This document shows positions 1 through 64,000 of a stretch of 64,000 nucleotides of DNA, piece after piece (positions within the stretch are counted from its first letter, which is position 1; each line of letters opens with the position of its first letter). The stretch comes from Sumerlaeia bacterium. Its GTDB lineage: Bacteria; Sumerlaeota; Sumerlaeia; SLMS01; JAHLLQ01. The notes beneath the pieces were generated by a model. It searched no databases. It saw nothing but the letters and a program-made list of their open reading frames with translations, and had not been told where the DNA came from. The stretch is from contig JAVJSW010000001.1 in assembly GCA_040219255.1 (NCBI GenBank), positions 37,250 through 101,249 on the forward strand. Reading direction: 5' to 3'. Both the position numbers and the translations under genes were made by a program.

Positions 1-503
1 CCTTGATCCCTTCGTCGGCGGCGCGGCGGGACATCTCGGCGTAGAAGCCGGCCGGCACGCCGGGGGGCAGGCTGCCGCTCGCCACCAGGAAGTCGGGTTT
101 GTCGGCGCCTTCTTCGCGGCCGAGAACGGCGGCGATGGCGTGGTCGAGTTCTTCGCGGGTCATTTCCGCGCCGGGCGTGTTGAAGCGGAACTGGCGGTTG
201 GTGGAGGTCTCCAGCACCGTCAGGTTTTCGCGGGTGAGGCCGTGGATGTCGATGCGGTGCTTGTCGAGGCCCGCTTCCTCGAGGAGATTGGCGAGTAACT
301 GGCCCGTCGGCCCGCCAGAGGTGTAGACGGTTTTCGATGTACCGCCGAGTTGCAGGATGGCGCGGGAGACGTTCAGGCCGCCGCCGCCGGCTTCGAAGCG
401 GGGCTTGCCGCACCGCAGCTTCTTTTCGTCCACCACGTGGTCCACTTCCACGGACTTATCGATGGCGGGGTTCAGGGTCAGGGTCAGAATGGATTGCTGC
501 ATG
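1..503 (-). CDS. PfkB-family sugar kinase (1-phosphofructokinase/tagatose-6-P kinase-like), 5' part only (gene continues beyond window start)
   Basis: Reverse-strand translation from ATG at 503: MQQSILTLTLNPAIDKSVEVDHVV...GGGGLNVSRAIL... matches N-terminal signature of PfkB/FruK kinases (TLNP.ID, GGKG-N-V motif). Not in ORF track because it runs off the window. Confidence 0.75.
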
Positions 504-999
504 GGACGGCTCTCGGAAAAGGGATCGGGAGGCACGGCGGCGCCACGGGGACTCGCAACCGACAAGAAGACCGGCTTGACCGCCTCTAGAGAGCACTTTA
601 GAGGAGAAGCCAAGCCGGACAACCGTAGGATTATGTTGGATAAGGATTCGTTCCTGGGTTCCCTCCCGGCAGACTGGGTGGCGCAACTCTGCGTCGCAGC
701 GATCGTACGTTATTCTAAAGCGAGGAGCCGGGAACTGCCGGTTCTCGCGGCGCCCTCGACGGTTACTGAGAAGGGCTTCTCGGCAAGAGCCGAGCCATGC
801 CGCAAACCGACCATAACTTCAGCAATAGCAAAGAATGACAGGTGAAGCCGGATCCCACCCGGTGCCGAGGAACGCGGAATCTCGCCGAAATTGCGGCGTG
901 ATGTCTGGAAAACGGGCGCCTGCCGGCTTTCGAAGTTCGGCGGCATGATGGGTGCATAAGCTCCTCTCGAAAAAATAAACCTCTGACCGGAGATGACTT

Positions 1000-1704
1000 A
1001 TGCAAATCGCCCTGTCCCGCTTACGAATCCTGGTGACCGCCGCCGCAGCCGGATTGGCGGTGTCCTGCGCCAGTGGCGCCCGCTACGCCAAGACCACCGG
1101 CGATGGCTCCCAGCCCAATGCCCCGGCGGCGCCCTCCCCCGCCACAGCGCTGGATCCAGCGCCCCCGGAAAATCCGCCCGCCGGAGCCTTTCCCATCGAC
1201 CCGGTTCACTCCAGCGCCGTGTTCCGCATCAAGCACCTCGGAACCGATTTCTATGGGCGCTTTGACCAAATGGACGGCTACGTGCTCTTCGACCCGCGAA
1301 ACCCCGGCGGCGGCGAAATCTTCGTCACTATCCCCACCGCCAGCGTGGACACCGACAAGGAAGCGCGCGACGAGCACCTGCGGTCGCCGGACTATTTCGC
1401 CGCGGACGAGTACGATGAGATGCGCTTCGTCAGTTCCGAGATCACGCCCTTGAGCGGTGATCGCTATCGCGTGGACGGCGATCTGACCATCCGAGGCGTG
1501 ACGCGGCCCCTCTCGACCGAGTTCACCTATGGTGGCGAGAGCTTCGATCCATTCATGGAAACGATGAAGAAATCCGGCTCCGCGGAGTTCACCATCAGCC
1601 GAAGCGCCTTCGGCGTCGATGGCACCCCGAGCCTGCTGAGCGACGAGGTGGACGTGCTGCTCGGCATCGAGGCCAAAGCCCCGGAGGGCGCGTCAGAGGG
1701 CTGA
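1000..1704 (+). CDS. YceI-like lipoprotein (polyisoprenoid-binding periplasmic protein family)
   Basis: 234 aa; lipoprotein signal (LAVSC); YceI-type motif IDPVHSSAVFRIKHLG..F.G.F and beta-barrel length. Confidence 0.75.
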   Translation: MQIALSRLRILVTAAAAGLAVSCASGARYAKTTGDGSQPNAPAAPSPATALDPAPPENPPAGAFPIDPVHSSAVFRIKHLGTDFYGRFDQMDGYVLFDPRNPGGGEIFVTIPTASVDTDKEARDEHLRSPDYFAADEYDEMRFVSSEITPLSGDRYRVDGDLTIRGVTRPLSTEFTYGGESFDPFMETMKKSGSAEFTISRSAFGVDGTPSLLSDEVDVLLGIEAKAPEGASEG

Positions 1705-4215
1705 GGCGCGCGTCGTCACCATGCGGTGCATGTCCATACCCAGCGCCCGCTCTGGCAACCCCGCCATCGTCATCAGGACGCGCTCCGGCGTCACTGGCAA
1801 CTCATCGGAGCGATGGCCGGTGGCGTGGGCGATGGCATTGGCCAGGGCCGACGCGGCGGGGATCAGGCTCGGTTCGCCGATGCCCTTGATGCCGAAGGGC
1901 CCGGCGGGCGTGGGGTCCTCGATCAGCTTGATGTGGATCTTCGGGGCGTCCAGGGCGCTCGGTATCAGGTAGTCCGTAAAGCCCGGGTTGCGGCACTTGC
2001 CGCGGTCGAGAATCAAGTGCTCCATCACGCCCCAGCCCATGCCCTGGACCACGCCGCCTTCGATCTGGCCCTCGACCATGTTGGGGTTGATGGCGCGGCC
2101 GACGTCGTGGGCGCAGAAGAAATTCTTCACCTGGATGGCGCCGGTGGCGGCGTTGATTTCGACGTCGGCGATCTGCGTGGCGTAGGCGAAACTGTGATAG
2201 GCGATGCCCTGGCCGGTGGCCTTGTCCCAGGGCTGATCGGGCACGGCGTACCAGCCCACCTCCGTCAGATTCTCGCGCATGGCGTAGCAACTCTTCACGG
2301 CGTCGATGTAATCGAGAAGCGCCTTGCCCGATTCCACGTCCACGATCCTGCCGTCGTGCAGGTCCAGGCTCTCCACGTCGCGGCGCAGATCCTCGGCCAC
2401 GCGGTTGAGGAGAGTGCGGCGGAGCTTGCCTGCGGCGTCGATCAGCGGGAAGCCGCTCATGATGGTGGCGCGGCTGGCCACCGTGGGGCCGCTGTCGGGG
2501 ACCATGGCGGTGTCGATCTGGTTGCAGAAGACGCGTTCGCTGGGGACGCCGAGGGCTTCGGCGGCCATCTGGCAGGCGGCCGTCAGAAGGCCCTGGCCCA
2601 TCTCCGTCAGGCCGATGGCGATGGCGACGCTGCCGTCCTCGAAAATCCGCATGTGGGCGCCGGAGCGATTGATGTACTGGCCCCCCGCGTGCAGGTTCAC
2701 GCCATAGATGATGGTGGCCATGCCGAGCCCCTTAAGGAACAAGGGCTTGCTGGCGTTGTGGCGGTCGTACTCGGCGCGGCGTTCGGCCCAATTCGCCATG
2801 TCCACCGCCGTCTCGATGGTTTCCAGGCAGGGGACGCGGCCGGTCAGCTCCTGACCGGAAGCCATCGTGTCGCCGGGGCGCAGGGCGTTCTTGCGGCGGA
2901 CCTCGGCCGGGTCCATGCCCAGCTCGGCGGCGAGTTCGTCGATGATGCTCTCGTGGCAGAACGTGACCTGGGGCGCCCCGAACCCGCGGAAAGCCCCGCC
3001 GAACAGGTTGTTCGTGTAAACGCAGTACGTATCGACGTGGATGTTGGGGACGCTGTAGGGCCCGATGCAGGAGATGTTGGCGCGGTCCGCGACGATCTGG
3101 CTGAGCCCCGCGTAGGCGCCGACGTCGGCGAGGACCTTGTTCTGCACCGCTTTAATCATGCCGTCCCGGGAGGCGCCGATCTTGACGTAAGTCGAATAGC
3201 GGTGGCGCTTCGAGGACCATTCGACGTCCTCTTCACGCTCGTAGATGAGCTTGATCGGCTTGCCCGTCGCCCAGGCCAGCAGCGCGGCACAGCAGGCCGG
3301 TTCCGTCGGGTAATCTTCCTTGCCGCCAAAGGCCCCGCCGGTGGCGCTTTGCAGCACCCGCACCAGGTGCGCGGGCACGCCGAGCACCTGGCGTACGCCG
3401 TTCTGCACGTAGAACGGGCACTGGCACGAGCTGTGGAGCGTCATCTGGCCCGCGTGGCCCGGAACGGCCACCACGCCCTGGGGCTCGAGGTAGGCGTGCT
3501 CCTGGTAATTGACCTGATAGTGGCGTTCCAGGACGACGTCGCTTTCCGCCCATCCGGCGTCCATGTCGCCGGTGATCACGTGCATCGTGTCCAGGATGTT
3601 GCCATGGTCGTGGATTTTGGGGGCTTCGGGAGCGAGGCCTTCCTCGGGGCTGAAAACGCCGGGCAGTTCGTCGTACTCGACCTTGATCAGGGCGGCGGCC
3701 TGGCGCGCGGCCTTCAGCGACCGGGCGGCCACGAGGGCGATGCGCTCGCCGTGCCAGCGAACCTTTTTCTCCGCCAGGAGCGGCTGATCCTTGATGATGA
3801 TGCCGACCTGGTTGTCGCCGGGGATGTCCTTGGCCAGGAGGATCGCTTCGACGCCCGGGACCTGCATGGCGGCGGCGGTGTCGATGGATTTGATGAAGCC
3901 GTGGGGGATGTCGCTACAGCGGATGTGACCATGCAGCATGCCGGTGAAGTGGAGGTCGTCGGCGTACTGGGTCTGGCCTGTGACTTTGCCCCGGGCGTCC
4001 ACGCGCAGCGGGCTTTGGCCGACGCTCGCGAAGCCCTGCGCCGGCGGTGCGGTGGCGGGAAGGTCCCTCGTTTCCGCCTTCGCCTCGCGCGCGGGATTCG
4101 GAGCCAAACCGGGGGAAGACGTGGGCGCCATGAACTGCGGGTCCTTGTGCGTGCGGGGATCGGCCGAGTTTCCGGCCAGACATTCAACGGAGCAGGCTAG
4201 GAAGGCCGCCCCCAC
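1693..4215 (-). CDS. Xanthine dehydrogenase/aldehyde oxidase family molybdopterin-binding (large) subunit
   Basis: 840-aa ORF; conserved XDH/CoxL-type blocks (GEPSLIPAA, GQGL.T, FGIKGIGE, GAFGGKE). True start probably Met at 4133 (MAPTSSP..., Tat-like N-terminus) rather than 4215. No Fe-S or FAD subunit genes adjacent. Confidence 0.85.
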   Translation of the reverse strand: MGAAFLACSVECLAGNSADPRTHKDPQFMAPTSSPGLAPNPAREAKAETRDLPATAPPAQGFASVGQSPLRVDARGKVTGQTQYADDLHFTGMLHGHIRCSDIPHGFIKSIDTAAAMQVPGVEAILLAKDIPGDNQVGIIIKDQPLLAEKKVRWHGERIALVAARSLKAARQAAALIKVEYDELPGVFSPEEGLAPEAPKIHDHGNILDTMHVITGDMDAGWAESDVVLERHYQVNYQEHAYLEPQGVVAVPGHAGQMTLHSSCQCPFYVQNGVRQVLGVPAHLVRVLQSATGGAFGGKEDYPTEPACCAALLAWATGKPIKLIYEREEDVEWSSKRHRYSTYVKIGASRDGMIKAVQNKVLADVGAYAGLSQIVADRANISCIGPYSVPNIHVDTYCVYTNNLFGGAFRGFGAPQVTFCHESIIDELAAELGMDPAEVRRKNALRPGDTMASGQELTGRVPCLETIETAVDMANWAERRAEYDRHNASKPLFLKGLGMATIIYGVNLHAGGQYINRSGAHMRIFEDGSVAIAIGLTEMGQGLLTAACQMAAEALGVPSERVFCNQIDTAMVPDSGPTVASRATIMSGFPLIDAAGKLRRTLLNRVAEDLRRDVESLDLHDGRIVDVESGKALLDYIDAVKSCYAMRENLTEVGWYAVPDQPWDKATGQGIAYHSFAYATQIADVEINAATGAIQVKNFFCAHDVGRAINPNMVEGQIEGGVVQGMGWGVMEHLILDRGKCRNPGFTDYLIPSALDAPKIHIKLIEDPTPAGPFGIKGIGEPSLIPAASALANAIAHATGHRSDELPVTPERVLMTMAGLPERALGMDMHRMVTTRASAL

Positions 4216-4265
4216 CCGTCAACGGAGAAGGGCTTTTGAAGCGTTCCCACTCGCGAGCGAACCGC

Positions 4266-5777
4266 CTATTCGACCTTCGTGGACACCGAGATGGCCAGTT
4301 CGTGGATTTTGTTGAAGAGCGTTTTGTAGGACACGCCGAGTTGCTTGGCGGCTTCCGCTTTGTTACCGCCGCAAACCTTGAGGGCGCGGATGACGGCGCC
4401 GCGCTGGGCGTCGGCGGCGACGTCGCTCAGGTTGCGCACGGCTTCGTCTTCCGTGCCGAGGTTCACGATCATCTGGTGCTCGCCAATGATGGGACCAAAG
4501 GAGCTGGGAGCGCCGCCGGGGACTTCGGACTTTTTCATGCCCACGGCGCGCATCGGGGAAATCAGGGCCGCCGGTTCCTGCATGACGATGGCCTGCTCCA
4601 CGGCGTTTTGCAGTTCCCGGATGTTGCCGGCCCAGGGCCGTTGAGACGCCGCCTGGATCAATTCAGTGGCGAATTCCGGCTCCGGCATGCGGTGTTTCGC
4701 GGCGAAGCGCCGGGCGAAGTGCTGGATCAGGCGCGGGATGTCGGACTGGCGTTCGCGCAGGGGCGGCAGGTGAATCGGAATCACGTTGAGGCGATAATAG
4801 AGGTCCTCGCGGAAGGAACCCTCCTCGATGGCCTTCTTCAAGTCGCGGTTCGTGGCGGCGATGATGCGCACGTCGGTCTTGATCTGCTTGTCGCCGCCGA
4901 CGCGCTGGAAGGTTTGGTCTTGCAGGACGCGCAGGAACTTGACCTGGAGGTCGAGGGGCATTTCGCCGATTTCGTCGAGGAACAGGGTTCCGCCGCTGGC
5001 CAGCTCGAACTTGCCTTTCTGCAAGGCGTGGGCGCCGGTGAAAGCGCCGCGTTCGTGGCCGAAGAATTCGCTCTCCAGCAGATTTTCCGGCAGCGCCCCG
5101 CAATTCACCGCCACGAAGGGCTGATCGCGGCGGTCGCCGTTGTAGTGGATCGCTTGGGCCACCAGTTCCTTGCCGGTGCCCGATTCGCCGGTAATCAGGG
5201 CGCTGGTCTTCAGGCTCGCGATGCGGCGGATGATGTCGAAAATATCGGTCAGGCTGTCGTCGTTGCCGATGATGGGCAGGGGTTTGTTGTCTGGCCCGAG
5301 GAAGATGTGGTCGGGCTGCTGGGGCAGGAGGACGGGGTTACTGAGTTCGGCGCGGGTCAGCAGGTCGCGGCTCTCGTGGGCGCGGCGGACAGCGCTGCGG
5401 ATGCGTTTGTTGTCGAAGGGCTTGACCACGAAATCGGTGGCGCCGGCGCGCATGGCCTTCACCGCGGCGTCGATGGTGCCATAGGCCGTCATGATGATGA
5501 CGGCGGTGCGGACGTCGCGCTTGCGGAGCTGCTCGATGACCTGGAAGCCATCCATCCCCGGCATGGAGAGGTCGAGGACGGTGACCGGCAGGGGCACCTC
5601 CGCCTCCTCGTGGGCGCGCAGCGCTTCCTCGCCGTTGCTGGCGGTGAGGACCTGCCAGCCATCGTCCTCGAGGACGTCGGTGAGAAGCTGGCGCAGGTTT
5701 TTCTCGTCGTCGCAGACCAGGACGCGGCGAACGTCGGCGGCGGTTTCGGCGGGGGCAACGGGGGCGGCGGAAGTCAT
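4266..5777 (-). CDS. Sigma-54-dependent response regulator (NtrC family: REC + AAA+ sigma54 activator + Fis HTH)
   Basis: 503 aa; REC (VLVCDDE...DLSMPGMDG), Walker A GESGTGKE, GAFTGA motif, ESEFFGHERGAFTGA, C-terminal HTH (AAKQLGVSYKTLFNKI). Confidence 0.9.
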   Translation of the reverse strand: MTSAAPVAPAETAADVRRVLVCDDEKNLRQLLTDVLEDDGWQVLTASNGEEALRAHEEAEVPLPVTVLDLSMPGMDGFQVIEQLRKRDVRTAVIIMTAYGTIDAAVKAMRAGATDFVVKPFDNKRIRSAVRRAHESRDLLTRAELSNPVLLPQQPDHIFLGPDNKPLPIIGNDDSLTDIFDIIRRIASLKTSALITGESGTGKELVAQAIHYNGDRRDQPFVAVNCGALPENLLESEFFGHERGAFTGAHALQKGKFELASGGTLFLDEIGEMPLDLQVKFLRVLQDQTFQRVGGDKQIKTDVRIIAATNRDLKKAIEEGSFREDLYYRLNVIPIHLPPLRERQSDIPRLIQHFARRFAAKHRMPEPEFATELIQAASQRPWAGNIRELQNAVEQAIVMQEPAALISPMRAVGMKKSEVPGGAPSSFGPIIGEHQMIVNLGTEDEAVRNLSDVAADAQRGAVIRALKVCGGNKAEAAKQLGVSYKTLFNKIHELAISVSTKVE

Positions 5778-6092
5778 GGCGGAGGCCTTTTATTCAGAGG
5801 TGGCTTTTTGAGGAAATCCGTGAGGAAGCATAAGCGTTAAACGCTGGAAGGCCACGTCTCATTGCATTTCTAGAAAAAAATTCTTGGCCACGCGAGGGGT
5901 TTGACGGAGGTGGTGGGTAATTTTTTACAGGGGTGGGGAGGAAAAATCCAGGGGCAACCGAGAGGCGTAATCCGCCCTGGAACCATACTCCACGGACCCC
6001 TCCAGAATTCGTGGCGGAGACACATTTGTCTTGTCAGGAGCGGATCGTGAGGGAGGTTTAGCACATCTCAAGATCCAACTATTTTCGGACAA

Positions 6093-7880
6093 TTGCTGAT
6101 GAATTCCAAAATTCTCTCCTGCGCTCTGTCGAGCGCACTGCTGATTCCTTCTTGCCTAATGGCCCAATGGCCCGGCTTCGCGACCCGGGTTCTCTATTCC
6201 ACAGCCAACGATCCCACGGATATCGTGACGGCCGATTTCGATGGTGATGGAATCCTGGATATCGCGACGGCCGACGCCGCGCTGTCGAATGTGAGCGTAC
6301 GACTCGGCGATGGAGACGGGACCTTTGGGGGCCGCGCGAACTTTGCCACCATCAACCTGCCGGTCTCGATATTCGCCGCCGATTTGGACGGGGATGACAT
6401 CCTCGATCTGGTCACCGCCAACAACTCACAGGACGTTCTGTGCATCCTGATCGGCAACGGCGATGGCACATTCCAGTCCTATTATACGGTGGCCACGGGG
6501 AATCTGGCGGCCGATGTGCAGGCTGGCGATTTCGACGGCGACCTGGTGATGGATCTGGCAATCGTCAATCAAACCGACAACGACATTTCCATCCGGCTCG
6601 GCAATGGTGACGGGACCTTCGGCGCAGCCACAGACTATGCGACCCAGACAACACCGAGGCGGCTTTTCATCGCCGAACTGAGCGGCGACTCTGACCTGGA
6701 TATCGCGGTTTCCAACGAAGTCGGAGACAGCGTGTCCGTCTTCATCGGCAATGGCGATGGAACCTTCGCGAACGCCGTGAACTATTCCACCGGCAACCGC
6801 CCCTGGAATGTGCACGCGGCCGATCTGAATGGCGACGGCTTGCGGGACTTGATCCTGCCACTGGTCGATCCCGACACCGTTTCTATCCTGCTGAACAATG
6901 GCGGCGGTGTCTTCGGAGCACCGACGACTTACTCCACCGGCAATGGTCCACAGGGCGTTGACGCGGCGGACTTTGACGGCGATGGCAATTTGGACGTGGC
7001 GGTGGCGGTCGGCAGCGCCTCGTCGGTGTCGGTGCTCCTGGGCAACGGCAACGGAACGTTGCAGGCCGCGCAGACCTTCGCCTCCGGAGCCTCCGGGCCA
7101 CAGAACCTGGCGGTTGGCGATTTCGACGCCGATGGCTCAATCGATTTGGCTTCGGCCAATTCAGGCTTTGCCGATACATTTTCGATCTACATCAACCTGG
7201 CCGAGCCCAGCCTGGATTACTCGCCAGCTTCTCTCGCATTTGGTGGGATTGAACTCGGCACCGGACCCAGCACCGAGACCATGGTTCTGACCAATGATGG
7301 CTCGGCGCTGCTCATCACGACAGCGACCTTGACCAACGATGGCGGGGGCGTTTTCGCGCTGAGCGAGGTTCCCGTGTCTCCACTGACGGCGGGGTCCACC
7401 ACCACTCTGGCAGTCACTTTCGACCCCGATGGTCTCACCACCTACACGGGGCAAGTGACCCTGGAAACGAATCTCGCGAGCAGCCCGACGATCACGTTGG
7501 CGATCTCTGGCGAGGGCATCGACACGATGCCTCCGAGTACTCAAATCACAGGGCCTTCTTCCGGCACCCTGACCCAGCCTTCGCCCACCTTCGATGTCAC
7601 CTGGACCGGTGACGACACGCCCGGCGGCAGTGGTCTGGCGACGGTAGAGCTGTTCTATAACTTCAGCGCCGCCAAGGGTGCGCCGCTCACCAGCTATGGC
7701 GTCTTCGCCAGTTCCCCGATCGTTTTCGACACCGGCACCACCGGCGGCGACGGCACCTACGAACTCTTCCTGGCGGGGACAGACGCCGCCGGAAACACGG
7801 AGCCGGTGACGGCCTCGGCGGAAGTGATCGTCACCTTCAACGATACGAGCGGCGTGGGCGGCTGGGACCAGTTGGAGTAA
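6093..7880 (+). CDS. Secreted FG-GAP/VCBS-repeat beta-propeller protein with C-terminal Ig-like domains
   Basis: 595 aa; signal peptide; about 7 repeats of (A)DFDGDG..D/LNGDG..D.. ; C-terminal Thr/Gly-rich beta-domains. Confidence 0.75.
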   Translation: MLMNSKILSCALSSALLIPSCLMAQWPGFATRVLYSTANDPTDIVTADFDGDGILDIATADAALSNVSVRLGDGDGTFGGRANFATINLPVSIFAADLDGDDILDLVTANNSQDVLCILIGNGDGTFQSYYTVATGNLAADVQAGDFDGDLVMDLAIVNQTDNDISIRLGNGDGTFGAATDYATQTTPRRLFIAELSGDSDLDIAVSNEVGDSVSVFIGNGDGTFANAVNYSTGNRPWNVHAADLNGDGLRDLILPLVDPDTVSILLNNGGGVFGAPTTYSTGNGPQGVDAADFDGDGNLDVAVAVGSASSVSVLLGNGNGTLQAAQTFASGASGPQNLAVGDFDADGSIDLASANSGFADTFSIYINLAEPSLDYSPASLAFGGIELGTGPSTETMVLTNDGSALLITTATLTNDGGGVFALSEVPVSPLTAGSTTTLAVTFDPDGLTTYTGQVTLETNLASSPTITLAISGEGIDTMPPSTQITGPSSGTLTQPSPTFDVTWTGDDTPGGSGLATVELFYNFSAAKGAPLTSYGVFASSPIVFDTGTTGGDGTYELFLAGTDAAGNTEPVTASAEVIVTFNDTSGVGGWDQLE

Positions 7881-8040
7881 ATCGGATCGCGTCCAATGTC
7901 CGAACATTTTTGATGCCTCGCGAGGGCGCTGCTTGCGCCGCGGGGGCGAGGAGGCGTAAGTGGCTGACTCTCTCGCTGCGGCTTGCTCCTGGGGGCATGC
8001 GCGCGGCGTTGTACCTGTGACTTAGAAGGAACCTCTCTCC

Positions 8041-8988
8041 ATGCCTGATTTGATCTCAATCGCGGATTTGACCCGTTCGGACGCGGAGGACCTGTTGAAA
8101 TTGGCCGCGAAGCTCAAGGCCGAGTGGCACGCGAGCCTGTCGGCCAACAAGGCTCAGAAGCCCCACCTGGCGGGCAAGACTCTCGCCATGATTTTCGAAA
8201 AGCCCAGCCTGCGGACCCGCTGCTCGTTCGAAGCCGGCATGTTCCAGCTCGGCGGCACGGCCATTAACCTCAACGCCAGCGAAGTCGGCCGCCTCGGCGA
8301 GCGCGAGTCCATCAGCGACACGGCGCGCAACCTGTCGCGCTGGGTCCAGATCATCCAGGCCCGCGTCTTCGCCCACAAGAGCGTCGAAGAGCTGGCCGAG
8401 TGGTCCGACGCGCCGGTCATCAACGGCCTCTCGGATTTCGAGCACCCGACCCAGATCATGGCCGATTACCTGACCATCCGCGAGCACCGGGCGAATTTCA
8501 CCGACGGCCTGCGCCTGGCCTGGGTCGGCGACGGCAACAACGTGGCCCACTCGCTGATGATGATGGCGTGCATTTTTGGCCACGAAATGCACCTGGCCGT
8601 ACCGGCGGGCTACGACCCGGCGGACCGCGCCTGGAGCCTGTGCGAGAAGCTGAACCCGAAAGCCCGCGACCTGATCCGCGTCTTCCGCGATCCCAAGGAA
8701 GCGGTCAAGGGCGCCCACGTCCTCTACACCGACGTGTGGGCCTCGATGGGCCAGGAAGCGGAGAAGGAAAAGCGCGCCAAAGCCTTCGAGGGCTTCCAGA
8801 TCAACGACGCCCTCCTCGACCTCGCCGAGCCCGGCGCCTTCGCCATGCACGACCTGCCCGCCAAGCGCGGCCTGGAAATCACCGACGAAGTCATCGACGG
8901 CGACCGCAATGCGATCTTCGATCAGGCGGAAAACCGCATGCACACGATCAAAGCGGCGCTGTGCTGGTGCCTCGGGCTGGGGGGCTGA
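8041..8988 (+). CDS. argF: Ornithine carbamoyltransferase family protein (ArgF-like; variant SLRTR and HDLP motifs)
   Basis: 315 aa; carbamoyl-phosphate site SLRTR (canonical STRTR), HPTQ, DVWASMG, but HDLP in place of canonical HCLP. Confidence 0.75.
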   Translation: MPDLISIADLTRSDAEDLLKLAAKLKAEWHASLSANKAQKPHLAGKTLAMIFEKPSLRTRCSFEAGMFQLGGTAINLNASEVGRLGERESISDTARNLSRWVQIIQARVFAHKSVEELAEWSDAPVINGLSDFEHPTQIMADYLTIREHRANFTDGLRLAWVGDGNNVAHSLMMMACIFGHEMHLAVPAGYDPADRAWSLCEKLNPKARDLIRVFRDPKEAVKGAHVLYTDVWASMGQEAEKEKRAKAFEGFQINDALLDLAEPGAFAMHDLPAKRGLEITDEVIDGDRNAIFDQAENRMHTIKAALCWCLGLGG

Positions 8989-9112
8989 GGCGACTCTTCC
9001 GCAAAGAATCACCACGGAGACGCGGAGGCACGGAGAAGCTTCCCGCAAGAGAGGTGGCGCAAGACCGCTTCCGCTGTGTTCAAGGATTGCCTTGCCGGGG
9101 CGCCTTCTCGGC

Positions 9113-9721
9113 CTATGGCGTTGCGGCGGCGAGGGCGGAGTCGAGATCGGGATACGGAGCCAGGACCTCGCCGCTGGCGAAGGTGATGCGTTCGACTTCG
9201 CAACAGACCGTGAATTCGTCTGGGTTCAGCCGGGTGAAGTCTTCGAATGGAATGGGGTCTTGCAGTCCGCTGTAGGGAAACGAGAAGTGGATCGGTTCTC
9301 CCACCGGAAAAGGCCGCAGGACTTCGTGGTAAGCAAGCGGGCGCCCGGTGAAATCGAACACCATCGTGGGGCTGTTCGGATCGGATGAACTCAGAAGGAA
9401 CCGGCCGCTGATTTCCCGAATGGGTTCCTTGCTCCCATTTCTCAATTCCACTGTGATGTAAAGATTGTCGCCCGGGGGATTGAGTCCCCGGAGTTGGGTC
9501 ATTTCTTCAACTGCCGTAACGCGGGCGCTGACCAGCGCGGCGAGGAACGCGCGTCGCCGGGCGTTGATCTTCTCGAGGGAAGGGACAGCGGCTTGCGAGG
9601 CGGGGGCTTCGCCTACGGCGGTAGGAGCGGGTGGAGGGCTCTGCTTTGCGAGCACAATAAAAACCACGGATGCACCGAGGGCAGTAGACACGGCGAAAAG
9701 AGCGGCAAGACGTCGTTTCAT
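9113..9721 (-). CDS. Hypothetical exported protein
   Basis: 202-aa ORF with N-terminal signal/anchor (MKRRLAALFAVSTALGASVVFIVLA); no recognisable domain. Confidence 0.5.
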   Translation of the reverse strand: MKRRLAALFAVSTALGASVVFIVLAKQSPPPAPTAVGEAPASQAAVPSLEKINARRRAFLAALVSARVTAVEEMTQLRGLNPPGDNLYITVELRNGSKEPIREISGRFLLSSSDPNSPTMVFDFTGRPLAYHEVLRPFPVGEPIHFSFPYSGLQDPIPFEDFTRLNPDEFTVCCEVERITFASGEVLAPYPDLDSALAAATP

Positions 9722-9917
9722 GGTTGGCCCTCCCGTAGATGAGCAGGAGAATGGAGGGTGAACCAGTGGTGCTGGGCCGTCAATCCGATCCGGGCTGACG
9801 CGGAAGGCGGATCGGTGGCGGGCATTTTCCGCGTGACCCTGCCGCCGGGCGCGTGACAGGACTTCGGCGCATTTTCTTGGCGCCCGGCCCGAACCGAGGG
9901 CTGGCGGGGAGTTTTGG

Positions 9918-12900
9918 ATGGATCAGGTGCTTCAACCGCTCTGGTGGCTCGAAGGGTGGGCCATGGGCCTTGGCTGGTGGCTGGTACTGGCGCTTTGGAC
10001 GGTGCTGGCGCTGCCGCTGGCGCTGCGGGTGTTCCGGGGCTTGGCGGATCAGGGCGCCGGCCTGGCCCCGGGATTCGCCATCGCGGCGGTCAGCGCCTTG
10101 GCCTGGCTGATGAGCCTGCGGTGGTTCACTGACCCGACGGCGGCCAAGGTGCGGCTGCTCCTCCTGGTGGTGGCGGGCGGAGCGCTGGCGGCGCTGTTCT
10201 GGAAACGCAAAGCCATCCCACACGCCCCGGCCTATCTGGCGGTGGCCGGCGTGGTGGCGTTCTGCGCGTTCCTCCATCTGCCGCACGGTTTCCTGACAGT
10301 CTGGCTGGGGGCGCTGATGCTGGGGGGCCTGAGCGTCCTGGCCTGGTGGGGCGAGCTGGGGACCCTGATGCGGCGCTGGCGCCAGGTGCGCGTGCCGTTC
10401 CTCGTCTCGCAGATCGTTCTGCTGCTGGGCTTCGCGTTCTTTGTGCAGGTGCGGGCGATCATCCCATGGGCGACCTTCGACCCGGGCGAGTCGGGCGCCG
10501 AGAAGTTCGGCAACCTGACCCACCTGAACGCGGTGATGATGGCGAGCAGCCTGCCGCCGAGCGACCCCTGGTTCCACGGCCAGCCAACCAACTACTACTA
10601 CGGCGGGCACCTGGTGGTGGCGACCATCGCCAAGGCGACTTTCACCGACACAGGCGAGGCGTTCAATTTGGGGCTGGCGACGATTTTCGCCCTGACGCTT
10701 TGCCTGGGCTTTTCGCTGACCTACAACATGGTGCATTGCCTGCCGAGGCCCCGCTTGGGCGCCGTGCGATGGAGCCATGGGTTGGGCTGGGGCATGCTGG
10801 GGGCGCTCGCCATCGGGATGTTCGGGAACCTGGACGCGGTGCAGCAGGCGATGGTTCGCAAGAGCGACGCCATCGAGCGCACGATCCGGACCGATTTCGA
10901 GCGCGAGTTGAAGCGCCAGCAGATGGTGGACGAGGAAGCCCTGACGGCGGCGGAGGCGGCGGCCCTGCCGAACCGCGAGGTGGATCGGCAGTTCATCGAA
11001 GCCTTTCCCGATCCGCAGAAGCAGCGCGAGTTGGCGGAGGCGCGGACGGAGCCGCTGGCGGAGGAGTTGGCGCGTGCGAGTCAGGGGGCGCTGATGCCCC
11101 AGTTTTCGGCGACATCGCTGGCCATGACCGATTTCTGGCGCAGCAGCCGCACCTATAAGTCTTCGCCCCCGGGGATGAACCAGAGCGGCACGGTGACGGA
11201 GTTCCCTTACTTCAGCGCGATCCTGGGCGATCTGCATCCGCATCATATGGCGCTGCCGTTCACGCTGCTGGTGCTGTCGGCGATGGTATCGCTTTTGAGG
11301 AAAGCGCGCCGGTTCATCCCCACGCCGACCGATAGCGATTGGTGGCGCCGGTGCGCGATCGACGTGTGCGCCATGGGTTTGGGCATCGGATTTGTTTTCC
11401 CGGTGAATATCTGGGATGCGGTCGTGCTGGCGCCGGCGATCGGTCTGGTGCTGCTTGTGGCGGTGTACCGGGTGGGGCCGTTCCTGGAGCGAATGGAGCG
11501 TGACCTCTGGGGCGCGGTGGCGTTTGCCGGATTTGGAATTCTGCTGTCGCTGGGGTTGGCGCTTGTGCTGAACGCGCGGGCGGAGGCGGTGCCGGTATTC
11601 ACGGTGGCGCCGCTGTGGTTGCTGGCGGTGGTGGCGGTCGTGGTGGCACTGGGGGTCTTTCCGCTGGGCAGTTTGTACGGCATCGCCCTTTTCGTGGGGG
11701 CGGTGTTCCTGGTTTGCGGCGGAGGATTCGCGGCAGGCATCTCCGCCGAATCCAACGGCCTGCTGATCGGCGCCCGCGATGGGTTGCTGTTCATTGGCGT
11801 GATGGTGGCGGCCGCGCTTCTGACGGGCGAATTCTCGACCCGGCGCCGGGGGCGCATGCGGCCGATGGACGGCGTCCGGCGCTTCGCTCTGGCCGGTTCG
11901 GCGTACGCCCTTTGCGGCGGCCTGGCGCTGCTGACGATTCTGCCCTTCAAAGCCTACTTCGCTTCGCCCGTCGCCAAGACCGAGCCGATCATGGCCTCGG
12001 TGCTGCCGCCGGTGCCCGATCCCGGCTTGATGGAGAGCGGTGTGCGACTGATGGACGAGTTCTGGAAGCGGTCGGCCATCAACCCCTTCCCCGCGAACCT
12101 GCGGACCGAGTTGAGGGATTACCTCGTGTACTGGGGATTGTTCCTGGTGCCGGTGATGGCGTTGATTCTGGTCCGGTTGTTTCGCGGCGCGCGCCGGGTG
12201 AACGGTGGCGTGGCCTTCGCCGCCTTTGGCGGGTTGATGGCGCTGTTCGCCTACACGCGCCACGCGCTGACGACATGGACCGGGCCGGTGGCGTTGGCGT
12301 TGCTGGCGGTGTCGCTGGTTATGGCGTTCCGCAAAGGCTCCCGCGCCCGCGACGAAGCGCCCGTCTGGGCCTTCCTCGCGGTGGCGTTTTTCTTCCAGTG
12401 GTTCGTCGAGGGCCTGCACTTCGACGACAACATGAGCGGCGTCAACGAGCGCTACAACACGGTCTTCAAGATCATTTATCCGCTATGGCCGATGATGGCG
12501 GTGGCGGCGATTTTCGCGCTGGCGGGGCTGGGCCGATGGCTGACGAATCGCGCAGCGGGTTCGCGTGAAGGCGACGATTCGCTCCGCGGCCGCCTGACCG
12601 ATCCCTATCTGGCGGGCGGGGTCTTCGGCGGGCTGGTCGCCGTGCCGTGGATTCTGGGGGTGCTTGGCATGGGCGCGATTCAGGGGTTCTGGTATCTGCT
12701 CTGTGTCGTGGTGGCGGTGATCGTGATGGCGGCGCTCGCCCTGCAAGTCTTCGTTCCCGGCCTCAAGAGCGGCAACGGAGCGCTGGGCTGGCTGGCGCTG
12801 GTGGCGAGGACTTCGCCCGCGTGGCTGCTGGCGGCGGCGATGCTGCTGCTGGGAATGGTGTATCCCTATGGCGCCACGGCGAACCGGACGAACGATATGC

Positions 12901-13682
12901 AGGCCGGCGGTGCGCCGTTCTGGGTGCAGGAAAACGAGCGGGCGCGCTGGGAGGAAAAGACCCTGGACGCGATCGCTTACATGAAGGTCAAGGAGCGGGG
13001 CCGCTTTGCCGGCGACGCGGAAGCCATCGCCTTTGTCCGAGAAGAAATCCCCCGCGGCAGCGTTATCCTGGAAGCCCCCGGCATCGAACCCTACGGCCCC
13101 GGCGGGCGATTCGCCGCCACCACCGGGCGCCCGACGCTGATGGGCTGGATGCACCATGAACTGCAATGGCGCGGCTGGGGCATCCCGGCCCAGGCCCACC
13201 TGATCGAACGCTATGGAGCCCGGTTCAACGTCGACGAACTCGGGGTGCGGGAGGCCGTCAGGACGGCCCTCGGCGGCGGAGGCTACGACGCGGAAGTGGT
13301 CGCGAAGGTCAAGCGCCTCGCGACGCTGCCCGAAAAAGACCGTGAGAACGGTCTGGAGGAATCCTTTCCGGAGTTCGACGAGGACAAGCGCGAGCGCATC
13401 CTCGAAAACCTGAAGGACGCCAAGCGCCCCACAATGGTCGAACTGGGAGGCAAACTCTCGCAGGACGCCACGGACATCTATCAGGCGGAGACGCTGCCGC
13501 GCGATCTGATGGAATTCTACGGCATCGATTACGTGGTGGTGGGGGCGCTGGAGCGCGAGCGCTACACGGAGCGGCAACTCGAGAAGTTCGAGGCGCTGGA
13601 AAAAGTCTTCGAGCAGAAAAACGAGCAAGGGCTGCCGGTGAAAAACGGGACCGCGATTTACCGCGTGGGAGGTGAGCAATGA
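9918..13682 (+). CDS. Large polytopic membrane protein, YYYxG (TIGR03662 / DUF2298 'chlor_Arch_YYY'-like) family
   Basis: 1254 aa; more than 20 predicted TM helices; signature FHGQPTNYYYGGHLV; C-terminal roughly 400-aa soluble domain; stop overlaps next gene start (ATGA). Confidence 0.8.
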   Translation: MDQVLQPLWWLEGWAMGLGWWLVLALWTVLALPLALRVFRGLADQGAGLAPGFAIAAVSALAWLMSLRWFTDPTAAKVRLLLLVVAGGALAALFWKRKAIPHAPAYLAVAGVVAFCAFLHLPHGFLTVWLGALMLGGLSVLAWWGELGTLMRRWRQVRVPFLVSQIVLLLGFAFFVQVRAIIPWATFDPGESGAEKFGNLTHLNAVMMASSLPPSDPWFHGQPTNYYYGGHLVVATIAKATFTDTGEAFNLGLATIFALTLCLGFSLTYNMVHCLPRPRLGAVRWSHGLGWGMLGALAIGMFGNLDAVQQAMVRKSDAIERTIRTDFERELKRQQMVDEEALTAAEAAALPNREVDRQFIEAFPDPQKQRELAEARTEPLAEELARASQGALMPQFSATSLAMTDFWRSSRTYKSSPPGMNQSGTVTEFPYFSAILGDLHPHHMALPFTLLVLSAMVSLLRKARRFIPTPTDSDWWRRCAIDVCAMGLGIGFVFPVNIWDAVVLAPAIGLVLLVAVYRVGPFLERMERDLWGAVAFAGFGILLSLGLALVLNARAEAVPVFTVAPLWLLAVVAVVVALGVFPLGSLYGIALFVGAVFLVCGGGFAAGISAESNGLLIGARDGLLFIGVMVAAALLTGEFSTRRRGRMRPMDGVRRFALAGSAYALCGGLALLTILPFKAYFASPVAKTEPIMASVLPPVPDPGLMESGVRLMDEFWKRSAINPFPANLRTELRDYLVYWGLFLVPVMALILVRLFRGARRVNGGVAFAAFGGLMALFAYTRHALTTWTGPVALALLAVSLVMAFRKGSRARDEAPVWAFLAVAFFFQWFVEGLHFDDNMSGVNERYNTVFKIIYPLWPMMAVAAIFALAGLGRWLTNRAAGSREGDDSLRGRLTDPYLAGGVFGGLVAVPWILGVLGMGAIQGFWYLLCVVVAVIVMAALALQVFVPGLKSGNGALGWLALVARTSPAWLLAAAMLLLGMVYPYGATANRTNDMQAGGAPFWVQENERARWEEKTLDAIAYMKVKERGRFAGDAEAIAFVREEIPRGSVILEAPGIEPYGPGGRFAATTGRPTLMGWMHHELQWRGWGIPAQAHLIERYGARFNVDELGVREAVRTALGGGGYDAEVVAKVKRLATLPEKDRENGLEESFPEFDEDKRERILENLKDAKRPTMVELGGKLSQDATDIYQAETLPRDLMEFYGIDYVVVGALERERYTERQLEKFEALEKVFEQKNEQGLPVKNGTAIYRVGGEQ

Positions 13683-16330
13683 GTACGAAAACTCTGATCG
13701 CCTCCCTCTCCGACGACAAAGGACAACCGATGACCAACGCCCAGGAATCCCTCGAAATCAAGGAAGCGGCTTCGCCCCTGGCAGCCGCCCCAGCTCCGCC
13801 GAGCTGGTGGACGCCGTGGCGCATCGCCTTCTTCGTCCTCCTGGTGGCCACCTGTTTCTTCACGCGGTTCTACGACCTGGGCACGCGGCCCATCATGCAC
13901 GACGAGTCGCTCTTCGTTTACTACACGGAATTCCAGCTCCACCGCGAACTGAGCTACAAATACATGCCGATCCTCCACGGACCGGCCATGCTGCACATCC
14001 AGGCCCTGGTGTTCCACATATTCGGCGTCAGCGACTACACGATGCGCATCGGTGTGGCGGCGCTCGGGTTCTTCGGACTGTTTTGGATTTGGGCACTCAG
14101 GCGATGGCTCGGCAACGTGGGCATTTGGGTCGCGATGGCGTTCTATGTGTTCTCGCCGGCGCTGATGTTTTATCAGCGATTCTACCGGAACGACGCGCTC
14201 TTCGCGTTCACGACGCTGTGGATTTTCGCGTCGGCGGTGCGATGGTGGCACAGCCGCGATGCGCGCTGGGCGGCCAGCTTCATCCTGGCCTGCACGATCC
14301 TGTTCTGTAACAAGGAAAGCAGCCTCTTCATCTACTTCACGGCTATCACGTTCTTTGTGATGCTGATCGTGCATGACTTGGCGGCGTGGTTGCTGCGCGA
14401 TAAATCGACGAATCGGGTCGTGGAGAAGCCCCCCTTCATTCACCCCGCCATCGGCGCCGGAATCGTGTTCGTGTTTGTGACACTGGTGCTGACGCGCGTG
14501 TTCGAAGGCATTGCCTACGAAGCCTCCGTGGTGCGGGCCATCGGAAAGGATTTTGTCCTGAAGGACGTGCGCAGCATTCCCATGGCGCTGGGCTGGCAAC
14601 CGGCTGTCGAAGACGTCGGCCGGGCCGGCGATCCGGGGACGTGGCGGATCTTCTACGTGGTGCTGGCGGCCGGGTCGCTGGCGCTGATGGTGGCGCTGAA
14701 GAAAGCCATCGACGGCGGCTGGGGCCGCAGCGCTTTCCTGAGCGATTACTGGGGTTCGGTCCGCAAGGCTCGCTGGTGGATTCTCGGCGCCCTGGGCCTT
14801 GGATTCTTCCTCTACATGGCGATTTTCACCACATACTTTCTCAACACCAAAGGCCCCTTCGAACTCTACAAGGACACGCTGGCGTACTGGATGGGTCAGA
14901 ACGCCCAGCATCGCATCAAGGGCCCCTTCCACATGCACTTGGTCAATATGCTGATTTACGAACTGCCGATGATGACCACGGTGCTGGTGGCGGCGATCGT
15001 GGCGAGTTTGCGCATCGCCTGGAACCGCGTCACCCCGGTCAGTTTGTTCCTGGTGGCGGTGGCGTTTTTCGGGTTCCACGCGCTCTTTTTCCGCGGCTCC
15101 GAGCAGCCCATGATCTACTTCCTGGCGCTGACCATCGGATGCGTGGCGCTGGGCATCGCCCTGCTGCTGCGGCCGCATTGGGGCACAGTCTTGTATCCGC
15201 TGGGTTTCGCCCTGTTTCTGGTTTTCTCCGCGCAATACCTGGGCAGCACGGAAATGGACACTTACCTGACCGAGCCGCACGTGGTCGATGGCGTTCAGAT
15301 CGATCCTTCGGGCCGGGTTCATCTGGACGAAACGCTGTCGCTGGAGCATCCCTTCCACCTGTTCCTCATCGCGTTCCTGGTGCTGGGCGGGACGGTGCTG
15401 ACATGGCACAAGATCGACCGGGGCGAGCGCTTCCACGGGCTCGCCATCTGGTGGCTGATCACCAACATCGGCGCCGTGTCCTATGCGCGCGAGAAAGTGC
15501 CATGGGTGGGCATCCACCTGGCACTGCCGCTGGTGTTCCTGACGGGCCTCTGGGCCCAGAAATGGGCGGTGCGGCTGGCGGAGAAGAAAGGCACCTGGCG
15601 CGGCGTATCCGTCGGCCAGACGGTGGCCATGGCGCTGCTGGCGGTGGCGCTCCTGTGGCAGAGCAAAGCGGCCTTCCAGCTCTGTTTCCGCAACCATTGG
15701 GACATCCGCGAGCGACTGATCTTCAGCATGACCCCCGACGACCTGAAGCACCACGCCGACATGGTGCAGCGCTACGCCGAAGTGGCCGGCATCCGCACCA
15801 CGCCCCATCACTTCCAGGGAACCACCAATAACCCCACGGTGGCGGAATGGCTGGCCTTCTACAACGATCCGAAGCGCGAGAAGGACGTCCAGATCCTGGT
15901 CAAGGCGGAGGCCACGACCTGGCCCTTGATGTGGTATCTGCGCGACCTGGACTACACCCAATGGGTCGATCCGAAAACCGCCGTTGAGCAGGACTACGAG
16001 TTTCTGTTCCTGGAGGCCGCGCAGGAAAACAACGTCCCCGGCCTAAAGGACAAGTACCACGTCATCAAGGGGCGGGCACGTATGTTCTGGACCCCGAAGG
16101 TTCTGGAGTGGGACAAGCTGGTGGATGCGTGGAAGCTCCTGATTCCGGGCCATTACCTAAACACATCGCCCCAGCGCGCCGAGGCCGACGCCGCCAAGCA
16201 AGAGTGGGACAAGCTGAAGAACTACGTCCTGCATCGCCACACGTTTGACCGCAATGACGCGTATTGGCCCACGGTTTCCAGCCAGGGCGATTACCTGTTC
16301 TGCATCCACAAGGACCTGCCGCCATTTTAA
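13679..16330 (+). CDS. GT-C-fold membrane glycosyltransferase-like protein (TIGR03663-like; PMT/ArnT-related N-terminus with invariant DE and HGP)
   Basis: 883 aa; N-terminal multi-TM region with ...IMHDESLFVYY...YMPILHGPAML... (DE dipeptide plus HGP tripeptide typical of TIGR03663/GT39-like proteins); translationally coupled to upstream YYY protein. Confidence 0.75.
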   Translation: MSTKTLIASLSDDKGQPMTNAQESLEIKEAASPLAAAPAPPSWWTPWRIAFFVLLVATCFFTRFYDLGTRPIMHDESLFVYYTEFQLHRELSYKYMPILHGPAMLHIQALVFHIFGVSDYTMRIGVAALGFFGLFWIWALRRWLGNVGIWVAMAFYVFSPALMFYQRFYRNDALFAFTTLWIFASAVRWWHSRDARWAASFILACTILFCNKESSLFIYFTAITFFVMLIVHDLAAWLLRDKSTNRVVEKPPFIHPAIGAGIVFVFVTLVLTRVFEGIAYEASVVRAIGKDFVLKDVRSIPMALGWQPAVEDVGRAGDPGTWRIFYVVLAAGSLALMVALKKAIDGGWGRSAFLSDYWGSVRKARWWILGALGLGFFLYMAIFTTYFLNTKGPFELYKDTLAYWMGQNAQHRIKGPFHMHLVNMLIYELPMMTTVLVAAIVASLRIAWNRVTPVSLFLVAVAFFGFHALFFRGSEQPMIYFLALTIGCVALGIALLLRPHWGTVLYPLGFALFLVFSAQYLGSTEMDTYLTEPHVVDGVQIDPSGRVHLDETLSLEHPFHLFLIAFLVLGGTVLTWHKIDRGERFHGLAIWWLITNIGAVSYAREKVPWVGIHLALPLVFLTGLWAQKWAVRLAEKKGTWRGVSVGQTVAMALLAVALLWQSKAAFQLCFRNHWDIRERLIFSMTPDDLKHHADMVQRYAEVAGIRTTPHHFQGTTNNPTVAEWLAFYNDPKREKDVQILVKAEATTWPLMWYLRDLDYTQWVDPKTAVEQDYEFLFLEAAQENNVPGLKDKYHVIKGRARMFWTPKVLEWDKLVDAWKLLIPGHYLNTSPQRAEADAAKQEWDKLKNYVLHRHTFDRNDAYWPTVSSQGDYLFCIHKDLPPF

Positions 16331-16524
16331 GGAGTCATGGCCGTCGTGGCCATGATCAGCGGGCCTCGGCCCACGCCGCGACGCCTGCTGGCGGGAGCGC
16401 ATGAAAAAGGCGGCGGCGCCCCAAGATGCCCTTTGTAATCCGCGGCAACCCGGTGCAGCCTCTGTCCGGTTTGCGCCGGGCAGTGAATCGGCGCGCCATT
16501 TTTCATTTTTTCCAGGACTCCTAC

Positions 16525-17880
16525 ATGCCCACTTTCGCCGAACTCCAACTCGATCCCGCCCTCCTCGCCGCCGTGGAGGGCATCGGTTGGCATACGCCCA
16601 CGGAGATCCAGCAGCGGGCCATTCCGCCCCTGATCGAAGGCCGCGATTTCCTAGGCCGTTCTCAGACCGGCACAGGCAAGACGGGCGCCTTCGCGCTGGC
16701 GCTGCTGCAAAGCATCCTGGCCGAGGGCGAGGAGCGCGATCACCGCATCCGGGCGCTGGTGATGGCGCCGACGCGCGAACTGGCGGCCCAGGTCCACCTG
16801 AACCTGAGCACCCTGGCGGCCCGCACGGAACTCAGGGGCCTGCTGGTTCGCGGCGGCGAGGACACCATGGAGGCCGAGGAACACGCACTGCGCCAAGGCG
16901 CCGCCTGGATCGTCGCTACACCGGGGCGCCTGCGCGATCACCTCACGCGGGGCAACTACGTCGATACGTCGGCGGTCCGGATCCTGGTGGTCGACGAAGC
17001 GGACGAAATGCTGATCCTGGGCTTCCTGGAGGACTTACAGGCCATCGTGTCTTGCCTGACCTGTCCCGAACGCCAAACGATTCTCTTCGGCGCCACGCTG
17101 CCGCCGGACTTGCAGCAGTTGGCGCATACTCTCCTCACCCGGCCGGTGCGGATGGACGTCGGCGAAGCGGGCGCTGCGGAAACCGTGACAGAGGAAGCGT
17201 GGCCCGTGGCCCATGAGCAGAAGCTCGAATTCCTGCTGGCGCTCTCGGAGGCGGAGCAGATCGACCGGGCCCTGGTCTTCGTGCGCACCAAGGTGCGGGC
17301 CGAGAAGCTGGTGGCCCGGCTTCTCCGCAAGGATATCGCCGCCGTCGCTCTGCACTCCGACCGCCCCATGCACGAACGACGCCGGGCGCTGGAGACCTTC
17401 CAAAACGGCGAGGCGCGCTTTCTGGTGGCGACGGATCTGGCGGCGCGGGGGCTGGACATCCCAGGCGTCGAATGGGTCGTGAACCTCGACGTGCCATTGG
17501 CGCCCGAGGACTATGTCCACCGCATCGGCCGCACGGGCCGCGCGGGGCGCAAGGGCCGCGCCGCGACCTTCATGTCCCTGGCCGAGCAGGTTCTGGTCGC
17601 CAAGATCGAGCACTACACCCGCAAGCGCTTGCCCGAACGACGCCTCGAAGGCTTTGCCTACGAGGTGGAAGACGCCGACGCGGTGCGGGAAATCCAAGCC
17701 CGCGAGCGCGCCCCCGCCGATTACAGCACCCGCAAGACCCACAAGGACCGCAAGAAATCGCCCTTTACCAAGGGCGGGGAGGCCCGGCGCGGCTTTGAAG
17801 TCTTCGATGCGGACAAGCACTACAAGAAGAAGGCCAAAAAGCGCTTCAAAATGAAGAAGCGCCTGCCGCACGAACGCTGA
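16525..17880 (+). CDS. DEAD-box ATP-dependent RNA helicase
   Basis: Motifs TGTGKTGAF (I), PTRELA (Ia), VVDEADEML (II), ARGLDIP (V), HRIGRTGRAG (VI); basic C-terminal tail. Track ORF starts at 16426, but conserved N-terminus begins at Met 16525 (MPTFAELQL...). Confidence 0.9.
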   Translation: MPTFAELQLDPALLAAVEGIGWHTPTEIQQRAIPPLIEGRDFLGRSQTGTGKTGAFALALLQSILAEGEERDHRIRALVMAPTRELAAQVHLNLSTLAARTELRGLLVRGGEDTMEAEEHALRQGAAWIVATPGRLRDHLTRGNYVDTSAVRILVVDEADEMLILGFLEDLQAIVSCLTCPERQTILFGATLPPDLQQLAHTLLTRPVRMDVGEAGAAETVTEEAWPVAHEQKLEFLLALSEAEQIDRALVFVRTKVRAEKLVARLLRKDIAAVALHSDRPMHERRRALETFQNGEARFLVATDLAARGLDIPGVEWVVNLDVPLAPEDYVHRIGRTGRAGRKGRAATFMSLAEQVLVAKIEHYTRKRLPERRLEGFAYEVEDADAVREIQARERAPADYSTRKTHKDRKKSPFTKGGEARRGFEVFDADKHYKKKAKKRFKMKKRLPHER

Positions 17881-17892
17881 GGCGGAACCGGG

Positions 17893-19665
17893 TCAGACCG
17901 CCATCTTGCGCTGCGAATCGCCACTGGGATGCAGTTCACGATCGATTTCACCGTTCGGAATGGCGGAGGCGGCTTCCGGGTTGAGAGGAAACCACAGAGT
18001 CACCCGCGCTCCGCAGGGGTCGCGTTTTTCGAACTGGGCGCGGCCATTGTGGACTTCGACGTGGCTTTTCACGATCGACAGCCCCAAGCCCGTGCCACCG
18101 GGTTTTTCCGTGTAAAACGGCGTGAAGAGCCGCGCGAGGGCTTCGTCGCTGAATCCGGGGCCCGAGTCCTCCACGATGATGGCGACCCCCCGCACGCCGT
18201 TTTCGTCTTCCTGCACCTCCGTGGTCAGGACGATTTCACCCCCCAGGCCCGCCAGTTGAACGGCCTCGATGGCGTTGCGGCACACGTTGGAGATGGCTTC
18301 TTCGACGCGTTCGCGGCAAATCAGAACGTCTGGCAGGTGCGGCGCCAGGTAGGTCCGCACGACAGGCGCCCCGGTATCCGAATCGGCGCCCTCGGACTCG
18401 AACCGCAGCAGCGTCGCGGCCCGCTCGACCATGGCATTGATGTCCTCCGGCTCGAAGGTCACGGCGGGTTTCTTCGCCATGTTCAGGAGCTGCCGCACCT
18501 TGCGGTCGATGGCTTCCACCTCTTCCGAAATGATCTCCAGGTGGCGCAGGAATCGGGTTCGATGGGGGAAATCCTCATCCGACATGTCGTCCAGCTTGTC
18601 GCGCATCATTTCCGTGTACCCCTTGATGGGGCCGAGCGGATTCTTGATTTCGTGAGCGATGCGGGCGGCGGTTTCGCCCACCACGGAGAGGCGCTCGGCG
18701 CGGCGCAGGCGCTCGCGCGTGTCGCGGAGCTGGAGCTGCGAGTCGCGGAACAGTTCGCGGTACTCCGCCACCCGCCGGAACATCACCCGGTCGAACATCG
18801 AACGCACCCGCGGCATGCTGGCCGCGATCACGAACAAGACGATGGTGACGAAGATGGTTGCCTGCACCGTGCGGGCCAGCAGCACCTTGCCCGCGACGCC
18901 CTCGTAGGCGGTGTAGAGCAACACGCTGACCGCGAAGCCCACGAGGACCGCGGCGGTGTAGTAAATCCAGCGCGAGAGCGCCATGGGGCGCTCGATCTCC
19001 TCCTGGCGAATGACCGCCAGGATGCTGAACTGGGCGATGAAAACGGCCAGCAGGCTTGGGCTCGGGGCCAGGGTTTCACCGCTGGTCTTCGTCGTGACGG
19101 CGAAAACCGAGGCGAAGGCGATGGGGCCGATGATGACGATCGAGAGATGCTTGCAAAGCGTCCGCACCGGGCTGGGGCCGATGGTTTCGTAGCGCACCGC
19201 CAGAACCACCATGCACCCCAGCACCATCACGATGCCGTAGAAAGTGGGCCAGACGCCCCCGGCCTCGAAGAAGGCGCGCCACTGCTCGCCGGTGTAGAAA
19301 TTGCTCGTCAGTTTTTCCTGAGCCAGGACCCGGTAGTCCAGCAGCGGCGTCAGCAGCACCGGCGGCAAGAACAACGCCGCCAGCACCCAAGGCTGGGTCC
19401 AGCCGGGGCGGAAAGGCTTGGGCCGAGTGCCGACGAAGTACAACAGGTTGGCGGGTACGAGAAGGAGCGCGAAGCACGCCAGGGCCAGGACACGGGACTC
19501 GTGCATCCACTCCCAGGCCTGAACCCCGGCGGACCACAGAATCAGCGAAATCGCATTCACCACCAGGAAGAATCCCGACCGCGTCCGGTCCCGTTCCCGC
19601 ACCACATAGGCGATGATGATCAGGTTGAGGAGGATGATGGCGGTGATGGGAATCCAGTGTAACAT
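17893..19665 (-). CDS. Sensor histidine kinase with N-terminal multi-TM sensor domain
   Basis: 590 aa; about 8 N-terminal TM helices; HisKA H-box (AARIAHEIKNPL), HATPase_c (DSGPGF...GTGLGLSIVK). Confidence 0.85.
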   Translation of the reverse strand: MLHWIPITAIILLNLIIIAYVVRERDRTRSGFFLVVNAISLILWSAGVQAWEWMHESRVLALACFALLLVPANLLYFVGTRPKPFRPGWTQPWVLAALFLPPVLLTPLLDYRVLAQEKLTSNFYTGEQWRAFFEAGGVWPTFYGIVMVLGCMVVLAVRYETIGPSPVRTLCKHLSIVIIGPIAFASVFAVTTKTSGETLAPSPSLLAVFIAQFSILAVIRQEEIERPMALSRWIYYTAAVLVGFAVSVLLYTAYEGVAGKVLLARTVQATIFVTIVLFVIAASMPRVRSMFDRVMFRRVAEYRELFRDSQLQLRDTRERLRRAERLSVVGETAARIAHEIKNPLGPIKGYTEMMRDKLDDMSDEDFPHRTRFLRHLEIISEEVEAIDRKVRQLLNMAKKPAVTFEPEDINAMVERAATLLRFESEGADSDTGAPVVRTYLAPHLPDVLICRERVEEAISNVCRNAIEAVQLAGLGGEIVLTTEVQEDENGVRGVAIIVEDSGPGFSDEALARLFTPFYTEKPGGTGLGLSIVKSHVEVHNGRAQFEKRDPCGARVTLWFPLNPEAASAIPNGEIDRELHPSGDSQRKMAV

Positions 19666-19794
19666 GAAAACTTGACAGTCTCCCGGCCTGCACCGACGAG
19701 TGAAGCAATCGGGTGGCGCCTTAGCGAGACGAAAGTGCTCTGGAATGTGCCGTGAGAGCCCAATGAGACTTCGAAGCGGGAAGGAATTTCCCCA

Positions 19795-20811
19795 TTGCCG
19801 CCTTCAGCCCATTCCCCCCACGCTTTCAATTTGTTGGCTTCTATCGAAGAGGCTGACGTATTTGAGGTGACGCAGAGGTTTTCCGTGCCCGAACCGAACC
19901 CGGACGATACCGGGCCGTTCCAGCAAAACCTGATCGACGAAGATCTGGAGGCGCTCGATGAGGGCGCCCTGCGATCCCGGTTGCGCGAAGTGCAGCGTCA
20001 GCTCGAGGCCGCCCACAGCCAGGAAAGCGAACTGCAACGGCGCCTGAAAGACGTCCTGAGCGCCAGCCAGCGCCAGCTCGGCGAGATCGCCCGCGTCCAC
20101 TCCCGCTTTCTCCCCAACCGCTTTCCCATTCTCGGAGGCCTCGGCTTCGCCGCCAATTGCCGCCCCTGCGCCGATGTGGGCGGCGATTTCTACGATGTCT
20201 TCGAATTGCGCGATGGCCGCGTCGCTTTCTGCATGGCCGACGTCTCTGGCCACGGCGCCATGGCCGCCATCAGCATGGCCACCACCCGCGCCCTGCTGCG
20301 AACCGCTCTGATCGAAGCGGAACCGGTCGATCAGCCCTCCGACGTCCTCGCCCGCCTGTCCTATTGGTTTGGCCCGCAGCTCGACGATGAGCAGTTCGTC
20401 ACCATGTGGCTGGGCATTTATGACCCGCCGACGTGCCTGCTCTCCTACGCCAGCGCCGCTCATCCCTCAGCCATTCTCTGGCGCAAAGAAAAAGACGACC
20501 CGGAATACATCCCCGTCGAGCCCACCGTGCCCTTGGGCATCAGCGGCATCGTGCCGCCCCCAGCCGAAGACGGCATGCTCAAGCTCAAGCCCGGCGACCG
20601 CGTCCTGCTCTACACCGACGGATGGACCGAAACGCCGTCGCGCACAGGCGAGGTCCTGGACGGCGAACGCTTCCTGGAGTTCTTCGCCAACACCCAAGGC
20701 CAGATGCTGGCTCACGTGCCGCTCATGATGTTCATGGATTTCGAGCGCCACGCCGTCGGCACCCGCATCCGCGACGATTTGAGTCTGCTGGTGATGGATC
20801 GGGTCCAGTGA
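19795..20811 (+). CDS. PP2C-type (SpoIIE/RsbU family) serine phosphatase
   Basis: 338 aa; coiled-coil N-terminus then SpoIIE domain (GGDFYDVF...CMADVSGHG...LLYTDG). Confidence 0.8.
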   Translation: MPPSAHSPHAFNLLASIEEADVFEVTQRFSVPEPNPDDTGPFQQNLIDEDLEALDEGALRSRLREVQRQLEAAHSQESELQRRLKDVLSASQRQLGEIARVHSRFLPNRFPILGGLGFAANCRPCADVGGDFYDVFELRDGRVAFCMADVSGHGAMAAISMATTRALLRTALIEAEPVDQPSDVLARLSYWFGPQLDDEQFVTMWLGIYDPPTCLLSYASAAHPSAILWRKEKDDPEYIPVEPTVPLGISGIVPPPAEDGMLKLKPGDRVLLYTDGWTETPSRTGEVLDGERFLEFFANTQGQMLAHVPLMMFMDFERHAVGTRIRDDLSLLVMDRVQ

Positions 20812-20830
20812 CGCGAGGCAAGCCGCCCTC

Positions 20831-21802
20831 GTGAAGCCCTGGTTCGCGCGCAATTGGTTCAACGTGGGCCTGATCGCCGTGGTGATCCTCGGGTTTCTGC
20901 TGCCCCGCGAAATCGGCCAGTTCCTCTATCGCTGGTCCGCCTGGATCGCGGGGGGGGCGATTTTCGTCACCGGGCTCAAATTCGACGTGCGGACGCTCGA
21001 CTTCCGGCGCTCCTTCGCCGTTGGCGTTGCCCTCTCCACTGTCATCAGCCTTCTTCTCGCCCCCGTGCTGTTCCGATACAGCGTTGGCTGGTTCTTCGAC
21101 GGCGGCATGTTTCTCGGCCTCATTATCCTCAGCGCCCTGCCCACCACCATCGTCAGCAACATTGCCCTGTGCGACGCCGCGCGGGGAAACACGGCGATGT
21201 CGAGCGTCTCCACGGTGGTCATCAACACCGGCGGTCTGGTCACCATCCCTATCGTGCTGGCCCTGTTCGCGGGCGAGAACGCGGGCGCCCAAAGCGTTTC
21301 CGCCGCCGATCTGCTCCAAACGCTCTTCTGGGTCGTAGTCCTGCCCAACGTCGCGTCGCAATTCATGCACCTCCTGGTTCCCGCCAAGGCCACGCAGACC
21401 CTCGTCAAGGCCACCGCCTTCGTTCCCCGGGGCGTCGTGCTGCTGTTCATTTTCCTCGGGGTAATCCTGAACGCGGACCGGCTGCGGGACGCCGCCCAGG
21501 ACAAACCCCTCTTCTTCGCCGAACTGGTGCTCATCGTGGTCCTTCTGCACGCGGCGCTGCTGGCGATTTCCTGGGTCAGCGCCCGCCTGCTCCGGCTCGG
21601 CTGGGAAGACCGCGTCAGCGTCCTCTTCGCCTCCAGCCAGAAAACCCTCACCATCGGCATCGCGCTGGTCTCCCAGCTCTTTCCCGACGTCACAGAGGCA
21701 ATCCTGCCGCTCATCCTCTATCAGGTCACCTCGCTCTTCGCCGACGGAATCCTGGCCAACGGGCTGGCGAAGCGACACCCATCGCGCCGCGCCGAGCGTT
21801 GA
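20831..21802 (+). CDS. Bile acid:sodium symporter (BASS/SBF-like) family membrane transporter
   Basis: 323 aa, about 9-10 TM helices, SBF-like core (ALPTTIVSNIAL..., VLLFIFLGVILN). Confidence 0.7.
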   Translation: MKPWFARNWFNVGLIAVVILGFLLPREIGQFLYRWSAWIAGGAIFVTGLKFDVRTLDFRRSFAVGVALSTVISLLLAPVLFRYSVGWFFDGGMFLGLIILSALPTTIVSNIALCDAARGNTAMSSVSTVVINTGGLVTIPIVLALFAGENAGAQSVSAADLLQTLFWVVVLPNVASQFMHLLVPAKATQTLVKATAFVPRGVVLLFIFLGVILNADRLRDAAQDKPLFFAELVLIVVLLHAALLAISWVSARLLRLGWEDRVSVLFASSQKTLTIGIALVSQLFPDVTEAILPLILYQVTSLFADGILANGLAKRHPSRRAER

Positions 21803-21820
21803 CCACGCAGCCACAAGCCG

Positions 21821-23992
21821 GTGCCAGTTGACGAACGCGACCGGGAGACCGTTACTACAGTCCTGAATGGCGTTCGGAGGCCTCCCGCAATTTTCCCTCG
21901 TTCTCTGTCTCTTCTTCACTTACGGAAATTCTGCCTCCTGACTGCGACCGCTCTCCTGCCGGCTGCGGCGGCGTGGCCGGGCGAGGGTCTCACGGCCCAG
22001 GCGCAATGGACCGGCGCGACCAGCGGCCTGCAGCTCGGCATGGCCTTGGCCGGCGTCGGCGATTTCAACGGCGACGGCCTGATGGATTTCGCCGCCGGGG
22101 CGCCCGGCTTCGACGCCGATACGGGGGCTGCGGGTCTGATCCTCGGCGGCACCAGTTCTCTTCCGAACCCCATCGGGCCGGATACGCTGACCGGCGCCAA
22201 CGGCTTTTGGGCCCGCGCCAGCGACCCCCGCGAGCGGGCCGGAACCGACGTGGCCGCCGCCGGTGACGTCAACGGCGACGGCTTCGCCGATTTGCTCATC
22301 GGATCGGCCTACGCCCGGGGCTTCCGGGGCGCCGCTTACCTGATCTTCGGCAGCGCCGCCGCCTTTCCCCGCGCCTTCGAACTCGACCTCATCGGCGCAC
22401 GCCAGGGCACCGCCGAAATCACCCTCGGCACAGTCATGCCGGGCGATACGCTGAGCGACCGCATGGGCACCGCCGTGGCGGGAATCGGCGACTTCAACGG
22501 CGATGGCTACGGCGATTTCGCCATCACGGCGGCACTGGCACAGGTGGGGGACGAGATTTTCGCCGGCCGGACCTTCGTGCTCTTCGGCCGCGAGAACTTC
22601 ACCGGTCAACTCTCGCCCTTCGACTTGCTCCCCGCCCGTGGCGGCGACGGGTCCGAAGGCTTCGTCCTCAATGGCGCCTTGTCTTACGATCAAGCCGGGC
22701 AAGCCATCGCCGGTCTTGGCGATATCAACGGCGATGGCTTCGCTGATTTCGCCGTGGGGGCCCCCTATACCGACGCCACCGATCTGGGCACGGAAGGCAA
22801 GGTGTTCGTCCTATTCGGCCGGCCAAGCGTCCTGATGCCCGAGTCCACCCTCGGCGCCCTCTCCCCCGCCGAAGGCTTTGTCGTCGCCAGTTCCATCCCC
22901 GAAGACCGCATCGGGTTCGCCGTCGCCGCTGCTGGCGACGTCAACGGCGATGGGCTCGAAGATTTCCTGATCGGCGCCCCGCGCGCCGACGGACGAGACG
23001 GCGCCCTGGTGGCCGCCGGAAAGGTCTACATCGTCTTTGGCCGCAGCGTCTTTCCCTCGCGCATCGATGCCGCAGCGAGCCTGCTCAGCATGGAGGGCGC
23101 CAGTGATCAGGACTTCTTTGCCCAGGCCGTGACCGGAGTGGGCGATTGGACCGGCGATGGTTTCGCGGATATTCTGATCGGCGCGCCCCGCGTGGACTCG
23201 CCAGATCGCCTGCTGCTGGAATTGGGGCAGACCGCCCTCATCCCTGGCGCCGCTTCGACCGGTGCTATTGGGCCAATCGCGTCCACCCTGACCGGTACCG
23301 CCGAGCGCAGTCTCCTGGGACAGAGCCTCGCCCTGATCGGCGATCACGATGGCGACGGCCGCTTCGCTTTCCTGGCCGGAGCCCCCACCTCCCCAGGCCA
23401 GAACGCTTTGCCCCAGGCGGGCGCCGTTATCGTCGTTAGCGAACCCGCAGGCCTCGCGGCCGACGGCCAACGCGTGCTCTCGCCCGCAAACGCCGCGTTC
23501 CTGCCGGTGGGTTTTGCTGGCGGGGCCAGCGCCATCGCACCCCGCACCGCTCTCCACGCCCGCGCCATCGGAGGAACGACGCCGGTAACCCTCAACGCCC
23601 GCCGCGAAGCCCAAGCCCCACGGAACCTGCCCGATGCGACGCCGGTGCGGTGGCGCCTGGAAGCAAGCGATCCGGCGCGGCGTCTGGAAATCCGCGTGGC
23701 GTTGACCGCCGCCGAAGTCGCCGGACTCCTGGAGTCGCGGCTGGCCCTCTTCTCGGCACCCGCCGAGGACGGGCCCTGGACGCCAGTCGCCGGAGCGGTT
23801 CGCGTCGGCGGCCGCCTGCAATGGCAGGGAACCGTGACCGCGACCCCCGTCTGGCTCGCTATCGCAGAGCGCCAAAGCGCCGTCGTGCGACAGGAAATCG
23901 TCCGCTTTCTCCTCGGCATTCAGGCCTACCGCGACGCCCTCGACGTAAACCGAGATGGCGTCGTGGACAGCGCCGACATGACCGGTTTGTAG
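21821..23992 (+). CDS. Secreted FG-GAP repeat (integrin-alpha-like beta-propeller) protein
   Basis: Signal peptide (LLTATALLPAAAAWP); at least 7 canonical FG-GAP repeats (GDFNGDGLMDFAAGAP, GDVNGDGFADLLIGSA, GDINGDGFADFAVGAP ...); C-terminal dockerin-like DVNRDGVVDSADM. True start probably a GTG/TTG near 21900. Confidence 0.75.
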   Translation: MPVDERDRETVTTVLNGVRRPPAIFPRSLSLLHLRKFCLLTATALLPAAAAWPGEGLTAQAQWTGATSGLQLGMALAGVGDFNGDGLMDFAAGAPGFDADTGAAGLILGGTSSLPNPIGPDTLTGANGFWARASDPRERAGTDVAAAGDVNGDGFADLLIGSAYARGFRGAAYLIFGSAAAFPRAFELDLIGARQGTAEITLGTVMPGDTLSDRMGTAVAGIGDFNGDGYGDFAITAALAQVGDEIFAGRTFVLFGRENFTGQLSPFDLLPARGGDGSEGFVLNGALSYDQAGQAIAGLGDINGDGFADFAVGAPYTDATDLGTEGKVFVLFGRPSVLMPESTLGALSPAEGFVVASSIPEDRIGFAVAAAGDVNGDGLEDFLIGAPRADGRDGALVAAGKVYIVFGRSVFPSRIDAAASLLSMEGASDQDFFAQAVTGVGDWTGDGFADILIGAPRVDSPDRLLLELGQTALIPGAASTGAIGPIASTLTGTAERSLLGQSLALIGDHDGDGRFAFLAGAPTSPGQNALPQAGAVIVVSEPAGLAADGQRVLSPANAAFLPVGFAGGASAIAPRTALHARAIGGTTPVTLNARREAQAPRNLPDATPVRWRLEASDPARRLEIRVALTAAEVAGLLESRLALFSAPAEDGPWTPVAGAVRVGGRLQWQGTVTATPVWLAIAERQSAVVRQEIVRFLLGIQAYRDALDVNRDGVVDSADMTGL

Positions 23993-24086
23993 CCGATCTG
24001 GCACGGGTTGTGCACCTCTTATCCGCACCCAAATCGACACCCGCGGCCTCCGCGCCGCTGCCGATCCCAACGGAGGACTCAACCAG

Positions 24087-24662
24087 ATGGCCACCAAGAA
24101 AAAAACCGACACCAAATCCGCCGCGGCCCCGACCAAGCCCCGCCGCGCCCAGACCGATATGGAAGAAAATCCGATCGGATTGCCGCAGGATTACTGCGAA
24201 GACATGGTGCCCGAGTTGGACAAGCTCCTCTCGACCGAATACACCCTACTGCACCAGTACCACAAGCATCACTGGCTGGTGAACGGCCCGCAGTTCCGCG
24301 ATCTGCATCTCTTCTACCAGGAGGCCTACGAGGCGCTCTTCGCAAAGGTCGACGACATCGCCGAACGCGTGACACACCTAGGCGGGTTCCCGACCTGCGA
24401 ACCGGCCAACATGCAGAAGAAGTCGATCATCGACCACGAACCGGAAGGTCTCTTCTCGGTCCGCGACATGCTGGCTCGCGACAAGGCGGCGGAAATCACC
24501 GTCGCGCAGAATCTGCGCAAAATGATCGCCTTCGCCCGCGACCACCAGGACTTTGGCACGGTCCGCCTGCTGGAGAAAGTTCTCCTCGGCGGCGAAGACC
24601 GCGCCCATCACATCGATCACTTCCTGGAGGAAGACTCGCTGGAAGAAGGCCGCGAGGACTGA
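24087..24662 (+). CDS. dps: Dps (DNA-binding ferritin-like starvation protein)
   Basis: 191 aa; Lys-rich N-tail, ferroxidase-centre residues (HW..GP.F..LH..F.E...D..AER). Confidence 0.85.
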   Translation: MATKKKTDTKSAAAPTKPRRAQTDMEENPIGLPQDYCEDMVPELDKLLSTEYTLLHQYHKHHWLVNGPQFRDLHLFYQEAYEALFAKVDDIAERVTHLGGFPTCEPANMQKKSIIDHEPEGLFSVRDMLARDKAAEITVAQNLRKMIAFARDHQDFGTVRLLEKVLLGGEDRAHHIDHFLEEDSLEEGRED

Positions 24663-24705
24663 CTCGCGGGGTTCGCCCCCCACAGGTTTCCCATAAAAAT
24701 GGCGC

Positions 24706-24739
24706 GCCCGGTCAGATTGTCTGGCCGGGCGTTTTTCTA
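24706..24739 (+). terminator. Intrinsic terminator downstream of dps (possibly bidirectional with convergent giant ATPase gene)
   Basis: cgcccggtcag-attgt-ctggccgggcg hairpin followed by TTTTTCT. Confidence 0.6.
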
Positions 24740-24757
24740 GCCTCCGCCATCGCGCAC

Positions 24758-27700
24758 TCAGCCCCCGCCCCCACCGACTTGCGCCAGCAAGCCGGTCGCC
24801 TTGCGGTGCGCGCCGTCCAACGCCGCGATGATCGCCGACAGCTCATTGCGCGTCAGGCTGGCGCCCTCGCGGCTTTCCACCAGCAGAAGCGTATCCTCGC
24901 GCAGGGCGAAGCTGACCGGTAGAATCTCGGAGTTGAAATCGAGCAGCACCCGGTACAAATCCGGCCCGGCGGCGCCGTTCAGCGCCCCCACCTCCGCCTC
25001 CAGATAGAACCGCTCGCCCTCGATCCGTAGCCGCACCGGCAGGCCGCCGTCGCGTTCCAGCAGGTACTCGGTGCGAGAGACTTCGCGGACGATAAACCCA
25101 CTGCCTTCAAGGAACCGGCGCAGCGAACCGGCCTGGTTGAATTCGCCTTCCTTGGGCGACCAGACGAATTTGTTCTCGCTCGGCGCTGGCGGCGTGGGAG
25201 CGGACGCCGGGGCGCGCTCGGGAATCACGGCCATGGCCAGGCTGGTCAGGATCTCGTGCAATTGGGCCAGGCTCTCCGGCGGGAACGTCGCCCGCAGATC
25301 GCCGGAAATCGGCGCGGGCGCGGCGGCCTGCGGCGCTTCAGAGCGCGTGGAGGCCGCCTCGGCGAGCGCCGCCTTCAAATCCGCCAGTCCCGTCTGCAAT
25401 CCCGCCAGGGCCTCCGGCGCGAATTCCGCCCGCACCGGCCGGTCCGATTCGGACTGCGCCTGGCGCATCGCGTCCAGGGCCAACTTCAATTCCGCCAGCG
25501 CTTCGCGCACCGGACCGAGGCTTTCGCCCTCGAGCGTCGCCCGCACCTCCTGCGGCCCCGTCGGGCGGCTTTGCTCGACCCGGTCCGCCAACTGCGTCAG
25601 GCCCCCCGCGATGCCCGCGTTCAGGCCGCCAACGCCCTCCGACAAATCGTTCAGCACGCCCATGATCTGGGTCATGCTGTCGGCTTGGCCGCCGCCGATG
25701 CCGCGGAACTTCTGGTTCCGGCGGAAGGTGTCGCAGATTTCCGCCCAGCGCTCGCGATCGCCCGGCTGTTCAAAGCCAAACGTCAGCTTGAAATTCAGCA
25801 GGTTCGCCTCGGCGCCGGTTGTGAGCGTCTGCGCCTCCTGATCGTAGTGCGAGAAAATCAGCGTCTTCAGCTCCGCATCGTTCATCACCGGCAGCACCTT
25901 CTCCGCCAGCTTGTTCATGTTGCGATAGGAGCCCTGGAGCTTGAACGGCGGCTGGGTGCGGAATTCGTCGGCTTGGGCGGCGCTCTCGATGTACATTTCG
26001 TTGATGCGCAGAATGACGTCGCGCACCGCCATCAGCTTCTTCAGCACGTCCACGTATTCGCTGATTTCGGTCGCGCTGTGGTTCGCTTCGAAATCCACGC
26101 CTTCGCGCGAACCGGTCTCGGCGATGCGCAGAATACCGTGCAGATCCTTGTGGCTCTTGGCCGACAACCGCGCCAGCGAGGCGTTCGAGGTCATGGCGTT
26201 TTCGATGTAGGACAGTTCGAACGCCGCCCGCGTGTCGCCAATGATGTCGCCCAGATTATACGTGTCGGCGCGGTTGGCCAGCATGTCGGGAATCTGGAAC
26301 TTTTCGCCGCTCTCGGTGTAGGGATTGCCGGCCATGATGACGCAGACTTTCCGCCCGCGCAGGTCATAGGTTTTCGTGCGGCCCTTGTACACGCCCTCGA
26401 TCTTGCGCTGGGCGTCGCAGAGGCTGATGAATTTCTGCAAGAATTCCGGGTTACAGTGCTGAATATCGTCGAGATAGATCATCACGTTGTCGCCCATTTC
26501 GAGCGACAGGTTCAGCTTCTCCAACTCCTGACGCGCTGTGGCGTTGGGGGCCTCCACCGGGTCCAGGCTGGTGACGTGGTGGCCGATGGCTGGACCATTG
26601 ATTTTCATGAAGATAATGCCGAGCCGGTTCGCGATGTACTCCATCAGCGTCGTCTTACCATAGCCCGGCGGCGAAATCAGCAGCAGCATGCCCATCCGAT
26701 CGGTGCGAGTATTCGCACCCACCGTCCCCATTTGTTTCGCCAGGTTGTCGCCGATCAGCGGCAGATAAACCTGATCCAGCAGCTTGTTGCGCACGAAGCT
26801 GGACAAGATGCGGGGCTTGAATTCTTCGAGCCGCAGTTGCTCGCGGAAGCGCTCGGCGCTGCGTTTCTTCGCCTCCTGGAACGTGCGGAACATCGGCCCC
26901 ACGGTGCGGTCGTAGTGGGCAAGGCGGCTCATGAATTCCGGATAGCTGAGCCCATAGCGGCCCTCCGCGATGCGGCTGTGCGAACCCAGCATGCCCTCTA
27001 ATTCCCGCGTGATCGAAGCCGACAGCACGCGCCGCTTCTCGAACGACCCGGTGAAGCAAAGCACCGCCGCTTCATCCAGGTACGGCCGCAGCGTTTCGGC
27101 CTCCTTCGCCTTCTCCAGATACCCCGCCAGCCATGCCCGCACCAGCGCGAAAGTCCCCACCGGATCGGCCTCCGCACCGGCCAACGTTTCCTCGAAGGCT
27201 TTGGCGCCATTGGCCTTTTTCAGGTGTGCGGTGAAGCCCTCGAAGAGCTTGGCGGCCTCCGGCGCGATCACGAAATCTTCGCCTGCCGTCAGCTCGAAAT
27301 ACAGATACTCAGCGCCTTCGCGGGCGGCCTCGGCGGGAAAAAGGGCCGTCGTCTCGGCGAACGCCACGAGCTGTTCCTCGAGCGGCGCCAGGAACCGCCC
27401 GCGGTCCAGCCGGTGCGGCAGCACCCGCAGAATCGCCCGCACACCCCGGAGTTGCTGGGCGAGGCGCCCCTTCAGTTCCCCATCGCCAAAGCGCCGGAAC
27501 CACATCTGCGCGCACGCCCGCGAAGCCGTCGGGTAGCGCAGCAGGCCAACCGCCTGATTCATCTGCGCCAGCGCCCGCACGATCTTCGCCGCGTCACCGT
27601 CGTGGACGCCCTTGACGTAGCCCTCGGCGTAGCGCGGGCTCGCGAACTTCTGCACCGCGTCCAGCAGCGCCGCGTCCTCCATCACCGCCAATTCGGCCAC

Positions 27701-30508
27701 CGGCGGTTGCGCGCCCGATTCGCTGGCCTTCAGGAACTGATAAGCCAGATATTCGGCGCGATAGACATTATTGTTTTCGGACACGATTTCCTGCGCCCAA
27801 ACCGCCCGGGTCTCGTCCAATTCCGGATCGGACGCCATTTCATAGAAGTTCGTTCCGGTGATGTGGTAATAGATCTTGCCATCGCGAATGACCGTCGAAA
27901 GATCCAAAGGTTGCGTGTTGACGCTAAATTTCTGTTTTCCGAACTGGATGACATCGCCACCGTCGGCGTACAATTCCAGTTTGTCCTTCAGTTGACGAAG
28001 GGCGTCTTCCTTGATGGTTTTCAACCGGCTTTGAATTTCGTCGGATTTGACCGAGTCGCCCAGGTCCCGCAGTTTCTCGATCGTGTCGCGCACTTTATCA
28101 ATCATCAAATCGGTGGCGAAGTAACTGTTGATTTCGTCCACCGACTTCATGCCGCGAGCGCGATTTTCGACGCCCTTCAGGATGCGGTCCGCCGCCCCCT
28201 GGAGCGTGACCGCCCGCTTCTGGCGGGCTTCCATCAGCGACGTCTTCTTGCTCTCGAACGCCTGATAAATCTCTTCCCGCTTGGTGGAAAGCTCCGTCAC
28301 GAATTCATCGTAATCGGCAAACTTGCCTTCCAGCTCCTCGACCTGGACGAGTAACTTCGTCAGGTACTCGTCGCACTTCTCCGGTGTGTCGCAAAGGTCC
28401 ATGAAGTTCACGACGCTCTGGCTGACGAGCTTGATTTGCGATCCGAACTCCGCGACCGCTTCCGCGCTGCCCAATTCCTTTTTCTTGTTTGTCAAGGCGG
28501 CGCGGACCTGATTGACCTTCTGGAAAATCGCGGAAATCGCATCGATGATTTGGGTCGTCTTCGTCGAATCGTCGATTTTCAAATTCCCGACGATTTCGAT
28601 CAACAATTCGAGCTGCCCGCTGATTTCGTGAATCGCCTCTTCATGCTCGCGAGCTTCCGTGACTTTCGTCAATTTCGGAATCGCCGCCTTCTCCTCCGCG
28701 ACTTTCTCTTCGTAGATATCGAGGGCGTTTGGCTGGAGCAAGAACTCCACCGTTTTCTCTGAGACCCCGTCGCTCTGCTCGGCGACCTGCTTCTCCAGCG
28801 CTTCCACGTGCGGCAAATCCACATAGCGGAGGTCCTTGAGCGAAATCACCTCGCCGCGCAGCAAACGCAATTCATTCAGCCCCGCCACATAGCCATCCAC
28901 CGCGGGCCATTGCCGGCCGCGCAGGCTCCCAAGAATCTCTTCCGCTTTCTTTGTCGTTTCGCGGACTTTCGTTTCCGTCTGCTTGCGAAGCGCCGTGACT
29001 TTTTCGAACTCGTCGATGGCCGTGCCGGCGCTCCTGCGGATTTGCTCCAGCACTTCCTTTAAATTGAAGAGCTCGCCCTCGCCCACCCAAAAATACGAGT
29101 CCGTGATATCCGTGGTGTTCTTCACCAAGTCCAGATACAGACTCTCGTAAGGCGTTTCGCGGCGGCACAGCTTGATGACTTCCCAGCATTCCGCCATCGC
29201 TCGCACAACTTCTTTGTTTCCAATTTTGTAGAGGCGCGAATCGCCCTTTTGAGGAAGCTCGAAATTCGGCCCCACATACGGGGTCTGCCACACCTGCACG
29301 GGATGGTGCTTTTGCGGCTCGATCTGATCGCCGAAGTACACCATTTCTCCGTTTTCGAAAATCGAATAACCCTGGCCGACAATCGGTGTCGCGACCCGCT
29401 GCTCGATCATGTTGTACGACAACAGAATATACACGCCGCTCGCCCTGTTGTGAAACACGAACAGGTGATCTTCGCCGTTGGCCGATGGCACCCGCCGCTC
29501 GAACAGCATTTCCTTCAGACCATGCTCGAACTGCTTGTGCTCGCCATTGACCAGGTAATAACCACTGCTAAAGATAATTCCGTGATCGTCCGGCAGAAGA
29601 ACGCAAGAATGCTGGATCGCATCCACGCGCCGCGCTTCCTTGATCTTGTCGTTATAGATGATATACCGATGATCTTTCTCCTGGTAAGGCTTGATCTTCA
29701 GCAATATCAGCGGCCCCACCACGGCGTAGGAAATCTCGGCGTCGTCCAGCACCTGGTCGGCGTTTTCCACCGGTTCCCGATAAATACCCTCACCCGACTC
29801 CGTATTGTCTTCCACCTTGATGGTCAAATCCCCGCCAACGGTTTCCACGAAAACTCGGTCTTCGATGGAAATGTGCGGGTGTTTCCCTTCGCGGTGCAGG
29901 TCGCGGTGCGTACGCTTCCAGGTGAACTCGTGCTGCGGCGGGTACTTGAACTCGTGATCGCTGCGGTTGTCCAGGTACGTCAACCCGTCCCCCTGAATCG
30001 CCCACTTGAAGGTCTTGATGTCCGTCGGCCGCTTGCCCACCTGGAAAACCATGAACAGGTGCGGCCCGATAATGGCGAATCGCGAGAACGTCGTTTCCTT
30101 GTAATACTTGTAGAGGTTGTTGAAATCCTCCTCGAACCGCTTGTCATCGATCAGGCTCAAATCCGCCGTGTGAAACTGGCGCTCCCGGTATTCGTAAACG
30201 GCGAAAACGTCCTTGAGCTCCGTCGTGCTCTTCAGACCGAAATGGACATTGTAGCCAAAGATAAACCGGGTTCCCACCGGCACCATATCGCGGGCGATGC
30301 AGTTATGCTCCGTCGTGATCCGCGCCCGGTCCAGGACCTGCAAATCGATCGAGCCAAAGGTGTCCTTCCGCACCGCGTTCAGCTTGTTGACGCGGTCCTG
30401 CAAATCCTTCGCCTGCGCCGCGAGACGATTGCGGATGATCTCGTAGGTGCCGCCTTCGAGCTGTGCTTGATCCTGTTGCGCCTGCGATTCTTTTTCAACG
30501 TCCGCCAT
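24758..30508 (-). CDS. Giant (1916 aa) uncharacterised protein: aromatic-rich N-domain + about 700-aa coiled coil + single AAA_5 (dynein/MoxR/McrB-class) ATPase module + C-terminal YbjN-like domain
   Basis: Walker A LLLISPPGYGKTTLMEYIANRLG, Walker B VMIYLDDIQHCNPEFLQKF, sensor-1-like KVCVIMAGNPYT; heptad-rich region about 500-1200; C-terminus FVWSPKEGEFNQAGSLRRFLEGSGFIV...RFYLEAEV...LLDFNSEI matches YbjN/T3SS-chaperone-like fold; RBS GGGGAAAGAGAGA before ATG; GC lower than neighbouring genes. Confidence 0.8.
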   Translation of the reverse strand: MADVEKESQAQQDQAQLEGGTYEIIRNRLAAQAKDLQDRVNKLNAVRKDTFGSIDLQVLDRARITTEHNCIARDMVPVGTRFIFGYNVHFGLKSTTELKDVFAVYEYRERQFHTADLSLIDDKRFEEDFNNLYKYYKETTFSRFAIIGPHLFMVFQVGKRPTDIKTFKWAIQGDGLTYLDNRSDHEFKYPPQHEFTWKRTHRDLHREGKHPHISIEDRVFVETVGGDLTIKVEDNTESGEGIYREPVENADQVLDDAEISYAVVGPLILLKIKPYQEKDHRYIIYNDKIKEARRVDAIQHSCVLLPDDHGIIFSSGYYLVNGEHKQFEHGLKEMLFERRVPSANGEDHLFVFHNRASGVYILLSYNMIEQRVATPIVGQGYSIFENGEMVYFGDQIEPQKHHPVQVWQTPYVGPNFELPQKGDSRLYKIGNKEVVRAMAECWEVIKLCRRETPYESLYLDLVKNTTDITDSYFWVGEGELFNLKEVLEQIRRSAGTAIDEFEKVTALRKQTETKVRETTKKAEEILGSLRGRQWPAVDGYVAGLNELRLLRGEVISLKDLRYVDLPHVEALEKQVAEQSDGVSEKTVEFLLQPNALDIYEEKVAEEKAAIPKLTKVTEAREHEEAIHEISGQLELLIEIVGNLKIDDSTKTTQIIDAISAIFQKVNQVRAALTNKKKELGSAEAVAEFGSQIKLVSQSVVNFMDLCDTPEKCDEYLTKLLVQVEELEGKFADYDEFVTELSTKREEIYQAFESKKTSLMEARQKRAVTLQGAADRILKGVENRARGMKSVDEINSYFATDLMIDKVRDTIEKLRDLGDSVKSDEIQSRLKTIKEDALRQLKDKLELYADGGDVIQFGKQKFSVNTQPLDLSTVIRDGKIYYHITGTNFYEMASDPELDETRAVWAQEIVSENNNVYRAEYLAYQFLKASESGAQPPVAELAVMEDAALLDAVQKFASPRYAEGYVKGVHDGDAAKIVRALAQMNQAVGLLRYPTASRACAQMWFRRFGDGELKGRLAQQLRGVRAILRVLPHRLDRGRFLAPLEEQLVAFAETTALFPAEAAREGAEYLYFELTAGEDFVIAPEAAKLFEGFTAHLKKANGAKAFEETLAGAEADPVGTFALVRAWLAGYLEKAKEAETLRPYLDEAAVLCFTGSFEKRRVLSASITRELEGMLGSHSRIAEGRYGLSYPEFMSRLAHYDRTVGPMFRTFQEAKKRSAERFREQLRLEEFKPRILSSFVRNKLLDQVYLPLIGDNLAKQMGTVGANTRTDRMGMLLLISPPGYGKTTLMEYIANRLGIIFMKINGPAIGHHVTSLDPVEAPNATARQELEKLNLSLEMGDNVMIYLDDIQHCNPEFLQKFISLCDAQRKIEGVYKGRTKTYDLRGRKVCVIMAGNPYTESGEKFQIPDMLANRADTYNLGDIIGDTRAAFELSYIENAMTSNASLARLSAKSHKDLHGILRIAETGSREGVDFEANHSATEISEYVDVLKKLMAVRDVILRINEMYIESAAQADEFRTQPPFKLQGSYRNMNKLAEKVLPVMNDAELKTLIFSHYDQEAQTLTTGAEANLLNFKLTFGFEQPGDRERWAEICDTFRRNQKFRGIGGGQADSMTQIMGVLNDLSEGVGGLNAGIAGGLTQLADRVEQSRPTGPQEVRATLEGESLGPVREALAELKLALDAMRQAQSESDRPVRAEFAPEALAGLQTGLADLKAALAEAASTRSEAPQAAAPAPISGDLRATFPPESLAQLHEILTSLAMAVIPERAPASAPTPPAPSENKFVWSPKEGEFNQAGSLRRFLEGSGFIVREVSRTEYLLERDGGLPVRLRIEGERFYLEAEVGALNGAAGPDLYRVLLDFNSEILPVSFALREDTLLLVESREGASLTRNELSAIIAALDGAHRKATGLLAQVGGGGG

Positions 30509-30900
30509 GGTTGTCTCTCTTTCCCCATTCTGGCCTCGGTGGCCAATTCGTCATTTTTTTTGGCGAGATAAAGATTGTGTAAGGACAAGGCCGCTGTGGT
30601 TTCTTTCCACATAATGATCCAGCGCGAGTAGCAAATTCTCTCGCTTGCCAGATAGAGGTACAAAAGCAATCCGGCTATAGTCCCCATCATATGGTATTCT
30701 GGATAAACAAGTACCCAAAGAAATCCAACTGTCACTGCGATAGGAACCACAAAAGCCCATTTGTAACGCTTCCAGTTCTTCCGCGTTTGAAAACAGCTCT
30801 TGATAAAAGGAATCTGCTCCTCGGTGACACCTAGCCTGGGATTCACAACCAATGCGAGTTCCTGACTGCTTGGTTCTTCGAGTGTGCTGTTGGGTGTCAC
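30379..30900 (-). CDS. Small hypothetical 2-TM membrane protein encoded in a low-GC (about 43%) patch; 3' end overlaps start of giant ATPase gene
   Basis: 173-aa ORF; TM segments WAFVVPIAVTVGFLWVLVY and GTIAGLLLYLYLASERI; Arg-rich tail is read-through into 24758..30508 in another frame; could instead be non-coding spacer. Confidence 0.3.
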   Translation of the reverse strand: MTPNSTLEEPSSQELALVVNPRLGVTEEQIPFIKSCFQTRKNWKRYKWAFVVPIAVTVGFLWVLVYPEYHMMGTIAGLLLYLYLASERICYSRWIIMWKETTAALSLHNLYLAKKNDELATEARMGKERQPWRTLKKNRRRNRIKHSSKAAPTRSSAIVSRRRRRICRTASTS

Positions 30901-30943
30901 CGAGTACGATTTCCTTTCGGGTCCGGCTGGGCGGTTTGGGGGA

Positions 30944-33058
30944 TTACCCCTTCTTCACCAGCCCCGGCTCGCCCAGCAACTGGGCCGCCGGTTTGTCGCT
31001 CAGGCCCGCCTGCTTCGCGCCGTCCAGCAGCCCTTGCAGCATCGCCTTCGTTTCCTTCTCCTTCGTCATGCCGATCAGGCGCAGCAGCAGCGCCGACGTC
31101 GTCAGGTTCTTCAGATCCGCCGTCGTCACGCCGAAGGTATCGACCAGCTCCTTGACCTTCACGCGCAGGGCTTCGCCCGCGTCGCTGGTGCCGTTGCCGT
31201 TGGGGATGAAAGCATCCCGCAGGCCCGACGCCACGTCGCTGTTCTGCACGAACCGGTCGACCGACTTGCCGTAGGAAATCGAGTTCACGATACGATCGAA
31301 GAACATCGAGTCGCCGCCGACGATGTCGATCTTGGCGCTCTTCAGGCCTTCGCGGATCACGCTGGCCTGGGCTTCGGCGATGTCGCGCTGGATCGTGATC
31401 TGGGCCAACTCGATTTCCTTGTCCTTGGCCAGGCGCAGCTTGAACTCCTCGTGCTCGCGGCCCACCGCGTCCAGCTTCTTCATCGCTTCGGCCTTTTGCG
31501 TGATGCCTTCCGCTTCCGCGTTCATCTTCTGGCGCATGACTTCCGCTTCCGCTTCGCCCTGCTTCTGGGTCGCTTCGGCTTTGGCGGCCAAGCCCATCGC
31601 TTCCGCTTCCGCCTTCTTCTGGATGACTTCCGCCTGGGCCGCGCCTTCCTTGGCCAGGGCCGACGCGCGGGCCTCCATCACGCGGACTTCCGACATGCCG
31701 TGCACGGCCTCTTCCTCGGCTTTCGCGGCGGCCAGGGTCTTCATCGCTTCGGCGCGTTGATCGGCGGCCAGCTTGTCCGCCTCCGCTTCCACCTGCACCT
31801 GCTTGGCGCGGTGGTCGGCGGCCTGGCGTTCGGCCTCGGCGGCTCTCACCCGCTTGATCATTTCCTCCTCGGCTTTGCGCTGCGCCTCCACCAGGGCCAC
31901 ATGCTTCTCGCGCTCGGCGCCGGCGTGGGCCTGCGTGTCCTTGATGCGCTCTTGCTCCTCGACCACCTGGCGCTCCACGACAACCCGTTCGCGGATGACG
32001 TCCTGGATGTTCTTGCGCTGCTCTTCGACGCTCTTCTCTTTTTCGATCTGCGCCAAGGTCACGATGCGTTCGCGCTCGTTTTGCTCCAACTGGCGAGCCT
32101 GCTCCACCCGTTCGCCTTCCACAGCGTCGGTGCGTTCCTTCGCCCGCCGGGCCACGATGACCTGGCGTTCGCGGTTTTGCTCCGCCACTTCCAGCTCTTC
32201 CGCCGTCGCGATGCGCGCCTGCTCGGACTTCTGCCATTCCTGAGCCTTCACGATGGCCGCTTCCGCTTCCTCGCGGCTTGTCAGGGCGGCGATCTCCTTC
32301 TTCTGCCGCTGCTCCGCTTCCGTGCGCTGCCGGTCCAGCTCCAGGATCGCCTCGCGCGCTTCCACGTCCTGCTGCTTGATCGTCTTCTCTTTATCGCGCT
32401 CGATCTTGTTCGCCAGCATCTGCTGCTTCGATGTCAGATCGGTGATCTTCTTGATACCCTCGGCGTCCAGGATGTTGTCCGGGTTCAACGTCTCCTTGGG
32501 CGTCTGCTCCAGGTAATCGATCGCCGCGTCGTCCAGGATGTAACCGTTCAGGTCCGTGCCGATGATCTGCAGGATCTCGTTCTTGAACTTCTCGCGGCTC
32601 GAGTACAACTCGGTGAAGTCAAAGCCCTTACCGACCGTCTTCAGCGCCTCCGAGAACTTCGCGTCGAAGAACTCCACCAGCGCCGCCGGGTCGCTCGCCC
32701 GCTCGCAGCCAATGCTTTGCGCCACTTTCAAAACGTCCTGCTCCGTCTTGTTCACGCGGACAAAGAAGGCCACCTTGATATCGGCGCGCATGTTGTCCTT
32801 ACAAACCAGGCCATCCTTGCCCGTGCGCCAGATTTCGATGCGCTTGACCGAGACGTCGATTTCTTCCAGGCGGTTGAACACTGGGTAATAGAAGCTCGCC
32901 GAGAAGACGACTTTCGATCCGCTGCGGCTGGTGATGATCAGGGCTTTGCCTTGTTTCGCTTTGACCAGGAAGAATCGGGCCGCGGCCACATAGCCGACAA
33001 TCAGTATCAGGCCGACAAGAAAGGCGATACCGAGAATGAGATAAACGAGGTCCATCAT
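30944..33058 (-). CDS. Flotillin-like SPFH/band-7 protein (YqiK/FloT type) with long Ala/Glu/Gln-rich coiled-coil region
   Basis: 704 aa; N-terminal TM, SPFH domain (VFNRLEEIDVSVKRIEI...DNMRADIKVAFFVRV), extensive EA-repeat coiled coil, flotillin C-terminus. Confidence 0.9.
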   Translation of the reverse strand: MMDLVYLILGIAFLVGLILIVGYVAAARFFLVKAKQGKALIITSRSGSKVVFSASFYYPVFNRLEEIDVSVKRIEIWRTGKDGLVCKDNMRADIKVAFFVRVNKTEQDVLKVAQSIGCERASDPAALVEFFDAKFSEALKTVGKGFDFTELYSSREKFKNEILQIIGTDLNGYILDDAAIDYLEQTPKETLNPDNILDAEGIKKITDLTSKQQMLANKIERDKEKTIKQQDVEAREAILELDRQRTEAEQRQKKEIAALTSREEAEAAIVKAQEWQKSEQARIATAEELEVAEQNRERQVIVARRAKERTDAVEGERVEQARQLEQNERERIVTLAQIEKEKSVEEQRKNIQDVIRERVVVERQVVEEQERIKDTQAHAGAEREKHVALVEAQRKAEEEMIKRVRAAEAERQAADHRAKQVQVEAEADKLAADQRAEAMKTLAAAKAEEEAVHGMSEVRVMEARASALAKEGAAQAEVIQKKAEAEAMGLAAKAEATQKQGEAEAEVMRQKMNAEAEGITQKAEAMKKLDAVGREHEEFKLRLAKDKEIELAQITIQRDIAEAQASVIREGLKSAKIDIVGGDSMFFDRIVNSISYGKSVDRFVQNSDVASGLRDAFIPNGNGTSDAGEALRVKVKELVDTFGVTTADLKNLTTSALLLRLIGMTKEKETKAMLQGLLDGAKQAGLSDKPAAQLLGEPGLVKKG

Positions 33059-33064
33059 GGGACG

Positions 33065-33754
33065 TTAGGGCTCCTTGGCGATAAGTTCGGAAGAGGGTAA
33101 GGGTTCGATTTGGTAAATGCCCCGGCTTTCGTCTTCGTTGACGATCACAGCCTGTTGCCGGGCGGCGAGGGTGATGCCTTCGCGGGTTCGCACGTTCAGA
33201 CGCAGCGGCGCGCCCGTGATTTCGATTTCCGCCTGGCCGATACGGATCGCGTCCACGGCGGTCAGCGTCGTGCAGATACGCCCCGTCAGATCGCGAATCG
33301 TTATCTCGTTCGACTCCCGGGCGGCTTTCGCCAACGGCGCCGTGATCGCCTTCGTGGCGAAAATCGCCAGGATGTAGGCCACGAACAAAATCACCAGGCC
33401 AATACCCGGATCGTGGTTCGGATTCAGGACGATCGTCCCGATCATCGTGATGGTCCACATCACCAGGATCAAAATCCCGATCACGATCATCAACGGAACC
33501 TGATGGGCGTTGATGAAGGAAAGGAAACCCGACAGAATCCCGCCGCCACCGCTCCCCCCCTCCGCATCCAGGTCCGCATCCCCGTCCACGCCCGCATCCA
33601 GGTCCAGGTCGGCGTCGATTTCCGCCTCCATATCCAGCGAATCGCCACCCACGAATCCCAGAATCACGAACAGCCAGTAGGCCACGACCAAGAGCAACGG
33701 CACCGTCACGATCAGGTTGATCGGCGCAAAGACAACATTCAGCAACTCAGCCAT
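33065..33754 (-). CDS. YqiJ/NfeD-like membrane protein (flotillin-associated, C-terminal OB-fold)
   Basis: About 230 aa from Met MAELLNVV; 3-4 TM helices, acidic loop (DADLDLDAGVDGDADLD), C-terminal beta-barrel (ITIRDLTGRICTT...IEITGAPLRLNV); 6-nt gap to flotillin start, as in yqiJK/nfeD-floA operons. Confidence 0.7.
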   Translation of the reverse strand: MAELLNVVFAPINLIVTVPLLLVVAYWLFVILGFVGGDSLDMEAEIDADLDLDAGVDGDADLDAEGGSGGGGILSGFLSFINAHQVPLMIVIGILILVMWTITMIGTIVLNPNHDPGIGLVILFVAYILAIFATKAITAPLAKAARESNEITIRDLTGRICTTLTAVDAIRIGQAEIEITGAPLRLNVRTREGITLAARQQAVIVNEDESRGIYQIEPLPSSELIAKEP

Positions 33755-34066
33755 CCATTTCTCGCTCCTTTCGGCACTTCGCGTTCGCATCCCTTACTTC
33801 ACCACCGAGAGCCCTATTCACCGCCCCGGCGGAAAAATCGGCGGCGCCCATTGATTGCGCCCCTCGATCCGATTTTCGCCCCTGTTTTTTCGCCTCTATT
33901 CGTCTCGCCCTTTCCGCCAGTGGTCAAGCTCAGCCGACACCCGCCGAAGCCTTTTCTTTCGCCCTTTCCCCCTTGACAGATCGGCCCGCCTTGCCTTCCC
34001 CTTTTCCCTAGCTCCTGGCTCCGCTCCAACTCGCGGCCCGCCAGGCATAAGGGAAAGACTCCGCAG

Positions 34067-34171
34067 ATGTTTTTCGCGACGCTCCAGCTTTTGGTTTTCG
34101 CCACTGCCCACAAGGCAGAGCGGTGGATCCTGGGCCGTCGCCTCGCCGTGGTCGTAGTACGAACGCTCTGA
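34067..34171 (+). CDS. Candidate ilv leader peptide (34 aa, MFFATLQLLVFATAHKAERWILGRRLAVVVVRTL)
   Basis: Short ORF with RBS AAGGGAAAG; four consecutive Val codons (GTG GTC GTA GTA) just before the stop; stop codon embedded in 5' arm of a strong hairpin; followed by terminator and ilvB. Confidence 0.5.
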   Translation: MFFATLQLLVFATAHKAERWILGRRLAVVVVRTL

Positions 34172-34263
34172 GACGGGGCCGCCCGCCGGCCCGCCCCTCG
34201 GGCCATGCGTCTCAGAGCCGAAAACACCAGCCGCTGACGTCCGTCGGCGGCCTTTTTGTTGTC
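34165..34263 (+). promoter_or_regulatory. Transcription attenuator upstream of ilvB: 11-bp-stem hairpin (gctctgagacg...cgtctcagagc) followed by intrinsic terminator (gccgctgac-gtcc-gtcggcggc + CTTTTTGTTGTC)
   Basis: Perfect 11-bp inverted repeat 34165-34175/34208-34218; second hairpin 34230-34251 followed by U-tract 34252-34263; located about 75 nt upstream of ilvB start. Confidence 0.55.
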
Positions 34264-34335
34264 ACTGCGTCTCCAAAAGACACCACGGCTTTGCGAAACC
34301 CAACCCACACCGCCAAATCAAGAGAACCTCTCGCT

Positions 34336-36258
34336 ATGATTCACGAAGAAATGTCCCCCGCCACCGAAGACGCCGTGGCTGAAGAATACGCCACCAACGG
34401 CCAGGACGTCGCGCTCCGCGCCCCCCACGCCCTCCGCGGACAGCAAATGACCGGCGCCGACACCATCATCCAGGTCCTCGCCGACGAAGGCGTCGATGTC
34501 ATCTTCGGCTACAGCGGCGGCGCCATCCTGCCCACCTACGACGCCATTTTCCGCTACAACAAGAACCATCAGGAAGACCTCGAAAACCAAATCCGCCTCG
34601 TCGTCCCCGCCAACGAGCAGGGCGCCGGGTTCATGGCCGCCGGCTATGCCCGCGCCACCGGCAAAGTCGGCGTCTTCCTCGTCACCAGCGGCCCCGGCGC
34701 CACCAACTGCGTCACCCCCATCCGCGACTGCATGGCCGACAGCGTCCCCACCATCCTGATCTGCGGCCAGGTCCCCCGCCCCGCCATCGGCACCGACGCC
34801 TTCCAGGAAGCCCCCATCTTCAACATCATGAGCGCCTGCGCCAAGCACACCTTCCTGGTGACCAAACCCGAGGAACTGGAAGCCACCTTCCGCACCGCCT
34901 TTGAAATCGCCCGCAGCGGCCGCCCCGGCCCCGTCGTCATCGACGTCCCCAAGGACGTCCAGAACGCCCTGATGGAATACCAGGGCGACGGCGTGCTGGA
35001 ACTGCGCGGCTTCCAGAAGCGCATGGAAAACCTGCGCGCCGCCAAAGTCTCCAAGAAAAACCAGGCGTCCTTCTTCCAGATGCTCGGCGAATCCAAACGC
35101 CCCCTCATCTACGCCGGCGGCGGCGTCATCAACAGCGCCGGAGCCGCCGAAGAACTGCGCGCCTTCGCCAAGCGCTTCCAAATCCCAGTGGTGACCACCC
35201 TGATGGGCATCGGCGCCTACGACACCACCGACTCCCTCAGCCTCCACATGCTCGGCATGCACGGCGCCGCCTACGCCAACTACGCCGTCGAAGACTGCGA
35301 CATGCTCATCGCCGTCGGCAGCCGCTTCGACGACCGCGTCGCCGGCAAGGTTCTCGAGTTCGCCCCCCTGGCCCGCCACATCGCCCACCTCGACATCGAC
35401 GCCGCCGAAATCGGCAAGGTCAAGAACATCCACTGGAGCCATGTCGGCGACGCCGGTGCCGGCCTCAAGATGCTCCGCGAATACGGCGAGCAGATCGACT
35501 TCAAGCGCGACTTCTCCGCCTGGGTCCAGCACGCCGCCGAACTCCGCGCGAATCACGCCTTCAACTTCGACCGCGAATCCGCCATGCTCCAGCCCTACGA
35601 AGTCCTCGAAGCCCTCAACCGCATCACCAAAGGCGAAGCCATCGTCTCCACCGGCGTCGGCCAGCACCAGATGTGGGCCGCCCAGTACATCGACTACAAG
35701 CACCCCCGCTCCTGGCTCACCAGCGGATCCATGGGCACCATGGGCTTCGGCCTCCCCGCCGCCATCGGCGCCAAAATCGCACGCCCCGACAAAATCGTCA
35801 TCAACGTCGACGGCGACGGATCCATCCGTATGAACATCGGCGAACTTGAAACCGCCACCACCTACGGCGCCAACATCAAGGTCCTTCTCCTCAACAACGA
35901 GGGCGACGGCATGGTGCGCCAGTGGCAAAAACTCTTCTTCGACGAACGCTTCTCCGGCACCGACAAGACCATGCACACCAAGGACTTCGTCAAAGCCGCC
36001 GAAGCCGACGGCTACCGCTTCGCCAAACGCCTCGAACTCTACGACCGCGAAAACCTCGAGCAAGTCCTCCAGGAATTCGTCGCCTTCGACGAAGGCCCCG
36101 CCTTCCTCGAAGTCCGCATCGACCCCGACGCCTGCGTCTTTCCCATGGTCGGCCCCGGCAAAGGCTACAAAGACATGATCGTCGGCCCCCACATCACCCC
36201 CCGCGACGCCGCCGCCGCCCAAGAAGCCAAGGGCGCCGAAGCCGCCGACCTCTTCTAA
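34336..36258 (+). CDS. ilvB: Acetolactate synthase (acetohydroxyacid synthase) large catalytic subunit, biosynthetic type
   Basis: TPP enzyme blocks (GYSGGAILP, GPGATN, ThDP motif GDGSIRMNIGELETA...NNEGDGMVRQWQ); start assigned to ATG 34336 (track ORF extends upstream to 34123 in the same frame). Confidence 0.9.
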   Translation: MIHEEMSPATEDAVAEEYATNGQDVALRAPHALRGQQMTGADTIIQVLADEGVDVIFGYSGGAILPTYDAIFRYNKNHQEDLENQIRLVVPANEQGAGFMAAGYARATGKVGVFLVTSGPGATNCVTPIRDCMADSVPTILICGQVPRPAIGTDAFQEAPIFNIMSACAKHTFLVTKPEELEATFRTAFEIARSGRPGPVVIDVPKDVQNALMEYQGDGVLELRGFQKRMENLRAAKVSKKNQASFFQMLGESKRPLIYAGGGVINSAGAAEELRAFAKRFQIPVVTTLMGIGAYDTTDSLSLHMLGMHGAAYANYAVEDCDMLIAVGSRFDDRVAGKVLEFAPLARHIAHLDIDAAEIGKVKNIHWSHVGDAGAGLKMLREYGEQIDFKRDFSAWVQHAAELRANHAFNFDRESAMLQPYEVLEALNRITKGEAIVSTGVGQHQMWAAQYIDYKHPRSWLTSGSMGTMGFGLPAAIGAKIARPDKIVINVDGDGSIRMNIGELETATTYGANIKVLLLNNEGDGMVRQWQKLFFDERFSGTDKTMHTKDFVKAAEADGYRFAKRLELYDRENLEQVLQEFVAFDEGPAFLEVRIDPDACVFPMVGPGKGYKDMIVGPHITPRDAAAAQEAKGAEAADLF

Positions 36259-36337
36259 ACCATCGTCCCCGTTCGCAATCCCGCCAACCGGCGGAACGCG
36301 AACCCGCAAGGCCCCATCCCCCGCCAAAACGCCACCG

Positions 36338-36382
36338 CCCCGGCAAAGCCTTCGCGCTTCGCCGGGGCGGTTATCGTTTTTT
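36338..36382 (+). terminator. Intrinsic terminator after ilvB
   Basis: ccccggc...gccgggg GC-rich hairpin followed by CGTTTTTT. Confidence 0.7.
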
Positions 36383-36869
36383 CAGGAACCCTTCCCCGAA
36401 AAGGACAGAGCTTTCCCACAGATCATCAGGTCTCTGACGCGAGAATCCTGATGAAGCCATACAAGTTCAACAAAACAACTTCTCGTTCAGATCGTTACCC
36501 AACCCGCTTTTCTCTGAGAATCGACACACTCACCGATCGCTCCCTCTTGCTATCGGCCTTCGGCCGATCCGCCGAGCAACGGGCCGGGGTTTCGAGAGTC
36601 ACCCGCACAAGCCTTCGCCCCCCCAAGATTGTCCTGCCTATCTCTCCTGTCCCCAATCTTCTCTGCGCCCTCTGTGACTCTGTGGTGAGTTCTAAAGGAA
36701 CCGGGAGCTTCGAGACCTCCGCGCCCCGGCACTAAGTGCAACATGTGTAACTTGTCTATCTTGTACCCGAGTCTCCACATGAGAGGACAAACGGAAAGGC
36801 TTGTGATCTCATGCCCTCGCACTCACCGACCGGAGCCCTCGAGCCATGACCCTCAAGCCCTCAGCCACC

Positions 36870-37554
36870 CTACCCCTGCTTGCCCTCGATCAGGCACAGC
36901 AGCGTCGCCGCCGCCGCCCCCAGCCGCCGGTCCAGCCAACCGTGCGTGTCTTGCGAAAAATCCGCCGTCAGCTTCATGAGGAACGGATTGAAATTCTGCT
37001 TCATGAACCCCACCGGATGGCCGTTGATCGTGAAGTTGTACTGCTGGCTGAGGCACGAACAGCGACACAAAATCCACGAACCGCCGCAGCAGCGCCGTCA
37101 GCAAGCTGTCTTCCTGGATGATGCCGATGGGCTGGTCGTTCAGGTCCCAAATCTGCCATTCATCGCGCGCGATCGACTTCATCCCCATGCGCCGCAGCGC
37201 CCCGATCTTCACCTCGGGGCCCGTCGAAACGTCGAAGATGTCGAAGGTCACGCCGATGTCGAACACCTGCCGCGCCCGCATCCGCAGCAGCGGCTGGCTC
37301 AACGCCTCGTCGCCATACACGGTCAGGTCTTCCTTCAGCTTGAAAGCCTTCTGCTTGCACTTGAGCAGCAGCTCACCGCTCTCGCTGAAAACATTCGCCT
37401 CGGCGCCGAAGATCTTGAAGAACTTCCGCCTAATCAGGAACTTGTGGTGCTGGAAATGGGGGTGCAACTGGGCGAAGTGGGGCTGAGGAACCTCCGGGGG
37501 CATCTGGCCCGGGGGCACGTTTTGCGGGGCGCTGGGCGCGGCTTCCAAACTCAT
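36870..37554 (-). pseudogene. YxjI / LURP-one-related (DUF567, tubby-C/scramblase-like) family gene interrupted by a 1-nt frameshift near 37100
   Basis: N-terminal about 150 aa in frame of ORF 36853..37554 (FLIRRKFFKIFGAEANVF...WQIWDLNDQPIGIIQEDSLL) then family-conserved C-terminus continues in another frame (..SWILCRCSCLSQQYNFTINGHPVGFMKQNF...LLCLIEGKQG*, ends 36870); the in-frame continuation of the first frame is low-complexity junk. Confidence 0.55.
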
Positions 37555-37728
37555 AATCGGACCTCGTGTCTCTTTGATAAATTTTTCAGGCTACGAATGC
37601 CGATGAAATCGTTTATTCCAGCCGCCGGATCAAGCTGGAAAAGCTCCCACTTCCCCCTTGCCGCGCACCGGAAATCAGAGTCTATGAGTCACCGATTCGA
37701 TCCCACAGGAAAGACTAGGCCTCCCCTC

Positions 37729-38346
37729 ATGACAAAGCCAAAAGCTTTCACACTCATTGAACTGCTAATCGTTGTCGCAATTATCGCCATTCTCGCCGCC
37801 ATCGCCGTCCCCAACTTCCTCGAAGCCCAGACCCGCGCCAAAGTCAGCCGCGCCACCACCGATCTGCGCACCATCGCCACCGCCATCGAAGCCTACGCCG
37901 TCGACAACGGCAAGTACCCCACCATGATCGATCCCGGCTTCCCCGGCGGCGTCGCCCCCCTCGCCGGTTCCGACCTCAAATGGTGGTACGTGCCCGACGC
38001 CCTTTCGACCCCCATCGCCTACATCACCGATGCCAATCTGCGCTGCCCCTTCGGCGGCAACACGGACCGCAAGAACGACTTCCCCGATGAGATCTGGCGC
38101 CGTTACAGCTACGAAAACATCCCCGAACTGATGGGCAAGCGCGACGCCTTCCCGATCCTGCAGAACCGCTACCGCGACGAAGCCCTCGCCTGGAGCGGCC
38201 AATGGCGTCTGAACTGCGTCGGACCCGACAACATCTGGAACCCCTCGCGCGCCTACGATCCCACCAACGGCACCGTCAGCGAAGGCGACATCATCCGCAG
38301 CCAAGTCAGCACCCAAGGCAACGCCAACCCCGACACCTTGCCTTGA
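37729..38346 (+). CDS. Prepilin-type N-terminal cleavage/methylation domain protein (type IV pilin/pseudopilin-like)
   Basis: MTKPKAFTLIELLIVVAIIAILAAIAVPNF: class-III signal peptide with short leader and hydrophobic helix; about 205 aa. Alternative upstream Met at 37684. Confidence 0.8.
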   Translation: MTKPKAFTLIELLIVVAIIAILAAIAVPNFLEAQTRAKVSRATTDLRTIATAIEAYAVDNGKYPTMIDPGFPGGVAPLAGSDLKWWYVPDALSTPIAYITDANLRCPFGGNTDRKNDFPDEIWRRYSYENIPELMGKRDAFPILQNRYRDEALAWSGQWRLNCVGPDNIWNPSRAYDPTNGTVSEGDIIRSQVSTQGNANPDTLP

Positions 38347-38378
38347 CCCCCTTCTCTCAACCGTGAAACCGCACTCCC

Positions 38379-40154
38379 ATGATGAACGCGGCCCCCTCTG
38401 AGAAAGAAAAAAGCCTGATGCGGCGGTTCCTGCTCGGAGCCGTCGCCTTCGCCATCCTTTGGGTCGTGGTGGGAGCCTTCGCCCTCAAGCTCAACCGCGA
38501 CGAAGCCCAGCTCCTCTCCGTCGCCTGGCACATGGCCCAGGGCGAACGCCTCTACCTCGACATCTGGGACAACCATGGGCCCCTGCCCATGGTGGCCGCC
38601 TCCCTCTGGTTCCGCGCCGTCGCCTGGGAGAGCTACGCCATCCTCTACGTCTTCCGGGGCTTCGGCCTCGCGATGCTGCTGGCGGGCGCCTGGCTGCTCT
38701 GGCGCCTCGCCCGGCGCATCCTCCCCGCCCCCGAGTGGACCGCCCCGCTGACCGTACTCTTCTATCTGGCGTCCGTCATCACCGGCGAGATGGGCTTTCA
38801 GATTCGCTCCGACACGCCACTCACCCTCATCTGGATCGCCAGCCTGCTCCTCTATTTCCGCGCTCGAGATAAGGCCCGATGGCCCCATTGGCTCCTGGCC
38901 GGCGCCGTCATCGGCCTAGGTTTCACATGCAGCGTCAAGACCCTCATCCTCGGCTTCACCGTCGGCCTGATGTTCGTGGCGGAGACGATCTGGCACCGGC
39001 GCCTGATGTGGAAGGAGCTGCTGCTCTACGGGGCCGGCGCCGCCATTTCGACAGGCCTGCTCCTCCTCGCCCTTCGTTTGTTCGGCGTGTGGGACATTTT
39101 TTTCGAGACTGTCTTCGGCCAGAACTTCGACCGCGAGGCCGAGCCCCCCAGCTACGGCTGGGATCAGTACCGGGGCTACGACAGCGTTGGCTCCATCGTC
39201 CTGCTTCTCGCCCTGGCCTACACCTGGGTTCAGGCCGCGCGGCGCCGCGTGCCTCTGCTGGTGCTGCTGTTATCCTTGCCCATGGCGTTCTTGATTTTCC
39301 AGTTTGTCGTCCTCTTACCGACCAAGTACCCGCAAAGCCTGACCACCATGATTCCGCCCGCCGCCCTGGTTTGCGCCTGGGTCGCCTGGGACTTGGCGAC
39401 TCGGATTCCGCGGGCCTCCTGGAAGCCCTTCCAGCGCCTTTCCCCCGCCCGATGGGCGATGGGCGCCCTCACGGTTTTCGCCCTCGCCATACCGTTCCGC
39501 GTGGACTATTTCGAGGACGACCGGCTGGCCACTCAAGTCCAATGGGGACAAAGGCTCCTGGCCAACACGCCGCCGGACACCACCGTCTTCGACGCCGACG
39601 GCCATCCCTTCTTCCGCGTCCACCCCGGTCCCTTCAAGTGCATCGTCAACACCATCCGCGACCGCGTCGAAGGCGGACAGTTCGACACCACCTTCCCTCA
39701 GATTATCGACGAGCACGACATCCAGTACGCCGTCATTGGCTCGCGGTTCGCCAAAGTCAAGAAAGAGACACTTCGCTTCCTCGAAGCCAACTACCTGCCC
39801 GCCAAAGGCCCCGCGCCCCTCTTTGCCGCCGGCAAAGTCATCGGTGAACCGGGCGAATTTCCCCTCCTGATCGCTGGCGAATACCACTGGGGCCTCTTCG
39901 ACGACGCCGCCAACCCCATCACCACCGCCACGCTGACTCTCAACGGCCAACAGCCGCCCAATCCCACTGTACTTGGCGACGGCACGCACAGCGCCTCCTT
40001 CCCCGAGTGGGCGCGGCTGGTCATCTATCGGACCCCGCCAGAGAACTGGGGGAACTGGCATCGCGCCCTCACCCGGGAAATGCCCCACGACAACAAGCGG
40101 AAACTCAAGAAGTACCATGAGAAGGTCTGGCAGGAAGACATTCTCTACTACTGA
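38379..40154 (+). CDS. GT-C-fold membrane glycosyltransferase-like protein, second DE/HGP (TIGR03663-like, PMT/ArnT-related) paralogue
   Basis: 591 aa; about 11 N-terminal TM helices with ...NRDEAQLLSVAWH...IWDNHGPLPMV (DE + HGP invariants as in 13679..16330); C-terminal soluble domain; starts 33 nt after pilin stop. Confidence 0.7.
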   Translation: MMNAAPSEKEKSLMRRFLLGAVAFAILWVVVGAFALKLNRDEAQLLSVAWHMAQGERLYLDIWDNHGPLPMVAASLWFRAVAWESYAILYVFRGFGLAMLLAGAWLLWRLARRILPAPEWTAPLTVLFYLASVITGEMGFQIRSDTPLTLIWIASLLLYFRARDKARWPHWLLAGAVIGLGFTCSVKTLILGFTVGLMFVAETIWHRRLMWKELLLYGAGAAISTGLLLLALRLFGVWDIFFETVFGQNFDREAEPPSYGWDQYRGYDSVGSIVLLLALAYTWVQAARRRVPLLVLLLSLPMAFLIFQFVVLLPTKYPQSLTTMIPPAALVCAWVAWDLATRIPRASWKPFQRLSPARWAMGALTVFALAIPFRVDYFEDDRLATQVQWGQRLLANTPPDTTVFDADGHPFFRVHPGPFKCIVNTIRDRVEGGQFDTTFPQIIDEHDIQYAVIGSRFAKVKKETLRFLEANYLPAKGPAPLFAAGKVIGEPGEFPLLIAGEYHWGLFDDAANPITTATLTLNGQQPPNPTVLGDGTHSASFPEWARLVIYRTPPENWGNWHRALTREMPHDNKRKLKKYHEKVWQEDILYY

Positions 40155-40165
40155 CTCGTCCAGAG

Positions 40166-41686
40166 TTAGATCGCCTTGGCCGCCAGCGCGTCCTGGAGCC
40201 ATTGCGCCACCAGCCGCACACCGAAGCCACTGGCTCCCGGCCGCAGGAACCGGAAGCCCTTTGGCGCCAGGGCCGGACCCGCCAGGTCCACATGGGCCCA
40301 GCGTACGCCCTCCGGCACGAAGGCCTTCAGGAAGTTCGCCGCGTGGATCGCTCCGCCGTCGGCGCCGAGCTGGCTGATGTTGTTCATGTCCGCCAGCGGA
40401 TGTCTCAGCGAAGACTCGTATTCTTTCCAGAGGGGCAGCCTCCAGAGCGTATCGCCCGAATCTCCAGCCGCTTTGAGCAGCGACGCGGAGAGCGCCTCGT
40501 CGTCGGTGAAGAGCGCCGCCATGCTCGGCCCCAGCGCCCGCACCGCCGCGCCGGTCAGCGTGGCGAAGTCGATCATCACCTGGGCCTTTTCCTCGCCCGC
40601 GCGGTGGAACGCGTCCGCCAGAATCAACCGCCCCTCGGCGTCCGTGTTTCCGATAAAGACTGTCTTGCCGGACTTGTGCGTCAGGATGCAGCCGGGCTGG
40701 TAAGCCGCCGCGTCGATGGCGTTGTGGGCACTCGGGATGATCGCCGTGACGCGCACCGGCAGTTCCATCGAAGCGATCGCCTGCATCGCCCCGAGCACAG
40801 TGGCCGCGCCTCCCATGTCGCCGTTCATGTGCGGCATGGACTCGCGCGTCTTGATGCTGTACCCGCCCGAATCGTAGGTCATGCCCTTACCCACCAGCAC
40901 GACGTGCGGCAGGCCCTTGCGCGCGTTCTTGGGCGCGTAGCGCAGCACCACCATCCGCGGCGGGTACTCGCTGCCCCGGCCGACGTTCCAGAGCAGCCGG
41001 TAATCCTGGCGCTGGATCGCTTCCTCGTCGAGAACCGTCGCGCCGAGCTGATGGTATTCCGCCAGACGAAGCGCCTCATCCGCCAGCTCTTCAGGCGTCA
41101 GGATGTTATGCGGCGCGTTGACCAGCAGGCGGGCCAGCGAAATGCCTTCGCAGATACCCTGGCGCCGCTTCAGCGCGGCCTCCACGAACCGCTTCCGCTC
41201 CTTGTCCACCACGAAAACCAGCTTGATCACGGGCCGCGTTTCCGTCTTGGACTTGAAGCGCTCATCGGTGAAATCGCCCAGCGCCGCACCCTCGAACAGA
41301 TCCGCCGCCAAATCCGCGGCATCGCCATTGCCGGAAGACAACATCACCTGGAGCCGCTCGACGCCCTGGCGCCGGGCCAGATCGATCACTCGGGCCATGG
41401 CGGCCTTGCGGCCCTCGACCCCCGGCAGCCAATTGCCCAGCGTCACCGAGTCCAGCAGCAGCATTGGCGCCGCCTCCGCCGCATCGCGCGGCAAGACCGC
41501 CACAACGGACGATTGGCAGGTTCCGGTTTCGATTTTCTCGGCGAATTCGCGCAGGAGACCCTCGATCGGTTCGCCCACGCCCGTGGGCCATGCACCGCTG
41601 CCGTGGAGCGCCACGATGGCGTCCGCGGAAAGCGGTTTGCCGCCACGCGCTTTGACCTCGGCCAAGACGGATAAGGAGGAGAGCAT
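40166..41686 (-). CDS. pepA: Leucyl aminopeptidase (M17 family)
   Basis: 506 aa; M17 signature VGKGMTYDSGGYSIK, NTDAEGRL, metal ligands conserved. Confidence 0.9.
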   Translation of the reverse strand: MLSSLSVLAEVKARGGKPLSADAIVALHGSGAWPTGVGEPIEGLLREFAEKIETGTCQSSVVAVLPRDAAEAAPMLLLDSVTLGNWLPGVEGRKAAMARVIDLARRQGVERLQVMLSSGNGDAADLAADLFEGAALGDFTDERFKSKTETRPVIKLVFVVDKERKRFVEAALKRRQGICEGISLARLLVNAPHNILTPEELADEALRLAEYHQLGATVLDEEAIQRQDYRLLWNVGRGSEYPPRMVVLRYAPKNARKGLPHVVLVGKGMTYDSGGYSIKTRESMPHMNGDMGGAATVLGAMQAIASMELPVRVTAIIPSAHNAIDAAAYQPGCILTHKSGKTVFIGNTDAEGRLILADAFHRAGEEKAQVMIDFATLTGAAVRALGPSMAALFTDDEALSASLLKAAGDSGDTLWRLPLWKEYESSLRHPLADMNNISQLGADGGAIHAANFLKAFVPEGVRWAHVDLAGPALAPKGFRFLRPGASGFGVRLVAQWLQDALAAKAI

Positions 41687-41713
41687 ACGGATCGCAGCCT
41701 CTGTGTTCAGAAA

Positions 41714-42205
41714 TTAGCGCTTCATGTTTTCGAAGGACAGCGGCCGCTCATAGTCGGCATCCTTGAGCAGCGCGATGACCTGCTGCAAGTCGTCGATCTG
41801 CTTGCCTTCGACGCGGACCTGGTCGCCCTGGATCGAGGTCTTGACCTTCAGCCCGCTGTCCTTGATGCGCTTGGTGATGTCTTTGGCGGTCTCTTTGTCG
41901 AGACCCTCGTGCATCTTGGCGTTGATGCGGATGGCGCCCAGGGAAGCGTCCTCGCGGTGCTCCCAGTCGAAGGTCTTCATCGAGACGCCCTGATCGTTGA
42001 GGGAACCGAGGACGATCTCGCGCACCGCCTTCAGCTTCATCTCGTCGGGCACGACCACCAGCAGTGTCTTGGTTTTCTTGTTCAACTCCAGCGTCACGTC
42101 GACGCCCTTGAAGTCGTAGCGCTGGGCGATCTTGCGGTTCGCCGTGTTGATGGCGTTGTCAACGAGCTGCAGGTCCGGTTTACAGACAATATCGAAAGTC
42201 GGCAT
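41714..42205 (-). CDS. yajQ: YajQ-family nucleotide (c-di-GMP)-binding protein (UPF0234)
   Basis: 163 aa; MPTFDIVCKPDLQLVDNAINTA...YDFKGVDVTLELNKK: full-length match to YajQ family. Confidence 0.85.
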   Translation of the reverse strand: MPTFDIVCKPDLQLVDNAINTANRKIAQRYDFKGVDVTLELNKKTKTLLVVVPDEMKLKAVREIVLGSLNDQGVSMKTFDWEHREDASLGAIRINAKMHEGLDKETAKDITKRIKDSGLKVKTSIQGDQVRVEGKQIDDLQQVIALLKDADYERPLSFENMKR

Positions 42206-42418
42206 CGTCGCTCAGGGCTCCCTGCTTTCGTCGAACACGCCCATGAAAAAGAACAGGGCGGTGACGAGGATGAACGATCCAAAAAAGAAAACACCGAAGT
42301 AGATCACAATGCGGCCTCGCACATGGAATTTCTCGGCCCGCACCGTGTCGATGGGCACCCTGCGGCGGCAATGCGAAAGACGTTGCCCCGCAAGAGAAAG
42401 CGCAGCCAAGGTGGCGCG

Positions 42419-43504
42419 ATGAACGATGCCTCCCTTTCTTTCCTCAAACGCCTTCTCGACGTGCCCTCCCCCTCGGGCTTCGAAGAACCGGCTCAGGCCA
42501 TCTGGAGCGACGAGGTCCGCCAGTTTGTCCCCGACATCCGACGCGGCGTCCACGGCGACGTCTACGCCGTCCTGCCGGGCCGGGGCGCCGGACTCTCCGT
42601 TGCCCTGATGGGTCATGCCGACGAAATCGGCCTCATCGTCCGCTTCATCTCCGAGGACGGCCTGCTCTACGTCGCAGGGATCGGCGGCGTGGACGTGACC
42701 CTGCTGCCGGGCGAGCGCGTCCGATTCCAGGGCCTCAAGGGCGAAGTCCACGGCGTGGTCGGCAGTCTCGCCATTCATCTCAAGACCGCCGAACAACGCA
42801 AGAAATCCGCGAACGACTGGAACGGCATCTGGGTCGACCTCGGCGCCAAATCCCGCGAGGAAGCGCTGACGCTGGTGGCCGTGGGAACTCCCGGGGTCTT
42901 CGGCGGCGGAGGCTTTCAGGAACTGCCCAACGGCCGGGCCATCGCCCGCTGCTGGGACAATCGCATCGGCTGCTTCATCGTCGCCGAGGTCCTGCGCCGC
43001 CTGGCCAAGGACGGCGAATCCGAGGTCCTCCCCACTGTTTTCGGCATCAGCACCGCTCAGGAGGAAATCTGCGGCCGGGGCGCCCAGACCATCCTGCACG
43101 GCATCAATCCCCACTTCGCCCTCGTTTACGATGTCACTCACGCCACCGACACGCCCGATTGCGACAAGCGCCGCCACGGCGACATACGCCTCGGTGCCGG
43201 CGGCGCCATCACCGTTGGCGTGCTGACAAACAACGCCCTGACCGCGGCCGTTCAGGCCTGCGCCAAGCGTCATGGCATTCCCCTGCAAACGGAAGCCGAC
43301 AACGGCAAATCCAGCACCGACGCCGACCAGGTCTCCATCGTCCGCGCCGGAATTCCCGTGGCCGTCATGGGCTGCCCCCTGCGGTACATGCACACGGCCA
43401 GCGAAATCGCCCAATTGAGCGACATCGATGCCCTGATCGATGTCACCGTGGCGTTCTTGAAGGACCTGACGGAGGGCTTCCCGCTCTTCGCCGAGCAGGG
43501 ATAA
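42419..43504 (+). CDS. M42-family aminopeptidase (FrvX/CelM-like)
   Basis: Starts MNDASLSFLKRLLDVPSPSGFE (typical M42 N-terminus); GHADEIG, metal-binding blocks; track ORF 41909..43504 starts too far upstream. Confidence 0.85.
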   Translation: MNDASLSFLKRLLDVPSPSGFEEPAQAIWSDEVRQFVPDIRRGVHGDVYAVLPGRGAGLSVALMGHADEIGLIVRFISEDGLLYVAGIGGVDVTLLPGERVRFQGLKGEVHGVVGSLAIHLKTAEQRKKSANDWNGIWVDLGAKSREEALTLVAVGTPGVFGGGGFQELPNGRAIARCWDNRIGCFIVAEVLRRLAKDGESEVLPTVFGISTAQEEICGRGAQTILHGINPHFALVYDVTHATDTPDCDKRRHGDIRLGAGGAITVGVLTNNALTAAVQACAKRHGIPLQTEADNGKSSTDADQVSIVRAGIPVAVMGCPLRYMHTASEIAQLSDIDALIDVTVAFLKDLTEGFPLFAEQG

Positions 43505-43513
43505 AACGGAACC

Positions 43514-43981
43514 TCAGTAAACCCAGGGAACGAGCAGCTTCGTCCGAGCCGCCCAGGCGGCGTGCCGGGGACCAAAGGCTTGCCCCAGAAGGCGATCCTC
43601 GAGCCTAGTCTGCTGAACGACGCAGGCAACCGCCAGCAGCCACAATCCCCACGCCAGACCATCCCCCGCCAGGCCTGCGAATCCTGTCAGCATCACCAGA
43701 TCGCCCAAATACATCGGGTGCCGCACCCAACGCAGCAGCCCCCCGCCGGTCACCAGTTCGGAGGGCCGGCCAAGGGCGCGGGCCTTGCGCTTGAGAATGA
43801 CGTAATGAGAAAGCTCGATCGATCCCCCCGCCACCGCCAGCCCGGCTCCCGCGGCATAGGGCGGCGCCAGCAACTCTCGGCCGAGCGGGATGCCCGGCAC
43901 CCCCATCGAGGCCGCGGCGCCATAGCCGATCAGGCCCAGGCTCAGCCCCAACTTGGCCCACCAGGCGGGCGATGCGCTCAT
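43514..43981 (-). CDS. Isoprenylcysteine carboxyl methyltransferase (ICMT/PEMT)-family membrane methyltransferase
   Basis: 155 aa, 3-4 TM, RHPMYLG motif typical of ICMT/NnrU family. Confidence 0.7.
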   Translation of the reverse strand: MSASPAWWAKLGLSLGLIGYGAAASMGVPGIPLGRELLAPPYAAGAGLAVAGGSIELSHYVILKRKARALGRPSELVTGGGLLRWVRHPMYLGDLVMLTGFAGLAGDGLAWGLWLLAVACVVQQTRLEDRLLGQAFGPRHAAWAARTKLLVPWVY

Positions 43982-45258
43982 GCTTCGACGGTGGTGTGGC
44001 CGCTGGCGCCGCCGGTGCGCTCGATCAGGATCAGCGTCAAATCGTCGTGCGGCACTTCCCCGCGAATGTGAGAGGAAACATCGCCGGTCACAAGGTCGAG
44101 CGCTTCCTCCAGATCCATGTCGCCGGTGACCGACAGGAGCGAAATCAGTCGTTCCGTGCCATAGGTTTCCCCCGAACCGTCCCGGCCATGGAGGATTCCG
44201 TTCGTCATCAGAATCAACCGGCCTCCGATGGGAAGCGTGCTGAGCGAATCGTGATAGGTAATGTCATCGAAGATGCCGAGTGGTGGGCCGCCGGCGGGTT
44301 CGAGAAGGTCCGCCCGGTCTTCCTCCGGCAGGTGCAGGATGGGCGAGGGATGACCCGCCGCGGAGTGCACCAGAGTGCCCGATTCCGGGTCCACAACGGC
44401 GATATAGCAGGTCATCAGCTCCTCGGAGTCGAAGGTGCTCAGGAGGGTCTTGTTCATTTCCTGGAGGGTTTGCGCCGGGGAAAGCCCCCGCGCCAGCACG
44501 CACCGCAACACCGCCTGGGCCATGGCGGAATGCACCAGGGCCTGCAAGCCCGAGCCCTTGACATCCCAGACGACGTAAGCCACGCGCCCGTCGGGCAGCG
44601 CCAGCGCACCATACCCATCGCCCGATCCATCGCGCCCGCTGGCCTCGAAGTAAACGACTGAGCGCAGGTTGCGGAATTGAGGCAAAGCCTCTGGAATCAG
44701 CCGACTGCGCACACGCGTCATCTGCTCGCTCTTGCGGTCCAGCGTGGCCCTCGCCTCCGCCAACCGGTCATGCAAAAACTTGATCTTCAGGTGCGAAGCG
44801 ACTCGCGCGGAGAGGAGTTGGGGATCGACCGGCTCGAAAAGGAAATCGTCGGCTCCGGCTTCCAGACCGGTGGCCCGGGCGGCGAAATCCTCGTCCGAGA
44901 CCAGCATCAGGATCGGCAGATTTTGCCCCCGGCCCTGGCGTTTGCGCAGCTCTCGGGTCACATCCGCCGGGCGATTGTCTGAAAGTCTGCTGGGCAACAG
45001 GACCAGATCCGCCCCTTGACGCCCCACCTGATGCACCACGTCGTCGCCGTTCACACAGCACAGGACGTCGTAGCCGTTGGCCTGGAGCGTAGCCTTCATC
45101 AGCGCCGAGTCGGGAGTTAACGTATCCACCAGGACGACGCGATGCTTCGCCGATTGCAGATCGCCGGTCGTATTGGCGGGGAAAGGGGTCGGTACACTCA
45201 AGGCTATATCACGCCCACGATGGTCAGGAAGGATAATGAGAATTGTCGCCGAGGCCAA
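43978..45258 (-). CDS. Response-regulator receiver-modulated PP2C (SpoIIE/RsbU-type) serine phosphatase
   Basis: 426 aa; N-terminal REC-like domain then SpoIIE domain (VVWDVKGSGLQA, ILMTNG); stop overlaps start of downstream methyltransferase (ATGA-type overlap). Confidence 0.8.
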   Translation of the reverse strand: MASATILIILPDHRGRDIALSVPTPFPANTTGDLQSAKHRVVLVDTLTPDSALMKATLQANGYDVLCCVNGDDVVHQVGRQGADLVLLPSRLSDNRPADVTRELRKRQGRGQNLPILMLVSDEDFAARATGLEAGADDFLFEPVDPQLLSARVASHLKIKFLHDRLAEARATLDRKSEQMTRVRSRLIPEALPQFRNLRSVVYFEASGRDGSGDGYGALALPDGRVAYVVWDVKGSGLQALVHSAMAQAVLRCVLARGLSPAQTLQEMNKTLLSTFDSEELMTCYIAVVDPESGTLVHSAAGHPSPILHLPEEDRADLLEPAGGPPLGIFDDITYHDSLSTLPIGGRLILMTNGILHGRDGSGETYGTERLISLLSVTGDMDLEEALDLVTGDVSSHIRGEVPHDDLTLILIERTGGASGHTTVEA

Positions 45259-45607
45259 AGACCTTGAGCAACCGGGTCATCCTGAGGACATCCAGGACTT
45301 TCGGCGAGGGATTGACGAGCGAGAGCACCGTGCCCTGATGACGCAAGTGCTGGCGCAATCCCACCAGTACGCCGAGGCCGCTGGTGTCGAGAAAGGGCGT
45401 CTCCGACATGTCCAGGAGAACCGCCTTGGGCTGGCGCGCCGACGCGTCCATCACCATCTCGCGCAGGTCCGAGCAAGTGTCGGCGATCAGTTCGCCAATC
45501 ACGCGTATCTGCAGCGTCTCCTTGTTGCCTTCCAACACCAGTTCCACGCTTGATCGGAGCCCCCGTTGGGAGAAAGATCGAATCGTTGCCATGGTCGCCG
45601 TCGACAT
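45224..45607 (-). CDS. STAS-domain anti-sigma-factor antagonist (SpoIIAA/RsbV-like)
   Basis: ...LDMSETPFLDTSGLGVLVGL: conserved phosphorylatable Ser (DTSG) loop; start chosen at Met about 45607 (track ORF extends to 45700). Confidence 0.7.
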   Translation of the reverse strand: MSTATMATIRSFSQRGLRSSVELVLEGNKETLQIRVIGELIADTCSDLREMVMDASARQPKAVLLDMSETPFLDTSGLGVLVGLRQHLRHQGTVLSLVNPSPKVLDVLRMTRLLKVFGLGDNSHYPS

Positions 45608-45711
45608 GGTCAAATCATAGCCGAACATCGGGCGAAAAAGGCCCGTCGTCAACCGCTTAGTCAAGCGCCTCCAATCCCATCCCACCGGTTTGTCCGGCAA
45701 CGAACATCGCC

Positions 45712-46659
45712 ATGTCCCTGCTTCCCTTTTCCCTCAAAATGCCAGGCCGCTCCTTTCGCGGCAGCCCGCCGCCGCTGACACCGGCGGAAAGGGACCTCGC
45801 CGAGGAACTGCGCCACGACCTCGAACACCTCTGCCGCGACATCGGCGACCGCAGTCTTCCCTACCGCACCGCTCAACTGCGCCAGTCCGCAGAGTGGCTC
45901 ACCGCCCAGCTCAAGGCCGCCGGCTGCGTTGTCGCGGGGCAGAGCTTCGCTGTCGAAGGCGAGCGGGTCGAAAACATCATCGGCGAAGCCCCCGGTCAGG
46001 ACCCCGGCCTCCCGCCGCTTCTCGCCGGAGCCCACTATGACTCCCTTCGTGGAACTGTCGGCGCCAATGACAACGGCAGCGGCGTCGTCTGCGCCCTGGC
46101 CCTCGCCCGCCGGCTCGCCAAGGCGAACCTGGCCCGGACGCTGCGGTTCGTTTTTTTCGTGAACGAAGAACCGCCCTACTTTCAGACGCCCGAAATGGGC
46201 TCGGTGGTCTACGCCCAGCACTGCCGCGCCCAGCAGGAAGAGCTTCTCGGATTCATCAACCTCGAGACCATCGGCCACTACACGCAAGAGCCCAAGTCCC
46301 AGCACTATCCCTTGAAGGCGATGGAGTTCGTACTGCCCACCACGGGCAACTTCCTGGCTTTCGTCGCCAACGAAATGTCCAAGGACCTGCTTTACGCCAC
46401 GATCGGCGAGTTCCGCGAGCACGCGACCCTGCCCAGCGTCGGCGCGGCCCTGCCGGACGACATGGAGGGCATTGGCTTTTCCGATCAGTGGAGTTTCTGG
46501 CAAGTGGGCTATCCGGCCATCATGCTCACCGACACGGCGCCCTTCCGCTATACGCACTACCACACCACCCAGGACACGCCGGACAAGTGCGACTTCGAAT
46601 CGATGGCTCGGCTGACGTCAGCCATGGAGGCGGCGATCCGGGCGCTTTGCTCGAAGTAG
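45712..46659 (+). CDS. M28-family peptidase (aminopeptidase-like)
   Basis: 315 aa; AHYDS, NDNGSGV, FFVNEEP metal-binding blocks of M28 peptidases. Confidence 0.8.
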   Translation: MSLLPFSLKMPGRSFRGSPPPLTPAERDLAEELRHDLEHLCRDIGDRSLPYRTAQLRQSAEWLTAQLKAAGCVVAGQSFAVEGERVENIIGEAPGQDPGLPPLLAGAHYDSLRGTVGANDNGSGVVCALALARRLAKANLARTLRFVFFVNEEPPYFQTPEMGSVVYAQHCRAQQEELLGFINLETIGHYTQEPKSQHYPLKAMEFVLPTTGNFLAFVANEMSKDLLYATIGEFREHATLPSVGAALPDDMEGIGFSDQWSFWQVGYPAIMLTDTAPFRYTHYHTTQDTPDKCDFESMARLTSAMEAAIRALCSK

Positions 46660-46669
46660 GGCTCGGAGA

Positions 46670-47299
46670 CTAGATATCCGAATCGCGGATGAGAGCCCAA
46701 TTGGCCCTGAGATAGTTCAACCCCGACACCACCGTCAGCACGACCGCCACCAGGAACGCCAGGAACGGCCCCCACTCGTACACCAGATCGGCGCGGAACC
46801 GGGACACGAGAGGATCGGCCCAGACGCCCGCGGCGACCAGGAAGTCCTTGGTCATCAAGAACGTGATCGTCGTGATGATGGCGCCGAGTTGCCAGCCGGT
46901 CTTGTGTTTCCCCCAGCGGTCCGCCGCCATCACGAAGCCATTCACCGCGGCCAGCGTGCGCAGGCCTGTGACCAGAAATTCCCGGCACAGAATCACGATC
47001 ACCAGCCAGGACGGAACGAGTTGCAATTCGACGAAAGCGACGAAGGCGGCGGTGACGAGAAGCTTGTCGGCGAGCGGGTCCAGGAGCTTTCCCAGGTTCG
47101 AAATCGCCCCCGTCTCGCGCGCCAGTTTGCCATCGTAATAATCCGTGATCGCCGCCGCCACGACAAGCAGCAGGCAGCACGCCCGGCTGATCGCCGCCAG
47201 AAGCGGGTTCGACGGGTCCGTTCCCGGCGCCAGCAGGGTCGCCAGAATCAAGGGAATGACGAGGATTCGGCTGAGGCTGAGTTTATTCGGAAGGGTCAT
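46670..47299 (-). CDS. pgsA: CDP-diacylglycerol--glycerol-3-phosphate 3-phosphatidyltransferase
   Basis: 209 aa; CDP-alcohol phosphatidyltransferase motif DYYDGKLAR...G...DPLADKL. Confidence 0.85.
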   Translation of the reverse strand: MTLPNKLSLSRILVIPLILATLLAPGTDPSNPLLAAISRACCLLLVVAAAITDYYDGKLARETGAISNLGKLLDPLADKLLVTAAFVAFVELQLVPSWLVIVILCREFLVTGLRTLAAVNGFVMAADRWGKHKTGWQLGAIITTITFLMTKDFLVAAGVWADPLVSRFRADLVYEWGPFLAFLVAVVLTVVSGLNYLRANWALIRDSDI

Positions 47300-47335
47300 G
47301 AAAGGTCCAAAAGCCCGGGGAATGAACGGGGGCGA

Positions 47336-48424
47336 TTACCTCGACTCGCGGATTGCCGAGTCAATGACTTCTCCCACCAGTGTGTGCTCCTGTGCCGCGA
47401 TTTGGAGCTGCGTGCCCCGCGCGGCCTTCAGCGCATCCACGAACGCGAGGGCTATGCCCATCCCCAGACGGGGGCTGCGCGCCGCCCGCGTGATCCGCCC
47501 CACCGGCATCCCGTCGTACATCACGCGGTCGCCGCCTCGCGGCATACGGCCATCCTCGAATCGGATATTCACCAGACGGCGGCTGAATTCTCCGCAGGTG
47601 CTGTGGAGCAACGCCCGGCGCCCCACGAAACGGCGCTTGTGGAACGCGATGTCCTCCGCCTCGCCCAGTTCGATGGGCGTCGTGTCCTCGTCGATCTCCG
47701 TGCCCACTTGGGGAATGCCGGCTTCGAGCGTCAGGATATCGACCGCTTGCTGACCGACGGGAACCAGACCGAGCTGCGCCCCCATCGAGTACAGCCGGTC
47801 CCAGACGTCCTCGAGAAACGGAGTGCCCATGTTGATCTGATAGCCTTCGATGCCGGCGAAGGGGGCGTTGAAAATCAGGCAGCGGGCCTGACCGATCTGG
47901 ACGATGGTGGACTCTCCGGGCCGATGGGGGAGCGAACCGTCGAGCAGCGCGCTCTCAAGAATTCCATGGGCGAGCGGCCCGCGCACCTCGATCGTTCCCT
48001 GCGTTTTCGTGTTGTTGGCGATTTCGATCGCTTTGTCGGCGGTCTGGCTCTGCATCCATCCGAGCAGACGCTCGGACATGGAACCGGTGCCATGAAGCAG
48101 GTAGAACTTATCGGTGCGATGAATCGCCACGGAATCGATGATGCCGCCGCGCTCGTTGCACATGTAGCTTTGGCGGGTCTGGTTCGGCTCGAGCCCGGAG
48201 AGGACACTGGTGGTCAGGAAATCGAGAACCTCGCCCGCCGCCTCGCCCGTGAGGCGGAAACGGCTGTCGTGACACCGGTCGATGAGTCCGGCGGCGGTGC
48301 GCAGCGATTCGTACTCCGCTTCCGAAGTGCTGAACCGATAAGGCACCTCGATCCCATGGCTCTCCAGCAATCGTGCCCCATGGCTTTCGTGCCAGTGTGC
48401 AAGAGGAGAGCGTTTGCCAGCCAT
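47336..48424 (-). CDS. Glycine-cleavage T-protein family aminomethyltransferase (GcvT-like; could be folate-binding YgfZ-type)
   Basis: Conserved N-terminus MAGKRSPLAHWHESHGARL and GcvT fold blocks; start at Met 48424 (track ORF extends to 48583). Confidence 0.7.
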   Translation of the reverse strand: MAGKRSPLAHWHESHGARLLESHGIEVPYRFSTSEAEYESLRTAAGLIDRCHDSRFRLTGEAAGEVLDFLTTSVLSGLEPNQTRQSYMCNERGGIIDSVAIHRTDKFYLLHGTGSMSERLLGWMQSQTADKAIEIANNTKTQGTIEVRGPLAHGILESALLDGSLPHRPGESTIVQIGQARCLIFNAPFAGIEGYQINMGTPFLEDVWDRLYSMGAQLGLVPVGQQAVDILTLEAGIPQVGTEIDEDTTPIELGEAEDIAFHKRRFVGRRALLHSTCGEFSRRLVNIRFEDGRMPRGGDRVMYDGMPVGRITRAARSPRLGMGIALAFVDALKAARGTQLQIAAQEHTLVGEVIDSAIRESR

Positions 48425-48627
48425 AGTTGCCCCATTCCCGAAAATTCTCTCTGCCGGAAACGAGTTCCCGGGCCAGAACGTGACCCTATTTCCTAGGTCC
48501 GCCGGGGGCAAGGAGCAAGAGAGACCGCCATCCCGGCTGAAAAAGGAAAAAGCCGGGAGAGCGATTCTTCGCTCTCCCGGCATCGATCCTGGGTCAGAGG
48601 CGCTTGTGAAGCGATGAAGGAGGGGTC

Positions 48628-50301
48628 TTAGAAGGTGGGCTTGTCCACCGACTCGACAGTGATGCTACGCAGCGTGATCGAGGGATTCTGGACCGAGCCG
48701 GCGCCACGAAGGTCGTAGACGTCGAAGCCAAGGTCGAGCGGCGAGCCGTTCGCCCCATCCGGAACCACGAAGAAGGCCTGATAAGACTCACCGTCCGCAT
48801 CGGGGGCATCGGCCGGATCCGAGGCGGTCGAGTTCAAGGACAGATCGCCCACGAAGTCGTTGTTGCCGGCCGCGAAGCGCAGACGCACCACGGGAAGCTC
48901 GGCGGGAACCGCGTCCGCGGAGACGACCATCGTCACGCGGTAGAGCTTCGACGAGTTCGCCGTGCCGATGTTCAGGACGTCCCAGAACCCGTAGGAGAAG
49001 GCGCCGATGCTGAAGTCGGCGGGTCCGGCGCTGGTGACCTGAAGGCCATCGGCGGTGGCGGTCAGCGTCGCGCCGGGCAGCGCGCCGCCGGCGTCGACCG
49101 ACGTGTTGTTCCAGCCGTTCGTGTTGCTGCCGGAGAAGTCGGCGGAGTACACGGGGGCGAAGGTGCCCAGGGCGGCCGGATCGATCACGCGCTCCGTCAG
49201 GCGGGCGAGCGTGATGCTCTCGTTGGCCGAACCAAGACCGATCTGAAGGATGTCCATCGCGATGTCGAAGCCGGAGCGGCCACCGACACTGTCGGCCACA
49301 TGGGCCGGAACGGTGGAGACCACCGAATAGGTCTCGCCGTCGCCGTCGGGCGTGACGATGATGTTGTTGTTCGGGTCCGAGTCCTGGAAGAGGACGCCGG
49401 TGCCGCGGAAAGTATCGGCGGAGTTCAGACGCACACGTCCCGGAGGAACCGCGCCGCCGGAGGTCGAAGAGCTGACTTCGAAGGTGTTGTAGTAGATCAC
49501 ACCCTGCGGGGGCTGACCGAAGGCATCGGTCGTGAAGCCCGAGTCCCAGGTACCGAAGGAGAGGTCGCGATTCTTGGACAGAATCCGCAGACCGGCGCCC
49601 GGTACGGCGTTGCCTTCCGGCAGGTTGCCGGCGGGCAGAATGCCGTTGTAAGTCCAGGTTCCGGCGCCATTCACCTCGAAATCCGTAACCGACGGGAACG
49701 CTCCCGCCACCACGTTGACCGTGATGGTGTCGCCGGCCGGGCGGGTTTCGCCCTGGGCGTTGAGCGAGTTGCCGCTGGCATCGGAGATACCCAGCAGACC
49801 GGTGTTGTTGTCGATGGCGGAGACCAATTCCACAGCCACGTCACCGGTGCCCGAACCGGTCGGGATGCTGACGGTGGCGACGCGCTGGCTGGCGCTGGCG
49901 TTGAAGGTGGAAATGGGGTTGTTGCTGGTCGAATAAATCACCCCGCGGAACTCGATCACGTTGCCCGTGATCGTTCCACCGGAGACTCCGGTCCGATCGA
50001 GCTTCTCGTTGAACACGTAGGTGAACGTGCCGGCGAGACTGGGATCGATGGCCGAGGTGGCGTTGGCGAAATCGAGAAGAGCCCCATCGGCCTGCTCGAT
50101 TCGCAAAGTGAAGTTCACACCCGCCACGCCTTCCGGCACGTTCTCGACGAAGATGTCGAGATCGAGGGTGGACAACGGCCGAACTTCGACCGAATCGCTC
50201 CCGAAGGAGAAGTCGTATGCCTGGGCCGAAGTGGCCGCCAGGCAGGTAGCGGCACCGGCAAGGGCTAATGCCTTGATGGACCTACGCGCCATTCGCTTCA
50301 T
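48628..50301 (-). CDS. Hypothetical secreted Gly/Thr/Ser/Asn-rich beta-rich protein
   Basis: Signal peptide MKRMARRSIKALALAGAATCLAATSAQA from Met about 50301; no catalytic motifs recognised. Confidence 0.55.
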   Translation of the reverse strand: MKRMARRSIKALALAGAATCLAATSAQAYDFSFGSDSVEVRPLSTLDLDIFVENVPEGVAGVNFTLRIEQADGALLDFANATSAIDPSLAGTFTYVFNEKLDRTGVSGGTITGNVIEFRGVIYSTSNNPISTFNASASQRVATVSIPTGSGTGDVAVELVSAIDNNTGLLGISDASGNSLNAQGETRPAGDTITVNVVAGAFPSVTDFEVNGAGTWTYNGILPAGNLPEGNAVPGAGLRILSKNRDLSFGTWDSGFTTDAFGQPPQGVIYYNTFEVSSSTSGGAVPPGRVRLNSADTFRGTGVLFQDSDPNNNIIVTPDGDGETYSVVSTVPAHVADSVGGRSGFDIAMDILQIGLGSANESITLARLTERVIDPAALGTFAPVYSADFSGSNTNGWNNTSVDAGGALPGATLTATADGLQVTSAGPADFSIGAFSYGFWDVLNIGTANSSKLYRVTMVVSADAVPAELPVVRLRFAAGNNDFVGDLSLNSTASDPADAPDADGESYQAFFVVPDGANGSPLDLGFDVYDLRGAGSVQNPSITLRSITVESVDKPTF

Positions 50302-50615
50302 GAGATACTCCTCTGAATCATTCTCTCTGCCACATCGTCTCCAATGAGGCGGAGGAAAAGCAAGACCAGGATTCATGCTTTCGCATTTCTCTCTTACCGT
50401 TCCCCTTCGCCGAAGCGTGAGTCAAGCTTGAACAGCAAGTGAGTGATGGGGTATCTAACCTTTTTCCCCAAGTGGATGGCAAGCCAGAAAGACCATCGCA
50501 GGGAATAAGTTCAGTACCCTACTTTCTATTTCTGGACCAACTCCCCCCTGTGTCAACCCACACTTCCATTTTTCTCCACCCTTCCCCGCCAATCTCAGCC
50601 ACCCATCCAGAACGT

Positions 50616-51764
50616 TCAGGGAGCGGGCTCCACGATTTCCGCCAGCTTCTCCGCCAGAACCCGCACCTCCTCGACGCCTGTCAGGTGACTTAGGGAAATC
50701 CTCAGCCCTCCCCGGGCCCGCTCCTCATCCCCGGGAAACATCGACGCCAGAACCGGCGAAACCGACACCACGCCGGTCGAGCAGGCGGCTCCCGGCGAAA
50801 CGGCGCAACCCCGCCCGTCCAGGGCGATCGCCAAATCCGTGGCGGCGATGGGGCCGAAGGAGAGGTTCAACACCCCTGGCAATCGGGGGGCCTCCCCATT
50901 GCGCCGGCAAATCACCCCGAGGTCCGCCAGCGCCCGCAGAAAAGCCTCCTCCAACCGATGCACCGCTCGGGTCCGCGCCTCCCGCTCTTCGCACGCCAGT
51001 TCGAGCGCCCGCGCGCAACCGATCGCCAGAACCACCGGCTCCGTGCCGCCCCGGATTTCGCTCTCCTGACTGCCCCCTGTGACCTGCGGGACGATCGTCT
51101 GCAAGTCTCGGCCCGCCAGGAATCCAATCCCCACCGGCCCATAGAACTTGTGCGCCGCCCCAAAGGCGAAATCCGCCCCCAGCGCGTCCAGACCCAGCGG
51201 CACTTTCCCCACCGACTGAGTGACGTCGCACAGCCAATGGGCGCCCAGTTCGGCGGTCCATCCCGGAATGCTTTCCACATCCTGCAAAACACCCGTTTCA
51301 TTGTTGCTGTGCATGACACAAATAAGATCGGGAGGACTATTCACTTCTGCAATCCATTTTGATTCCGGAATACAAATCCGACCATTCGCTCCCGCTTCCA
51401 TCCAATGGGGGACAACGCTTCCGCGCTCCGCCATCCCCGCCAGCGTCTTCTCGACACAGGAGTGTTCGAGGGCGGAGGCCCAGACCCGCATCGGCCGATC
51501 CAGAGTTTGCGCGAGGCCCCGGATCGCCAGGTTCGCCGCCTCTGTGGCACCCGAGGTGAAGACGAGATGATTGGGGTCTTCGATTCCGAGGCAAGCGGCC
51601 ACGCGCTCGCGCGCGTCTTCGAGCAGCATGCGGGCGCGCTGGCCCAGGCGGTGCGTGCTCGAGGGGTTCAGGGGCAGGCCCTGGATCGCCGCCATCGCTT
51701 CCCAGACCCGGGGATCGAGGGGGGTGGTGGCGGCGTGGTCAAAGTAGTGGAGCGGGATGGGCAT
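50616..51764 (-). CDS. Cysteine desulfurase (NifS/IscS-family class-V aminotransferase)
   Basis: 382 aa; PLP lysine block GAHKFYGPVGIGFL, SGATEAANLAIRG, C-terminal active-site Cys loop. Confidence 0.85.
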   Translation of the reverse strand: MPIPLHYFDHAATTPLDPRVWEAMAAIQGLPLNPSSTHRLGQRARMLLEDARERVAACLGIEDPNHLVFTSGATEAANLAIRGLAQTLDRPMRVWASALEHSCVEKTLAGMAERGSVVPHWMEAGANGRICIPESKWIAEVNSPPDLICVMHSNNETGVLQDVESIPGWTAELGAHWLCDVTQSVGKVPLGLDALGADFAFGAAHKFYGPVGIGFLAGRDLQTIVPQVTGGSQESEIRGGTEPVVLAIGCARALELACEEREARTRAVHRLEEAFLRALADLGVICRRNGEAPRLPGVLNLSFGPIAATDLAIALDGRGCAVSPGAACSTGVVSVSPVLASMFPGDEERARGGLRISLSHLTGVEEVRVLAEKLAEIVEPAP

Positions 51765-51918
51765 CGGCGATCCTCGAGAAATTGGCGCTTGGGGAAAATC
51801 AGGCTTTGGACTTGCGACGGAAATTGGTGGGCAGGCAGCTTAGCGTTCCGAAACTCGCGGTGCGCCCGACTTGGCGATGGGGGTGACGTGCCGGGTTCTT
51901 CACCCGGTCCAAAAGTTC

Positions 51919-53955
51919 ATGAAGCCACTCGATCAAAAGCTTATCAACCGGCTCCGTAAGATGGGGGCTCTGGACGGCGAACAGTCGGACCTGGTGACTC
52001 GGCGTACCGAGGAATCGGGCCTGCCCGCGCAAACGGTCCTCGATGCCCTGGGGATCGTCGAACCGAAAATCGTGGCGCGCCAGGTCGCGCGCCTCAGCGG
52101 ACTCGAGTTTCTGGACTTGGACGCTTTCGAACCGGCCCCCGAAGTTCTGCGCCAACTCCCCACGGAGCTGGTACAGCGTTACGCCGTGCTGCCCGTCGGC
52201 GAAGTCGGCGGTGATTTGATCCTCGCCGTCTCCGACGCCACCAATGTCCTCAAGATCGACGAGTTGAAGGCCCTGACGGGTCGCACCCTGCGGGTCGTGC
52301 TGGCGACGGAGAAGTCGATCCGGCGGGCCCTGGCGCTCTATTACAGCGTCACTCCGGCGGAGGAGGCGTTGTCCTCGCGCCGCAGCCGGACGCCCCAGCC
52401 GGAGTTCCGTTCCGAAGAACGCGAGCTCACCACGCGCGGCCGAGATATTCACGAGGTCGCCACCGTTTTCGACGCCACGCCCGCACCGGCGCCAGGCAAA
52501 GCCGCCGGGCCCGAGCGGCCGCCCGAAGCACCCGAAGCGCCCCAGGCTGGCACCTCGGCCAGCGAGTCCAGTTCGGACAGCGAGACCGAAGACATCAGCT
52601 TTCACGACCTGGAAACGCGCATCGATATGGGGTCGAAGGAGACGCGCCTGGACATGCCGGGCAGCTTGCCGCCGGACGCCATTCCCGTGGCCGGGTCCGC
52701 AAATTCCGCCTCCACCGAACTGCTTTCCGTCGGCGACGCCCAGACCTTTCTGGACCCCGCCGCACAATCGACCCGCATCGCCTCGCCGGAGAAGACCAGC
52801 CACAAGAACGGCTGGATTCGCCTCGCCATCGAGAACGACTCCGACCTCGAAGTCCTCAAGACGGTGGAAAAGGTTCTGGAAGAGGCTTTGGAATTCGGCG
52901 CCGAGGAAATCGAGCTGGCGCCGCCTACCGGCCCCGACGTCATCGTCCGCGCCCGCAAAGCCACCTCGTGGATCGATCTGCACAGCTACAATCCCCGCCT
53001 TCACGAGCCCGTGGTGGCGCATCTCCGCAAGATGTCGGGCTTACCAGCCGCCGAGCGGGAAAGCCACGACCTCCTCATCGAGCGGCGCTTCGACCTCTCG
53101 ACGCGCCGCGGAGAAGTGCCTGTCGTCGCCCACTTCGCCACCACCGTCCGGGGCTCGCGGTGCCTGCTCCGTCTGCCGGAAAACACGCCGCTGCTTCAAC
53201 GCCCGCTGCGCATCCTCGGCACCGACAACGATTTGCAGAAACGCATCGGCGAACGACTGGACAGTGGCGCCGGCGGAGCGATTTTCTTCTCCGCCACCAC
53301 CCAGCGCATGGCCGCCCAGCTCTTTTCCTCGCTTCTGCACGAACAAGCCTCGCGCGGGCGGTCGGTCATCGCGCTCGAAATGGGCGAGAGCCGCACCATT
53401 CCCAACGTGTCGCAGATCTCCTGTGAAGACGCTCCCGCGCTGCTCGACAACCTGCATCACGCCAGCAAGGAAAACCCCGATGTACTCGGCGTTTCCTCCA
53501 TCCCCGACGTGAAGACGATGCGCGAGGTCCTGAACCTGGCGCTCCAAGGCCAGACCATCGTGGGCGCTTTCAGCGCGCCCGACGCGTCCTCGGGCATGGC
53601 GATCTACGAGGCCGCCGGTCTCGACCCGCTCGAACTCTTCCGCGGCATCGTCGCCCACATTCACGCCAGCCAGGTGCCGCGCCTGTGCAGCCGCTGCCGC
53701 GCGGAAATGGAAGATCCCGCCGGCGTCTTCGTTTCGCCCTGGGCCGAGGCCTTCAAGGACCTGCCCCTCTACGAAGCGAAAGGCTGTCCCGACTGTCGCA
53801 ATACCGGCCGCAAGGGCAGCAATTGGGTGGCCGAAGCGTTCGTGCCCCGCTCGGAACCGGAAGGCGAGCGCTTCCGCCAGGTCCGCCACCGCGAAACGGC
53901 CCTGCGCCAGCTCGTGCGCGAGGCTTGGCTCGACCCGCGCGACATCCGCTCGTAG
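51919..53955 (+). CDS. GspE/PilB-family secretion-ATPase paralogue with degenerate (predicted inactive) Walker A/B and His boxes; retains N-terminal T2SSE_N domain and C-terminal tetracysteine Zn motif
   Basis: N-term T2SSE_N-like (LINRLRKMGALDGEQSDL...LVQRYAVLPV); core aligns to GspE but GPTGSGKSTT is replaced by SATTQRMAAQ, Walker-B Glu by Ser (VLGVSSIPD), His-box (TGHLVLSTLH) by GQTIVGAFSA; CSRC...CPDC retained. Confidence 0.7.
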   Translation: MKPLDQKLINRLRKMGALDGEQSDLVTRRTEESGLPAQTVLDALGIVEPKIVARQVARLSGLEFLDLDAFEPAPEVLRQLPTELVQRYAVLPVGEVGGDLILAVSDATNVLKIDELKALTGRTLRVVLATEKSIRRALALYYSVTPAEEALSSRRSRTPQPEFRSEERELTTRGRDIHEVATVFDATPAPAPGKAAGPERPPEAPEAPQAGTSASESSSDSETEDISFHDLETRIDMGSKETRLDMPGSLPPDAIPVAGSANSASTELLSVGDAQTFLDPAAQSTRIASPEKTSHKNGWIRLAIENDSDLEVLKTVEKVLEEALEFGAEEIELAPPTGPDVIVRARKATSWIDLHSYNPRLHEPVVAHLRKMSGLPAAERESHDLLIERRFDLSTRRGEVPVVAHFATTVRGSRCLLRLPENTPLLQRPLRILGTDNDLQKRIGERLDSGAGGAIFFSATTQRMAAQLFSSLLHEQASRGRSVIALEMGESRTIPNVSQISCEDAPALLDNLHHASKENPDVLGVSSIPDVKTMREVLNLALQGQTIVGAFSAPDASSGMAIYEAAGLDPLELFRGIVAHIHASQVPRLCSRCRAEMEDPAGVFVSPWAEAFKDLPLYEAKGCPDCRNTGRKGSNWVAEAFVPRSEPEGERFRQVRHRETALRQLVREAWLDPRDIRS

Positions 53956-54041
53956 GCCCGCCTTCAGGCGGAAAGTTGAGCAGTGAAAGTTGAGCAGTGC
54001 GTGTTCTCCCCCACCAGCCACTCTTCGGCCCATTCTCTGCA

Positions 54042-54087
54042 AGAACGAAAAACCCCCGGCCGCGACCTTGTGGTCCGCGGGCGGGGG
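54042..54087 (-). terminator. Intrinsic terminator after pyruvate dehydrogenase operon (minus strand)
   Basis: On minus strand: cccccgcccgcggacc-acaa-ggtcgcggccggggg hairpin followed by TTTTTCGTTCTT. Confidence 0.6.
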
Positions 54088-54134
54088 CTGGGGATTATTG
54101 CTCGGACTTCTTCGCCGGGCGGCGGGGCCTTGAA

Positions 54135-55466
54135 CTACACCAACATCAGGAACGGATCGTCGAGCGCCGCCTTGAGGTCCTTGAGATAAGCCGCCGCGAC
54201 GGCCCCATCGACGACCCGGTGGTCCGACGACAGGGTCATGTTGAAGACCTTGCCGACGTCCAGGCCACCATTGCGGACGACGGGCTTTTCGAGCACCGCG
54301 CCAACCGCCAGAATGCTGGTCTCCGGCGGGTTGATGATGGCATCGAAGTGATCGATGCCGAACATGCCGAGATTGCTGATGGTCTGAACGCCGCCGGACA
54401 TTTCGGCCGGCTTCAGGCCCTTGTCGCGCGCTTTGCCGGCCAGTTCCTTCAGGTCCTGTGAAATCTGCACGACGCCCTTGCGGTCGGCGTCGCGGATCAC
54501 TGGCGTGACCAGACCTTCGGGCAGCGCCACGGCGCAGGAAATGTGCACCGCGTCCTTGCGGACCATCGTGTTGTTGGCTTCGTCCCATTGGGTGCGCAGC
54601 CACGGATGGCGGCGCAGGGTATTCGCCATGGCCTTGATGATGAAGTGGGTCACCGTGACCTTCTCGTCGGTCAGGTCGCGCACCTTCTTGACGGCGGCGA
54701 GAACGTTAGCGGCGTCCACCTCCACCGTAAGGCTGAAGGACGGCACCTGCTGGCGGCTCTGGACGAGGCGCTTGGCGATGACGCTGCGCATGCCGGAGAC
54801 GGCGAGTTCTTCGTCGCCGCTGGCCGATTCCACCGCGACGGGCTTGCTCTTGACCGGGCTGGCGACGTCTTTGCCTTCGGCGGCGCCATAGCCGCCGGGG
54901 GCCGCGGCCGGGGAGGCCTTGCCGGTGCCGGACTGGAGAGCCTTCTCGATGTCGCGCTTCACGACGCGGCCGCGGGGGCCCGAGCCTTCGATCTGCTTCA
55001 GGTCCAGATCGTTGTCCGACGCCATCTTACGCGCGAGCGGGCTGGCCATGACGGAGCCATTGGAGGCCGCCGCCGGAGCGGACTTTTCTTCCTTGGGGGG
55101 AGCCGGTGCCTTGGCCACAGCCTGCGCCGGCTGCGCCTTGGCGGCCGGTTTGTCTTCCGGAGCCGCTTCCTTCTTCTCTTCCTTCTTGGCCGCCGCACCG
55201 CCGGAGGAAGCCGACGACACGTCTTCGCCGGCCTCGCCCACAAGGGCGATTTCATCGCCAACGCTGGCTTTATCGCCTTCCTTCACCGACAGCTTCAGCA
55301 CGGTGCCGTCTTCAAAGGCTTCCTGTTCCATGACAGCTTTGTCGGTTTCGATTTCGGCCAGGATATCCCCGGCGGAGATCGAATCGCCCTCCTTCACGAG
55401 CCACCGCACGATCGTGCCTTCGCTCATGGTGGGCGACAATTGGAGCAGAGTCACTGGTGTTGCCAT
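54135..55466 (-). CDS. pdhC: Dihydrolipoamide acetyltransferase (E2) of pyruvate/2-oxoacid dehydrogenase complex
   Basis: 443 aa; lipoyl domain (EIETDKA), Ala/Pro linker, E3-binding domain, catalytic domain DHRVVDG. Confidence 0.9.
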
Positions 55467-55526
55467 AAGGGTCCCATTCCGTTTTCTACATAGGGGGTCG
55501 AGCGTATCGGGTTGATGGAGCAGCGC

Positions 55527-56516
55527 TTAGCTGATGTAGGACACTTGCTTGACGGCCTCCACGACGTCCACCGGGCGAGGAAGAGAAATCTCCTCGAGGT
55601 TGAACGCGTAGCTCAGTGGCACGTCCTTCTGATATACCCGGGCGATTTCCGCGTCCAGGTAATCGAAGCAGCGCGCGTACATTTCGCTCGCGATCCACGC
55701 GCCAACGCTCGCCTTGGGCCAGCTTTCCTCCACCACGACGCAGCGACCGGTCTTCTTGACCGAGTTCGTCAGCGTCTCGAAGTCCAGCGGCGACAGGCTC
55801 CAGCAGTCGATGATTTCGCAACTGACGCCGAATTCGCCCTCCAGGATTTCCACCGCCGGCTCGACCACATGCGTCAACATCCGGCTCCACGTGATGATCG
55901 TCACGTCGGTGCCTTCCTTGTGGACGTTGGCCTTGCCGATGGGCAGGACGTAGTCGGGGTCTTCGTTCACCTCGCCACGCGAATTGTAGAGCTTCTCCGA
56001 CTCGATAAAGATCACCGGGTCGGGGTCACGGATGGCGGCTTTCAAAAGCGCCTTCGCGTTGTCCGGCGTGGAAGGCATGACGACCTTGATGCCCGGAATG
56101 TGAACGTATTGCTGTTCGAGCGACTGGCTGTGCTGGCTGCCGAGGCTGCCGCCGGCGCCGCCCGGCCCGCGCAGAACCATGGGCACTTCGATCTGGCCGC
56201 CGGACATCTGCCGCAGCTTGGCCGCGTTGTTGATGATCTGGTCGAGGGCCAGGATCGCGAAGTTGAAGGTCATCACTTCGATCACGGGGCGCATGCCGAC
56301 GTGGGCGGCACCGATGCCGAGACCCACGAAGCCCGCTTCCGTGATCGGTGCGTCGACGACGCGCTTCTCGCCGAATTTTTCCAGGAGACCCTGGGACACC
56401 TTGTAGGCGCCCTGGTACTGGGCCACTTCCTCGCCCATGAGGAAAATCTGATCGTCGCGCTCCATCTCCTGGGCCAAGGCCAAGCCGAGCGCTTCGCGGA
56501 AAGTCATTTCTGCCAT
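55527..56516 (-). CDS. pdhB: Pyruvate dehydrogenase E1 component beta subunit
   Basis: 329 aa full-length match to transketolase-like E1-beta (MAEMTFREAL..., GIGAAHVGMRPV). Confidence 0.9.
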   Translation of the reverse strand: MAEMTFREALGLALAQEMERDDQIFLMGEEVAQYQGAYKVSQGLLEKFGEKRVVDAPITEAGFVGLGIGAAHVGMRPVIEVMTFNFAILALDQIINNAAKLRQMSGGQIEVPMVLRGPGGAGGSLGSQHSQSLEQQYVHIPGIKVVMPSTPDNAKALLKAAIRDPDPVIFIESEKLYNSRGEVNEDPDYVLPIGKANVHKEGTDVTIITWSRMLTHVVEPAVEILEGEFGVSCEIIDCWSLSPLDFETLTNSVKKTGRCVVVEESWPKASVGAWIASEMYARCFDYLDAEIARVYQKDVPLSYAFNLEEISLPRPVDVVEAVKQVSYIS

Positions 56517-56576
56517 GTTGTTCTCATGTACTCCGTCTGGAAGGTCGCAAACTGGGAAAAGGGGACTCGCCGGCTC

Positions 56577-57680
56577 TTAGCGGAATTCGCCGTCGGGGCC
56601 GATGTAGCCAGGGTAGTCGATGTAAACGTCGCTCCAGATTTCCCGATCGTTGGGGAACGGCGAGTCCTCCGCGAACTTGATCGCGTCCATCACTTCCTCT
56701 TTGATTTCCTTCTCCAACGCCTCGACCTTTTCCTCGGGGAACAGATCGGGGTATTGGGCTTCCAGACGCTTCATCGGGTCGCGAAGCTGCCACTGCGACA
56801 CTTCGTCCTTGGTCCGGTAGGTCTTCGCCGGGTCGGACATCGAGTGTCCGCGATACCGATAGCACACAGCGTTGATAAAGGTCGGGCGCCCTTCTTCGAT
56901 CGCGATGGTGCGCGCTTCGTCGATGGCGGCGTACATCTCCAGCACGTCCATGCCATCAACCTTCACGCCGCGAATGCGGTACGCGCCCGGCGTGCGCAGG
57001 TGCAGCTCGGGCTCGGCACTGGCGCGATGCACCGCCGTGCCCATGCCATACAGGTTGTTCTCGACGATGTAGATCACCGGCAGGTTCCACAACGACGCCA
57101 TGTTGAGGCTCTCGTGGAAGACGCCCTGGTTCATGGCCGCTTCGCCCATGAAACAAACCGCAACGGCCTTTTCCTTGTTGTACATCAGCTTCCAGCCCAC
57201 ACCGGTGGCCAGCGGCACATGGCCGCCGACGATGCCGTTGCCGCCCATCATTCCGTGGCTGACCTTGAACATGTGCATCGAACCACCCTTGCCTTTGGAG
57301 CAACCGGTGGCTTTGCCGAACAATTCGGCCATCACTTCCCGCGAGGAGCAGCCTCGGATCAAAGCCTGGCCGTGATCGCGGTACGTCTGGAAAATGTAAT
57401 CTTTCTCGCCAAGAGCGGCGACCGTGCCGACACCGACGGCTTCCTGACCGATGTACAGGTGGCAGAAGCCTTTGATCTTGCCCATCTGGTACTGCTGGGC
57501 GCACCGCTCCTCGAAGCGGCGGATCAGGAGCATCTGACGGTACATTTCCATCAGCTTCTCCGCGGGGAGATCGACTCGGGGCTTGGGGATTGCGGACTGG
57601 GAGTCCGACACTTCGGACGAAGACGGGCTTTTGGCGTTCTTCGCCTTATCCTCTGCTTGTGCGCTCGTGGCCATAGGCAT
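56577..57680 (-). CDS. pdhA: Pyruvate dehydrogenase E1 component alpha subunit (TPP-binding)
   Basis: TPP motif GDGA-like block (CFMGEAAMNQG...NN.YGMGT), phosphorylation-loop region; start at Met about 57680 (track ORF to 57734). Confidence 0.9.
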   Translation of the reverse strand: MPMATSAQAEDKAKNAKSPSSSEVSDSQSAIPKPRVDLPAEKLMEMYRQMLLIRRFEERCAQQYQMGKIKGFCHLYIGQEAVGVGTVAALGEKDYIFQTYRDHGQALIRGCSSREVMAELFGKATGCSKGKGGSMHMFKVSHGMMGGNGIVGGHVPLATGVGWKLMYNKEKAVAVCFMGEAAMNQGVFHESLNMASLWNLPVIYIVENNLYGMGTAVHRASAEPELHLRTPGAYRIRGVKVDGMDVLEMYAAIDEARTIAIEEGRPTFINAVCYRYRGHSMSDPAKTYRTKDEVSQWQLRDPMKRLEAQYPDLFPEEKVEALEKEIKEEVMDAIKFAEDSPFPNDREIWSDVYIDYPGYIGPDGEFR

Positions 57681-58061
57681 CCTTTCGAATTCCGGACAGG
57701 CCGCGCTGGGCGGCCCGCGACACAGGTCCGGCAAAATGAGAACGTGTCATCAAAAAGGCGGGATCATTGCGCAAAGCCAGATGGGCCTGCGACCGCCCCC
57801 GCGGGCCGCCAGAGCAAGAGTCGTGCAGACCACCCCGGCATCCAGCGGCGCACTTTCGCACAATCCAACGGCCCACGATACGGGCCACCCGATCGCGCGA
57901 AAGAACCAGGGGAATTTACGGATCGCTCAAAACGCAACGCAACCGCGAAATGCGTCCGCGGGCGCGAAGGTGTGTGGAAAGGCTTTTTCGGAAACAGAGG
58001 GAAAGCGTCGTCGCGTCGCTTGCCGAAGGGTCCAAAGTCCGACGGCGGGCGCGGGGGGACG

Positions 58062-58101
58062 CAAAGAAAAAGCCCCGCCGCACCTCGGATGGGCGGCAGG
58101 G
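58062..58101 (-). terminator. Intrinsic terminator after secretin gene (minus strand)
   Basis: Minus-strand gccctgccgcc...gcggcggggc hairpin followed by TTTTTCTTT. Confidence 0.55.
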
Positions 58102-58159
58102 CTTTGGATTGCTCGGAATCCGCAGGCGTTGGGAAACCCGCGAAACGACCTATGTGGAT

Positions 58160-59683
58160 TTACATCGGGAAGTCGGAGCCGGCTTCGGGAGCCGGATCGA
58201 AGGGGGCGGAGTCGCTGGTCTTCAACGTCGGCTTGATGACGATGGTGACCTTGGTGGTGGTGGTGTCGAAGACGGTTTCGCTGAAGAGCGGGTTGATGAT
58301 CGGGATGTCTTTGAGGATCGGAATGCCGGTGCGGCTCTCGACCGAGTTCTGCTTGTCCAGGCCGCCGATGACGAGGGTTTCGCCGTTGCGGATGTTGGCC
58401 ACGGTGGAGAGATCGCGGCTCGCGATGATCGGAATGTCGGCTTCCTTGCTGAAGCCTACGAGGCTGTTCACGACGACGTCGATGTCGAGGGTCATGCTTT
58501 CGGTGCCGATGAAGGAGAGCAGTTCGACCTTCACGCCTTCGAAGGCGTCGTCGACCACTTCGTTGAACTCGTTGAGGGAGTTGGTGGCGCCGATGTCGGG
58601 CTGCCAGACGGAGTAGGGAATGGCGCGGGTGGAGGAGATAACGGCTTTGTCGCCAGTGGCGGTGCCGCGGAGACCGCCGGCGAGGCCGCCGGGGACGTCT
58701 TCGCTGTTGACCATCGTGATCCGGGTCTTGGTGAGCACCTTGCTGTCGCCGGTCTGAACGGTGTAGTTCAGCAGTTCGGCGGCAATGCGGGCGTCAAAGG
58801 TCAGGATCGTGTCGTAGGTGGCGATTTCCTTATCGAAGAGGCCGGTGGTGCTGCCGGTGGCGGAGTAGCCGAAGGTACCCGTGACGGCGCGGCGGAAGGA
58901 ACCCCAGTCGAGGCCGAGGGCGCCGTTGTCGCCCACTTCGGTCTCGTAGATGGTGACTTCGAGTTCGACTTGCAGCGGGGGCTTGTCGAAGAGTTCGAGA
59001 GCGATGATATCATCGGCGATGTCGGTCGGGTTTTCCACGATGTAGATCGTGTTGGTGGAGTCATCGGCGAAGGGCGGGAAGAGGAACACGCCGACGTTGC
59101 CGAGTTCGGTGGCGCCAAGAATGGCGGTCAACTCGGAGGCGGTGCGGTGCTTGCCGACGTAGGCCACGGCGCCGGGGCCGCCGCCGAAGTCCTTGCCGGT
59201 CGCGTCGAAGAACCGGAAACCGGGGCGGTCGGTCTTCTCGACGATTTCGGTGATGTAGGGCTCCATGAAGTCGGGCATCGTGACGAACAGGTACTGGACA
59301 ACGCGTCCACTGGCGTCCTTGACGTCGTTGGCGCCCATGACTTCCGCGATGCCGCCTTCGTACGCGAGGGTGCGCAGAAGGTAGGACTGAATCTCGATGG
59401 CTTCGGCGTTGTAGATTTCGTACACCTTGCCGATGTAGTTGTTCTTGGCCAAGCCGGGGGCAGGACGGGTCAGATCGCTGGTCTCGCGCTCCAGCGTGTC
59501 GATCGTATCGAGGTAGTAGCGGGGAATACCGCTCGCCTTCACGTTATTGAAGTCGGCGGTGGGGCCGCGGCGATTCGTTTGGATTTCGTTGGTTTGTTGG
59601 GAGAAACCAGTCGCGGCGAGAGTGAGCGCGGCGGCGGAGAAAAGGGCCGCCCGGGTTGAGGAGACTTTGAGAGTCTGCTTCAT
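58160..59683 (-). CDS. Secretin (GspD/PilQ-family outer-membrane channel), short form
   Basis: 507 aa; signal peptide; C-terminal secretin domain (NGETLVIGGLDKQNSVESRTGIPILKDIPIINPLF...VTIVIKPT). Confidence 0.8.
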   Translation of the reverse strand: MKQTLKVSSTRAALFSAAALTLAATGFSQQTNEIQTNRRGPTADFNNVKASGIPRYYLDTIDTLERETSDLTRPAPGLAKNNYIGKVYEIYNAEAIEIQSYLLRTLAYEGGIAEVMGANDVKDASGRVVQYLFVTMPDFMEPYITEIVEKTDRPGFRFFDATGKDFGGGPGAVAYVGKHRTASELTAILGATELGNVGVFLFPPFADDSTNTIYIVENPTDIADDIIALELFDKPPLQVELEVTIYETEVGDNGALGLDWGSFRRAVTGTFGYSATGSTTGLFDKEIATYDTILTFDARIAAELLNYTVQTGDSKVLTKTRITMVNSEDVPGGLAGGLRGTATGDKAVISSTRAIPYSVWQPDIGATNSLNEFNEVVDDAFEGVKVELLSFIGTESMTLDIDVVVNSLVGFSKEADIPIIASRDLSTVANIRNGETLVIGGLDKQNSVESRTGIPILKDIPIINPLFSETVFDTTTTKVTIVIKPTLKTSDSAPFDPAPEAGSDFPM

Positions 59684-59842
59684 AGTTTGTCGCTTCCATC
59701 AATTGGGATGGCCAGGATGTGGCGAACCTAACAGTTGAGAAACAACGAAAGATTGCGGCTAAGACAAATTTGGAGCGGTACGGTATTCTCGCATGTTTTT
59801 ATTGCAATAATTTGCACCTACCGTCCCTAAATCAAAAGCCAC

Positions 59843-60736
59843 TCACTTTTCCCTCAAAAATTCGCTCAGGACGGACTGGAAGGCGTCGGCTTTCTCCATC
59901 CATGGAAAGTGGCCACACTCAGGGATCCGCACGTGTTTCGCATGGCTGGGAAGAACTTCCATCCACATGTCGCCGATGCTCGCCGGCATCGCGTCTTCGG
60001 CTCCGCCGATTTGATAAACCGGCCTGTCGAGCTGCTTCAAATCCAAAAACCAGCCGGTTTCCCCATAAAGTTTTTCCACGCTCGCCGTCGTATCCCGGTG
60101 TACGGGCCAGCTAAATGCCGCAAGCCCAGGCTTTCCCGCCGCATTACTGGGCGCGAAATAGCCCTGATTCAGGAGCGCGTAGCGCTGGGCGTAGTGGCTG
60201 TTCACCTCGTCCTCACTGGGATGGGAAAGACCTTCCAGATGCGCGTCGAGATGGCGCAACTTCTCCTGACCTTCGGGACCCAGGCGCTCCCAAAGCGCGG
60301 CGTCGCGTTCCTCCTGCCAGCCACCGCGAGGCCCCATCGGACAGATCAGCATCAGGCGCTCGACCCGTTCGAGGTGCTGGCTGGCGTAGTACGCCGCCAG
60401 GAATCCGCCCCAACTGTGCGCCAGCAGCCCGATCTTTTCGAAGCCGCCCAGAACCTCGTCCAGCTCGCGCCGCACCGCCTCGATGTCGTCGCTGTTGGCC
60501 TGCACGGTGAAAGGCCCGTCGCTCGGCGATCCGGGACAGCCACGCTGGATGATCCCCACCGGGCGGTAGCCCGCGTCCCGCAAAGGCGGCCCGAACGCCT
60601 TCGACAAGTAATCCGTCACGCCCGGTCCTCCGTGGATCAGGAACATCGGCTTCAGGTCGGAATCGTCCACCCGCACGCGGACCGAGCCGCCGTCGACGGG
60701 AACGCTGCGCATGTGGTGTTGGGGAATGTCGGGCAT
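59843..60736 (-). CDS. Alpha/beta-hydrolase, proline iminopeptidase-like
   Basis: HGGPG oxyanion motif, nucleophile elbow GHSWGG, C-terminal His; start at Met about 60736. Confidence 0.75.
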   Translation of the reverse strand: MPDIPQHHMRSVPVDGGSVRVRVDDSDLKPMFLIHGGPGVTDYLSKAFGPPLRDAGYRPVGIIQRGCPGSPSDGPFTVQANSDDIEAVRRELDEVLGGFEKIGLLAHSWGGFLAAYYASQHLERVERLMLICPMGPRGGWQEERDAALWERLGPEGQEKLRHLDAHLEGLSHPSEDEVNSHYAQRYALLNQGYFAPSNAAGKPGLAAFSWPVHRDTTASVEKLYGETGWFLDLKQLDRPVYQIGGAEDAMPASIGDMWMEVLPSHAKHVRIPECGHFPWMEKADAFQSVLSEFLREK

Positions 60737-60962
60737 GATGGGCTCCTCGGCCAGGATCGGGATAGGGTAGGGAAACGGTATGCCGGAAGCGTACCAGGGG
60801 GGAAAGAGTACAAACATCCTCTGACGCTATTCCGTAAGAAAATTCCGCTATTACAGAATTGATCGGTCCAAGTCTTTGTGTTCTCCTGAATCAATTCTGG
60901 ACCGTCCCATGGCCTCCCTTGGCCGGTCCCCCGAATGCCACACTGAAATAAGGACTTCATCG

Positions 60963-63014
60963 ATGCGCTTTTCCACATCCTCCGGCGCCCTTGCCCTTGG
61001 AGCCCTCCTCCTGGCTGGCCCGGCGCTTGCCCAGGACTCCCCCGCCGCCCACACCGTCACCTCGCCCGGCGACATCCACACGGTGACCTTCACCCTGCGC
61101 GACGGCGCGCCCTTCTACCGCGTCGATCGGCTCGGCGCGCCCTTGATCCTCGACTCGCGCCTGGGTCTGGTGCTCAAGGACGGTCCGAGCATGGACGCCG
61201 ATTTCACGGTCGCCGATTCCTCGACTCGCTCCTTCGACGAAACCTGGACCACGGTCTGGGGAGAATCCGACTCCATCCGCAACAACTACAACGAACTGCG
61301 CGTCCAGCTCCGTAGCGACACCCAGCCCCCGCGCACCCTCGACATCGTCTTCCGCGCTTTCGACGACGGCGTCGGGCTGCGCTACGAAGTGCCAGAGCAG
61401 GAAGGCCTCGGCGCCTTCGAAATCATGGACGAGTTGACCGAGTTCGCCATGACCGGCGACCACATGGCCTGGTGGATCGGCGCCTATCAGGACAACCGCT
61501 ACGAGTACCTGACCAACCACACTCCCGTCAGCGAATTCGAAACCGCGATTACCCCACTGACGATGGAGACCGACGACGGCGTCGCCATCGCGATCCACGA
61601 GGCCGCACTGCTGAATTATTCGAGCATGACGCTGCGTTCGACCGGTAACGCGACCCTGGAGGCGGACCTGATTCCCTGGTCCGATGGCGTGCGCGTCAAG
61701 ACGGCGGCGCCGATGGTGACGCCTTGGCGCACGATCCAGGCGAGCGACGGCCCCGGAGGCCTGATCGAGTCGGACCTGGTCCTCAACCTCAACGAACCCA
61801 ACAAGATCGAGGACACGTCCTGGATCGAGCCGGGCAAGTACGTCGGCATCTGGTGGGAAATGCACCTGGGCACCTCCTCCTGGTCCATTGGCGAGACGCA
61901 TGGCGCCACCACGGAAAACACGAAGCGCTACATCGATTTCGCCGCCGAGCATGGATTCTCCGGTGTGCTCGTTGAGGGCTGGAACAAGGGCTGGGAGCAG
62001 GGCTGGGTCGGCACCGGCGATCACTTCAGCTTCACCGATCCCTACCCGGATTTCGACCTGGAGTACCTGGCGAAGTACGCCGTGGAGAAGGGCACGCGGC
62101 TGATCGGCCACCACGAAACGGGCGGCGGCATCGAGAACTACGAGCGCCAGATGGCCGATGCTTACGCGCTCTACAACGACCTGGGCGTTCGCGCGGTGAA
62201 GACCGGCTACGTGGCCTTTGGCCCGAACCTGCAACGTACCGGCGCCGACGGCCAGAAACACGGCGAATGGCACCATGGTCAATGGATGGTCGAGCATTAC
62301 CAACGCTCGGTCGAAGAAGCCGCCAAACACCAGGTGATGGTCAACATCCACGAACCTATCAAAGACACCGGCATCCGCCGCACCTGGCCCAACCTGATGA
62401 CCCGCGAAGGCGCCCGGGGCCAGGAGTACAACGCTTGGAACGAGGAAGGTAGCAACCCGCCGGACCACACGGTCATCGTGCCGTTCACGCGCATGCTGGG
62501 CGGGCCCTTCGATTACACGCCGGGCATCGTGGAGCTTCTCCTTCCCGCCCGCCCCAACAACCGCATCCAGGCCACACTGGCCCGGGAACTGGCCCACTAC
62601 GTGACGATCTACAGCCCGCTGCAGATGGCCGCCGACCTGCCGGAAAACTACGAGGCCCATCCCGAACCCTTCGCCTTCATCAAGGCCGTCCCCGCCGATT
62701 GGGCGGAGACGCGGGTCCTGCACGCGGAAATCGGCGACTACCTGACCATGGTGCGCAAGGACCGCGACAGCGAAGACTGGTACCTGGGCAGCACCACCGA
62801 CGAGCACGGACGCCTGCTCAAGGCCCCGCTCGCGTTTCTGACGCCGGGTGTGACTTACACGGCGCAAATCTATCGCGACAGCGCCGACGCCGATTGGGAA
62901 TCCAATCCCTACGGCTTCATCGTGGAAGAAAAGACCGTGACCAGCGCCGACGTGCTGGATCTGCGACTGGCGCCCGGAGGCGGCCAAGCGATCCGCTTCA
63001 CCCCGGCCGAGTGA
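60963..63014 (+). CDS. Glycoside hydrolase family 97 (alpha-glucosidase/alpha-galactosidase, SusB-like)
   Basis: Signal peptide MRFSTSSGALALGALLLAGPALA; GH97 N-domain, catalytic TIM-barrel (VLVEGWNKGWE, calcium/catalytic Glu blocks), C-domain; track ORF start 60876 is upstream of the signal-peptide Met. Confidence 0.85.
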   Translation: MRFSTSSGALALGALLLAGPALAQDSPAAHTVTSPGDIHTVTFTLRDGAPFYRVDRLGAPLILDSRLGLVLKDGPSMDADFTVADSSTRSFDETWTTVWGESDSIRNNYNELRVQLRSDTQPPRTLDIVFRAFDDGVGLRYEVPEQEGLGAFEIMDELTEFAMTGDHMAWWIGAYQDNRYEYLTNHTPVSEFETAITPLTMETDDGVAIAIHEAALLNYSSMTLRSTGNATLEADLIPWSDGVRVKTAAPMVTPWRTIQASDGPGGLIESDLVLNLNEPNKIEDTSWIEPGKYVGIWWEMHLGTSSWSIGETHGATTENTKRYIDFAAEHGFSGVLVEGWNKGWEQGWVGTGDHFSFTDPYPDFDLEYLAKYAVEKGTRLIGHHETGGGIENYERQMADAYALYNDLGVRAVKTGYVAFGPNLQRTGADGQKHGEWHHGQWMVEHYQRSVEEAAKHQVMVNIHEPIKDTGIRRTWPNLMTREGARGQEYNAWNEEGSNPPDHTVIVPFTRMLGGPFDYTPGIVELLLPARPNNRIQATLARELAHYVTIYSPLQMAADLPENYEAHPEPFAFIKAVPADWAETRVLHAEIGDYLTMVRKDRDSEDWYLGSTTDEHGRLLKAPLAFLTPGVTYTAQIYRDSADADWESNPYGFIVEEKTVTSADVLDLRLAPGGGQAIRFTPAE

Positions 63015-63026
63015 TCCCGTGGCGGC

Positions 63027-64000
63027 TCAGTGAGACGCCGCCACTTCCTTCTCGAACTTCCCTTCACCCTCAAGCAAGACCGGCCGCACCACGTCCCGCC
63101 AGAGTTCATAGCCCTGGCGGTTCATGTGCAGCATGTCCTCGACGAAGAGTTCGGGGCGGGGCGCGCCGTCCGCGCCGAGCATCGGCGCCGCGACATCGAG
63201 GAACGTCACGCGATAATCGCGCTTCGCTTCCTCGGCGAAGAGGGCGTTCATTTCCGCCACTTGCTCGGCGAAACCGGCGCGCGAAGGGCTGGGCTTGACC
63301 GCCAGCACGTACACCCGGGTGCCCGGCAAGCGGACCTCGAGGAGCGCCATGAAGTCTTGGAACTTTTCCAGGATGGTTTCGGGGAAGACACCGTGGGCGA
63401 TGTCGTTGTCGCCTTCGTAGAGCAGGATCGCCCGCGGCTTGTAGGGCGTCACCACTTCATCGAAGTAATGCACCGCATCGTTCATCATGCTGCCGCCAAA
63501 GCCGCGGGGCAAGACGGTCAAGGGGGCGAGGTCTTCCTGGATGTGATCGTGCCAGTGAACGATGCTCGACGACCCGAGCGCCAGCACGCCGCCGGGGGCG
63601 GGCATGGCCTGAGCGTCCTGCGCCTTGAAGCGGTCGATATCCTCGCGCCACCGCTCTGGATCGGGATAGGGCACTTCATTGCTGAGGTCGCGGAAGCGAT
63701 GCACATAGGCGGAAACTTCCGTGTCGTCCTGCACCAGAACGCGGAAGTTGTCCGGGACGTTGAAGTCCGCGGTGAGCATTTCCTGCTCCCAAGTGCCCAG
63801 GGTGAACTTGAACTCGACGAGGGTACCGCCAGGGACGACGAGATCGGCCTCGCGGCGGGTGCCTTCACCGTGCATCAGCTTGCCCTGCGGATGCCAATTG
63901 CGCAGCGAGTCGAGATTCCCGGCGATGTAGACGTCGCCGCTCTCCGGCGGCACAACGGCGGTGACCCGCAATGTCCGGGTCGTGGGCAAATCTTGGGCCG
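63027..64000 (-). CDS. CBM20-like starch-binding domain + SGNH/GDSL hydrolase (partial; 5' end may lie beyond window)
   Basis: N-terminal TLRVTAVVPPESGDVYIAGNLDSLRNWHPQ...EFKFTLGTWEQE (CBM20-like), C-terminal SGNH block (ILLYEGDNDIAHG, DMLHMNRQG). Confidence 0.7.
   Translation of the reverse strand, partial: AQDLPTTRTLRVTAVVPPESGDVYIAGNLDSLRNWHPQGKLMHGEGTRREADLVVPGGTLVEFKFTLGTWEQEMLTADFNVPDNFRVLVQDDTEVSAYVHRFRDLSNEVPYPDPERWREDIDRFKAQDAQAMPAPGGVLALGSSSIVHWHDHIQEDLAPLTVLPRGFGGSMMNDAVHYFDEVVTPYKPRAILLYEGDNDIAHGVFPETILEKFQDFMALLEVRLPGTRVYVLAVKPSPSRAGFAEQVAEMNALFAEEAKRDYRVTFLDVAAPMLGADGAPRPELFVEDMLHMNRQGYELWRDVVRPVLLEGEGKFEKEVAASH

What the first reader, a model, noticed from the sequence alone, without database searches (positions are those of the whole stretch)
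51919..53955. Catalytically dead GspE/PilB-like secretion ATPase (pseudo-ATPase) retaining N1 and zinc-finger elements
Residues align with GspE/PilB throughout the core. The alignment is clearest over the Asp box, the region around Walker B and the His box, and the C-terminal CxxC...CxxC. However, the P-loop is replaced (SATTQRMAAQ), the Walker-B catalytic Glu is Ser, and the His-box histidines are lost. The N-terminal T2SSE_N-type domain (often a c-di-GMP-binding MshEN module) and a long low-complexity linker are retained. This looks like a regulatory pseudo-enzyme derived from a secretion ATPase. It is encoded near an orphan secretin (58160-59683) and a YajQ c-di-GMP-binding protein elsewhere in the window.
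Basis: seen in the sequence. Interest (0 to 1): 0.6.

Follow-up and report, generated by a model that had tools for sequence, protein, structure and literature searches.

The report
Conserved dead PilB-like motor protein
This gene encodes a well-folded copy of the motor ATPase that builds type IV pili, but every residue needed to bind or burn ATP is gone; about 25 related protein clusters, mostly from the uncultured phylum Sumerlaeota, share these losses, so it is a conserved non-enzymatic relative of unknown role and not a broken gene.

Summary
Window 51919-53955 (+) encodes a 678-aa protein with three parts. The first is a PilB-type N-terminal domain (Pfam MshEN, E=6e-22). The second is a disordered linker of about 150 aa. 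The third is a PilB/GspE core (Pfam T2SSE, E=2e-10; Foldseek to PilB 5TSH, E=2.6e-25, TM 0.75-0.77). The four zinc-binding cysteines are kept. Walker A (ATTQRMAA; Lys->Ala465), the Asp box, the Walker B catalytic Glu (Ser527) and both His-box histidines (Gln545, Ser552) are lost.

It is not a pseudogene. An exhaustive search found about 25 clusters at 26-40% identity with the same losses. They also share new conserved residues (R463, R492, H582, W608, a DPRD tail) and a short conserved motif in the linker. Named members are Sumerlaeia MAGs, plus one labelled Poribacteria.

The c-di-GMP suggestion is not supported. Both glycines essential for binding are replaced (Gly11->Ile, Gly40->Gln), and no family member has Gly at either position. 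The secretin and YajQ genes exist but are not syntenic in any relative.

In the sister clade the gene is immediately followed by an extended RadC gene in 7 of 7 loci. This window and its clade lack that neighbour (0 of 4).

The most likely role is a non-catalytic adaptor or regulator; this is inferred, not shown.

The parts
51919..53955 (+). Complete gene for the 678-aa PilB-like pseudo-ATPase, stop codon included. It is identical to the NCBI MAG protein RLY93_00305 ('hypothetical protein', Sumerlaeia bacterium).
51919..52368 (+). N1D (GSPII/MshEN fold), aa 1-150. This is the most PilB-like part: about 31% identity to canonical PilB, against about 22% for the core. pLDDT is above 92.
51937..52008 (+). 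Degenerate c-di-GMP motif I equivalent, aa 7-30 (KLINRLRKMGALDGEQSDLVTRRT). In V. cholerae MshE numbering: R9->K, G11->I, L25->S, L29->T, Q32->T.
52024..52095 (+). Degenerate c-di-GMP motif II equivalent, aa 36-59 (PAQTVLDALGIVEPKIVARQVARL). R38->P, G40->Q, Q61->L.
52369..52833 (+). Disordered acidic linker rich in Ser, Ala, Pro and Glu, aa 151-305 (net charge about -10). Its length and sequence vary among family members.
52594..52626 (+). Short conserved motif inside the linker, aa 226-236 (ISFHDLETRID; family consensus ISxxETxFE). AF2 predicts a short helix here (aa 228-231). It is a candidate partner-binding motif.
52834..53208 (+). N2D-equivalent domain, aa 306-430. It carries family-invariant W351, near-invariant H362 and the 'LRFPENxPLLxxPL' motif. 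The canonical PQDGR arginine-finger motif is replaced by LIERR.
53209..53952 (+). C-terminal RecA-like domain of PilB/GspE type without catalytic motifs, aa 431-678. About 40 aa of the canonical C-terminus are missing.
53293..53316 (+). Walker A equivalent ATTQRMAA, aa 459-466. It has no glycines and the Lys is Ala465. This position is never K or R in the 26 aligned sequences. R463 is conserved within the family (22 of 26).
53377..53394 (+). Asp-box equivalent EMGESR, aa 487-492 (canonical EDPVEY). Only the first Glu is kept. R492 is conserved within the family (24 of 26).
53473..53508 (+). Walker B equivalent NPDVLGVSSIPD, aa 519-530 (canonical DPDVxMVGEIRD). The catalytic Glu is Ser527 and the Arg is Pro529.
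53545..53583 (+). His-box equivalent QGQTIVGAFSAPD, aa 543-555. The two histidines are Gln545 and Ser552. No sequence in the alignment has His at either position.
53656..53796 (+). HxH (H580, H582) followed by the retained tetracysteine zinc module (C590, C593 ... C623, C626). The family-specific 'LPxWA' element lies between the cysteine pairs and includes W608.
53932..53943 (+). Family-specific C-terminal 'DPRD' tail motif, aa 672-675.

Best explanation
The gene encodes a conserved, lineage-specific pseudo-ATPase that evolved from a type IVa pilus extension ATPase (PilB). Four things are shown. First, the protein keeps the three-part PilB architecture and fold: N1D, N2D and a RecA-like C-terminal domain with the tetracysteine zinc module. 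Second, every nucleotide-binding and catalytic element is replaced: the P-loop glycines and lysine, the Asp box, the Walker B glutamate and both His-box histidines. Third, the same losses are shared by about 25 protein clusters at 26-40% identity. Fourth, the family has gained conserved residues of its own (W351, H362, R463, R492, H582, W608, a DPRD tail) and a conserved short motif in a long disordered linker. The rest is inferred. The protein probably cannot bind or hydrolyse ATP and probably works by binding partners. The well-preserved N1D is the part of PilB or GspE that contacts cofactors such as PilZ or GspL. Together with the zinc-module face of the core, it could let the protein dock where a real motor docks, or bind the motor's partners. 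The linker motif and the remodelled, arginine-lined former active site would then provide new binding surfaces. It would therefore act as an adaptor, decoy or regulator of a type IV filament machine, or recruit another protein to it. In the sister clade that protein is probably the RadC-family DNA-binding protein encoded immediately downstream. In this window's clade the gene stands alone, so its partner cannot be read from the locus. Canonical c-di-GMP sensing by the N-terminal domain is unlikely.
For: Homology and fold: Pfam MshEN E=6e-22 and T2SSE E=2e-10; PDB phmmer E=5e-26; AF2 pLDDT above 90 for both folded modules; Foldseek to PilB 5TSH E=2.6e-25 with TM 0.75-0.77, with PilT, PilU and DotB much weaker at about 1e-13. 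Motif loss. Family: an exhaustive phmmer search over 1.84 billion representatives gave members at E=1e-109 to 1e-37 that align through the C-terminus. None of the 26 aligned sequences has K or R at the Walker A lysine position or His in the His box. Cysteines are kept in 24-25 of 26, H582 in 26 of 26, W608 in 25 of 26, R492 in 24 of 26 and R463 in 22 of 26. The linker motif ISxxETxFE is conserved. The N1D is closer to canonical PilB (about 31% identity; 55.6 bits over 116 aa) than the core is (about 22%; 35 bits over 330 aa). This fits retained partner binding with a remodelled core. Neighbourhood: an extended RadC gene lies immediately downstream on the same strand, sometimes overlapping, in 7 of 7 independent clade-B loci. 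It scores above the NCBIfam RadC cut-off (258.8 against 180). Precedent for nucleotide-free PilB acting as a signal: the M. xanthus PilB Walker A K327A mutant up-regulates EPS (review PMC11656802). The window also carries a type IV pilin-like gene and a secretin, so the organism has type IV filament parts.
Against: No binding partner, oligomeric state or phenotype is known, so the mechanism rests on inference from retained and lost surfaces. The gene is not in an operon with pilM, pilC, pilT or gsp genes in the window or in any of the 11 distinct homologous loci. A link to a pilus machine is therefore not supported by context. The RadC neighbour is absent from this window and from its clade (0 of 4 loci; tblastn found no hit in the window, L001 or L002). 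Whether this genome has a canonical PilB could not be tested. The 64-kb window has none, and the rest of the MAG was not available. Non-canonical nucleotide binding cannot be excluded by sequence alone.
Confidence: 0.6

Rival explanations
1. It is a c-di-GMP receptor. The MshEN-type N-terminal domain binds c-di-GMP and the dead ATPase core transmits the signal.
For: The N-terminal four-helix region keeps the exact register and the 5-residue spacer of the two 24-residue motifs, and several hydrophobic positions are kept (L10, L14, G18, G47). The MshEN fold is predicted with confidence. A YajQ-family protein is encoded about 10 kb away.
Against: No match to the strict or the relaxed published motif. 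Gly11 is Ile and Gly40 is Gln, and no aligned family member has Gly at either position. Gln32 and Gln61 are replaced, and Arg38 is Pro, Ser or Thr. In V. cholerae MshE, G11I abrogates binding, and G11L and G40I show little or no binding. XpsE carries similar changes and has lost binding (PMC5013675). YajQ is not syntenic in any homologous locus.
Confidence: 0.08
2. It has left pilus biology altogether. It would be a structural partner of a RadC-type DNA-processing protein, acting as a ring or scaffold in DNA repair or in handling of incoming DNA, and would no longer contact a type IV filament machine.
For: The only conserved gene neighbour in the family is an extended RadC (7 of 7 clade-B loci, often translationally coupled). 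That protein has HhH motifs and a C-x5-C-x2-C-x5-C loop resembling the endonuclease III Fe-S loop (Pfam EndIII_4Fe-2S E=0.012 and 0.026, below cut-off). No pil or gsp genes flank any family member.
Against: The window's clade lacks the RadC neighbour (0 of 4), and no RadC was found in the 64-kb window. The best-conserved module is the PilB N1D, whose known role is to contact pilus or secretion cofactors. RadC's own function is unknown, so this reading adds little mechanism.
Confidence: 0.22
3. It is a decaying pseudogene, or a recently inactivated pilB copy with no function.
For: All catalytic motifs are lost. The gene stands alone between housekeeping genes. NCBI annotated it only as 'hypothetical protein'.
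Against: The 678-codon ORF is intact and has the codon bias of its neighbours (GC3 0.82). About 25 clusters at 26-40% identity share the same losses plus newly conserved residues and motifs. AF2 gives pLDDT above 90 for both modules. The zinc-binding cysteines are retained in 24-25 of 26 sequences.
Confidence: 0.03
4. It is still an NTPase or nucleotide-binding protein that uses a non-canonical site. For example, the conserved R463, R492 and H582 might bind phosphates.
For: New arginines are conserved exactly where the P-loop and the Asp box used to be (R463 in 22 of 26, R492 in 24 of 26). These could coordinate an anionic ligand.
Against: The glycine-rich loop that forms the phosphate-binding turn is gone. 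No acidic catalytic residue is conserved at the Walker B position: only 2 Glu and 1 Asp among 26 sequences. The His box and the N2D arginine-finger motif are also lost. No ASCE ATPase is known to work without these elements (general knowledge of the fold).
Confidence: 0.07

Closest known systems
Type IVa pilus extension ATPase PilB/PilF (for example G. metallireducens PilB 5TSH, M. xanthus PilB, T. thermophilus PilF)
   Same: Same domain order (N1D GSPII/MshEN, linker, N2D, RecA-like CTD), the same fold and the same tetracysteine zinc module. These are the best matches by sequence and by structure.
   Different: No Walker A, Asp box, catalytic Glu, His box or PQDGR arginine-finger motif. About 40 C-terminal residues are missing. 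The linker is about 150 aa against a few tens of residues. The scores fall far below the equivalog cut-offs (98.5 against 675.65 bits). The gene is not in a pil operon.
Type II secretion ATPase GspE/XpsE
   Same: The core aligns over residues 303-642 (TIGR02533 E=1.9e-21). Like Xanthomonas XpsE, the N1D has lost the glycines and glutamines needed for c-di-GMP binding.
   Different: GspE is catalytically intact and is encoded in gsp operons with GspL and GspF. The N1D here is closer to PilB than to GspE.
Non-hydrolysing partners of filament motors: TadZ (Tad pili) and ArlH/FlaH (archaellum). This comparison is from general knowledge and was not tested here.
   Same: The concept is the same: a P-loop-fold protein that has lost hydrolysis and serves as an organiser or regulator next to a PilB- or FlaI-type motor.
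   Different: TadZ is related to ParA and MinD, and ArlH is related to RecA and KaiC and still binds ATP. Neither is derived from the PilB/GspE motor itself, and neither carries an N1D or a zinc module.
M. xanthus PilB acting as a signalling protein in its nucleotide-free state (Walker A K327A)
   Same: This shows that a PilB unable to bind ATP can still have a regulatory output, namely EPS up-regulation (PMC11656802; PMC5544727 listed).
   Different: That is an engineered mutant of a working motor. Here the loss is natural, complete and fixed across a family.
Other degenerate PilB/GspE-like proteins seen in this search (P0049 Falkowbacteria, P0086 Gaiellaceae, P0119 Oscillospiraceae, and others)
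   Same: They also lack the Walker A lysine, the catalytic Glu and the His box while keeping the zinc cysteines.
   Different: They keep a glycine-rich P-loop with Lys replaced by Arg (GSGRT). Their core is 27-41% identical to canonical PilB but only about 20-25% to this family, and they branch separately in the tree. They are most likely independent degenerations.

Membership tests
PilB/GspE secretion and pilus ATPase superfamily (Pfam T2SSE, PF00437) | Significant sequence and fold similarity of the N2D plus CTD core | tested here: met
   T2SSE 40.3 bits against a cut-off of 24.9, E=2e-10. Foldseek to PilB E=2.6e-25, TM 0.75-0.77.
PilB/GspE secretion and pilus ATPase superfamily (Pfam T2SSE, PF00437) | Walker A P-loop GxxGxGK[ST] | tested here: not met
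   The aligned segment is ATTQRMAA. No [AG]xxxxGK[ST] occurs anywhere in the protein.
PilB/GspE secretion and pilus ATPase superfamily (Pfam T2SSE, PF00437) | Asp box (EDPxE) and Walker B with the catalytic Glu (hhhhGEhRD) | tested here: not met
   EMGESR and NPDVLGVSSIPD. The catalytic Glu is Ser527 and the Arg is Pro529.
PilB/GspE secretion and pilus ATPase superfamily (Pfam T2SSE, PF00437) | His box (TGHxVxSTxH) | tested here: not met
   QGQTIVGAFS. Neither position is His in any of the 26 aligned sequences.
PilB/GspE secretion and pilus ATPase superfamily (Pfam T2SSE, PF00437) | Tetracysteine zinc motif CxxC...CxxC of the extension-ATPase subgroup | tested here: met
   C590, C593, C623 and C626 are present, and kept in 24-25 of 26 aligned sequences. 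Zinc binding itself was not tested.
PilB/GspE secretion and pilus ATPase superfamily (Pfam T2SSE, PF00437) | ATP hydrolysis and hexamer formation | not testable with these tools
   This needs biochemistry, or at least multimer modelling.
Type IV-A pilus assembly ATPase PilB (TIGR02538 equivalog) and T2SS GspE (TIGR02533 equivalog) | Score above the curated equivalog cut-off | tested here: not met
   98.5 against 675.65 bits for PilB, and 76.3 against 630.25 bits for GspE.
Type IV-A pilus assembly ATPase PilB (TIGR02538 equivalog) and T2SS GspE (TIGR02533 equivalog) | Encoded with platform or partner genes (pilC, pilM, pilT, or gspF, gspL) | tested here: not met
   The flanking genes are a class-V aminotransferase and a 2-oxoacid dehydrogenase operon. 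No pil or gsp partner flanks any of the 11 distinct homologous loci.
MshEN c-di-GMP receptor domain | GSPII/MshEN fold at the N-terminus | tested here: met
   PF05157 E=6.2e-22. The TIGR02538 N-terminal region aligns to residues 7-150. pLDDT is above 92.
MshEN c-di-GMP receptor domain | Two tandem 24-residue motifs RLGxx[LVI][LVI]xxG[LVI][LVI]xxxxLxxxLxxQ separated by 5 residues, including Gly11 and Gly40 | tested here: not met
   The register and spacer are kept, but each motif matches only 4 of 11 strict positions and there is no relaxed-motif match. Gly11 is Ile and Gly40 is Gln, and no aligned sequence has Gly at either position. These substitutions abolish or severely reduce binding in V. 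cholerae MshE.
MshEN c-di-GMP receptor domain | Measured c-di-GMP binding | not testable with these tools
   This needs ITC or DRaCALA on residues 1-150.
Pseudoenzyme (a conserved non-catalytic homologue of an enzyme family) | Catalytic residues absent in all orthologues, not only in one sequence | tested here: met
   In the 26-sequence alignment the Walker A Lys position is never K or R and the His-box positions are never His. The catalytic Glu position holds Glu in 2 of 26 and Asp in 1.
Pseudoenzyme (a conserved non-catalytic homologue of an enzyme family) | Maintained by selection: intact ORFs, a conserved fold and family-specific conserved residues | tested here: met
   Full-length ORFs in about 25 clusters. 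Invariant or near-invariant W351, H582, W608, R492 and the cysteines. A confident AF2 fold. A formal dN/dS test was not run because no close orthologue pair is available.

The most novel reading that the evidence does not exclude
The family is a previously undescribed kind of component: a PilB motor turned into a non-enzymatic adaptor. Its ancestral job would be to pair with an extended RadC/HhH protein carrying an Fe-S-loop-like motif, encoded immediately downstream in the sister clade. The pair would physically couple a type IV filament or DNA-uptake machine to cytoplasmic DNA processing. In the window's clade the pair has been uncoupled genomically. If true, this would give the first mechanistic handle on RadC. 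It would also be the first natural 'dead motor' subunit described for type IV filament systems.
Probability: 0.18. Interest if true: 0.7.

Novelty: new variant of a known kind. Interest (0 to 1): 0.5.

Why it matters
PilB/GspE motors are among the best-studied bacterial ATPases, and regulation of pilus extension is an active field. I found no description of a natural, conserved, fully catalytically dead PilB paralogue. The 2024 review of PilB cofactors does not mention one, and four full-text searches found none. Public annotation calls family members 'hypothetical protein' or 'PilB-like ATPase'.

A dead motor that keeps its docking domain is a plausible built-in regulator or adaptor of type IV filament machines. 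The tight pairing with an extended RadC in the sister clade offers a testable lead on RadC, whose function remains unclear. The search also shows that loss of catalysis has happened several times independently in this ATPase family. Automatic annotation as 'ATPase' therefore overstates function for a number of metagenomic proteins.

The impact is limited for now. The hosts are uncultured Sumerlaeota, and nothing is known experimentally.

Tried and rejected
- The search for related loci on genome contigs, with the family alignments A2 and A3, failed twice because no conserved stretch was long enough. I could not survey GTDB genomes or ask which species carry the gene.
- The profile search with the search for homologous proteins returned only canonical PilB/GspE and none of the family members. 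Its word index is the likely limit. The family was found only by the exhaustive search.
- I looked for an intact paralogue. tblastn with three canonical PilBs against the window and all 12 loci hit only the pseudo-ATPase genes.
- I looked for the RadC partner in the window, L001 and L002 by tblastn and found no hit.
- Literature searches for PilB/GspE pseudo-ATPases or pseudoenzymes found nothing relevant. Searches for pili in Sumerlaeota were also uninformative.
- The promoter and terminator scan of 51600-54300 found no promoter-like site and one terminator-like site, fewer than expected by chance.
- PADLOC gave no defence-system match for the protein or for the RadC partner.
- The mis-alignment explanation was rejected, because no P-loop pattern occurs anywhere in the protein.
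- The pseudogene explanation was rejected on family conservation.
- The profile-profile comparison is not independent, because both alignments contain the target. I used it only to view the consensus motifs side by side.
Full report
**1. What is at the coordinates**

Window 51919-53955 (+) is an intact ORF of 678 codons plus a stop. Its third-position GC is 0.82, like that of neighbouring genes. A longer reading from a TTG at 51871 is possible. The protein is identical to RLY93_00305, a 'hypothetical protein' of a Sumerlaeia MAG, on a 157.8-kb contig. Sumerlaeia is a class of the candidate phylum Sumerlaeota.

**2. Homology and fold**

- Pfam finds MshEN (residues 61-145, E=6.2e-22) and T2SSE (307-668, E=2e-10, 40.3 bits against a cut-off of 24.9).
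- NCBIfam models for PilB (98.5 bits) and GspE (76.3 bits) match but fall far below their equivalog cut-offs of 675 and 630 bits.
- Against PDB sequences, the best matches are T. thermophilus PilF (E=5e-26), M. xanthus PilB (2e-25) and Geobacter PilB.
- An AlphaFold2 model built with the family alignment has pLDDT above 92 for residues 1-150 and above 90 for most of 305-678. Residues 155-301 fall below 50.
- Foldseek places the core on G. metallireducens PilB (5TSH, E=2.6e-25, target-normalised TM 0.75-0.77). PilF, GspE and BfpD follow. The retraction ATPases PilT and PilU, and DotB, are much weaker at about 1e-13.

The protein is therefore a PilB-type extension-ATPase homologue with N1D, a long disordered linker, N2D and CTD.

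**3. The catalytic motifs are gone**

The evidence comes from alignments with nine canonical PilB/GspE proteins, the HMMER alignments to PDB chains and indexed checks.

| Element | Canonical | This protein |
|---|---|---|
| Walker A | GPTGSGKT | ATTQRMAA (459-466); no glycine; Lys->Ala465 |
| Asp box | EDPVEY | EMGESR; only the first Glu kept |
| Walker B | DPDVxMVGEIRD | NPDVLGVSSIPD; catalytic Glu->Ser527, Arg->Pro529 |
| His box | TGHLVxSTLHTND | QGQTIVGAFSAPD; His->Gln545 and Ser552 |
| N2D arginine-finger motif | PQDGR | LIERR |
| C-terminus | full length | about 40 residues absent |
| Zinc module | CxxC...CxxC | retained (C590, C593, C623, C626) |

No [AG]xxxxGK[ST] pattern occurs anywhere in the protein.

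**4. It is a family, not a wreck**

The word-indexed search found only the protein itself plus ordinary PilB/GspE at 20-30% identity. The exhaustive phmmer search over 1.84 billion cluster representatives found more. It returned about 25 clusters (P0020-P0043, P0045) at E=1e-109 to 1e-37 and 26-40% identity. These align to the very C-terminus.

Across the 26-sequence alignment:
- The Walker A lysine position is never K or R.
- The His-box positions are never His.
- The catalytic Glu position holds Glu in only 2 sequences and Asp in 1.

New features are conserved instead:
- W351 (invariant) and H362 (near-invariant)
- an 'LRFPENxPLL' motif
- R463 (22 of 26) inside the former P-loop
- R492 (24 of 26) inside the former Asp box
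- H582 (26 of 26) just before the first CxxC
- 'LPxWA' with W608 (25 of 26) between the cysteine pairs
- a C-terminal 'DPRD'
- the four cysteines (24-25 of 26)

The otherwise unalignable linker carries a short conserved motif, ISxxETxFE. It reads ISFHDLETRID at residues 226-236 here, and AF2 puts a short helix there (aa 228-231). Together these are the marks of a protein kept by selection for a non-catalytic job.

The three members with a Sumerlaeia label are the window's own protein and two MAG proteins (KF858_08335 and SF028_02210); a fourth MAG is labelled Candidatus Poribacteria. Some JGI copies are auto-annotated 'PilB-like ATPase'.

**5. The c-di-GMP idea**

The published MshEN binding determinant is two copies of RLGxx[LVI][LVI]xxG[LVI][LVI]xxxxLxxxLxxQ separated by five residues (PMC5013675). 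The target has both copies in exact register (aa 7-30 and 36-59). Each matches only 4 of 11 strict positions, and neither matches the authors' relaxed pattern.

In V. cholerae MshE numbering the changes are R9->K, G11->I, L25->S, L29->T, Q32->T, R38->P, G40->Q and Q61->L. The same paper reports that G11I abrogates c-di-GMP binding. It also reports that G11L and G40I show little or no binding, and that XpsE has lost binding through similar changes. No aligned family member has Gly at position 11 or 40. Canonical c-di-GMP sensing is therefore unlikely, although only a binding assay can settle it.

**6. Genomic context**

In the window the gene is divergent from a class-V aminotransferase gene (50616-51764, minus strand). 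It is convergent with a 2-oxoacid dehydrogenase E2/E1-beta/E1-alpha operon (54135-57734, minus strand). The secretin (58160-59683) lies beyond that operon. It matches GspD, PilQ and MshL models only weakly, below all cut-offs. YajQ lies about 10 kb upstream at 41714-42205. A type IV pilin-like gene lies inside the ORF 36880-38346. The 64-kb window has no pilB, pilT, pilC or pilM.

I examined 12 loci around family members, one of which (L010) duplicates another (L009); that leaves 11 distinct loci. None has a secretin, YajQ or pil/gsp partner nearby. One association is striking. All 7 independent loci of the more distant clade (L003-L009) have, immediately downstream on the same strand and sometimes overlapping, a 365-498-aa RadC-family gene. 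It scores 258.8 bits against NF000642, whose cut-off is 180. It has an N-terminal extension of up to about 275 aa. That extension contains a C-x5-C-x2-C-x5-C loop resembling the endonuclease III Fe-S loop. The Pfam hit to EndIII_4Fe-2S is only sub-threshold.

The window's own clade (window, L001, L002, L012) lacks this neighbour in 0 of 4 loci. tblastn finds no RadC in the window, L001 or L002. A neighbour-joining tree, without bootstrap, recovers the family as one group with these two clades.

**7. Most likely mechanism**

What is shown: the fold, the loss of every catalytic element, and conservation as a family with new conserved surfaces.

What is inferred: the protein neither binds nor hydrolyses ATP and acts through binding. 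The N1D is the module that in PilB and GspE contacts cofactors such as PilZ or GspL (review PMC11656802). It is the part that has stayed closest to real PilB:
- N1D: about 31% identity; 55.6 bits over 116 residues
- Core: about 22% identity; 35 bits over 330 residues

This pattern fits a protein that still docks to a PilB partner while its core has been re-purposed. The conserved linker motif and the arginine-lined former active site are candidate new binding sites.

I therefore favour an adaptor, decoy or regulator associated with a type IV filament machine. In the sister clade it probably works with RadC. The M. xanthus result that a Walker A mutant PilB, in its nucleotide-free state, signals EPS production is a precedent for output without catalysis. 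I put 0.6 on this overall statement. Most of that rests on the pseudo-enzyme part (about 0.9). The specific pilus link is much weaker because no operon context supports it.

**8. Rivals**

- A RadC-centred role unrelated to pili: 0.22.
- A c-di-GMP receptor: 0.08.
- A non-canonical nucleotide binder: 0.07.
- A decaying pseudogene: 0.03.

**9. Comparison with known systems and novelty**

The protein works least like an enzyme and most like known non-hydrolysing motor partners such as TadZ in Tad pili and ArlH/FlaH in the archaellum (general knowledge, not tested here). Those have different evolutionary origins.

It fails membership of the functional PilB and GspE equivalogs and of the c-di-GMP-binding MshEN class. 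It remains a member of the T2SSE superfamily by homology. I found no description of a natural PilB-derived pseudo-ATPase.

The top 150 hits also contain other PilB-like proteins without the Walker A lysine, from Falkowbacteria, Gaiellaceae, Oscillospiraceae and unnamed sources. These keep a glycine-rich loop with Lys replaced by Arg, and they branch nearer to canonical PilB. Loss of catalysis has therefore recurred in this superfamily.

I rate this a new variant of a known kind, with interest 0.5. It is a solid, well-supported pseudo-enzyme family with a suggestive RadC link. It sits in uncultured organisms and has no functional data.

Noticed in passing
L003:12178-13647, L004:2799-4295, L005:12105-13202, L006:10416-11834, L007:11824-13272, L008:4868-6355, L009:7841-9328: In the sister clade of the family, an unusually long RadC-family gene (365-498 aa) lies immediately downstream of the pseudo-ATPase gene in 7 of 7 loci, sometimes overlapping it. 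It combines RadC JAB, UPF0758_N/HhH and an N-terminal extension of up to about 275 aa with a C-x5-C-x2-C-x5-C loop like the endonuclease III Fe-S loop. This neighbour is absent from the window's clade.
   Followed up: partly
proteins P0049, P0084, P0086, P0089, P0104, P0119, P0121, P0126 (not in the window): These are other PilB/GspE-like proteins without a Walker A lysine. The named ones come from Falkowbacteria, Gaiellaceae and Oscillospiraceae. They have Lys->Arg in an otherwise glycine-rich P-loop and have lost the catalytic Glu and His box. They appear to be independent degenerations, and the annotated ones (P0049, P0084, P0086, P0119, P0126) are labelled as ordinary ATPases. P0053 and P0066 form a distant sister group of the target family.
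   Followed up: partly
protein P0002 (not in the window): The best word-index hit is a partly degenerate PilB-like protein. Its P-loop is GSVESGKT, its Walker B is VGEIKE, and its His box is lost (AGITVLSTFCWND). It may be an intermediate state of degeneration.
   Followed up: no
window 24758-33790 (-): A 1916-aa protein with DUF3686 ('ATPase involved in DNA repair'), DUF7902 and an AAA domain is followed by two ORFs (704 and 241 aa) with no Pfam match. PADLOC gives only a marginal mad8 hit (E=9e-4). This could be an uncharacterised multi-gene system.
   Followed up: partly
window 36880-38346 (+): This 488-codon ORF shows a prepilin N-terminal methylation motif and a GspG/PilA-like helix only from about residue 285. 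The real type IV pilin-like gene probably starts near 37700, and the upstream part may be a separate or mis-joined ORF.
   Followed up: partly
window 58160-59683 (-): A stand-alone secretin gene (507 aa) lies between an alpha/beta hydrolase gene and the 2-oxoacid dehydrogenase operon, with no pilMNOP or gsp genes next to it. It matches GspD, PilQ and MshL models about equally and below all cut-offs.
   Followed up: partly
window 48628-50376 (-): A 582-aa ORF with gene-like codon bias (GC3 0.81) has no match in Pfam, NCBIfam or PADLOC. It lies two genes upstream of the finding.
   Followed up: partly
window 43978-45700 (-) and 19795-20811 (+): These are partner-switching signalling parts: a REC-SpoIIE (PP2C) phosphatase next to a STAS-domain protein, and a second SpoIIE phosphatase beside a histidine kinase (17893-19665).
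   Followed up: no
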